From: Antedon mediterranea
Taxonomy: Eukaryota > Animalia > Echinodermata
Direction of reading: 5' to 3'
DNA: 64,000 nucleotides
Assembly: GCF_964355755.1 (NCBI RefSeq)
Contig: NC_092670.1
Location: 11,828,795 to 11,892,794 of the forward strand
Part shown: positions 1-64,000 of the stretch, in pieces
Position numbering within the stretch: the first letter of the stretch is position 1
Layout of the letters: each line of letters begins with the position of its first letter
Notes under the pieces: generated by a model
What the model was told of the DNA's origin: nothing
Database searches by the model: none
Seen by the model: the letters and a program-made list of their open reading frames with translations, nothing else
Position numbers and translations under genes: made by a program

Positions 1-470
1 AGTTCTAGTAACAGTACCTTTCATGTTTTAACTTAATGGTTAACATTCAATTTGTTTGTTGGTTCTTTCCTCTGCAACCGTTCTCAGCTTTCTTTTCCTT
101 GTGAAAAAGTAAATATAATATTGTTCAATGAAGATCATCAATCATTCAAAAGGATAAATTGTCTTAATCAATGAGAATGAAAATGAAAAAATAATTTAAA
201 ACATTTTGACAATGACGAATTCTCATAATTTGATAATATTTGTCCAGTATTATGCAAATTGGATGGTTCTTCCATGTTAGGTCCTCTAAAGTTAGTTTTG
301 TATAGGTAAATTTAGCCTAAACATATAGGCGAATATTAAATTTAGTACTTTACTTTTTGATAAACTTCCGATAATGTTACTTTGCAAAACAAGATGAATT
401 GATCCATAAACAGTTTATTTTAAATACAACAAATTACATTTTTCAGAAATGAAGACAGAAAACTGACAAT

Positions 471-3400
471 ATGGCAACAGGTAATGTTAAAGATTGAAAA
501 TAACTGATTTCATCTTGCATACCACCAACATTTCAAATTAAATTTCTTTAAAATGTTCTCTTTTAAATAATTTTATAGATTTTACTGTGAATTTAGTGAA
601 CGTTTCAGGATGGTATGATGACCACAACCTCTTTCGACAGCTGAAAGTGTTATACCACGATTTAATTACAGTAGCGAACATAGACAAAGCCAAGAAAACA
701 ATAGACTTACTGCACCAATTAATGACATCAGGATATTTGAGTTCAGACAAGCCTTCGTTACTTTACGAAACAATCAAAGTAACTCAAACATTTGAAGTAA
801 TGAAAGTTGTCCAACAATCTTTCTTCGAAGATCAAGAAATCAAAATTACAACGTTCACTCCATATCGACACTGGATTTTAGATTTCGGAAATGGACTTAC
901 ACAGGCTGATGTAGAAAACATTGATGCACTGTACAATGGTACTGCGCTAAAGAAATACCAAGATGCTTGGAGTATGATTTTGGATTTTGAACACAGACAA
1001 ATACTTTGTGAAGACAAAATTGAAGAATTTATTACCAGTCTTAACAAAATTGGACTACACTCAAAGGTGGAATGCCTGACTAAAGGTATGTTGTAGGACA
1101 AAATTTGCAAAACCATGTTTATTTGAGGAAAACTATGAAAATAGTGAAATCCACATTTTTTCCGAATAGAAGTACCTAAATAATGTAACAAACAAATAAA
1201 ACAACTTAAAAAAATTGTTTGTATAGTTTTCACATTGACCGACTGGCTTCCAACGTTTTATAATCTTCTTAATTATAATAATTACTAATGTTTAATGTGA
1301 ATATTTCTGAAATGGAAACATTGGAATTGTATTTTTATCAATGAAATGGATAAATGGTCTGAATTTATGATTCGAATGATAGACTTGTCATGAGGTAAAA
1401 TATTAATCTATTCTTATTATTTATTTATCAGGTCAAACAGTAGATAAATAAAAATAGACGTTTTTTCCACTCTATCACAGCTCACCTTTGGCATGGGCGT
1501 CTCTATTTGTCATCGAATATGTTCGATTCAAATCTAAATTCTTTGATATTTTTTACGATTAACATTGGACGATCATAACAGTGGTGATGATATCGTGATT
1601 AGGGGATCTAGGATTCTAGCCTGAATTACGGTTCTGACGTGCTATAAAATACTAGTTTATAGTGTTTCAAAAAGAGCGACGTTTCGGAACCATCATGGAA
1701 CCATTCTCAAGATCAAAATGAGTAAAGAAATTATAGTAAATGTCTCTTAATTCGTTTTTGTATTGCATCGAGAACAGTTTAACACAAATAACATTTTCAG
1801 ATGAGTATACCACTAGTATGAACTTTTGCCAATGAGCTATGCTCGACGCGATTATGAGGTCATGTTCCGAATATGAGTACTGTTTCTATAATTTGACAGT
1901 ATGATTTATATATAATTTACACAGTGCTACGCAACACAATTGATTTATATATTCCGTACCACGCCGAGAATGTTGAAGAGTCGCTATCCAATCGAGTTTG
2001 AACAATACCATGAAAGCCCCAGTGATCTAATGGTTAGGACAGCTCAAGCAGGACGGTCCGAGTTCCAGTGGATCGGTTGGGGCGAATTTTTTCTCATTCT
2101 TACAGATTTCCTTATCGTTATCGTTTCAAATTAATTAATTATTATATTTATATTTTCTTCTTTGTTATTTAGCAGAGGAAGGACCGAGAAGTATGCAAAC
2201 AGAGAAAGTGCCGAGAAGTATGCAAACAGAGGAAGGTAATTTTATACTTTTATGATGATTTTGTTGGTTTATATACATATCATGTAACAGGACATAGACA
2301 GTTTAGGGAGAGAAAATCAGTAAGGGAGATAATAGCCGCCGGAAGTTTTTTTTAGGAATTACGAGGCAAAATAAAAATGTTCAGCAGAAGAGAAATCAAA
2401 CCAAAGAAATTAGTAATAGATTTTAAAATGAAATGAAATTGGCAATGCAATTAGTAATTTGAAATGCAATTATTATTAATTAATAATCCCAAAATAATTC
2501 CATTTACCAATTCAATTGTTAAATTCAAACCATAATCGTGCAGTTCAATAAAAAGAAAAAAGAAAAACTAATCGTCACAAAATCTCAATTCACTTCACAT
2601 CCTAGGCAACAACAAGTAAATTAAAAGTTAACAAGGACAGAGTACGCATATGACGATAACCTTCCTTTCATTCCTTATAATGCTATTCATGTTTAATCAT
2701 TCAAAGTGGTCCATTTAAAATAATAACATTTCGATATATTTACATAAAGCTTGATCTAAAATTAGAAAAACGTCTTCTTGATAAATTACTTTTTAATTAC
2801 GATAGTTTGATTTACAAATTGGCATAACGCCGGGTGGTGTTTTCTCAATGTTTTTGATACATTTTGTAAATTATCAGATTTTAATTCTGTGATTCTGCGA
2901 TTGACTTGTAAATCTAGTCAACAAAAATGTAAATTTTAGAATAAGTAGGGCCTTTTCTGCTGCCAAGTAAATACCGTATATAATACGGTATTTTTTTAAA
3001 TACCGTAAATGTTTGGATGCAGAAACAGCGCTCATAAAAAATTTACCGTATTTTTTTATACCGTATGTTGAGTAGTTGCAGTAGAAACGAGTCCCGAGTC
3101 ATTCATGCATGTCAGAAATATTTTAATATTAGTTCACTCAATGTAGTCTGATATGACAATTTTTTTAATGATAGTGATACTTTCATAAAGGCCTACCGTA
3201 TACGGTTAATTTTATTTTTTTACTATGAACTTATAAGAGAAATAAATTTTACTTTGATTGATTTATAAGTGCGTTACTAAAAAAATGAAATCTTTTTAGT
3301 GAAAATGTTTAACACCTTATTTGCAATGTACTTAGCCTAAGTGCAAAGTAATGTTTACAATGAGAACATACCTTATTTTATTTATTTTTTTTTTTATCAT

Positions 3401-6400
3401 TGTATTTCTATTTTTGTAAATGATAAATGTGTCTGTTAATTAACAAAAATGTATATACAAATGTATTATCATTGTTGCCTAGTTATTCACCAAGTTGTGG
3501 AAAAAAAAGTGAATACAATTTTAAGGGAAATATTTATTGAGTTAAATGAAATGAGAGATTGGTGAATACGGCCACTGGGCTCTATTTTTCCATTCTATTT
3601 CGGATTTGTGATAAATTTAGTTTTCGTTTTGCTGTCCTCTGTTGAGCATATTTTCAACTGAAGTTTTTTTTATCTTCTGATTATCAAAAATTATGTTTGT
3701 CGCCCTCTATAAATCTAAATGTACAAATTAATACGTTATACTAAGCGTATCCGGACAACTACCCCCTGGACAATTACCACCCGGACAACTACCACCCGGA
3801 CAATAACCCCCTAGAACAACTACCACCCATCTACACATAATTAATTTTGTCAATACAGAATGAATTTTGTCTACACAGAATTAATTTTGTCAACACAGAA
3901 TTAATTTTGTCTCCACAGAATGAATTTTGTTTACACAGCTCAGAATGAATTTTGTCAATACAAAATGAATTTTGTGTTGACTACCCCCTTAGGACAACTA
4001 CCCCCTTAGGATAACAACCCCCGGACAACTACCCCCCGGACAACTACCCCCCGGACAAGTACCCCCTTAGGACAACTACCCCCTTAGGATAACTACCCCC
4101 GGTCAACAATCCCCCGGTCAACTACCCCCTCCCCCGGACAACTACCCCCTCCCTTAGGACTATATTTATGTTCAATCTTTTACTTTTGTTTACAATAATG
4201 AATAGTAATTCGTCAAAGTAACGAATTAAAATATAGTTATTAATTCCTATTATACACTGTTGCAGAGTCAGGTTGTTGAATGGTCTGGGTGGTAGTTGTC
4301 CGTCCGGGGGGTAGTTGTTCTAAAGGGATAGTTGTCTGGGTGGTAGTTGTCCAGGGGTTAGTTGTCCTACGGAGGTAGTTGTCTTAAAAGATTATTTGCC
4401 CTCGGAGTATTGTCCAGGTCCAGGAGGTAGTTGTCCGCGGGGTAATTACCCGGGGGGGGGGGGGGTAATTGTCAGGGGGTAATTGTTCCTAGGGGTAATT
4501 GTCCGGGGGGTAGTTGTCCAGGGGTTAGTTGTCCTACGGAAGTAGTTGTCCTAAAAGATTATTTGCCCTCGGAGTATTGTCCAGGTTCAGGAGGTAGTTG
4601 TCCTACGGGGAGTATTGTGTCAGAGGTAGTTTTCCGCGGGGTAATTACCCGGGGGGGGTGGTAATTGTCCGGGGGGTAATTGTCAGAGGGTAATTTTTCT
4701 AAGGGGTTTTTTTCCGGGGGGTAGTTGTCCTAAGGGGGTTGTTGTCCTAAGGGGGTAGTTGTCCGGGGGTATTTGTCCGGGGGGTATTTGTCCGGGGGGT
4801 AGTTGTCCTAAAGGGGTAGTTGTCCTAAGGGGGTAGTTGTCCTAAAGGGGTAGTTGTCCTAAGGGGGTAGTTGTCCAGGTGGTGGTTGTCCGTGGGGTAG
4901 TTTTCCGGGGGTAAATGTCCAGGGGGTGAATATCCGGATACGATTTGGATGCATGACAGTCATAATCACTGGAACTGTTGGGGGGTTTAGTTTTATAAAC
5001 TGAAATCTATCAATTACATTCGAATTATGAATAGTGGAAAAGAAACAAATGGAAACACAGACGTTGAGGCAAGCACTATTTCAATTTCAGGAACGGCAGA
5101 CGATAATACACCGGCTGAAATAAGATGCCGGGCTATCAAACGTTTTGTGGTCGATGAAGATGTGGAGCAACAGGATACGTCGGCGTGCAAATCCTGGATT
5201 GACGAACATGTGTTCATTATTATAGGAGCAGTTATGTTAATATTAGTAGTTGTTGCAGTCTCTGTCACGTTGGGTCTTCTTTCCATTGAATCAAATTCCA
5301 CTGGTAAGTACTTCTTGGCTTTCATCTTAGCTTCCTGCGACGTTTGAAACAAACATTTTTCCAGCCTCCTGCGTAAATGGTTCGTGCTTGGTACTATGAT
5401 AAAGACCGTTTTGATCGTTATCATTAGTTTTTTCCTTAAAGTATAGCTCCCCCCAGCTCTTACGTTTAAGTGTGTGATTATACAAAAAAAAAAGGAAATA
5501 TGACTATTTCCCAACAACTCATTTCTAAAACGTCGGGCAGAAAATAGTGTTTTTTAATATATTACAATTTTTTTCAGTAACTTAAAGGAGAGGTTATTAG
5601 TTTACAATACGTCAATAAACGCGTTATACTTCGCGACGTACGAGTTGTGTTCGTGGTGAACGCATTGGTGTAATTTTTGGTTAATTAGGCCTAATGAATG
5701 CAAATTTTTAAGGCCCATGTGATATTTCTTCAGTATGTTTTACATATAACATTATGATTTGCACTGTACAACAGCATCATCTTAATTAAGTTGCTTATTA
5801 ATTTTAAGCCAGCTTTCTACTTAGCCTAACTAGCTAGGCTTGGATCCATGTCTAGGCCTATATATTCATAAGTTCGAAAAGGCTTGGTCGTTTCGCCCTA
5901 TTTATCGTTACTGGGTTGAAACACAAAATCATCTACAAACAAATTGTATTGTTCACATCACAAAATTGTTAAGTGACGTGAAAGAAAAAGAAAAATTGTT
6001 CAGGTACCCTAGATCATGATGTGTAGTCCGAAGCTGGGTGGTTGCCATAACAAACTTCACTGCTGCTGTAAGGCCATCACAGCCTAGCTAAGCCAAGCAG
6101 CAGCATCAGTACATACCTAGTAGGCCAAGGCCTAGCTTTATTGAATATATAGCCACGTCTTTCTAAGATCTCCTTAAAATAGACATTTTAGTAATAATCT
6201 CATAATCACATCATTACACTGTGAAAACAATGTAGGGTCACATCCAGAATGTTTACATATACTACTTTCCAACCGTCAAAAACTACATCGCGACGAGAAC
6301 AGATCACCGTGCAAGTGCAGTAGATAGTGTTATTGTGAAAAACTCACATGATCATTTTACTGCCTAAATTAATATAAAAAAATACCAATTGACCTTATTA

Positions 6401-7219
6401 TATTGGTGGAAAATTTACGCAAAATTGCGCAAGGTATACTCAATAAAAAATACAGTAATGGAAAGATCTAGAAAAATTACATCAAAAACATTTTAAGATT
6501 TTTTCTAGTATCTTTAATTAGTTCAAGTGCGGCGTTTGAGGTCAGGTGTTTAGCACGAAACCCATATTGGTGGGTGTTTAAAATTTAAAATTTGGTTCGA
6601 TAGTCATTATATATAGACTATTATGCATTGCCTTTTCAAAGATTTTTGAAAATACAGGTAACACTGATATCGGGTGGTAATTTATAATTTCATCAATGTT
6701 TCCTTTATAGACAGGGATAATCTTTGCAATTTTTATTTTATCGAGAAAAATACCAGACTCAAAAGAAATATTTTTATTATGTGAGTTAGTGTCCCGCGAC
6801 GCTGGAAACAAAGCTTTTTCCAGCCTCCTGCGTAAATGGTTCGTGCTTGGTACGTTTTGATCATTAGTTTTCTCCTTAAAGAAGAGCTCCCCTCAAACTT
6901 TTATTATGTTTAGAAAAGTTTAATTAAAGTGATTATACAAAAAAAAAAGGAAAAATATGGCAATATATTTAATAATATGGAAATAGTGCTTTTTAATATA
7001 TTACATTTTTTTCTGCAGAGTCAACTACAATGGCGATTGGTACGACCACACACGAGGCATCAGCAGTAAGTGAATTTGACACGTCCAACACGAACGGTCT
7101 TGCATTACGATCGACAACCATTACACATACATCAACTACAGAGTCAACGGCGAATGCTAAGACAACACCGATAAGTACAACTATAATCCAAAATTCACCA
7201 ACGACAGAGTTAACTAATG
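471..7219 (+). CDS. 5' part of gene 1: tandem DED-like domains, linker, transmembrane helix and Thr-rich stalk (exons 471-480, 579-1085, 2176-2235, 5091-5303, 7019-7219)
   Basis: ATG at 471. All introns are GT-AG and phase 1. Exon 579-1085 encodes two helical repeats; the second (FTPYRHWILDFGNGLTQADVENIDALY...WSMILDFEHRQILCEDKIEEFITSLNKIG) fits the DED pattern. Exon 5091-5303 has the hydrophobic stretch VFIIIGAVMLILVVVAVSVTLGLL. Exon 7019-7219 is Thr/Ser-rich. The donor at 7220 (GTACAG) is weak. Confidence 0.7.
3746..4942. mobile_element. Foldback-type element with modular inverted arrays of GGACAACTACCCC(C) repeats
   Basis: Ends CGTATCCGGA...TCCGGATACG. The left arm has C-rich repeats and the right arm their reverse complements (GGGGGTAGTTGTCC). 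An internal ~20-bp repeat lies at 3838-3980. No TSD seen. Confidence 0.75.
6578..6790 (-). mobile_element. LINE reverse transcriptase fragment (CR1/L2-like)
   Basis: Translation SFESGIF.DKIKIAKIIPVYKG...NYHPISVLPVFSKIFEK matches the RT N-terminal region. Confidence 0.8.
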
Positions 7220-9513
7220 GTACAGCCATAATATGGCAAATTGTTTTATCATTTACTTCTGAATTAAACTTTAAGGCAATTGGTTGCAACTTAAGTCCAA
7301 TATAGGCCTATTCGACTTAATATGCAATATATCACAATCATGTCATTAGCACAAATGCATAGATTAAGATATCGGACAAACTGAAAATGTAATCTGGCAT
7401 CACATGCATATATTCAGTTTATATTAAAAAATATTTAATGATATTTACCAGGATTTAATTAGTATAGATAGAGATAGCCACATGCGATGGTAAAATAGAC
7501 CTAACTAGAATAGCTAAATTACGTACATTTCCTGTTTTTAATATTCATTGTCGTTGCAATGTAAAACAAGAATATTTCTTACAAAAAACGCTGCTCGCTT
7601 ATTGTTATTGCTAAGGTCAAGTCTGGGGGTCACTTCAAGTATCCCATTACAAACAAAAACTTCAATGGACTGTTTTGATAATAATTCAATGATTATCTGA
7701 CAGCGAATTATAGTAATATCATGGGACTCATAAATACCAGAAATGCTTTGGGATTTGTCGACTCTTTTCCCAGCCGTTTTTTGGATTCAACAGGTGAAAT
7801 TATAGTGGAGTTTCCATTTTAACAAAAATGTCAAAATGTAGTACTATAAAGCTGCTTGATTTCATCTAATGAATGAGTCATCTCGTGTGACGTAGCGGGC
7901 TAGAGCAGCAGGGTGAAAAATACTTTTACTTCTATCAAGTTTAATCATCACTGTTCCGACGTACGCAAAGCAGAAAACGATGTGTAATAATATGTACGAT
8001 AAACGGCAATATGCTAACGTCGTCGGCTCTAATTAATTAACCAATAATTAATATAATTAATAATATATAATAATAATTATTATTATTATTATTATAAAGT
8101 GCTTTAAGAATACGATTTATTTTATCGGAAGAAACAATTGAGGAAAATATATAATTATTAAGAATTAGAATGTTGTAAGATGTAAATGAAACACTGGTAA
8201 ACAAATGTTAATAGAAATGCGTGCGTTTGTTTTTGCGTGTAAAATTAAACTAATGAAATGAACTTGAAATATTAGTAAAACACCACTACTCAAGAGAAGA
8301 TGCTAAGGCATTGAGGAATTTATTTTTTAGATATGTTTCTGAACAGGCTCAGAATGAATTTCTGACTGTGTGCGTCATGAGAAGGTACATGGAAAACCCC
8401 GTCATATGGGTCGTTGATTTGTCCGTAGTCATTGCATTTTGCCGGGGATTCCCCATCATTTAAGTATTTCCGTAGTACCCTATTTATTTATCTTCATTTC
8501 CCTACGTCCGTAATATTGGGCCAAATTTCCGTAGTAATTACGGGCGTTCCGAACTTTCAAATAACAGTGTTTAATTGCTTCTTTCTGCAAATTTCTTTCA
8601 TATTTTCTTTTCTGGAGTGTTGATAATAGGCCTAGTAATTAGTTTGGGGACTTCCTCTGACGTTCGTATTGAACGCAACACAAATGTTATCCTTAGTCGC
8701 ATTTTTATCCGAATTATTACTCATTTTGTTTGTATATTATTGACATGATATGATATGTTCATTTATTCTGTGCATGTTAAAATATGTTAAATGCATACGG
8801 TATCGCCGCAAATTACTCAATTATTATTTTTATGTTGAGTCTGATATGTTCGTTTTATTTATGCACATGTGTTCTTAAGACCTAAGCTCCATGATAAAAC
8901 ATTGAATTACTCCTGTATTGTATTAAAAACTAATCAAATGAAGACGACAAAGTTTTATTAATTTATTTCATTTTATCACTAATTTTCTTCTTGATTCTGC
9001 TTCTATTGATGTGTGAGTTCCTGATATTCCTCTTTACACCTAAACAATGGAAGGAAAAACGTTTTAATTAAATTTCTTTTTTTTTTCTTAGCATTTCTTT
9101 TTTCATAGCCAAACTATTAATACGCCGTCTGTAATAAGAGAGTATTTAAACTGTGTCACTGATAGTTAAATTTGTTTTTCGCCAAGACTCCATGATACAA
9201 CTAAACTGGAATGGAAACAACAAATCTAATAAATGCAAATTGTAGTGGAATAACGTTAAGAATGATAACACTGTAATGGTAGTAATAGTCATAAAAAATA
9301 CTATACAACAAAGCATGAGATGCGATAACTAATAGCAAAAACAATAGCACGGTCTAAAATATGCGTGAATGGCGGCGCGGCGCGCCATAGAAATCTGTTG
9401 TGGCCGAAACTGTCTGTGGCCGAAACGGTCATATGCCGTTAGTATTAGGGTAGGCCTAGGCGTTATAGCCTTGCTAGGCCTAGGATTGTTTGGTTGTTTG
9501 TTGACATAATTAA

Positions 9514-9780
9514 AGATGTATTTTCCCTTGAAACACAAAAAATGAAGGTCAAATATTCTAAATTTAAATTGGCCATATTAAAATAATATTAAAGTTATTC
9601 AGTTAAAGTCGAAAATTCGACCCAAAAACCTAACCTAATTAACAGGTAAATTAATTTGATTGCATTTCGTCTGGAAAATTTTCGCGAGCGAAAGTAACCA
9701 AAGATTTCAAACCACGAGTATGCATTATGCATGATGCTAATTAGGTTTTTTTACAACTCACAACAGTTGACAAGGTGTTT
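9514..9780. mobile_element. Truncated copy of the Kolobok-like MITE
   Basis: Matches the first ~270 bp of the element at 26589 (TTAA followed by AGATGTATT...CCCTTGAAACAC). Confidence 0.75.
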
Positions 9781-11369
9781 AATAATTTAAATGTTAAAGT
9801 AGTAATAATAACTAATCTAACCCCGGCAAATACTAGTAATCTGACGTGAACCAAAAACAAAAACGAATAGCACATATTTCAATGACAGCTCAATCATCCC
9901 AGAGAATGTCGTGCAACAGACAAATAAAATATCTCTATACGAGCACGTTAAAAATGACAATATGCACACATTAAGTGCCCAAAAGTGCTGACAAATTTCT
10001 TTTCCATCCCTTTTTAAAATGCAAATACTCTTTAGAATGGAAGATGACCTCAAAATGTGTAACTTATTACGAAAGCCAATGAGTTGTAAATATGAATTCA
10101 TGTGCATATTAAACGTACAAAATGGTATGACGTCACCATTTGGCCACATGAATTTTTAAAATAGAGTTTTTTCACCTTTTGTCATAGATAATCACCTTCA
10201 AGAGTGCATTTCGCTTATCTGTGCTCAATTTTCGCTCAAATTTTATTATATGCTTGCTAAAACAATTATCTTATTCTCTTTTTATCAGTAAAATTATGAA
10301 AATGGTGTCTTATAATTCGTCAAAGTAACAAATATTAAATTCTACTTATTTTTTGGTTTCGTGTTTTACGTGACAATGTTTGACTTCTTGTAAAAATCCA
10401 CTATTAATGGTAATTTTCTTCTTGGTTTAATTAGTTATTTGTTATTTTCTATGCAACATTAATAGAAATAATTGTTTATAAAATTAAATGAAATAACAAA
10501 AATGAAATTAGCTAATTTGTCCAGGTTTTACGTGACAATGTTTGACTTCTTGTAAAAATCCACTATTAATGGTATTTTTCTTCTTGTTATTTTCTATGTA
10601 ACAATAGAAATATTTGTTTATAAAATTATTTATAAAATTAAATAAAATAAACGAATGAAATTGCTTTTTAAGATAGTGTTACAGTACATTTACCTTGATT
10701 AGCTAATAAAATCAAACCAATTTAATGCTTTACTAAATGTATAGACTCAGTATTTGATATTACATGTTATAGGCATCAATAGGGATTACCACCAAAAGAT
10801 TTAATGGTGTTTCTTGGTCACCTAGAACTTCTCAAATTATTGATTCTTACATTATTATTAAACTTAAAGGCCAGGTGCGGCCAAAACATTTCTATTGATC
10901 ATACATTCCAATAATTATCGATCAATAGTTTCCCCTATGTTTCATTATTTTTGGCATTTTATTTTTGTTACACGAACTTGTTGAAAATAAGCACTTTCTT
11001 ATCAGTGTAGGGATAGTACAAATTTTGTAAATAGAGAGGCATTTTTAAAAAAAAGCTATAAAAAATAAACAGTTTAGTAAAAAATGTTATCAGATGACTA
11101 AATATAGGTAATATAACGTGAATTTTACTTTTTTTTTTATTCAATTTTAGAATTTTATTTTTATGCTATAGCAAAAATTATCCACCGTATATCCATCATC
11201 TTTTTTCACCTTTTAGGGAGTCACCAGACATGTTATTACATTAGGTTAAACTACATAACTACTGAAAAAAAGTTTTTATGGCAGAATTTTGGCAAATATT
11301 TGATTTATGTACAAATTACCAGATATTATATTTAAAATTCATGCCTGTATCTAAGCTTTAAGGTTTGTC

Positions 11370-11510
11370 TACACTATCAAACTGTATGTGTCAAAAAATG
11401 TGATGTGCCCATATATGGACATGATGATGTCATATCACTAACATATTTAAGCATAGCACTACCATATAAGGGCACATCAAACTTTTTTGACACATAAAGT
11501 TTGATAGTGT
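11370..11510. mobile_element. Small palindromic MITE-like repeat
   Basis: Inverted arms ACACTATCAAACTGTATGTGTCAAAAAA...TTTTTTGACACATAAAGTTTGATAGTGT. Confidence 0.6.
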
Positions 11511-11853
11511 CAATTCTTTTATAGAGACACACTCTTTTCTATCAGAGTTAAAATACAATCTTGCGGTTTAGTTGTTTCATGTGGGAATAAAACAAAAGAT
11601 ATAGGCCTATATTCTTTGCTAACACCTATCAGAGTAATAAGAGGAGGAGTTCCATTGGATGGTTGTAACTCAGATATGATGATTCAGATCAGCCACATTA
11701 AAAACTAAAAATTGAATAGAAAAATGACCTTAATATAATGACAAATTAGGCCAAAACTATGAATAATTTTGTATATCCTAACACTTGATTTTGCCTAAAA
11801 AATATCAGTGAGTTTTTCCCACCATAACACACGTCAAACTTTATACATTTTAG

Positions 11854-14790
11854 AGTGGTTGATGGGGGACTGTGGCAACATTTTACAATTTTATCCTGTG
11901 AGTGGTGAATATGTGATACAACCAAGTGACGGAGGACCACAAATTAATGTGTACTGTGATATTAGGGAAGATGGAAATTGGACGGTAAGACAACAGTTAT
12001 CAAGAGTAAACCCATCTTTATTAATTATTCTATAACACACAAACAAAAACAAAATGTATCCATCATCATTACTATAAGGACTACCAGGGATCAGCATGGA
12101 CAGAAAACATTTATTATAGAGAACAATGTTAATGATTTGGGAGATAAGCCTTTACCAGCAACAGTGCGACGTTACAGAAAATTAAGTTGAAAGGCCAATG
12201 ATTTATACTAATGTTCCAAATCATGCATACTAAGCACCAAGAAACAACTTAAGTGTAGTCAAATGATACACTATTGACTTAGTGTACTTTAATCGTAATA
12301 ATACTGACCAGGTTCTCATTTCATTCAGTTCTATTTATGCTTGTTCAGTAAAGTAGGCTAGAGTATATATATAACTAAATCTTTTTATGATCAGGTGATA
12401 CAGAGAAGACAAGATGGATCAGTTGATTTCTACCGTAATTGGACAGAATACAAAGAGGGTTTTGGAAATGTGAACACAGAGTTCTGGCTTGGTAATGAAC
12501 AAATCAACCGTTTAACAGCTAATGGAAATTTTGAGCTAATGGTAGAAATGACAGATCACTTGAATGTAACAAAGTTTGCAAAATATTCCCAATTCCATGT
12601 TGGTACTGAGGACTCTAACTATGTTTTGACAATCAGTGGATACACAGGAACTGTAGGTTAGTATATTCAATCAATTTTATCTGAAGAAAGTAAACAAAGA
12701 ATTAACATTGATACTTTTAGCACTCCTACACTCTTTGTAAGTTGCAGTAAAAATAGTCTATGAACTACTCACATACTGCATGTTTTTCTTTTATTTATCA
12801 CATTTGAAGTGTATAATAAAATTAATGTTTAGAATTACAACTGCTTAAATAAATGATAAGGACATTGACTGGGACAGAACCTAAAACATGTACTGTACCC
12901 AAGGTTCCTAAAGTTTAGGGTAATAATTTGTAGCATGAAATAGAACATAGATAAATGAGGAACCCATGTTAAAATGTAATAGTATTATTATTCAAGTTGA
13001 CAATTTTCTAGTGTTTTCTAATCAATATAACTCTCCAGTGGGAACACGTTTGTTTAATGAATTTGTTTACATATTAATCTATTTGCAAATATTGTAGAAA
13101 ACATCAAGTAAAAAGATAGAAATCAAATTTCACCAAGGTATTTGGAACTTATTTAGGTTAGAAATGAAAGAAACTGATTTCAAATGAATACTGTAAATGG
13201 AAATATTTTCGCATACAGAATGATTCGCTTAACTACTTTCTTGACATTTTCGCGTATTGATATTTTCACAGATTTCATTTTAGTCTAGGCCTAAAGTAAA
13301 GTATAAAAGTGTCGACATGAGCTATCATATTAACATCCTATTATTATAGCTGAGGCCCATACAGTGGGCCTTAAGGTCTAGCCTACATTCCGTATTCACA
13401 GTACTACAGTAGTAAATTAAAAACAAATGTTTCTATATTTGTTTAATCCTTTTTATATTCACAAAACTTCCAATAAACTAACTGCAAAAGTATCTTGAAA
13501 ATATTCTTTTTTCAAACCAATAATTAGTTTTTACTAATTATTGGTTTGAAAAAAAGAATATTTTCAAGATACTTATACCTACAAACCAGATGAACATTTT
13601 CAATCATAACTGCAAAAGTGTCGAGCACTGCTGCAGTACTGAGACAGTACCGTAAGAATCTGTAGCTTTTTTCGGTTTGCATGTTGTTTACATTCAACCC
13701 AAAATCTGCGAAAATTAAACCATTGCAAAAATAACGGCATATAAAATGTACAGTGTATTATGCAACATACTAAAGCTGAAAAAAGTTGGACCAACGTTAA
13801 GAAAAGCTCCTAAAAACATCTGAAAAATAGAACAAAACAGTTATAATAATGATATTATAATCTAATCTATTATTATAATCTAAATTGTCTATAATGTAAA
13901 TTGTTGGATGGCCTTCCCACTTCAAAATTCTTTCTTATAGGCCTGAAACAAATCTAACAACATTAAAATGTTCAAATGCACTCATGGTACAACTTATCTA
14001 TTCTGTAATGGAACAACTCTCAAGGTCAAATGACATTTGATCATTTTACTTCAGCAACTACATTTGTTTTAATGTAGGCATTTATGAGGAAGTCGAGGCA
14101 ACAGTATGTGTATAATTAATATCCAAACAAGCTTGCTAAATAATTGCACAAACAGGTTAAAGAGTGAGTAAAATATAATTACTGCCAGTAACTGCAGAAT
14201 TATAGAATTTTCTACCCAAAACAATTTTTTTGGTAAAATCAGACAAAACACAGTGAAATTAAAAACAAATTAAATGTAATTAAATAATAAAAAATACTAT
14301 TTATAGACCTAAATTGTGTTTATGATTTAATGTATGGCAATTTGACAAAAAAAAATTAAATATGTTAATAAATTACAAATTATAGGATATTTTATTATTT
14401 CTATTTTCCCTTTTATATCAAATACCTTTTATTTTATTTTTAATACAAAGAAAAACAAATATTTAAAATGAATTTTAATTTAAAGATATATGAAGTAAAC
14501 TAAAGATGATACGTTTTGTTTGTTTAGGTGATTCTTTGGCATGGTACCACAATGGTGAACAATTTACAACCAAAGACAGAAACAATGATAGGAACAGTGG
14601 TAACTGTGCTGAGCTATACAAAGGTGCTTGGTGGTACAAAAGCTGTTATGATTGGTATGGTCTATCAAACCTGAATGGCCTTTACCTTACACCAGGTACA
14701 GATGATAACAGAGGCATCATCTGGTGGCATTTCCATAATAATAAAAACAGTCTCAAGAAGACAGTGATGATGGTTAAAAGAGCACCATAA
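11854..14790 (+). CDS. Fibrinogen-related domain (FReD) exons of gene 1 (11854-11984, 12395-12656, 14528-14790), ficolin/FIBCD1/tenascin-like
   Basis: Motifs VYCD...[27 protein letters not shown]...EFWLGN, then GDSL.YHNG..FTTKDRNND...NCA..YKGAWWY...SNLNG. Splice phases 1/0/1 are consistent. Stop TAA at 14788-14790. Confidence 0.92.
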
Positions 14791-17440
14791 GATAGTTGTC
14801 ATGATTCAAACATGAATGGCTTTACCTACACCAGATACAGTTGATTACAATGGCATCAACTTGTATACTTTTGATAGAGGCCTTAAGACAACAGTGATGA
14901 TGGTTAAGAGAGCAGCACAAAATAATCAGAATCTGTAATTATTGAATAATTTGACTTATGAATAGGCCTAATATATAGGAATAACGAAGATTCCTCTTTT
15001 GTTTCTTTTAGCTATTATCCATTTGGAATTATCATTAAATAATTGTATTGTTAAATAACAGCTCGTTATCTAATCCAAATGTTACAGAATTAATAATCGA
15101 ATATATTGTCATATCACTTGTGATTTGTTTAAACATTATTAGTATTTTAATTTATATAATAATATAAATATTATGTAAACTTTCATTAGGCATACAAAGA
15201 TTAATAACAGTTATTTTTTTAAATTTTATTATTATTTGAATTTATGCTATAACTACATATATAATAGTAACAATAATATTAATTGTTTTTAATTACAAAA
15301 TAACATTAAATTGATATTCAATCAGTGTATCCTTTCATTACTGATAAATTAGTAGTTTGTAAATCTAACTTTAGGAGTATGATTTTTAGTCTATATTGAA
15401 TCTTGTTTTAAAGTTATTAAAAATGAAATAAAAACATATAATGAATGTGTATGTATTTTTTAATGTAAAGATGGCTTTTTTAAAGATATTAACAATCACC
15501 ATGGTGGATATAATTAATAGGCACCACTAGCTCTTTTTTAGATATGTAATAAGTGAATGTTTTAAGGTTTTTTATTCATGTATGTTTTTAATTGTATGGT
15601 ACGATATCTAATTTTATTAAGATGTTTCTATTTTTATAGCAATTTTAACTAATTTTTAGTCATTTGTAATACATTTCATTTCAGTCCTTGACTGTCGTTT
15701 TGTAATATATTTTTATATACCGAATAAATAAAAAAAAAACAAAAAAACAAAAAAACTCCAACATTGGATCTTCATAATAATTGTTTTGGAAATTCACTAA
15801 AATTTACTTATTTATGCAAATACGAGGGGGTTTATTCAGATATGAATACAAACAATATACATACAAATATATTATTCACCAACTGTTCTAATACCACACA
15901 CGTGAGACCAAAGACGATCAATTATTAATAACATTCTTAGTGCATGTATAGAGGTAATTGGCAAGTTACTCGATGTTGGATGGAGATGAAATAAAAAATA
16001 AAAATGGCCTTCTATCAAATAAAGCGCGTCTTATTCTTCAATACATATCAACAATATAGATGGATATAACGTTTTAGTATCATTTTGATTTTCGATTTCG
16101 ATTCTTACTGTTTCAGTATATTTTATTTTATTCGTCATTATAATCAATGCATTAAAGAGAAAAACGAAATGCATCACCAAAGCGGTTACTAGGGAGAGAA
16201 TGTGAATTTATTAATTATCGCAAGAAGCTTTCTCAAATAATGTCGTCGTTATCACAGTTGTTCAGCTGTGACGTTTGACTACACGGCCCATCTGAATTGA
16301 AAGAAAGACAAACACCAGGTGCTGGAAAAAATAGTTATCAATCTATAGTTTCCCCTATGTTTTATATTTGTATATTAATATCAATCCATTACTTGTTGGT
16401 CAAGTTAGTGAAAACCAAACATGTATGATTTACCCTTCAAACTTGAAAATTTTGATACCATTAAGATTTTTGACTTGAAAGCTATGTAAGATATTGTTGC
16501 TGGAGAGAATCGACGTACCTATTTAAATAATATTTGTTTTGTCAGTCATCAAAATAGATTGATACAGCTAATTCAATATAGGAAAATAATTATGTGTTTG
16601 TTTAATTTATCTTCATCACATAATGAATTATACAGTTCGTAAATTCTATACTTATATATATAATTTATTGGAGATAAACACGTTTTCTTATGTTTTATGT
16701 CTCCTAAAAAAGAGTCGAGTTCATTTAATATTGGAAAATTGAACAAATTATTGATTGTAGTGGCCATAAATTTATATCTTGTGTTTACTACAGAATTGTT
16801 TATCCAGACTCCTGAAATTATTTATATTATTAAATATTTTAACTGGTCAGAGTTTTAAAGATGAGAAAAAGAAATGGCACAGAAATTCATGATTATCACA
16901 GCAAATGTACCACTTTTCTGTCTGGATTCAATTACATTTTTTAATATAATTTATGTTTTAATGTTTTTTTATGAGGAAGTGCATACAGAAAAAAAGAAAA
17001 GATTCGATTGGAATACGTAGGACTTGCAAATAAAAATTATAACTGGACACCCATTATGAATTGTTGCAGGTATTGAATCAGATCAGGTGCTTCTCAATAA
17101 AACAGAAATAAATTAAATATTTTTAGAAAGTAATCTGTATTTTAATTATTGTAATTTGAACACCAAAAAATGCGTCTAAAAAAAAAGAGCATGTATATCT
17201 TCATGATTTTTTATACATTATTATTTTATTTATTTTATTCAATCTCATTCAACAGCGGGAAACCCGCCCCTTAAAGAATGGAATAAAATATACAAGGGCT
17301 AGTGTTGCCCGAAAGCTCTGCTAACTTTTCTGGCTGTTTACTTTATCGTTTTGATTTAGCTTTTCGCTTTTTATTTTTGTATCTCCATTGAGATCCAGCC
17401 ACTGATACCCACAGCATTGTCATTTTTTTCAGTAATTTGC

Positions 17441-17482
<42 letters not shown>

Positions 17483-17770
17483 GTTCGGTTCAATGTAACC
17501 TTAAGACCTAAACATTACAAAGTTATACAATCTTATGTAAATCATATCTTACACTCAGCATGTTGATTGGTGCACACTGACATGTCTATTGATGTGGTTG
17601 GATAATGGAGTATCAACTCTGTTTTCATATACATATAAGATGAAAATATAGTTCGTACCACAATGTTAAGAAACTCATTCAGGCGTACGTCGAGCATTTG
17701 AAGACGAATTGTAGATTTTATTGGCACGATAACCGTTTCATTCGTCAATACATAATTCTAAAACGTCGCA

Positions 17771-20700
17771 ATGCTAACTTCAACTTTAATAATTTTCTTT
17801 CTTCTGCTCTTTGTTGTCGGTGATCTTTCGATCAATACATATGATTATACGGTTATCCTAGAGGGGCATGCTTTTGAAGGTTGGAGTTACGAGTTGAAGA
17901 ATATACACAAACTAAATTGTTTGCTGGAATGTTCCAAGAAATCTGATTGCTTGTCGGTTAACTATAACCAGAAGGATCGTGTTTGTCAAATCAATAAGCA
18001 AATACTGGAAACGTCATCAGTTGAAAACAACATAATTCAAGCGCCTGAATTTTGTTACATTGAAAGGAGTAAGTATACAATTTTGCAAACTTATTAAAGA
18101 TGTATTGTCCCTTGAAACACAAAAAAATGATGGTCAAAATATTCTAAATTTAAATTGGCCATATCAAAGTAATATTAAAGTTATTCACTTTAAGTCGAAA
18201 ATTCGAGCCAAAACAACAAGTTTACGTAAATAACAGGTAAATTAGTTTGATAACATTTCGTCTGGAAAATTGTCGCGAGCGAAAGTAAACAAAGATTTCA
18301 AACCACGAGTACGCATATTGCATATGCTAATTAGGATTATTTACAACTCGTCACAGTTGAGAAGGTATTTTCACACAGATCGTAAAGAAGTTTTATGAAA
18401 TATGCATACAGAGTAGCGAAACAAGCACGTTTCATTATGGGATATGTTTTGATGGAAAACTTTGACTGGAAGTCAAAGTTATTTTTTAAACAAAAAAACG
18501 TCTGTATTTTAGTTAAATGATTTTTTTTTCGACAAATTTTTGGTGATAGTTAATAACTATTATGATACTTCAAAATTACCCACCTTTTTTCGAAATCTTT
18601 AATTTTTTAATTTTTTGGGATTAGTCAAAGGGACAATACATGGATTCTTTATATAGAGGTTCACATCAATGTTGATTGGTAGTGATATTTTGTTGCTGTT
18701 GAATTTGCCTAGGAATTGTTCTCTTTATTTTCATATAAGTCAATAAAAAGTGTTCTTCAAAATGTTACAGTACATCTACAAGGATTGAATTAACCTACTA
18801 TAAATTCAGACCAAATGACTACATGAGGTGGTACTGCATGTTATATGCATATCTACCTAGTCCATGGGATTATCACCAAGGGATTCAGTTGTGCTTGATG
18901 GTCACCTGGAAACTAGTTTAAATTTTTGCAGAATTATAAATTACTATTACGGTACTTATTACTATTAAAATTACAAAATGTGCACATTAATGAATTGTAT
19001 TAGTTTTACAATTGAATATTGCATTTCCTCTAAAATAGATACAAACTATTTTTCCCAATAATATACCAGTGTGATCTTTTTTTTAAACAACAATCTTTTT
19101 TAATTTTTTTTATTTTAGAGAGTTTTATGAGGGACTGTGGTGACATTTTACAATATAATCCTTCTGCTAATGGTGGTGAATATGTGATACAACCAGGTGA
19201 TGGAGAACCAGAGATTACTGTTTACTGTGACATGAGGGAAGATGGAGGTTGGATGGTAAGTATACAGTAGGCAACAATTTATTCAAAGAAATTAGAAGTA
19301 CCGTTGATCCAACATCACTGCCACAGCTTACTAATTCATTACTAAAACAGTGCCAGGGACAGAAAACACTGATATGGCTTTAGAAGCATAAACATAACTG
19401 CGGAAACTTTCAGGTTGACAAATATGTTTTAGTTTTAACCGAAAGAGCGACCATTATATACTAATGTTCCAAAACTTGCATACTAAGAACCAACAAGCAA
19501 TTTATTATTACTGGCAGTTAGGTTCTCATTTCATTCATTGCTATTTACGCTAGTTGATGGGCCTGTCATCACTGTTTTAGTAAAGCTAAAGTAGAGTAGG
19601 CCTAAAGATTACTTTCTTTTCATTATCAGGTGATACAGAGAAGACAAGATGGATCAGTTGATTTCTACCGAAATTGGAAAGAATACAAAGAGGGTTTTGG
19701 AAACGTGAACACAGAGTTCTGGCTTGGTAATGAACAAATCAACCGTTTAACAGCTGATGGCGAATTTGAGCTATTGATAGAAATGACAGACCACTTGAAT
19801 GTAATGAAGATCGCAAGATATTCTCTCTTTCGTATTGGTACTGAGGACTCTAACTATGTTTTGACTATCAGTGGATACACAGGAACAGCAGGTTAGTATA
19901 TCTTTAATCAATTTAAACAAGCATATTGTAGGGTTTCTTATGCATTCTTAATCAGGTACAAAAGAAATAATTATAGAATCTTAATCTACCTAATGAAATA
20001 AAGTTATAATACCTTCTTATGTATTAAACAGGTGTTTTATTGATAATGGAAAAAAAAAGTTGGGTGGGGAACTGAAAATCCGTGTACCTTATAATGAACA
20101 GTCTATTTACTTGCATACTGCATGTTGTAATTTAAGTATAATAACTATGACCAATAAAACCTTTAAATGTAAGGTTTTAAAACTGGAGTTCCGTGTACAT
20201 ATCTGGCTCGTGTACACTCAAAAGAAACCAGATCATCTTTCAAGAGTGGGTGTAGGTGTTCTTATCTGATCCATTCAGACCCTGTCGTTGTGGGCAGACG
20301 AACGGGCACCGTTTGGTGGCAGCACACGACACGAAAAGACACTAAGGGGAGAAGAAAGTTATAGCATGTGTCGTCCACACTAGTTAGGCTACAAGTCAAG
20401 CCACATTTACATTTACATTTCACATTTATTACATTTACAAAATATAAACAAAAATATTTAAAATAAAACAACCATATGATATTATAACAGTTACGAGAAT
20501 TAAAACAATTTAAAATAAATAAAATAGAGAAACAAAAATAATATTTATAATTGCGTTATGATTTAAGTTATGGCATACAATTCTTTTACAGACAAATTTA
20601 AATTTAAATCAGTATAAAATAAATTACGAGTTGTAGGTTATAATTATAAAATTATAATATTCACTTTCATATATCTTTTTATTTATAATTCACAAACCGT

Positions 20701-21019
20701 ACAATTATTTAAAAATAAATGTGAATTTAAATATTTATAAAGTAAACTAGATTATCTAATATTTGTTTTTTTAGGTGATTCTTTGCAATCGTACCACAAT
20801 GGTCAACAATTTACAACGTATGATAGAGACAACGATAAGAGAAGCAGTAGTAACTGTGCTGAGTCTTATAAAGGTGCTTGGTGGTACAATGACTGTTATT
20901 ATTCAAACCTGAATGGGCTTTACCTTACACCAGGTACAAATGATAACACTGTCATCAACTGGTCTAATTTTAATAATGGCCTTAAGACAACAGTGATGAT
21001 GGTTAAAAGAGCAGCATAA
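17771..21019 (+). CDS. Secreted PAN/apple + fibrinogen-related domain protein, about 313 aa (exons 17771-18068, 19119-19255, 19630-19891, 20775-21019)
   Basis: Hydrophobic N-terminal signal peptide, PAN pattern [16 protein letters not shown]...CQIN, and three FReD exons paralogous to gene 1. Exon lengths sum to 942 nt in frame with canonical splice sites. Confidence 0.9.
18098..18641. mobile_element. Kolobok-like MITE in intron 1 of the PAN-FReD gene
   Basis: TTAA then AGATGTATTGTCCC at the left end and GGGACAATACAT at the right end. Closely similar to 26589-27133. Confidence 0.8.
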
Positions 21020-21343
21020 CAAAATAAGAATCTGTAATTATTGAATAATTTGACTTTTGTTTTTTAGCTATTATAGGCCTATACATTTGGAAATATCATT
21101 ACATAATTATATTATTAAATAATATAGCTAGTTATTTATTCTAAATGTTATAAATGAATAATAGTGATATTGTCATATCACTTGTTAATTATTAATTAAT
21201 ATAATATATTAATACGCTATTATATGTTTTAAATATATTAAAAATCAAACAAAACAACTCCAACATTGGATCTTCATAATAATTGTTTTTGGAAATCATA
21301 AATTTACTCATGCAAATATGAGGGAGTTTTATAAATTAAAAAT

Positions 21344-22788
21344 ACTAGATGGTACGCTCGCTTCGCTCGCGTACCATCTAGGTCGTGCCCACAGATGGTT
21401 CTCGAATACATAATAATTTCAGCGTTAAAAAACTGGCGATTTCAAATGTACGTACCGCAGGACAATAATACATGTCGTTTACAGGAACGAATAAATAGAC
21501 ACTGTGATTTATGTACTCAACTAAAATTAGCACCCTATTACTTCCGAAAGAGAAACTTGTCACAAAATAAGACCAATTGTTTAAGTCAAATTTAAACAAA
21601 CTTAATTTGTGTTTTGTATGTAACATTAGGGTTGAGGGATGGGGAAGAGGATGGGTGCAAAGAGGAACAATGTTAAAATATATTCTTTATCCATTTAGTA
21701 ACGAAATATTAATTGCTTTCATGTTTTACAAATAATATACCACTAAACACAGTAAAACATTGCGATGTAATACTTTGTTGAAACTATCACCGTCCTAGTC
21801 GATTGAAATAGTACAGCACATGTAACGATACATCACTACGACGTGTATATGTTTATAATATAATGTAAAACAATTTGTGAAAACCACCTCTATTCGGGGA
21901 AAATCATAAATTCGATTTAATCGTCAATAAATATTAAATTATCTAACTCAACTTAATTAGTAGGCCTAATGGTTTTCAATTGTTTCTTAGAGCCAATTCA
22001 TACTTAAGTTGGTTCCTACCCTACCCACCAAAGTTGTTCTGCGTTTAAGGCATGTGATGTACCGTAGGCCTATTCTCTACTGGTTTTACAACGCTACTCA
22101 TGCCAGTGAGGGAAAGGTGATGATGTGGGTGGTTTAACTGCAATAATAGAGATTTGTACATAATATACGGCGAGTGAAAACGCTAGCTCATTATCCGTTT
22201 AAAAAAAAATTATATCCAACCTCTGCAGCACAGATTAAAAACAAAAATGGATCGAATTTCGAGTATACAGTACTGTACTTGCCTTTACGACGCCTGAGGG
22301 AATAGACACTTGTGAAACAGAGATTGGAATGTTCCATTCATCGCAAATCAATACATTTGTATAATCGTATATTAAATCTATCAAAATAGTATTTTGTTAA
22401 GAAAATCGGCCTGTCTTCAACATTATGATGATGTACTCTAGCTGTTCAACCAGTTTTCAGCTATTAAAAACCATTATCGTAGGAGGAGATAGGAAAATGC
22501 GAAGCCTCCTCGTATTTTTGTGGCGGGTATTTTTCAAGATGGACATCCATTAGACAGTGTATACCACGATCGGAAAACACCCCTATTTGGGGCAAATCGT
22601 TGAACCTAAATTCGTTTTAATCGTCAATAACTAATTACCTAACTCAATTTAATTAGTAAACAGGGTTACATCAGATGGTTAAAATCAGTACCGAAAGTAT
22701 GAACCAACTTTATATACCATCGAGTAAAAATTCTAGAAATAAACCGAGATTTACCGAATTTTGCCCTTACGTAAATTTATATATAGAT
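21344..22788 (+). mobile_element. Helentron/HINE-like non-autonomous rolling-circle element
   Basis: 5' ACTAG with a 13-bp hairpin (CTAGATGGTACGC...GCGTACCATCTAG), 3' end TATATATAGAT and imperfect subterminal inverted repeats. Absent from the paralogous region downstream of gene 1 (about 15830-15875). Confidence 0.65.
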
Positions 22789-23884
22789 TATTCACCAACT
22801 GTCCCAATACTACACACGTGAGACCAAAGACGATCAATTATTAATTACATTCTTAGTGCATGTACAGAGGTAATTGGCGAGTTACTCGATGTTGGATGCA
22901 TATGAAATAAAACAAAATTAAATAAAATTGGCCTTCTATAACACAAAGCGCGTCTTATTCAATACATATATACTTTCAACAATATACTGTAGATGGATAT
23001 AACTTTAGTATCATTTCGATTTTTCGATTTCGATTTTTACTGTTTCATTATATTTTATTTTATTCGTGATTATAATCGATACATTAAACAAAAAAATCAC
23101 CAACTAGGAAGAGAATGTGAATTTATTTATTATCGCAATGTCGTCGTTATCAGAGCTGTAACGTTTGACTACACGATCCATCTGAATAGAAAAAAAGACA
23201 AACGCCAGGTGCGGGAAAACATTTCTATTGATCATACACTCCAATAGTTATCAATATAGCTTTCCCTTATGTTTCATATTTGTTGGAATTTTATTTCTGT
23301 CACATGATCTTGTTGAAAAAAGGCACTTTCTTATCAGTGGTGGTGGTGGGGTGGTTTGGGGGGGGGGGGGGATAGTTCACATTACACAGTGCTTGGTCTG
23401 GGAAAAGCGCTACATAGTACAACTTAATATTAGGCCTATATGAAAAAAAGATTTCATTTTCTACACTACGATATTATTATATTCCGAACTTCGTTTTCCT
23501 ACGTCCCATGTAGGCTAGCCTGAGTGGCCTATAACTAGCCAATAAAATTAAGTTTAAAAAAAAGGCCTAAAACTAAATTAATAATTTATTACATAGCGCC
23601 CTCTGTAGTTCTCTTTTTCGTCGCGCTGGCTACACATGTAAATAATAACACACAAGGGCTGCTAGGCCTGGGTTTTGGGGCGATTCTTTTTAATCGTATG
23701 TATAGCTAATATTAGGAGTGTATTTTCAATTAGGTCTTACAGAAAGAATCAGACCTCCTATACTAGACTACTGATTATTTTTCTTAGAGTACAAATTTTT
23801 AGTAAGTATAATTAATTACTAAACCTAGGCCAGGGGCCTAGACCAGGCCTATCTATATATAGCTTAGGCTAGGCGGATCCGGCT

Positions 23885-24780
23885 GCGATTTTTTTTTTCG
23901 TACATAAGTTGGGGACCCCTCATGAAACGTCACAAAATAAACATGAATAATTCATCAGTTAAATGTGTTGTTCCGCGTGCACCCAAGCGTATAGCAACAA
24001 GAAGCGATTACACAACTGCGATACGATACTTTCTACAGTAGGCCTAGGATTCTAAGTTAATTCACGCGATTGCCTTTGCGCACTCTTCTTCACACAAAAT
24101 GTGTCGAGTCGAGGCTAATCGACAGCTAGGCAAGACATTAAACTAAGTAGTAATTCATTGGACATAGCCCAAAGAAAGCTTAGACCCACAAGAATAAAGA
24201 ATGTGTATAATTTGTGTACTGTATTTTTTTTAATTCTGCTATTTTATTATCAAACAATGCATGTACTCAAAGGAACTTTAAAAATGCGCGTATTTTATGA
24301 ACACATGAGATGGGAAGATTAGACCCACGAGAATAAAAACTGTTTATTGTTTAATTTTGCTGACTTATTACTCGGATTGTGTCATACCTATAACACACAC
24401 ACACACACACACAGCTCTACTAGAATAGACATATGTTTAGAGACTAATAATTAGGCCTAGGCCTAATAGTATTAATAGAAACTATAATTTTAACACATAA
24501 TTCTTTAGTAATAAATTATATTAAAAACACTATCATAAACTAAAGGCTGATTGTTTCGACAATCCACACAAAACGCCGCTATTCTTCTATGAAATCGCAT
24601 GCACGCCGCAACAACAGCGCGGAGATAGGCCTAGAATCGTACCGCACTTGTGTAATCACTTCTTGTTGCTATACGCTTGGGTGCACACGGAACAAGAACA
24701 TTTAACTGATGAATTATTCATGTTTATTTTGTGACGTTTCATGAGGGGGTCCCCAACTTATGTACGAAAAAAAAAATCGC
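23885..24780. mobile_element. Mutator-like (MULE) non-autonomous element
   Basis: Inverted repeats of ~145 bp starting GCGATTTTT, flanked by a perfect 9-bp direct repeat GATCCGGCT (23876-23884 and 24781-24789). Confidence 0.85.
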
Positions 24781-25821
24781 GATCCGGCTAGGCCTACTTT
24801 CTAGCCTCTCTTGTCCTAGCCTACTACTAGCTAAAAGCCTAGGTAGGCTACTAGCTAGGAAGTACAGGGCCAAGCAAGCAGTGTTAGGCCTACTGTATTG
24901 AATTTGGAGCTAGACTTGATTGAGTGACTGTTTGTGGTTTATAGGATAAGTCGGTGAAACTGTAATCATGTAGCCATAAAATAAACATCAGCAGGGTTCG
25001 AGCAAAGCTCACTCGCTCCATGCATGTACATGGCGGTAGCCCTGCTACTACTATACTAGGCCTATACTACTACCTAGATAACGTGTAAATTATACAAAAT
25101 ATGATATATCTAGAGTTCTACTAATTGCACTTTTTAACAATAAAACCTAAATTTTAGCTTGTTATATGTAAATAATTATTAAAATCGACAATTCTACATG
25201 TCACGTTGCTGCAGGGCATAGTAGTAAAGTAATAGTTGATTCAATTCAATTTAAATTTAATTTATTTTCCACATACTACACAACTACTACAACCTAGTAC
25301 ATGGAGGATGCATATATTAAGATCTGTGCAGACTTATTGATGTATGTAATGCATCAACTCAGTTTCTTTTGTAACGCAAAGTTTGTTGATTATTAAACAT
25401 TTTATAGGTCTAGGCCTATATCTCTCTAGAATTGAGGTTTTATTGTTATTTTAGAACTGTAGATATATCATATTTTGTATAATTTTACACTTTACTATTT
25501 AGATGGACGCGATTAAAAAAAATTATTTGAATGTATATGTCCATGTGGAGGTATTTAATAACTCCATGGTGGTTATGTCCATACCATTGGTTGGCTTATT
25601 GTAATTTGTATATAGTCTGATAGATAATCAAATGTACAGTAGGCCATCCTAAAAAGAGCATCACTTTGATTTTAATTTAAAAATATTTGAATGGACACCA
25701 AAGGCCTATTGTAGTTTTCATATATGCTAGTCTACTATATATTGGTTTTTTTTTTTTAATATAGAATTTCAAGAAGCACCTAGCCTACTGTAGGCCTGAG
25801 TAGGGGTAGTAGCAGCGCAAT

Positions 25822-28617
25822 ATGGGAGATGATAAGGTATGTATTTTTGTACTACTATAGGCCTAGTTTTAAATAGATAATTTGCTGTGACATATTATTA
25901 TGATAAAAAAAAAAAAAAAATTTAAGAAAATTTAGGTTTCTTTGAGTTATTATTGAGCATATAAAAATTTATTTTAAAAAAATTAAAAAAGAATCAATAT
26001 TTTGTAATTCAGCTACTCGCACACTGCCTAAACCAAGATCTTTATATTTTGGCTCAACAATCATGATCGCACAAAAGCACAGATAAAGATATCTCGCCAA
26101 CTGATGCTGTGATGTGGCAAACATACATACTGGCAAATTAATAATATTACTGTTTAAAGACCCATTTCTTAAAATTTTTTACGTTTTGTGAAAATAAAGC
26201 ATATTACTTTAAAAGCATTACATTTTTAACCGTTCTAAGACGAAAAAAGTTATCGAAATATCACCATATATTATTTATTTTTACATTAAATGTAGTTTGT
26301 GACCTTAAGTTAGATCTAAAAAACATAGGGAATGGGACTTTAAATCAGTGAATTTTTTTTATTGTAATCCAAATTCTTGCAATTCTCCACCAAATTAACA
26401 AACCAATCCGGTCAAGTGTTTCTTAATTGAAAAACTAATATCAGAAGAAATTGAGGTTGAAAATACTGGTGACCACCTGAAATTACAAACAATACAGTTT
26501 ATGTACAGTTATTGCCGAAAGTTGTACAGTTACATAAAACATGGGATCCGTAAAATCCAGGTTGAACTTAAATTCAGGTTGACCTTAAAGATGTATTGTC
26601 CCTTGAAACACAAAAAATGAAAAAAAAAATATTCTAAATTTAAATTGGCCATATCAAAGTAATATTAAAGTTATTCACTTTAAGTCGAAAATTCGAGCCA
26701 AAAACAACAGTTTACGTAATTAACAGGTAAATTAATTAGATTACATTTCGTCTGAGAAATCGTCGCAAGCGAAAGTAAACAAATATTTCAAACCATGAAT
26801 ATGCATTATGCATGATGCTAATTAGGATTGTTTACAACTCATCACGGTTGAGAAGGTGTTTTCACACAGATCGCGAGGAAGTTTATGATTATGCATACAG
26901 AGTAGCCAAACAAGCGCATTGCATTATGGGATATGTTTTGATTGAAAACTTTGACTGGAAGTCAAAGTTATTTTTTGAACAAAAAAATATCTGTATTTCG
27001 GTAAAATTATTTTTTTTTTGACTAATTTTTGGTGAAAGTTAATAACTATTATGATACTTCAAAATGACCCACTTTTTTTTCGAAATTTAAAAAAAAAATT
27101 TTTTTGGGAATTAGTCAAAGGGACAATACATCTTTAAATTAACCCCAACAATTTGTTCCTAGCTAAAAAAGGCTGCAGTGTTTAGCTATATACTGTAGCT
27201 AAACTAGATCTAACTTATTATTATTACATTCTATTTTTTATTTATTTATTTATTGACTACTTTTGAAACATTTATTATATATACTTTTTGAATAATTTTT
27301 TCTGGTATTTCTTCTGGTATTTATGTTTCTCAAACATATATAAGTGCATTCTACTTTAAAAAACAAACTGTCATGTTATTACACAATGATGACGTATCTT
27401 ATGAAAATTGAATTGAAATGATGACGTATCTTATGAAAATTGAACTAGGGAACGTAGAAATCAGGGTATGTAAAATTAATGTTCTAATGTATGTGTATTA
27501 TTAAGTTTATACGTTGAGTTTTCTTTAATCCATGGTTTATAATTAAAAAATTATTTATTAATATTATTATATTATATATACCCCTCAACAATGTCCTTAA
27601 ATTTATTAACATTTTTTATACACATTTCTCCTGTCTGTAGATACAGCCAACAAATTCTGACCCAAAAGAGAAATTTAAACCTCAGAACAGGAAGAAACTA
27701 AGTCAACGAGAAATTAATGCTCTTCCACCAGTACAGAGGAGTAAATATCTAGCAGTGAGTATAATGTATCCAGCATTTGTGGAAGATTTTTAAGTGATAT
27801 TTATACCCTCTTCATGTGTGCATTGCATCAGCTGTGATGTAATTGGTGGTAGTCTTTGAGTTTTTAGATACCGTACTCCCAAATTGCCAGACACATCCCA
27901 GATGTGCTTTTACTGACTTTTTATTTTTTTACTTTTAGTATGAAGAACCATCAAAAAATGCCCTGGAGGCAATATCTAATTCTAAAAAAAGAGTCCAGGA
28001 AAAACAGAAGAAATTAAATGAAAATGAAAAAATAAAAAATGAGTTCAATGTAGAAAAGGAACAACATAGTCAACTTATAGGCCAATTAAAGTAAGAAGTT
28101 TTTATGATTTCTTTATTTTTATATATTTGTTGAATTGTTAGTGGTGTATACTCTAGCTTCCTTTAATCCATCACAAAAACAATGCAAATACTCAGATAAA
28201 CGAAAATGGGAAAATTTAAAATTTGGTTGATGTAGAAAATGAACAGAATATATCTATAGTCAACTTTTCAAGATTATATTTTTCCAATTGTTGGTGGTGT
28301 ATAGCTTCCTTACTCCATTACAAATACAACATAAATGCACATATTTCAAACATATTTAAATTAACTCAAATCTTGAAACCCAGATTTTTGGTTTTTCTTC
28401 TTTTTCAAGTTTTTGAAGTTTGTGTTATTATATAAACTTGTATAAACCAGACCTTTCTACAAACTTTGCTTTCTTTTGTACTTGTATTATTATAGTATTT
28501 GTGACTTTTTTATATTATTATTAAAATTTAATTGTTGGTCTCTCTCACGCAAAAGGCAATGCATATATCAACTAAACAGTTAATGACGGCCTGATGTTAA
28601 TCATGAGGACAGCTAAC

Positions 28618-28652
<35 letters not shown>

Positions 28653-31600
28653 CATACTGTAAATTATAGAAACAGTGCTCATATTCGGAACATGATCTCA
28701 TAATCGCGTCGAGCATAGCTCATTGGCGAAAGTTCCGTATTTTTTAGTTGTATGAAAAAATGTCTCTGGCGGGATTCGAACCTGCAACCTCTCGATTACA
28801 GGGCGAGTATCATACCACTAGACCACAGAGCCATGTATGGTATTATCACAGATTTTCACCCACCAGATACATTCTCTCATACAACAAACGCCCTCACAAT
28901 CAGTGGAGGCTCGATTATGAGATCATGTTCCGAATATGAGCACTGTTTCTATAATTTACAGTATGATTTATATATAATTTACACAGTGCTACGCAACATC
29001 ATTGATTTATATATATATATATATATACACTGTATATATCAGGAAAGAAATAGGTGCTGCACAGGCAAGATCATGTATAAACATAAAACGGACACATTTC
29101 TTGTTTCTGCCTCAAAATAAAATATTTATTGAACGAGTACTGTATTATATAATTATTATTATACTTATATAATTTAGATGTAAAAAAATATGAAGAAAAT
29201 GTTGTATGTATGTATAGTAGTACTGCATTATATATATATTATTATAATAAATATTATACTTACATATTAATTATATTGTGGAATAAATCAGTATAATTAT
29301 ATTATGATTTGTCTCAACAATTTCAAATCATGTTTTCTGCAATATTTTACTAACTGTAGATCAATTTATACCTCCATGCTTTAGATGATCAATTCTTTAT
29401 CAAATCAGTTTTTGTTTTACTATTTAAAGTCAATATCTGATTACATACCCTAATTATGTTACCACGCACCTAATGCCTTAGTTACATTTGAGGGTAGAAA
29501 TCTGATCCGTTCAAATTCTTAAATATCAGACTTTATGATATGATTCAAGTTTTATGTTTTTGAAAATAAGTAGTTTATTTAATAAGCTGGTAGATATGCA
29601 GGAATGATGACTTAAACACCTGGATGATACTTTCATTGTCAGTTATTTTTCGCCTTTTTACAAAATATTTTTTTATTAAATGAATTAATGCTACAGTACT
29701 GTAGTAGAATAGATTATTTTAATTACCTAAATAATCAAAGTTTTCTTTTGTTTTTCTAGTGCTTGTCCGGTTTTTATTGTAATATAATAGATTTTTAACA
29801 TACTTTAAATGACAGTTTAAACAATATTATCTACTTTGTTGATATACAGTATATTTGTGCAATGGAACAAATAATTTCATTCAGTCAAAGAGAATACTGT
29901 AATAAAATGTGATAAAATAATAGTCATATTGCCTGCATCTCTGGAAAAAATTCCATAACCTTTGTATTTAATATAGTTGTTTTTGGCTTTTTACCAAACA
30001 ATTAAACCGGCCAGAATTTTAAACGTTCTTCTATCAGTATCATAATTCATATTATATTTCTTTTGTTGAAAATGGCACCCTGACATTTATCATCCAATTC
30101 CCCTTATCAACAATTCCTATTTTGTTCTTAACTAGGTTAAGAATAATTAACTAACACAATATTCTATTGTTAGTGAAGAGTATTTATGAAACACTATGTA
30201 CATGAATGTGTGTATTATTTCATGGGTTAATTAAAGAAGTTGATTTAGAGCACCAACAAGTCTTACAATTTTGACTATTCTTATAATTTTAATTTTTAGA
30301 TTAATTTTTTTACATATGAAATTTTAATTAAAGATAAATTAATAATAAATAAATCAGAAGCTCCGCAGAAATTTCTTTCTTTTTGGCTGTTTTACTTTAA
30401 TCATTTTGCTTATTATTATTTGGTTTCCATTGAGATACAGCAACTGATACTCACATCATTGCCATTTTTAATAAATAATATACTATTATATTTTATTAAT
30501 TATGACTATTTTTTTTACAGAGCAGCTGAGGCTAGGAATCGGTTACGTGTTATAAGACTAAGATACCAAGCTAATAGGGTGAGTTATTGATATTGCCTAT
30601 GATATCATCATAATATCATCATTATGTTATTACCTTATTATCATCATGATCGTCATCATAATTATGACAGCAAAAAAATAAATAAAAAAATACAGATGAA
30701 GCTTAAATTCTTTTTCTAGGCCCAAGAAGTCAAGCATCTGATATCGTGTCAACCCACAGCAATCAAGGCTGTCCGTCTGCAAGTCCTAGTACCTCCTTAC
30801 CCTGATAATGACAGCCCAGGAGATGCTCTTGATAAGCTCCAAGTAAGCAGTATTTTTAATATAATTTTTCTTTTTACTTTTATAATTATGAACCACCATG
30901 TTCACTTTTATCTAGAAAATAAATTTGTTACTACAACTTGTTTTTTCTTTATTATAGTTTAAGCATAGGATGTTACAGTATTACTTGATATATATAAGCA
31001 CTCGAAAACCATGTAAAATATTAGTAAAATTCTTAGTTTTATTGTTAATGTTTATTGTTTTTAGAATACACTCATACAGTTGTATGGCACGCTCACAGAC
31101 ATTCTGAGCTTTACTACCGCGAGGGGCGCTGTTTCTAACTTAATTGCCCAATTAGCAGCCTGCTGTATAGGATTAGTTCTCAACACCATATTGTATACTC
31201 TAGTACCCTGTACTCTTATAACATCTTTCTTTTGTAGACATCAAACTAACATTGAAAACACATACACCCACACACAAAAAAAGACAAGAATAAAAAAAAT
31301 CCCAGACAAATCTTTATTTTAATTTTCAACAACACTGGCCTAAATATAGTCATTATTTTGATGATCCATATTTTCAACCAAGCCATACTGTGTTTTTTTA
31401 AACATTAATCATTCAGTAGCTATATTTAAATTAAAATAGAAGTGATTTTCCACATGTTTCATATCCATTATTAAATTAAAACACTAAAGATAGTGCATAG
31501 GACATATGCTATGTTTGCTATTAAATGCTATCACAAAGAGAGCGCAGGCTAATTAGTTTATATAGCTCCATATGTAGTATATATAATGTGCTTTTCTGAA

Positions 31601-32589
31601 TTAACACATAAAAACAATTCTCTAATTTAGTAGTCAACAGGTTACATTTTGAATATAAAAGATTAAAGTATTATTATTATTTTAAAATTACCAACACACA
31701 TCCATTTAAAAACCATGGTTTTAAGTTATTATTGAGTTTTTGTCCGTTTTATAATTACCATACAGTTCTCATCCAATTGAAAACCATAATTTTAGAATTT
31801 GTTGCTGTTTTTTGTCTTAGAATTTACCAACATATGGTTTAGCATGAAATTTGTTTTTCTCTTCAGTATTTGGAGACTGTACTGTTATAAACTATGACAG
31901 TTCACTAGAATCCTTAGTCCCTGTCATAGATCTGTTTTTTGTTTGCATTTTATTATTCAATTCAAAAGTACATATTTATTTTTCTCTTCCATTTCTTTAG
32001 TATTGTCCCCCAAAAACATGAAAAATGAAGATTAATTAAATAAGAGTTTGAATATGTTATTTTGTAGTTTTGATCAAGTTAATCACTTCCATAGAAAAAA
32101 AAACGAAAAACAAACGTTTTCTCTTATAAAATGACAGAAATAAATAGTTAAATTCAACCAAAAATACATTGGCTGGCAGCCAATTTGACCATTTTTGGCT
32201 TTAAATTACAGTTTTTCAGGTAAACACATTTTTTTTCGATCCAATTTTTGGTCAAAGTGGATAATTATTATGCTACATTAAAATGGCGTATTCAACAAAA
32301 ATTGTGTTAAGAATTATGTTTTCAGGGGGACAATACATCTTTAAGTGACTTAACTATATAAACAAAAAATATATAAATATTATATTTTTACCTGCTTATA
32401 CATTTCTTCAGCAACCTTTTTTGGGGTAATCATACACACGGCTTTATGCAGTGTCTGCCTCATAAACTAGTTACTGCAGAAACTGCAGTAGAATAACGGT
32501 TCCTAATGTTCTTAATTCAACAGCGTAAACGTGTTGAAGAATTGCTAGAAGATGAGAAGTGTTTAACGACGGACAGAGAGTTATCATGA
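25822..32589 (+). CDS. LKAAEAR1: LKAAEAR motif-containing protein 1-like, about 175 aa (exons 25822-25836, 27641-27754, 27939-28090, 30521-30578, 30720-30842, 32524-32589)
   Basis: The hand-spliced product contains RSKYLAYEEP...LIGQLKAAEARNRLRVIRLRY...HLISCQPTAIKAVRL...RKRVEELLED. Exons sum to 528 nt with GT-AG introns. Missed by the ORF track because the exons are short. The first coding exon is the least certain. Confidence 0.88.
26589..27133. mobile_element. Kolobok-like MITE, complete copy
   Basis: TIR AGATGTATTGTCCC / GGGACAATACATCT with TTAA on both sides. Confidence 0.85.
28643..29010 (-). mobile_element. tRNA-derived SINE-like element with inverted terminal segments, flanked by (TA)n
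   Basis: Minus strand 28832-28762 has an A box (TGGTCTAGTGG) and a B box (GGTTCGAATCC). ~62-bp inverted repeats lie at 28643-28705 and 28912-28975. A related body sequence occurs at about 1820-1950. Confidence 0.65.
32000..32344. mobile_element. Kolobok-like MITE of a related subfamily
   Basis: Ends TATTGTCCCC...GGGGACAATACATCTTTAA share the TIR of the 26589 family; the interior is different. Confidence 0.6.
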
Positions 32590-33329
32590 ATTTGACAATG
32601 AATCAAGAATTCTGAATCAGAAACACCAAATCAAACAGATGTATATGGATATGTTTACTTATTCAAAACACATATTTATACAGACTGCTCGTTTACAAAC
32701 CAATACGCTTATTACGTCATAGTCTGCTTAGTGTCACCTTTATGCAAATAAATCAGGTGTACCATTCTTTCTTTCTGTGTAAATTTACTTTTTTTATTAT
32801 TCATTTGTTGTAGTACACACAGTATCGGTATATATGCAAATATATGCAAATGAAGGCAGGTGTCATTCGAGGATAAATCTAACATTTATGAGAAAGTTAA
32901 TGTAATTTTATAAATGAACATTATTGAAAACAAAAATTCAAGTTTACATTTTAAGTATTTATTCAAACAAGACAGATTTGATCCGAAAATAGTATTGTTG
33001 TAATTTTACATTTTTGATAAATGCTGTTATTATTAGATTATTATTATGAAGGTAAAGTTAGATAGAGATAAATAAAAACTAAACTCGTAAACCATTAAGT
33101 TTCTAGTATTCAATTAAGGTCTGTTTCTGCTGCATAGCACCAAATAAATAGTTTATTTCAAAATAGAATTTAAATATGTTAATTTTCTTTTAAATAACTT
33201 TTTAAATCCGTAGTGGGTTGTTATATCATTGTGCTTTATATGAAAACCTTCTCAAAGCTGTGTACACTGGATCTCAAGTTTTAAGTTTTTATCTAAAATT
33301 GGCCTTTAGAAGACTCTTGTTCTACCATC

Positions 33330-34210
33330 GAATTTTAAAAGGTGGATATTTTGGCCATTTTTCGAAAAAATTCCTGTATTTTAGTACGCCTAGTACAGGG
33401 AAATTTTCGAAATATGGCGAAATTTCGACCTTTTTATTTTTTACTTAACTAGTTACTATGGCTCTATAAGATGATGATAACACAATATAGGCGCATATAT
33501 GGCAATATAATCGCATAATTATTGAATTTTAAAAAGTGGATATTTTGTCAATTTTTCGAAAAAATCCCTGTACTATTACAGTAGTAGGCCTAGAGGGAAA
33601 TTTTCGAAAAATAGCGAAATTTCGACCTTTTTATGTTTTACTTAACTAGTTACTATGGCTCTATAAGATGATGATAACAAAATAAAGGCGCATATATGGC
33701 AATATTATCGCATAACTATTGAATTTTAAAAAGTGGATATTTTGGCCATTTCTCGAAAAAATCCCTGTACTATTAGTAGGCCTAGAGGGAAATTTTCGAA
33801 AAGTGGCGAAATTTCGACCTTTTTATTGTTTTACCTAACTAGTAATACTATGACTCTATGAGATGATGATAACACATCATATATATGGCAATATTATCGC
33901 ATAATTATTAAATTTTAAAAATTGGATATTTTGGCCATTTTCGAAAAAATCTCTGTACTATAGTAGGCCTAGAGGGAAATTTTCGAAAAATGGCGAAATT
34001 TCGACATTTTTATTTTTTACTTAACTAGTTACTATGGCTCTATAAGATGATGATAACACAATATAGGCGTATATATGGCAATATTATCGCATAATTTTTA
34101 AATTTTAAAAGGTGGATATTTTGGCCATTTTTCGAAAAAAATCCCTGTACTATATAGTAAGGCCTACAGCGATTTTTTTTTCGAAAATAGCTAATTATCG
34201 ACGGTTTAAA
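33330..34210. repeat. Tandem repeat, unit about 190-197 bp, about 4.5 copies
   Basis: GGATATTTT recurs at about 33344, 33538, 33735, 33924 and 34114, each followed by conserved downstream sequence. Confidence 0.9.
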
Positions 34211-35102
34211 ATACGTATTGAGGTAACTCGGAGATCACAATAATCCTGTGTATGTAGGCGTACGTAAAAAGGGTCTAAATTTTGCCATTTAAAAAAATAT
34301 CCATGTTATAGACCTACTATGTAGCCTACAGCAAAAAATGACTAAAATATGTATTGAAGTAACATGCGCAGAACACATTATATGTATTGAAGTAACATGC
34401 GCAGAAGAACACGTTAGGCTAAATAGGCTATGTATTGAAGTAACATGCGCAGAACACGTTAGGCTATATAGGCTATGTATTGAAATAACATGCGCAGAAA
34501 ACGTTAGGCTATTATAGGCCATGTATTGAAGTAACATGCGCAGAACACGTTAGGCTATAATAAGGTTATGTATTGAAGTAACATGCGCAGAACGCATTAT
34601 ATGTATTGAAGTAACATGTGCAGAACACGTTAGGCTATTATAGGCTATGTATTGAAGTAACATGCGCAGAACACGTTAGGCTATATTGGCTATGTATTGA
34701 AGTAACATGCGCAGAAAACGTTAGGCTATATAGGCTATGTATTGAAGTAACATGCGCAGAAAACGTTAGGCTATATAGGCTATGTATTGAAGTTACATGC
34801 GCAGAACACGTTAGGCTATTATAGGCCATATATTGAAGTAACATGCGCAGAACACGTTAGGCTATATAGGCTATGTATTGAAGTAACATGCGCAGAACAC
34901 GTTAGGCTATATAGGCTATGTATTGAAGTAACATGCGCAGAACACGTTAGGCTATATAGGCTATGTATTGAAGTAACATGCGCAGAAAACGTTAGGCTAT
35001 ATAGGCTATGTATTGAAGTAACATGCGCAGAAAACGTTAGGCTATTATAGGCCATGTATTGAAGTAACATGCGCAGAACACGTTAGGCTATATAGGCTAT
35101 GT

Positions 35103-35725
35103 GATTGATTGATTGATTGATTCTTTTATTTTTCACACAACATTCATAAAAATATAAATAAAAAATTAAGTACAATAAAGTGTGAAAAACAGGGTAACCA
35201 CAAGCAAGCAAAGCTTTTAATCTGTGGCACCCTAACTTAAAATATAAATTTACAAAATATATTACAAAAATGTTTTCATGTAGTAAATAAATGAACGAAA
35301 ATACAACGTACTATAATATAATATATATATATATATACTTCACAGTCTCAGAATATATACGAAAATGTAATTAATTAAGTTAATGTTAGACATATTTTAC
35401 AAATGGTGTTTTCGCAAAGATATATTGTTTCTTTATAACTATTAATGCATTTATTTAGTAATAGTTTTTTAAATATTGATATATTTTCACTCTCTCTTAT
35501 ATTTCTTATAAGTTGATTCCATAGCTTAGGTCCTCTATATGCTATACTTTGCTGACCCATATTAGTTGATTTTAATTTTATACAATAATTGTCTTTATTT
35601 CGAGTGTTATATGTATGATAATTATCAAATAAACTGAATAAAGAATTAAAACATTTTGGAAGTTGTCCTTTTTGGTATTTAAACATAAAATTTAAAACAC
35701 TGTTTTTATACAAATCAAATATATT
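35103..35725 (-). mobile_element. 5'-truncated CR1/L2-group LINE (3' end)
   Basis: ORF2 C-terminus HTYNTRN...SIAYRGPKLWNQL...FKK; minus-strand AATAAA followed by an (AATC)n tail. Confidence 0.85.
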
Positions 35726-36044
35726 AATTCAAATTCAAATTCAAATAAACATTTATTTCTTTCATTCATATTTGAGTAAAAAACATTATAATTTCTGATA
35801 CTTTATAAATAAATATTTTTTGTTGTTTTAGAGATATAATACAGTAAATCATAATGTATAAAAAGATGATTCAGTTATATACAAAATGAAAGAGGCAAAA
35901 AAACCCAAGAAAGTATCGATCATCAATTGGAAAACAAAAAAATCCAATTGAAACTTGTATGTTGGGAAGCCATGTAAGAAGATTATATACTTATATATAT
36001 AAATGTAATCATATAACTACTACACAAACACATATAGATCAACA

Positions 36045-36096
<52 letters not shown>

Positions 36097-36608
36097 AACA
36101 GTAAAGGAAGCAATTTCGAAAAAGTTTCTAAAGTTAAAAAAATATTACAAAATAGAGAAAACAATTAGTCATAATTTGAAATAAGATATTCTTTAAGTTT
36201 AAAAGAGAACATTTTGCTAGAAGACGATGATGAAATTTCGGGAGGTAGGTTATTGAATAGTTTAGAACCACTATAGCGAATGTTATGTTTCATTTTAGTT
36301 AGTTTAGGTTGAGGAAGATGAAGGTCCCGTGATGCTCTTGTGTTATACGAATGGAATTCAGAGTTAGTTAAAAAATTACGGGAAAAGTTAGAAGGCAGTT
36401 TGGAATTAATATGTTCATAAACGAAAATGCATTGTTGAAGTTTATTAATATCGTGCACAGTTAAGAGTTTAAGGTTATAAAAAAGGATATTAGTATGAGC
36501 AAGACGTGAGTTACCCGAGATAAGACGAACAGCTTTCTTTTGAAGGACGTGTATTTTATTAAGATTTGAAGGGTAAATGTGCCCGTTTTCTGAGAAGAGG
36601 GATTGAAT
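35726..36608 (-). mobile_element. Second 5'-truncated CR1/L2-group LINE (3' end)
   Basis: LQKKAVRLI...HTNILF..LKLL...HSYNTR...IRYSGSKLFNNLP; (TTTGAA)n tail at about 35726-35746; (CA)n in the 3' UTR. Confidence 0.85.
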
Positions 36609-39201
36609 TGTATTGAAGTAACATGCGTAGAACATGTTAGGCTATATATAGGCTATGTATTGAAGTAACATGCACAGAACGCATATGTATTGGAGTAACA
36701 TGTGCATAACACGTTAGGCTATAATATTATAGGCTAGGTATTAAAGTAACATGCGCAGAACACGTTAGGCTATATAGGCTATGTATTGAAGTAACATGCG
36801 CAGAACACGTTAGGCTATATAGGCTATGTACTAAAGTAACATGCTCAGAACACGTTAGGCTATATAGGCTATGTATTGAAGTAACATGCGCAGAACACGT
36901 TAGGCTATATAGGCTATGTATTGAAGTAACATGCGCAGAACGCATTATATGTATTGAAGTAACATGCGCATAACACGTTAGGCTATATAGGCTATGTATT
37001 GAAGTAACATGGGCAGAACGCATTATATGTATTGAAGTAACATGCGCAGAACACGTTCGGCTATATAGGCTATGTATTTAAGTAACATGCGCAGAACGCA
37101 TTATATGTATTGAAGTAACATGCGCAGAACACGTTAGGCTATATAGGCTATGTATTGAAGTAACATGCGCAGAACACGTTAGGCTATATAGGCTATGTAT
37201 TGAAGTTACATGCGCAGAACTCTGGCAGAACACGTTAGGCTATTATAGGCTATGTATTGAAGTAACATGCGCAGAACACATTAAGCTATATAGGCTATGT
37301 ATTGAAGTAACATGCGCAGAACGTATTATATGTATTGAAGTTAAGTAACATGCGCAGAAAACATTAAGCTATATAGGCTATGTATTGAAGTAACATGCAC
37401 AGAACGTATTATATGTATTGAAGTAACATGCGCAGAACGTATTATATGTATTGAAGTTAAGTAACATGCGCAGAAAACATTAAGCTATATAGGCTATGTA
37501 TTGAAGTAACATGCACAGAACGCATTATATGTATTGAAGTAACATGTGCAGTCCACGTTAGACTAGGCTATGTATTGAAGTAACATGCGAAGAACACGTT
37601 AGGCTATATAGGCTATGTATTGAAGTAACATGCGCAGAACACGTTAGGTTATATAGGTTATGTATTGAAGTAACATGCACAGAACACGTTAGGCTATATA
37701 GGCTATGTATTGAAGAAACATGCGCAGAACGCATTATATGTATTGAAGTAACATGCGCAGAACACGTTAGGCTATATAGGCTATGTATTGAAGTAATATG
37801 CGTAGAACGCATTATATGTATTGGAGTAACATGCGCAGAACACGTTAGGCTAAATAGGCTATGTATTGAAATAACATGCGCAGAACACGTTAGGCTATAT
37901 TATAGGCTATGTATTGAAGTAACATGCGCAGAACACATAAAGCTATAGGCTATGTATTGAAGTAACATGCGCAGAACGCATTATATGTATTGAAGTAAAA
38001 TGCGCAGAAACGTTAGGCTATATAGGCTATGCATTGAAGTAACATGCGCAGAACGCATTATATGTATTGGAGTAACATGCACAGAACACGTTAGGCTATA
38101 TAGGCTATGTATTGAAGTAACATGCGCAGAACGCATTATGTATTGAAGTAACATGCGCAGAACACGTTAGGCTATAATAAGGCTATGTATTGAAGTAATA
38201 TGCGTAGAACGCATTATATGTATTGAAGTAACATGCGCAGAACACGTTAGGCTAAATAGGCTATGTATTGAAATAACATGCGCAGAACACGTTAGGCTAT
38301 ATTATAGGCTATGTATTGAAGTAACATGCGCAGAACACATAAAGCTATAGGTTATGTATTGAAGTAACATGCGCAGAACGCATTATATGTATTGAAGTAA
38401 CATGTGCAGAACACGTTAGGCTATATAGGCTATGCATTGAAGTAACATGCGCAGAACGCATTATATGTATTGAAGTAACATGCGCAGAACACGTTAGGCT
38501 ATAGGCTATGTATTGGAGTAACATGCGCAGAACACGTTAGGCTATATTATGGCTATGTATTGAAGTAACATGCGCATAACACATTATATGTATTGAAGTA
38601 ACATGCGCAGAACACGTTAGGCTATATAGGCTATGTATTGAGGTAACATGCGCAGAACGCATTATATGTATTGAAGTAACATGCGCAGAACACGTTAGGC
38701 TATATATAGGCTATGTATTGAAGTAACATGCGCAGAACACGTTGGGCTATATAGGCTATGTATTGAAGTAACATACGCAGAACGCATTATATGTATTGCA
38801 GTAACATGCGCAGAACACGTTGGGTCGGCTATATAGGCTATGTATTGAAGTAACATGCGCAGAACGCATTATATGTATTGAAGTAACATGCGCAGAACAC
38901 GTTAGGCTATATAGGCTATGTATTGAAGTAACATTCGCAGAACACGTTAGGCTATATAGGCTATGTATTGAAGTAACATGCACAGAACGCATTGTATTAT
39001 TTTGAGTATGTCATTTTTCAAAACTTTCCCTGTACTTATAATACTAGTACCGCGATTTTTGTGGAAAAATGGCCAATTATCGACTGTTAAAAATAATTTG
39101 ATTAAAGTAACATGCGAAACATAATGTGTTCTGCGCATGTTAAATTAATATTTTAAGAGATTTTTTTTTTTAGGAAAATGTCGAAAATATTTACTTTTGT
39201 A

Positions 39202-39960
39202 ATTTCAATTCAATTCAATTCAACTTTTATTTCAGACAATTGTCTATATGGTATAATACATTACAAAGAAAACAAAAAAGATGAAGGAGAGAGGACCAAC
39301 ACTTTTATCTATTGTGCCTCTCTCCATTTGTAGTACATCAACAAATATTTATATATACAAATTAACATCTGTTTTCTCTTTTCATTATTCTTGTAAGAAA
39401 TCGGTAAGTCGAAATCCTCAAATATTCATAAAATGATGGAATATTGTTTTCCACAAACAAATTCCTCGCATTAACAAATCTGGGTTGTCCCAACAACCTC
39501 CGGAAAGCATCATAATAACAAACTTTAAGTTGGTTGATATCTTTTTTAAAATGATTAGACCATAAAGGAGAACAGTACATGTTAATACAATATGATCTGA
39601 ACAAAAAACATTTGATTGATTTGGAGCAGCAGTGATGAAAGTTTCCTACATAAAATATTACCTCTAATACATAGAGATCTATTTTGGCGTTTTATATCTG
39701 CCTCATCTCTAATATTCGAAGTTAAAATATGGCCTAAGTAGGCCTACGTAAAATGATTTGTGCGAGATGGTGCCTTATCACCCAATACTGTTTTAGGAGT
39801 CCCATAGATTCTACGAATAGTGGAACAAAACAGCATACAGTTAGACTTTTTATTATTATAAATAATATATGCTCAGATGCAAAACCTACACACGTGTTAT
39901 ATATTTTAATTGATATATGAATGTATAACTTAAAGCAAAAAGCCTACAATATACACAGTC
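39202..39960 (-). mobile_element. Degenerate LINE 3' fragment
   Basis: Translation FRSYCINMYCSPLW...LKVCYYDAFRRLLG resembles an RT C-terminus; (TTGAA)n tail. The same 3' UTR recurs on the + strand at about 42110-42202. Confidence 0.7.
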
Positions 39961-40164
39961 CTCATTCACATGTATTATCTATCATGAGATATCTATGCTC
40001 ACGATACATAAAGGCTGGTAATATCGTGTGTCGCTTTGTTCCCTACAGGGCCCGGCGGGTTGGCCATCCGGAAATAATCTAATCTAGTTAGTTTGAGGGT
40101 CTTATCCGGTATCTTGTCTATTTTCAGAAACGCGTTTTCTTTTGGCCTCATACTGTAATTGTAA

Positions 40165-41560
40165 AGCTTGGTTCCCACTAGAACGTAACGCAAGTACGTA
40201 AACGCAACGCAAGCGTTTTAACCAATGACAAGCGAAGTTAGTTGGACAGTTAGCAATCACAAGCAAATAAGTCATCGCTTGTGATTGGTCAATTCACTTG
40301 CGTTGCGTTACGTCCTTGTGTTGCGTCGCTAGTGGGAACCACGCTTAAAACATGGTTCCCACTACGCAAAGTAAAGCGTTGTTCCCACTAGAACGCAACG
40401 CAGCGACGTATCGACGCAAAGTGATGTATTGTGTAATCACAAGTGGGAACCGACGACGCAACAGTGCTGAAATATCGCAGGTTTGATTTCCCGCAGGCGG
40501 GGGCAAACACAATTATTAAAAATGCATTTTCTTACGTTGCGTAGGTTGCGATACGTTGCGTCGCTAGTGGGAACAAGCTTTAGGCCTACCCAACCTACAC
40601 AACGTAACAAAATGCCGTGAAATCAAATGATGTTTGCAACATTGTTGGTTCCAAGTTGCGATTACGCAACATATAACTTTGCCACAATACGTCGCTACGC
40701 TGCGTTGCGAAATTCCATGGCGCTTACGTTCTTGCGTTGCGTTAAAGTGGGAGCCGTAATTAAGCTTGGTTCTCACTAGCGATGGAACGTAACGCAAGCT
40801 ACGCAACGTAAGCAAATGCCCTTCTAATAATTGTGTTTTCCCCCGCCTGCGTGAAATAAAACCTGTGATTTTGCAGCACTATTGCGTCGTCGGTTCCCAC
40901 TTGTGATTACGCAATACAGCACGTTGCGTCGATACGTCACTACTACCCCTTTCACACCAAAACTCTGGAGTGTCTCCGGAGACACCCCGGGGTTTTTTTA
41001 CTACCATTCAAAACGTCGAGAAACTCCGGAGATACCCCTTTCACACCAACCTAGCAACTCCGGGGTTTATAAAATAAAATTGTAAATGTCGCCCTCTATT
41101 TTGTTTGTTTACATCGCGACGATCATTAGAATCATTTTAATTAATAATATGTTTAATTTAATAATTACTTTCAAAAGTCTCAGAAGCAATATAATGTTTT
41201 ATTGATACTACTTATTATTTTTTAAACCCGCTATATATTTTGTATAAATATTTAAAGTGTTTTGAAATTAAACTAAAGCAATGAGTGATCGTGTGAGGAT
41301 GACCTTTTGACCCGAAACACTCCGGAGTTTGATGTTGGTACCTTTCACACCAAAACACTGGGGTGTCCCCGCAGTTCGCTCTCCGGAGAATGTTCAGCTG
41401 TTCAACCCCGCAGTTTTAAACTCCGGAGTTGCTTGATTTTACCTTTCACACCAAACAGCGGGGCGTCAACTCCGGGGTGTCTCCGGAGTGTCTCCGGAGT
41501 TTTGCTTTTGGTGTGAAAGGGGTATACGTTGCGTTGCGTTCAAGTGGGAACCAACCACGC
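40165..41560. mobile_element. Cluster of PIF/Harbinger-like MITEs, including a nested insertion at 40944-41524
   Basis: 40165-40345 has AGCTTGGTTCCCACTAG ends and TAA flanks. Related copies lie at about 40373-40580 and 40762-41550. The latter is split by an element with TACCCCTTTCACACC TIRs and a TAC duplication. Confidence 0.8.
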
Positions 41561-41588
41561 TTACAACACAAACAAGCATGAACAAATA

Positions 41589-44500
41589 TAGTAGAGCAGT
41601 TAAGGCCATAAAAATAGCCAAGTTGTGCACTTTATTACCAAAGCATGAAACTTGCCACAAAGTTTCTTTGATGTATATAGATTCAAAATATCGGGGGGTG
41701 CCAAGTGTCCAACGTCCGGTATGGCGGCCATCTTGATTTCAAAATGGCCACCATAAAAACAAAAATTGTTCAAATCTTGGCAACTATAAACAGTAGAGAC
41801 TTGATTCTGGTGTTAAAATGTTTAAAAACCACATATTTCTATTTGCTCTAATGAAAAGTTTAGTCAAAAAATGACCGGAAATGACGTTTCTTCCAGTTTG
41901 ACCTTTGACCTCTTATCTGTATATCTCAGTAACTACTGATCATTTTCAATCGATTTTGGTGTCATTTTGTTCAGAATAGAGACATTTATATTTGTAGTAA
42001 TGAAACATTTTCACATAAAATGACTGGAAATGACAGATCACTGAGAAACAGCAATCACTGAGCTCATCTATGCCGACTTGTTTGCTAAACTGTGATGTAT
42101 CAATCGTTATATAAAAGTTTTGGTCCTCTCTCCTTCATCTTTTCTTTTTTTTTGTAATGTATTATACCATATGGACAATTGTCTGAAATAAAAGTTGAAT
42201 TGTTAGATGCCATTTGGAAATATTTTGGTGTAAAGTAGCATTCTTTCGTTGGCCTCTTTGATGTTGCATATGAGACAAGTTCGGAAAGTTCTCATTTTCA
42301 TGAGTTAAGAGAACACCGTCTTTCAAAGTACTTACTACAGTAGACCTACTTTCATTAGTCAGAAACTCAGATAATTCTAATTCTCAAATGTACTAAATTT
42401 TTATGGTAATGAGCCTTTGCTGTAAACCATATGAATCCTTTTCCTCGATTTTCTCTAGTCATTGATTTTTTAGCAAAATCCGAACCAAATAAATTCGTAA
42501 AAGACATCTCAATATAATTATTCAAGTAATCCTCAAATTAGTGACATGGACCTACAATATACTGTTCTGTACAAGACCTTTTTAGGCATCCACCTGTGGA
42601 CTTTCACTTTGAAGGTCTTGGTCTCCTAATCATACAAGAAACAATGTCTGATTTAATCAATCAAAGTAGTGGGTCCAGACCATCCACAGACAAAGAAGGG
42701 GGTATAAGACCACCCACAGACAAAGAAGGGGGTATAAGACCATCCACAGACAAAGAAGGGGGTATAAGACCATCCACAGACAAAGAAGGGGGTGTAAGAC
42801 CATCCACACACAAAGAAGGGGGTATAAGACCATCCACAGACAAAGAAAGGGGAAGGCCATCTACAGACAAAGAAGGGGGTGTAGGACCATCCACAGACAA
42901 AGAAGTGGGTGTAAGACCATCCACAGACAAAGAAGGGGGTGTAAGACCATCCACAGACAAATAAGGGGGCGTAGGACCCTCCACAGACAAAGAAGGGGAT
43001 GTAAGACCATCCACTGACAAAGAAAGGGGTATAGGACCACTTACAGACAAAGAAGGGGGTATAAGACCAACCACAGACAAAGAAGGGGGTGTAAGACCAT
43101 CCACAGACAAAGAAGGGGGTGTAAGACCATCCACAGACAAAGAAGGGGGTGTAAGACCATCCACACACAAAGAAGGGGGTATAAGACCATCCACAGACAA
43201 AGAAAGGGGAAGGCCATCTACAGACAAAGAAGGGGGTGTAGGACCATCCACAGACAAAGAAGGGGGTGTAAGACCATCCACAGACAAAGAAGGGGGTGTA
43301 AGACCATCCACAGACAAATAAGGGGGCGTAGGACCCTCCACAGACAAAGAAGGGGATGTAAGACCATCCACTGACAAAGAAGGGGGTATAGGACCACTTA
43401 CAGACAAAGAAGGGGGTATAAGACCATCCACAGACAAAGAAGGGGGTGTAAGACCATCCACAGACAAAGAAGGGGGTGTAAGACCATCCACACACAAAGA
43501 AGAGGGTATAAGACCATCCACAGACAAAGAAATGGGTGTAAGGCCATCTACAGACAAAGAAGGGGGCGTAGGACCCCCCACAGACAAAGAAGGGGGTGTA
43601 AGACCATCCAATGACAAAGAAGGGGTATAGGACCACTTACAGACAAAGAAGGGGGTATAAGACCATCCACAGACAAAGAAGGGGTGTAAGACCATCCACA
43701 GACAAAGAAGGGGGTGTAAGACCATCCACACACAAAGAAGGGGGTATAAGACCATCCACAGACCAAGAAGGGGGCGTAGGACCCTCCACAGACAAAGAAG
43801 GGGGTGTAAGACCATCCACTGATAAAGAAGGGGGTATAGGACCACTTACAGACAAAGAAGGGGGTATAAGACCATCCACAGACAAAGAAGGGGGTGTAAG
43901 ACCATCCACAGACCAAGAAGGGGGCATAGGACCCTCAACAGACAAAGAAGGGGATGTAGGACCATCCACAGACAAAGAATGGGGTATAAGACCATTCACA
44001 GACAAAGAAGGGGTATAAGACCATCGACAGAGAAAGAAGGGGTGTAAGACCATCCACAGACAAAGAAGGGGTGTAAGACCATCCACACACAAAGAAAAAG
44101 GTGTAAGACCATCCACACACAAAAAAAGGGGTGTAATACCATCCACAGACAAAGAAAAGGGTGTAATACCATCAACAGACAAAGAAAGGGGTGTGATACC
44201 ATCAACAGACAAAGCAAAGGGTGTAATACCATCAACAGGCACAGAAGGGGGTATAATACCGTCCACAGACAAAGAAAGGGGTGTAAGACCATCCACAGAC
44301 AAAGAAGGGGGTGTAGGACCGTCCACGGACAAAGAAGGGGGTGTAAGACCATCCACTGACAAAGAAAGGGTATAGGACCACTTACAGACAAAGAAGGGGG
44401 TATAAGACCATCCACAGACAAAGAAGGGGGTGTATGACCATCCACAGACAAAGAAGGAAGTGTAGGACCATTCACAGACAAAGAAAGGGGTGTAAGACCA

Positions 44501-45594
44501 TCCACACATAAAGAAAGGGGTGTAATACCATCAACACGCACAGAAGGGGGTGTAAGACCATCCACAGACAAAGAAGGGGGTATAAGACCATCCACAGACA
44601 AAGAATGGGGTATAAGACCATCCACATACAAAGAATGGGGTATAAGACCATCTACAGACAAAGAAGGAGGGGTAGGACCATATTAACCGAGGAAGCATAC
44701 AAAAAGAAGATACAATCAAAATACCACTTGGAAAACAATACATTGTAGAATAACTGAGGCTTGATTGTTGAAATATAAAGGGTTCTTTGTAAGGTCATTA
44801 ATAATATATTGATATAAACACGATCATCATAGTTTTCATTTGACATTCAAATACAGTCTATCTCGAAAAGAAGCTCATACTATCACCTTTTCGAGATTTT
44901 ACGGTATTCCATAACATGTATGTTATTTCCTCTGTCAAACTATTAAAACTTTTAGCGAATCAGAAGGTGCCAACATCATTGAACTAATGGTACCACCAAG
45001 CACAATGTTTACCAATTCTATGTACTATATACAATTTAAGTCCATTAATCATTTAATATAATTACGCCTATCAGGTCAAAGTTCAAAGACCAACAAAAAC
45101 CACATACAGTATATTCACCTAATTAAAAATCAATAAATAAATGTCAAAGGTCATAAATTGTATTTCCGGTCATTTTATGTGAAAATGTTTCATTACTACA
45201 AATATAAATGTTTTTATTCTGAACAAAATGACACCAAAATCGATTGAAAAAGACCAGTAGTTACAGAGATATACAAATACGAGGTCAAAGGTCAAACTGA
45301 AAGAAACGTCATTTCCGGTCATTTTTGGACGAAAATTTTCATTAGAGCAAATAGAAATATATAGTTTGTGAACAATTTGAGACCATAATTAAGTCTCTAA
45401 TGTGTGTAGTTGCCAAGATATGAACATTTTTTGTTTTTATGGTGGCCATTTTGAAATCAAGATGGCCGCCATACCGGACGTTGGACACTTGGCACCCCCC
45501 GATATTTTGAATCTATATACATTAAAGAAACTTTGTGCCAAGTTTCATGCTTTGGTAATAAAATGCACAGCTCATGTCATTAACTGCTCTACTA
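41589..45594. mobile_element. Academ-like non-autonomous DNA transposon with ~440-bp TIRs
   Basis: Termini TAGTAGAGCAGTTAA / TTAACTGCTCTACTA; 41589-42032 is inverted at 45162-45594; 3-bp direct repeat ATA on both flanks. The superfamily call rests on TAG...CTA ends, long TIRs and the short TSD. Confidence 0.75.
42677..44682. repeat. 30-bp minisatellite of about 2 kb inside the Academ-like element
   Basis: Unit ACCATCCACAGACAAAGAAGGGGGTGTAAG with recurring variants. Confidence 0.95.
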
Positions 45595-46289
45595 ATAGCG
45601 GAAAGTGTGATGTTGCAAGAATAATATTATTATAACATGCCTCTCACACACCACCGATATAATATAATAATAAGCTTCTCAACATTCAAACAAGTGCTCC
45701 TCTTTACATTACATAGCCTAATTAACTTGCCGCAAAGGAATTAGTAATTTCGCAAACATAAATTATTGAATTATATGCAGTAGTTGTCCTATTATTCTAT
45801 ACCTGCAACTAAGCTGCAATTCCGAGAATTTATTTGTTTCTTATTTGCATCAAGTTGATCTTTTAATTACCTACTTCAAAACCGATTATTTATAATGATG
45901 ATTTCATTATTTTTATAATTTTATTACCGTTTTTATTACTTATGTTGTAGAACTTTATTACTTATTTTTGTATAATTTTACTATTTATTTTTTTTAAATG
46001 TTTTTATTACTTTTTTATGTCCGTATAACTGTATTATTTATATTTGATTAAAAAAAAATTATCTTTATGCTTTTATTACATATTCTTGTAATTAAATATT
46101 TTTGAAATGTTTTATTAAATACTTTCGTATAGGCCTAGGCCTAAGTTTATTATCTAATTCATTTTATATATATATTTTGTTATGATTGTAATAGTATTAC
46201 TTACTATTCTTTAATCCATGTTTTAAGTAAAACACTTTCAGTAATTCACTCTCGTCGTATAATTGCATCGCGCGTTCTACGTAATCGAG

Positions 46290-46490
46290 TTAAGGCCAAT
46301 TTACACAGACGAGCGGTAAGCGGAAAAACGCGTAGCTTGTGTCCCAGTCCCTTCTGTCGTAGAATCTGTATTTATCTTGAGTGGAAACGGCCCATCCGCC
46401 GCTCCGCGTTTTATGTCATAAGGAATAACATAGATTCTATATTTTTATTACCGTTACCGCTCGTCTGGTAATATATAAATTGTCCCTTAG
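46290..46490. mobile_element. MITE-like inverted-repeat element
   Basis: Imperfect arms TAAGGCCAATTTACACAGACGAGCGGTAA...TTACCGCTCGTCTG...AAATTGTCCCTTA. Confidence 0.55.
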
Positions 46491-46511
46491 TTGTTTACGA
46501 CCCGTTACTAA

Positions 46512-46690
46512 AGCGTGGTTCCCACTAGCGACGCAACGCAAGGACGTAACGCAACGCAAGTGAATTGACCAATCACAAGCGATGGCTTATTCGCTTGTGA
46601 TTGCTAACTGTCTATAACTTTGCTTGTCATTGGTTAAAACGCTTGCGTTGCGTTTACGTCCTTGCGTTACGTTCTAGTGGGAACCACGTT
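46512..46690. mobile_element. Harbinger-like MITE, same family as 40165-40345, opposite orientation
   Basis: GGTTCCCACTAG TIRs with TAA flanks. A further diverged copy lies at about 47305-47450. Confidence 0.8.
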
Positions 46691-48189
46691 TAACCAAGCA
46701 TTAGTATTAATTAATTTCTATTTATTTAGGCCTAGGACTATGTTAAATGTTTGTGTGTACATCCTGTTCAATTAATGAAAATGGAGATTCAAAGATAATA
46801 AAGCGTTCCTAAATGATCATAATAAGTTTCGTTTCGTTTCGTTTATTTATTTTTTTCCACTCACTTATATATATATATTATATATATCATTTACATTTAC
46901 ATAACATAGTGGGTGGATGGAAGTCACAGTAAGTTCACTGAACTTTAAGTCGTGACTCCCGTATGCCTATAAGTATACTAACATTGCTACAGAGTAGACT
47001 AAAATATGAATATATAATAGTGAAAGTACATAAAATCAAAAAAAAAAAAAAATTAAATTATAAAAGTTAAGATAAACCAGGCAATTATATAATATAATGA
47101 TAAAAGGGATAATGATAACAATTAGAGTACAATATGAAATATAATTAAATATGGTATAATAACAAGTATAACGAGACAATGTAGCGGAGATTATTGAATA
47201 CCAGGGTGAAGGATTTAATGCCATGTATCACCACCAAATAAGTGATGAAAGAATTCGATACTCACTGTAGGCCTACTTTATATACAAATTTTGTTCTCTC
47301 TAATGTTTGGTTCCCATTAGGACGCAACGCAAGTACTTATACGCACGCATGCAAGTTGATCAATGACAAGCGACAATTCGAATAATCCATCGCTTGTGAT
47401 TGGTCAAATCGCTTACATACTTGCGTTGCGTCCTAGTGGGAACCAAGCTTAAGAGCCGTAGTAAAAAATGCGCTAAAAAAATCTTTTTACTTTTCTTTCT
47501 ATATTTAAATGGTGGCCATGACTTAAAGATTGGTTTCAATCGTATTTTTGTGACCTACCGCACACTGTTTTAGCCTCTTTATAGTATATTTAATTTTCTT
47601 TTTTACTACTTATTATTAATTGTGTGTTGTAAACAAATAAACCAAACAAACAAAAACTCACCAAAATTTTTAAGCAACAAAATATTGTAACCGTCTTTAT
47701 TGATGTAAAACCAATAAAGAGTGAAATTCACTCTTTCCTGGTAAAACGTACCTGCAATATGGTACGGAAAATAAAGAGTTTCGCGTCGGGGGACATCATA
47801 GTAGCCTATATCATTACTTTATTTTATAGGCATAAAACTCGGCATTTACGCTCCGAACACTTTTATCTATAATTAATTTTTATTATGAGTTTATTGTTTC
47901 ATAGGTGTTGGGATTGGAAGTTTGACGCTATGACAATGCCGTTACTTTTTGCTGGTACTAGTATCGATATAAAAAAGATATTATTTGCGAGCGTAGTTTA
48001 ATTCCGTCGCTAACCCAATAGCAATTAGTTTATTTTATACATCATCGTAAATTCGTAAGTACTTATACTATGTTTTATTTGATTCTTATACTATATTAAT
48101 TTAACTTGGCAAAATTATTTATTTTAAACTTATTTATTATAATGTCTTTAGGAACATGTGGTCAATGATTACCAAAAGTAAATTAATCA

Positions 48190-48440
48190 CTGTCCTATCA
48201 GATACAGAGGCTATTTTGTGAACCAGTTAACCGGGGTAACTCTTACTCGTCTCGAATGATGAACTGGGTTCTTTAAAGTGCACATGGGTTATAACTGTGT
48301 ACACTGGACCTACGGTTTATAGTCCTTATCCGCAGACTTCACCACCACTGGCACTACCAGAACTAGGAGCGAGTCGACCTGGAACCCATGCCAATACTGT
48401 TGAGGTAAAGGTAAACGGTGGCCATTTGACTCGCTCAACT
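48190..48440 (-). mobile_element. Deu/Nin-domain-like SINE
   Basis: Minus strand GGATAAGGACTATAAACCGTAGGTCC...TAAAGAACCCAG...GAGTTACCCCGG resembles the conserved central Deu/Nin SINE domain (recognised from memory, not aligned). Confidence 0.5.
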
Positions 48441-50106
48441 TATCACAAAAAAAATTTTGTTGTTATTAAACTTTTAATTTTAATAATAATATTATATTAA
48501 TCACATTTAGAATTTTTAAAGTTCCACTGTAACGATTATAAAACTATTTAAAATTTGAATTGACTTAATGACAGTTTTTCCTTTTTGGACAATATTTATT
48601 CGTTGATTACTTAATTTTAATTATTTAGAAAAAAATCCCAGTTTGATAAATACTCAAACTTACATTATGTATTAGGCCGTATAGTTATGTACCGTGATAA
48701 GCCGTAGTCCAGTAATATTATATTATCATTTACGGATCGTACTTATTTTTTTTCATTTCTTCATCACATTTATTCAATTAGTTTAAATAGAAATTGTCTA
48801 TTCGAAAAAAATAAGTCTTAATAGCAATTGTCTATTCGAACGAAATAAGTTTTAATATTCATTCAAACACTTTGCAAAAAGGTTACTGAGAGATGTTTAC
48901 TTCTTTTTACATGTTTTTGAAGCAGTTCTCTTTAAGGAGATATTTTTCTCAACCTCTGAACTACATTTCATTCTGTGAAAAAATACATCGAGTCTTGTCT
49001 CTTATTGTTGCAGTTAAAAATGTATTGTTTACAATTATAGTAAATTTACTGGTTTAGGTATCTTTTATTTTACCATATTTTACTATCTTTTATTTTTTTC
49101 TGAATCGTATTTAAATAGTATGTAAATCAAAATGTAAACCAACCAACCAAATTTCATTTGTTTTTTATTTTTTTATTTTTTATTTTATTCAATTTCCAGG
49201 CACAAATAACAACGTATAAAACATAATAGCGCTGCAGCACCCTGAGGATTGCTATGAGTGCTGAGCACTATCGAATTGGCTCTCCATACTGCACTTAAAA
49301 TGTTGTTGTTAAAATGACAATAAATAATAATCGTATCATATCGTAAAGCGCTAAATCAACTTCTATTGCTATTTTTTTTAAAGAACTCAAAACGCATCTT
49401 TCTAACATCCAATATAAGCGCCTTTGATTTTTACTTCGTTTTAGTTGTTTATGGCGCTATACAAATACCTAAATTATTATTATTATATTATTAAATCATT
49501 TTCTCTATAATAGTTTAATCAGAGAAGAGTGAAATTAATCATTCCATTAAAGTTGCTGTTCTCTTGCATTCTCGGATCCCACTATCACTTTATGATAAAT
49601 AAAATAAACGTTCCATTCTAACTTTTAAATGTTTAAATGTAAAAACCTCAAAATCGTCAGCATGATGCGAGTGGGTTACGACGACGACGTGAGAACGGTG
49701 TAGACCAAGTCAATCATTGGCTCCTGAATCATCTGCTGGTATTCTAGCCTACAATTTATAATTAATTGTATCACAATATTTGTTTTGCCGAGCTTTGTAG
49801 GCCTACATATATTATAAAGTATTTGTTGTTGTTGATAATAAGAACAGAGATAGTGAGGGTATATTTCTTACAACAAATTCAGATTTGAATACCAATTTGT
49901 GAATTAATTATAGATTTTATTAATGTATATAAGTTTACTGTATTGCAATTATTAATTCATATCGAAACCCTAAATAAATAAATTCATAAGAAACATGAAC
50001 ATATTTAATACTATGAAAACAACATTAATTAAAATCAATGTATAATTTGACGGATTTTGTTTCTTATGTACACAATTTGTTTTTGCAGATTTAACAAACC
50101 GAAGTC

Positions 50107-56686
<6,580 letters not shown>

Positions 56687-58637
56687 AAATAAGTCTGAAC
56701 CTAAACACAAAGGCCTAATAATGCCTAGATAATTATGCACTTCCTTGGTTCTAGGTAAAACCCTACCTGACACCTTGGGTCAATAAGGCTTTTAGTTATT
56801 TACCCCGGTAAGTTGGTTCCTATTCAACAAAAAGTGTCCATAACTTACCCGGGTAACAGGCGTAAGGTTTTTGGGAATAAACGTACACCCGTAAGGCCTA
56901 TCGGACAGAAATTGAATTATTAAAATTTGTCACAGGCGGGAATAATTAACGCTAATATTTGCAGTCGCAATGGCACGGATACGTTACATGCAGGCTATGC
57001 CACCTGTCTATTGCGCCATTTGACTTCTGCACTGTGCAACCCTTTTATGCTTTGTCCTTTTGCCTATACATGAATAAGCTAGGCCTATGAACCTATACTA
57101 TACAAATCAATAAAACGGGTTGATAGGCCTACTTGACGAACCATAATTATCAACATAGCGAAAGTAGTACGTTAATTAAGTGCAAGTAAATAAATGAATG
57201 AAAGAATTTATATTAGAATATAAATTAGCTGAACAATACTGTACACTGACAAGAGATTATGCAAATTATGTTTTAAGCTGTGCTATAAAGATAGATCCGA
57301 CTTAACTTAGCAATTAAAAGATGTCATTCGAACATTGAATCGTTTTGTCTCGTCTTTATTTTGTGAACAACAAACAAGGTGGACAAATTGGTACACATTA
57401 AACAAATTTCATATGCCACTGCTGCTGGAACCGACTTTCTCCGGCGGAAAATGACGTATTATAACAAATATATAGTAGATAGTCTGGGACTGACTTACAA
57501 ACGAATAAGGTGATAAAACACAACCAAATAAACGTGGACTGCAACAAATTGTCGTAATTAATATGATATAACCTAGCCGATTTTCTTAAAGTAAACCTAT
57601 CTAGGAAAATTTATCACAGTAAAATTCATAAATACCGGTTCATACAACATTGGTTTTTACAATACCTTAAATCTAACTCAACCAGGACATATTCTTACCA
57701 CCAAACTACGAATATAAACATCAATAAATTTATACCATAACATTCCTGTCTAGGATCCAGTAAAATGCTACCTTTATATATTATTCATAACTAAGCACAG
57801 CATGCTCTTTTTACTCATTGTTTTGTTATACTTTAATTAAAATGTATATGTTAACAACAACAACAACCAACATTCTCGTCGCACCATCTGGTTAACTATA
57901 TAAATAATTAATGAACCGACAGCGTCACATGCGATACATGGTAATTAATCTGGCGTTAATTATTTGCGTTCAAATGCTAATTTTATTCAAAATAGATAAA
58001 TATATAATAAGTAAATGCCTATATAGAATACATGCAGTAAGCAATCTTGTAAGCTGACACCATATTGGAGTCCGGAAACATTGGCCTACCTCTCCTAAGC
58101 GTACTCTGACCGTACAATTTAAATTTACCTTACGTTACGAGGAGCTGGTGAAGGCTAGGCATTTTTGCGCACATGACCGATATTTTGCGGCGTTCTAAAT
58201 TTTCTAGCCAGTGTAACAGTACTTCCCCATTTCAATAAATTCTATTTTTATTCTGGTTGACCAAAGGTCACTTGATATTCATTCAATATATTACAAAAGT
58301 TTAAAACTAGGCCTACTACTCAAACTATCAAGGAGATTACCACACCTATCTGATAGGACAGTGATTCACTATTGGTAATCCTAAAGACATAAAATAAAAA
58401 AAATAAAAAAACTATTTTGACAAAAAATGTGATAACCCCCAAATGTGATAGAAATCCATTTAGCATGAAGCAAAAGCAATCCGATTCCACATTAGAAATC
58501 ATCGCTAGATCAACTGTAGTATGTCGAGCCACTGATAACAACGCATTTCAGATCGCTCACAAAACCTCTAAATTGCTCCATAATTATACACTATACGGCA
58601 TAATCAATCAAACACCAATACTTCTAAAGGCTTTTAA

Positions 58638-59591
58638 ATGATGTCTACGAAGCCAAATTTAAGATCAAAACGGACAACCGGGAAATCAACCGATAATTTA
58701 TCTGTGCCTACCGAAGGCCCGATCAACGATGGAGAACAGCCTGCTACCCAGCCTGCTGATTCACCCAACATACCAGAAACCGAAGCCTTGCCGGTACAAC
58801 AACAAAGCCCATTGTTGTCAAAGGACTCGTCTACTTTGCAAGATGTTAAGCTCCTCCTATCAGACGATAAGGAACTTGTAAGTATTGTTGCAGCAACGAT
58901 AAGCAAACATATTCTTTCGTCACCCGATCTTATGGATAAAATAATATCATCCATATGCGGAAATGAAACCGTAATAAGATCAATAAGTGACGCTATTATT
59001 GACCAGGTTAGCCAAAATATTTACAGTAGCATCTCCATGGACAACGAGACTATAGCGGGCGACATTATTACTCTACAAGAGCAAAATGACCGTCTGAGAA
59101 AAGAACATCGCGGTATGGTGGACAAGATCGATGACCTCGAACAGTACAGTAGGCGCAACTGCCTACTAATTCACGGAGTACCCGAAACGGCAAATGAAAA
59201 CACAGATACTTTAACTCTAGATATTATAACATCACGCATCTGCGAAGATATGGAACTAATCGAGATTGACCGAACTCATCGACTTGGACGGAAGAGAGTA
59301 CTCCATAACAACAAAACACGCAGCAGTTCTAAACCGAGGCCTCGTCCGATTATCGTAAAATTTTCCACATACCGCGCACGAGCAGAAGTATTTCGCAACA
59401 AGAAATTGCTTAAAAATTCTTCTTACTCCATAACCGAGAACTTAACACCTTCTCGCATGACCCTCCTGCGCGAAGCGGGCGCACATGCCGCTGTGGAAGC
59501 CGCGTGGTCGCTCGATGGACGGATCAACTGCCTTCTGCACAACAAGAAGAAGATTGTCATTAGGTCTACATCCGACCTCCGTAATCTCTAG
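58638..59591 (+). CDS. LINE ORF1 protein (coiled coil + RRM/CTD type)
   Basis: Intact 317-aa ORF with DDLEQYSRRNCLLIHGVPE, IDRTHRLG, PRPIIVKF and ITENLT motifs typical of ORF1 in this LINE group. Confidence 0.88.
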   Translation: MMSTKPNLRSKRTTGKSTDNLSVPTEGPINDGEQPATQPADSPNIPETEALPVQQQSPLLSKDSSTLQDVKLLLSDDKELVSIVAATISKHILSSPDLMDKIISSICGNETVIRSISDAIIDQVSQNIYSSISMDNETIAGDIITLQEQNDRLRKEHRGMVDKIDDLEQYSRRNCLLIHGVPETANENTDTLTLDIITSRICEDMELIEIDRTHRLGRKRVLHNNKTRSSSKPRPRPIIVKFSTYRARAEVFRNKKLLKNSSYSITENLTPSRMTLLREAGAHAAVEAAWSLDGRINCLLHNKKKIVIRSTSDLRNL

Positions 59592-59774
59592 ATGTAATTA
59601 AAACATCAACTATCAATTAATATTGCTTGTATGTTCCGCTTTGCGGATTCAGCTACAGTAAACCTTGATTGTTCCTGTCTGATCCCAAAATTATTTATAT
59701 TACATTACTCCTGCTGTTGTCGTTTATCGTCATCATCATCTTTTATTATTATTATTATTATTGTTATTATTAGT

Positions 59775-59809
<35 letters not shown>

Positions 59810-60333
59810 GGTATTATTATTACTAGTATTATTATCATCCCATTTGTATTGCTATACCATTCATTTGATCGTAATAGTTAATTGATAATTGGTACGGTAT
59901 TATTAATCATTATTATTCTTCTTTATTATAATACCGTTATCATATTATTACGACTACTATTCAATAATTGTAACAACTGATATCCCTAAAATCACTATTA
60001 TGAAGTATATTGATTTATATACCTATCATTATTATTCCCTTTGTTTTCATACTATTAGCAATACTTTTAATCAATAACTTTGAGAATAAACATTGTATAA
60101 CTAATATTACTTTAATTACCAATAACTCTATTATCAAACATATATATTGGTATAAAAATAAGTAAACAACCAACCTCAATGCCTTAATTTAATTTAAAAC
60201 TTCCATATTACGCAATTTTGTAGTGCTCTGTGCGATTATGCAATATTATTCCTACTTATAATTCATCTGATAAATCGAATATTTATAAACCTCATTATTA
60301 TTATTATTATTATTGTTATTATTAATTGTTTAA

Positions 60334-63303
60334 ATGTATACTCGTTCTATGTCTTGTGTGTCTTGTGATAAATGTATAAGGGTAGCCACATATGTTAACT
60401 GTGATATTTGCAATAAGCCTTCTCATGCAACCTGCGCCGGTTTTCCCTACTCAAATTCGCTCAAATTTTACTGCTGCAAATGTCTTGAAGAAACCCTTCC
60501 TTTCAACCACATAATTGATGATGATGAATTCAAACATGAAATAAAACAGTTAAACAATGATCATACCATAAATTATTCTAATCTGCAATCATTACAATTT
60601 AATCCTTTTGATCTAAACGACAATAATGATTACGACTATATTAATGAAATAACTAATCATAATGATAAATGTGAATATTATTTGAGTGATTCATTTAACA
60701 ACAAAATAATCAACACAAATTCCAATCTCAGTATACTTCATATGAACTCCCGAAGCCTCATAAAAAACTTTAATTCCATCACAAACTATCTTCTTACTCT
60801 AAATCATAAATTCCAAATTATTGGTTTTAGTGAAACCTGGTTGGATAACATCAACAATGTACCGTCTCCACTCACTCATATCGAAGGATACACAATGATA
60901 CAATCTAACCGTGCAGGTAAAAGAGGCGGGGGAGTTGCCCTTTACATTTCAGATGAACTAAATTTCAAAATCAGAAGTGATATAAATTTACCAACAAACC
61001 AAAATTATGATTCGTTATTTATTGAAATAGAATCTATTACCAAAAATAGCATTGTTGGTATTATCTATAGGCCTCCCAATAGCTCTTTTCAACCATTCAT
61101 AAACAACATTTCTAACTGCATTGATTCAATAACAAAGGAAAAAAAACAATTATTTGTCTGTGGTGACTTTAACCTAGACCTTATAAAACACTCAACCCAT
61201 AACTACACGAATGAATTCTTAAACACCATGTACTCAGCATCTTTATATCCTCTAATTGACAAACCAACTAGAATAACCACTAAAACATCTACACTTATTG
61301 ATAATATTTTTACAAATGTACTTGACCAAAAAATAACTCCTGGTATTCTTTTTAACGACATTACTGATCACTTTCCAGTATTCCAAATCCTAAACAATTC
61401 CCATTCAAATCAAATAAAAAATTTAAAATGTAACAAAAAACATTACTCAAGAAAGATAAACCAAGAAAATATAGCATCTCTAGGGATTAACTTAATGAAC
61501 ACGAACTGGGACGATGTCTACCAAAATAACTCTGCAAATGAATCCTACAATATTTTTCTCGACAGATTTTCTTCACTATACGATACTCACCTCCCAAAGA
61601 CAAGAACTAAAATTAACAAACGTAAACTTTGTAAACCATGGATAACAAAAGGTATAATCAAATCTATAAACACTAGAAATAAATTATATAAAAAATATAT
61701 AAAAACACCAAATATGATTAATAAAACCAATTACATTACTTACAGAAATAAACTCACACGACTAATAAGAACATCATGTAAGCAACACTATACAAATAAG
61801 TTTAACGACTATAAAAATAACATTAAAAAAACCTGGAATATAATTAATAACATTCTCTGTAAAAACACCACAAAGACGCTACCTAGTTATTTTACAGATA
61901 ATGGTACAAAAATTACTGACCCATCTCAAATTGCCAATAAATTCAATCGCTAATTTACTGATATTGGACCTAATCTTTCTTCTAAAATTTCGGCTACTCA
62001 TGGCAACTTTACTGATTATCTAAAGAATCCCACTCAAAATTCAATTTTCTTCCAACCTACATCTGGTAAAGAGATTCTTGAAATAATTTCTAATCTAAAA
62101 AACAGTAAAAGTGCTGGCCTTGATGATATTGAACCCACGATTATTAAAAAAATTGGACCTTTTATTACCAGACCCCTTACCCACATTTTTAATCTATCAC
62201 TAACTAATGGTGTATTTCCATCATCCTTAAAAATCGCCAAAGTAATTCCTATTCATAAAAAAAATGATTCCCATTCCTTTGAAAACTACCGTCCAATCTC
62301 AATTTTGCCTTGCTTTTCTAAAATACTCGAACGCCTTATATACAATAGACTTTACAACTTTCTTTCTTCACATAAATCTTTTCATGATAACCAATATGGC
62401 TTCAGACCAAAACATTCTACTGATCTTGCAATCCTGGACATTCAAAGTAAAATCTCTAACGCCTTATCTAAAAACCACCATACTATTGGCTTATTTTTGG
62501 ACTTGTCTAAAGCATTTGACACTATTAACCACACAATTCTTTTAACTAAACTTAGTCACTATGGAATCCGTGGAACTCCTCTATCTCTACTTTCTAACTA
62601 TCTTCAAAACAGACAACAAATCACCTCTCCTATCAAAAGGGTTACTTATTCTCAGTTCCTTGGTGTAACTATAGATGATAACTTAAACTGGAAAACCCAT
62701 ATAACAAATATAGCTAATAAAATTTCAAAAAACATCGGTGTCTTAAAAAAACTTAAATATATTCTACCCTCTAATATCCTCTTTTCTTTATATAACACAT
62801 TAATTTTACCTTATCTATCCTATTGTAACATTGCTTGGGGAATTACAGATACTAAAAATAAAACTCTCTGTCCATGGGCTTCCACACATATTTCTAAATT
62901 AGACAAACTCTTTAAACTCCAAAAACGGGCTATTCGCATTTGTACCAATTCTCACTATATAGCCCACACAAAGTCCCTTTTCTTTAAACTTAATACCCTA
63001 AACATCTTCGATATTAACAAATTACAAATCGCCACATTCATGCACAGATATTCAAACAATCAACTTCCAAATATTTTCAAACATTTCTTCATCAAAAATA
63101 ATGAATTTCACAACTACAATACAAGAAACGCCAACAATTACGCCACAATAAATTTAACCCATAACACAATCCGGAATTCTATCAAATACCATGGTCCTCT
63201 AGTATGGAATAATTTAAGTCAATCCTTACTAAATACTAATAACTTAAATACATTCAAATCCAAATATAAACAATTCCTTTTATCACAATACAGATCGTAC
63301 TAA
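60334..63303 (+). pseudogene. LINE ORF2 (PHD finger, AP endonuclease, reverse transcriptase) with a premature stop and an RT-core deletion
   Basis: APE motifs HMNSRSL, SETWL, GGGVALY, IYRPP, GDFN, IDNIF, TDHFP. In-frame TAA at 61951-61953. RT motifs NYRPISILP, QYGFR, FLDLSKAFDTINH. The frame jumps from RQQIT to SPIKRV..FLGV at about 62625, so the GVPQGS and YADD motifs are missing. Confidence 0.9.
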
Positions 63304-63451
63304 TAAAACTTTTTCATCAAACTTTTTTTTTTTGTCTCACCTCCTGCAAGTATATATGATAGTACATATACTATACCCTTTACGTTTGTCCTCTTGTTGT
63401 GTTTGTATTGTCCTGTAGCTTAATTGTGTATAAAAAAAAAATATAAAAAAA

Positions 63452-63482
<31 letters not shown>

Positions 63483-64000
63483 TTTCTACTACTTTAATTA
63501 ATATTTAATTATTGTCTATTGTAATTGATACAATTATTAGTGTATTTTGTACTGGTGAAACCAGGCTTAAAGCTCTATATTGAGCTTATTTGGTCTTTTC
63601 CAGGCTTTGCATTTTTTTATTTAATACTTATTATGTAAAAATATTAAGTTTGATGCATTGTGAAATAAAAACGAACGAACGAAAAACTGTTGGTTGCTTG
63701 TTTCCATTTTTCCAAAGGTTCACATAATCGTGATCTTAATTATATTATATTTTAAGTATAAATTACGAATGAGGGTTTGTTTATTGTAAATACATAATAG
63801 GAAAATAACGCTTAAAAAAGAACGACGTTTAAATTGACAAATGATTTCACTCGACTCGATAATTTCTGAATTAAAGTCAAGGAATTAGTCTTCCCTGGAT
63901 AAAAGCACGGTATTGGCCTAAGTAAGCACATGGCTTATTATGTTAATAACTTAAATTACTAATACTATTCAAGATTAAAAATAAATGATGAAATACGCTA

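What the first reader, a model, noticed from the sequence alone, without database searches (positions are those of the whole stretch)
471..14790. Candidate 'lectin death receptor': tandem DED - TM - mucin stalk - fibrinogen domain in one type II membrane protein
Seen: eight phase-compatible exons (471-480, 579-1085, 2176-2235, 5091-5303, 7019-7219, 11854-11984, 12395-12656, 14528-14790) sum to 1647 nt, a 548-aa frame. It has no signal peptide, two DED-like repeats, one TM helix, a Thr-rich stalk and a complete FReD. The first FReD exon needs a phase-1 donor, and I found no separate start or signal exon between 7300 and 11850. Established: tandem DEDs drive caspase-8/c-FLIP/FADD assembly; FReDs (ficolins, FIBCD1, FREPs) are oligomeric pattern-recognition lectins; FIBCD1 is type II but has no death fold; TNFR-family death receptors are type I and use a DD plus FADD. 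Inference: a receptor that couples extracellular glycan recognition directly to DED/caspase-8 recruitment without an adaptor. I know of no described protein with this architecture, but I could not search.
Basis: partly seen in the sequence, partly recalled or inferred. Interest (0 to 1): 0.9.

Follow-up and report, generated by a model that had tools for sequence, protein, structure and literature searches.

The report
Death-effector fibrinogen receptor in feather star
A feather-star gene joins a pair of death-effector domains to a membrane anchor and a fibrinogen-type recognition domain, and its five copies keep the middle almost unchanged while the predicted binding end varies, so it is likely a variable cell-surface immune sensor wired to death-fold signalling.

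Summary
The eight exons give a 548-aa frame identical to an Antedon mediterranea RefSeq protein. The N-terminus folds as a tandem DED (best match caspase-8, Z 14.5), followed by one TM helix, a Ser/Thr stalk and a full FReD. RefSeq holds 14 proteins from five loci with the DED exon joined to the TM exon. Among the five, exons 4-7 are almost identical (6 of 217 columns vary) but the ligand-loop exon is not (40 of 88). One copy carries a different, NLR-sister DED (AU p 0.002-0.007). The window keeps the old start codon (5027) of a DED-less TM-FReD gene, and the fusion acceptor lies inside that old coding exon. So this is likely an NLR 5' module spliced onto a FIBCD1-like gene. Not shown: junction reads, protein, ligand or partner. 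The ficolin/FIBCD1 acetyl pocket is not kept, so 'lectin' is unproven. In crinoids this DED family also sits on caspases, TIR, Rel and RIG-I proteins, so the output need not be death. DED-bearing membrane proteins were already predicted in oyster; this architecture was not found in print.

The parts
471..480 (+). First coding exon (MAT + phase-1 donor); same MAT/MAA start as crinoid DED-NLRs; a possible 5' UTR acceptor ends at 446
579..1085 (+). Tandem DED exon, phase 1-1 (aa 4-172), 59-66% identical to N-termini of A. mediterranea NLR and Roc-COR proteins
2173..2235 (+). Spacer exon with NAGNAG acceptors 2173/2176; both forms are RefSeq isoforms (P0019, P0003)
3746..4942 (.). Foldback repeat element with 10-bp inverted ends in intron 3, ending 84 bp before the retained old ATG
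5027..5090 (+). Retained in-frame start of the DED-less TM-FReD gene; intronic in the fused model; its last bases form the fusion acceptor
   Evidence: 17 of 21 aa identical to P0025
5091..5303 (+). Juxtamembrane and single TM helix exon (TM about aa 233-258); 100% identical at protein level in all five loci
7019..7219 (+). Ser/Thr-rich stalk exon; internal phase-0 donor after 7065 gives a short stalk
11854..11984 (+). FReD exon 1; two acceptors (11854 phase 1, 11856 phase 0) pair with the two stalk donors
12395..12656 (+). FReD exon 2 (97-100% identical among the five loci)
13941..13957 (+). Cryptic terminal exon (GLKQI-stop) used by RefSeq isoforms of three paralogous loci; removes the ligand subdomain
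14078..14115 (+). Second cryptic terminal exon used by RefSeq isoforms of two paralogous loci
14528..14790 (+). Last FReD exon: Ca and ligand subdomain, only 70-84% identical among the five loci
14797..15151 (+). Partial second copy of a FReD last-exon end and 3' flank, 73% alike to the neighbour gene's; possible recombination scar

Best explanation
The eight exons give one open frame, identical to a RefSeq feather-star protein, with a tandem death-effector pair, one hydrophobic helix, a Ser/Thr stalk and a fibrinogen domain; it likely arose when the 5' end of an NLR-type gene was spliced onto an older membrane-anchored fibrinogen-domain gene, and it likely works as a type II surface sensor whose clustering would seed DED assemblies in the cytosol. 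Shown: frame, domains, fold, five paralogous RefSeq loci, retained old start, constant middle and variable last exon, two unrelated DED donors. Inferred: N-in/C-out topology (no signal peptide, death fold first, sequons and disulfide domain after the helix); FReD oligomerisation as in FIBCD1 and ficolins; ligand-driven clustering; homotypic recruitment of crinoid proteins with the same DED family (caspase-8-like, c-FLIP-like, TIR, Rel or kinase) without a FADD step. The ligand is unknown and probably differs between copies. The output is immune signalling, with cell death as one possible branch.
For: Identity with RefSeq P0003 and P0019. All 14 of 14 proteins in the four clusters join DED to TM exon; four of five loci have several isoforms. 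NCBI's pipeline, as described for another genome, keeps alternative variants only if wholly supported by a long alignment or one sample's RNA-seq (PMC5737279, passage). The isoforms use NAGNAG shifts and cryptic mini-exons that exist in this window, which ab initio prediction is unlikely to invent (inference). Tandem DED: profile hits only c-FLIP and caspase-8 at E<0.05; VIA Z 14.5, rmsd 3.2, 163 of 168 residues against caspase-8; Foldseek TM 0.71-0.77. Nearest non-FReD DED found is 66% identical, so the fused DED has diverged and stayed open, rather than being a fresh NLR fragment. Two DED donors: P0022 groups with NLR P0006 at 100/99; one-clade AU p 0.0025, 0.0024, 0.0068. Variation is concentrated in the ligand exon, 40 of 88 columns against 6 of 130 in exons 6-7. 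No DED-less isoform of these loci appeared among the 120 listed hits. A second DED-TM-ectodomain protein (FN3-like, weak E 0.0099) exists in the same species. Same-family DEDs lie on crinoid caspases.
Against: I saw no junction read myself. RefSeq models are predictions, and reads can cross-map between near-identical copies. The ATG at 5027 is intact, so a DED-less product is possible, and intron 2 has a stop at 1094 and AATAAA at 1195, so a DED-only product is possible too. The positive-inside cue is weak (1 K/R before the helix, 0 after). The c-FLIP FL position reads AL and RxDL reads KIGL. The acetyl pocket is not conserved. The architecture was found in one species only: 0 of 148 further DED-family representatives carried a FReD. 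A promiscuous phase 1-1 exon will land on many genes by chance. First DED model confidence is modest (pLDDT under 50 at 55-63 and 66-90). Exon-8 swapping is not proven (AU p 0.089).
Confidence: 0.6

Rival explanations
1. Two units with read-through: a truncated NLR 5' fragment and a DED-less FIBCD1-like gene starting at 5027. The fused transcript is minor or an annotation join, and the DED has no role in the receptor.
For: Intact in-frame ATG at 5027 homologous to P0025's start; the acceptor at 5091 is old coding sequence with the fewest T (7 of 20) of the 12 acceptors compared; no junction reads seen here.
Against: 14 of 14 RefSeq proteins at five loci are fused; two unrelated DEDs use the same acceptor; no NACHT remnant in the window; no DED-less isoform listed; DED 34% or more diverged from the nearest NLR yet open.
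Confidence: 0.15
2. The fused protein is made but is neutral or inhibitory: a by-product of DED-exon shuffling, or a membrane-bound DED decoy that caps DED filaments like short c-FLIP.
For: The DED family is attached to many unrelated domains (NACHT, Roc-COR, TIR, Rel, RIG-I, kinase, UCH, ZU5, ubiquitin); FL and RxDL motifs altered; 5 of 14 RefSeq proteins lack the ligand exon; copies are very young (DED 96-100% identical in four).
Against: Repeated coupling of two DEDs to one body and variation focused on ligand loops fit selection on a sensor; the altered motifs are shared with the NLR DEDs of the family.
Confidence: 0.15
3. One reading: an acetyl-glycan lectin like FIBCD1 that recruits caspase-8 directly and kills the cell.
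For: FReD is as close to ficolins and FIBCD1 (E about 1e-47) as to other FReDs; the Cys401-Cys414 spacing and Tyr405 equivalent are kept; best fold match is caspase-8 tDED; a crinoid caspase-8-like protein has a same-family DED pair and SHG/QAC motifs.
Against: His415 equivalent is Tyr, Gly, Tyr, Ser, Gln in the five copies; Tyr431 and Trp443 equivalents are missing or Asn here; Asp393 is Asn. The best PDB hit is the protein-binding ANGPTL2. Many non-caspase DED partners exist.
Confidence: 0.1

Closest known systems
FIBCD1 (vertebrate membrane FReD receptor for chitin; PMC3908420, abstract, passages and section 15 read)
   Same: N-terminal cytosolic part, one TM helix, stalk, C-terminal FReD; P-domain disulfide spacing of 13 kept.
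   Different: FIBCD1 has a short tail, coiled-coil and polycationic stalk and a conserved acetyl pocket. Here there is a 232-aa cytosolic part with tandem DED, a Ser/Thr stalk and a variable pocket.
Crassostrea virginica TM-DED-TRADD-N expansion (Kaur et al., PMC8195603, section 10 read)
   Same: Lineage-specific family of predicted membrane proteins that carry a DED inside the cell; constant core with a variable end.
   Different: Those have an N-terminal Cys-rich ectodomain, one DED plus TRADD-N and variable intracellular C-termini. Here the DED pair is N-terminal, and the variable part is the extracellular FReD loop exon.
Caspase-8 / c-FLIP / vFLIP tandem DED (PDB 4zbw, 8ybx, 2f1s; review PMC4558505, passages read)
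   Same: Two death folds in the same tandem arrangement (Z 14.5).
   Different: 17% identity; FL and RxDL motifs altered; no caspase domain; membrane-anchored.
TNFR-family death receptors (Fas, TNFR1) with FADD (established knowledge; PMC8195603 passage)
   Same: Works like them in outline: outside clustering drives inside death-fold assembly (inferred).
   Different: Opposite orientation, no Cys-rich domains, DED pair instead of DD, no adaptor step predicted.
Domain-grafted invertebrate RLRs and NLRs with DED N-termini (PMC8998645, passages read)
   Same: N-terminal death-fold module gained by exon-level grafting.
   Different: Those are cytosolic sensors; here the graft is onto a surface FReD gene.
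Mollusc FREPs (search listing only) and ascidian v-Themis (recalled)
   Same: Diversified fibrinogen-domain recognition proteins.
   Different: Secreted or coat proteins with no signalling domain.

Membership tests
Tandem-DED proteins (caspase-8/c-FLIP type) | Two DED folds in tandem | tested here: met
   Profile E 1e-4 to c-FLIP, 1e-3 to caspase-8; Z 14.5, rmsd 3.2, 163 aligned; model pLDDT 71.5
Tandem-DED proteins (caspase-8/c-FLIP type) | FL hydrophobic patch on helix 2 | tested here: inconclusive
   Family profile reads AL opposite c-FLIP FL in DED2; still hydrophobic, Phe absent (role)
Tandem-DED proteins (caspase-8/c-FLIP type) | E/D-RxDL triad | tested here: not met
   KIGL opposite c-FLIP RIDL in DED2
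Tandem-DED proteins (caspase-8/c-FLIP type) | Homotypic DED binding or filament | not tested
FIBCD1 | Single TM with C-terminal FReD and no signal peptide | tested here: met
   Hydropathy, Pfam; orientation inferred, not measured
FIBCD1 | Short cytoplasmic tail; coiled-coil and polycationic stalk | tested here: not met
   232 aa before the helix; stalk 45% Ser/Thr, judged by composition only
FIBCD1 / ficolin acetyl lectins | S1 pocket Tyr405, His415, Tyr431, Trp443 | tested here: not met
   Tyr kept; His is Tyr plus a 4-aa insert; the other two map to a gap and Asn in the ficolin-2 alignment (approximate)
FIBCD1 / ficolin acetyl lectins | Ca site Asp393 and Asp395 | tested here: inconclusive
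   Asn/Asp here, Asp/Asp in the four paralogs
FIBCD1 / ficolin acetyl lectins | Oligomer and glycan binding | not testable with these tools
   Needs protein
TNFR death receptors | Type I, Cys-rich ectodomain, C-terminal death domain | tested here: not met
   Only DED and Fibrinogen_C at E<=0.01; order is reversed
NLR | NACHT domain and LRRs | tested here: not met
   None in the protein; no NACHT remnant in the window

The most novel reading that the evidence does not exclude
Feather stars have built a modular surface-receptor system: a constant membrane chassis (exons 4-7) that takes its signalling end from NLR genes (at least two different DED pairs) and its recognition end from a pool of FReD last exons shared with secreted PAN-FReD genes, giving adaptor-free death-fold receptors of varied specificity that copy between chromosomes.
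Probability: 0.35. Interest if true: 0.85.

Novelty: new variant of a known kind. Interest (0 to 1): 0.72.

Why it matters
It is a gene birth with its traces still visible: the old start codon, the splice site inside the old coding exon, and the NLR donor's relatives are all in view. If it signals, an intracellular sensor's output module has been moved to a surface recognition protein, collapsing receptor and FADD-like adaptor into one chain in the orientation opposite to TNFR death receptors. The constant chassis with five different ligand exons is a ready set for testing how invertebrates diversify recognition without changing output. It also exposes an undescribed (in my searches) crinoid expansion of a tandem-DED module across NLR, RLR, TIR, Rel, kinase and caspase proteins.

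Tried and rejected
No whole genome is held, so paralog DNA, synteny and dN/dS could not be examined; the five loci are inferred from accession blocks and contig lengths. Sequencing runs: no RNA holder listed for 5000-14999. Four runs laid as contigs cover introns; none of the 15 joints shown of 374 matches an intron of the model, and no contig bridges the intron-3 repeat. I do not count this either way, nor the higher depth at some exon sites in X1, nor the low depth over 1-1334 in X3/X4. No second laying was obtained, so the junctions stay unseen. Single-sequence fold failed (pLDDT 35.6), and single-sequence PDB search found no DED. ESM Atlas gave one FReD-only cluster at 0.77 and no usable hit for aa 1-265: no evidence. 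The profile word search covered only 612-2000 aa and returned five known proteins. Complex prediction with a crinoid caspase DED pair was not available. Exon-8 swapping: the label is not clustered on the exon-8 tree (367 of 500 shuffles as low; 0% of bootstrap trees hold it) whereas it is on exon 7 (2 of 500), but monophyly is not rejected (p 0.089). A signal or PAN exon between 7300 and 11850 was sought and not found. Earlier scan findings: none. Literature: nine subject searches listed nothing on DED-TM-FReD; most hits were seen as listings only, and the library is open-access only. PMC11463336 and PMC11797021 (passages) and PMC12605758 (passages) added nothing specific. The architecture source tables of PMC8195603 were not read and could bear on novelty.
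Full report
Observation. A homolog search with the DED exon returned a 548-aa Antedon mediterranea protein carrying both DED and Fibrinogen_C. It is RefSeq XP_071957964 and equals the model letter for letter; moving the exon-3 acceptor three bases up gives the 549-aa isoform. RefSeq calls it 'uncharacterized'.

Domains. Pfam finds the first DED weakly, below its cut-off, and a single-sequence PDB search finds none. A ten-sequence family profile hits c-FLIP (E 1e-4) and caspase-8 (E 1e-3) across both repeats and nothing else below 0.05. The alignment-based model (pLDDT 71.5, second repeat about 90, parts of the first under 50) matches caspase-8 tandem DED best among 48,161 chains (Z 14.5, rmsd 3.2, 163 residues), with vFLIP and c-FLIP next and single death folds at Z 10.7 or lower. 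Foldseek agrees, though with no E under 0.001. There is one hydrophobic helix (about 233-258), a stalk of 45% Ser/Thr, four sequons after the helix and two before it, and a complete FReD. Type II orientation is inferred; the charge cue is weak.

Is it one transcript? I could not see junction reads: no RNA holder was listed and the laid contigs showed no intron-shaped joint among 15 of 374 listed. Indirect evidence is good. The four clusters hold 14 RefSeq proteins from five loci on three contigs, and all 14 join DED to TM exon; nine have the full FReD and five end early. The isoforms use a NAGNAG shift, a paired donor/acceptor shift (7066 with 11856, open in this window too) and two cryptic terminal exons present here at 13941 and 14078. 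NCBI's pipeline was described as keeping alternative variants only when wholly supported by one long alignment or one sample's reads (PMC5737279). That text is about another genome in 2017, and reads can cross-map between near-identical copies, so this is support, not proof. The P0022 locus has a unique DED and spacer, so its junction cannot be borrowed from the others.

Origin. A DED-less paralog, P0025 (XP_071957904), has the same TM-stalk-FReD body with a 21-residue leader. This window keeps that leader in frame from an ATG at 5027 (17 of 21 identical), and the acceptor at 5091 lies inside it, where the paralog has His and the window Ser. The DED exon and the MAT start are 59-66% identical to N-termini of NLR and Roc-COR proteins of the same species, and no NACHT remnant lies in the window. 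So an NLR 5' module upstream of an older TM-FReD gene is spliced into that gene's first coding exon (inference). A foldback repeat sits at 3746-4942 just upstream; any role is unknown. The coupling involves two donors: P0022's DED is sister to NLR P0006 (100/99; 134 of 169 identical, against 104 of 169 to this gene), and holding the five fused DEDs together is rejected (AU p 0.0025 with 44 rows; 0.0024 and 0.0068 with 16 rows). I had noticed the likeness by eye before testing. This means either two fusions or one fusion and a later swap.

Variation. Across the five loci the TM exon is 100% identical, exons 6-7 are 93-100% and the last exon 70-84%. Variable columns are 6 of 217 in exons 4-7 without the optional stalk and 40 of 88 in exon 8 (Fisher p 3e-13 for exons 6-7 against 8, columns treated as independent). 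Exon 8 holds the Ca and ligand sites of FIBCD1, and the pocket positions themselves differ: Tyr405 equivalent Y, N, F, F, H; His415 equivalent Y, G, Y, S, Q. This gene's exon 8 is closer to a secreted PAN-FReD (82%) than to its four paralogs (72-78%). The tree does not cluster the membrane forms in exon 8 but does not reject their monophyly (p 0.089). Exon swapping and diversifying selection both remain open.

Context. The DED profile finds 192 clusters at E<=0.001 among 1.84 billion representatives. All 19 that I named of the 148 new ones are crinoid (8 A. mediterranea, 11 Anneissia japonica). Pfam scans of 117 of the 148 show NACHT-LRR, Roc-COR, caspase, TIR, Rel, RIG-I helicase, kinase, UCH, ZU5 and others. 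None of the 148 has a FReD, while three controls did. Among the 120 listed of 162 full-length hits, only Antedon proteins show both families. One other A. mediterranea protein has DED pair, TM and an FN3-like end. The fusion looks young and lineage-restricted, within the limits of these searches.

Mechanism. Most likely the FReD oligomerises and binds a repetitive surface; the stalk (long or short by splicing) sets its reach; clustering concentrates the cytosolic DED pairs; these recruit same-family DED proteins. All four steps are inferred from FIBCD1/ficolin and DED biology. Against a strict 'lectin death receptor': the acetyl pocket is not kept, FL and RxDL are altered, and caspases are only one class of possible partner. 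I put the fused transcript at about 0.85, a signalling sensor at 0.6, and the strict glycan-to-caspase-8 version at 0.1.

Known and new. It works like a death receptor fused to its adaptor and is built like FIBCD1, but fails membership of both. Predicted membrane proteins with an intracellular DED are described in oyster (PMC8195603), and DED grafting onto RLRs in lophotrochozoans (PMC8998645). Nine searches of the open-access library found no DED-TM-FReD protein. Verdict: real, a new variant of a known kind, interest 0.72.

Noticed in passing
window 17771-21019 (+): Neighbouring secreted PAN + FReD gene with four coding exons, 88% identical to P0028 in its first exon; same FReD exon layout as the finding.
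   Followed up: partly
P0234 (XP_071959548, A. mediterranea): Second protein with tandem DED, one TM and an FN3-like C-terminus (Pfam E 0.0099), from a different DED clade; P0199 and P0247 of that clade have hydrophobic segments before NACHT or ZU5.
   Followed up: partly
P0165, P0194, P0146, P0236, P0153, P0233, P0266, P0273: The crinoid tandem-DED family is attached to Rel/NF-kB, RIG-I helicase, caspases (one with four DEDs), TIR and kinase domains: a possible lineage-wide DED signalling network.
   Followed up: partly
P0005 (XP_071948801): Tandem DED - Roc-COR - tandem DED with two C-terminal hydrophobic segments.
   Followed up: no
P0030: Another A. mediterranea FReD protein with a long N-terminus, a hydrophobic segment and no stalk; a possible second type II FReD.
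   Followed up: no
window 5327-5573 and 6786-7012: Intron 4 holds a 70% alike internal duplication; the acceptor-like site at 5578 is a copy of the exon-5 acceptor followed by a stop.
   Followed up: partly
window 51878-55661 (+): Exons of a C2H2 zinc-finger gene (judged from motifs in the ORF list).
   Followed up: no
window 58638-59591 and 60334-63303 (+): LINE-like ORF1 and endonuclease/reverse-transcriptase frames, the latter interrupted by a stop (judged from motifs, recalled).
   Followed up: no
window 34289-39010 and 42545-44794: Two long tandem-repeat arrays that give many spurious ORFs.
   Followed up: no
window 28735-28800 and 1820-1952: tRNA-like (SINE-type) repeat shared between intron 2 and a downstream site, 95% alike.
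   Followed up: no
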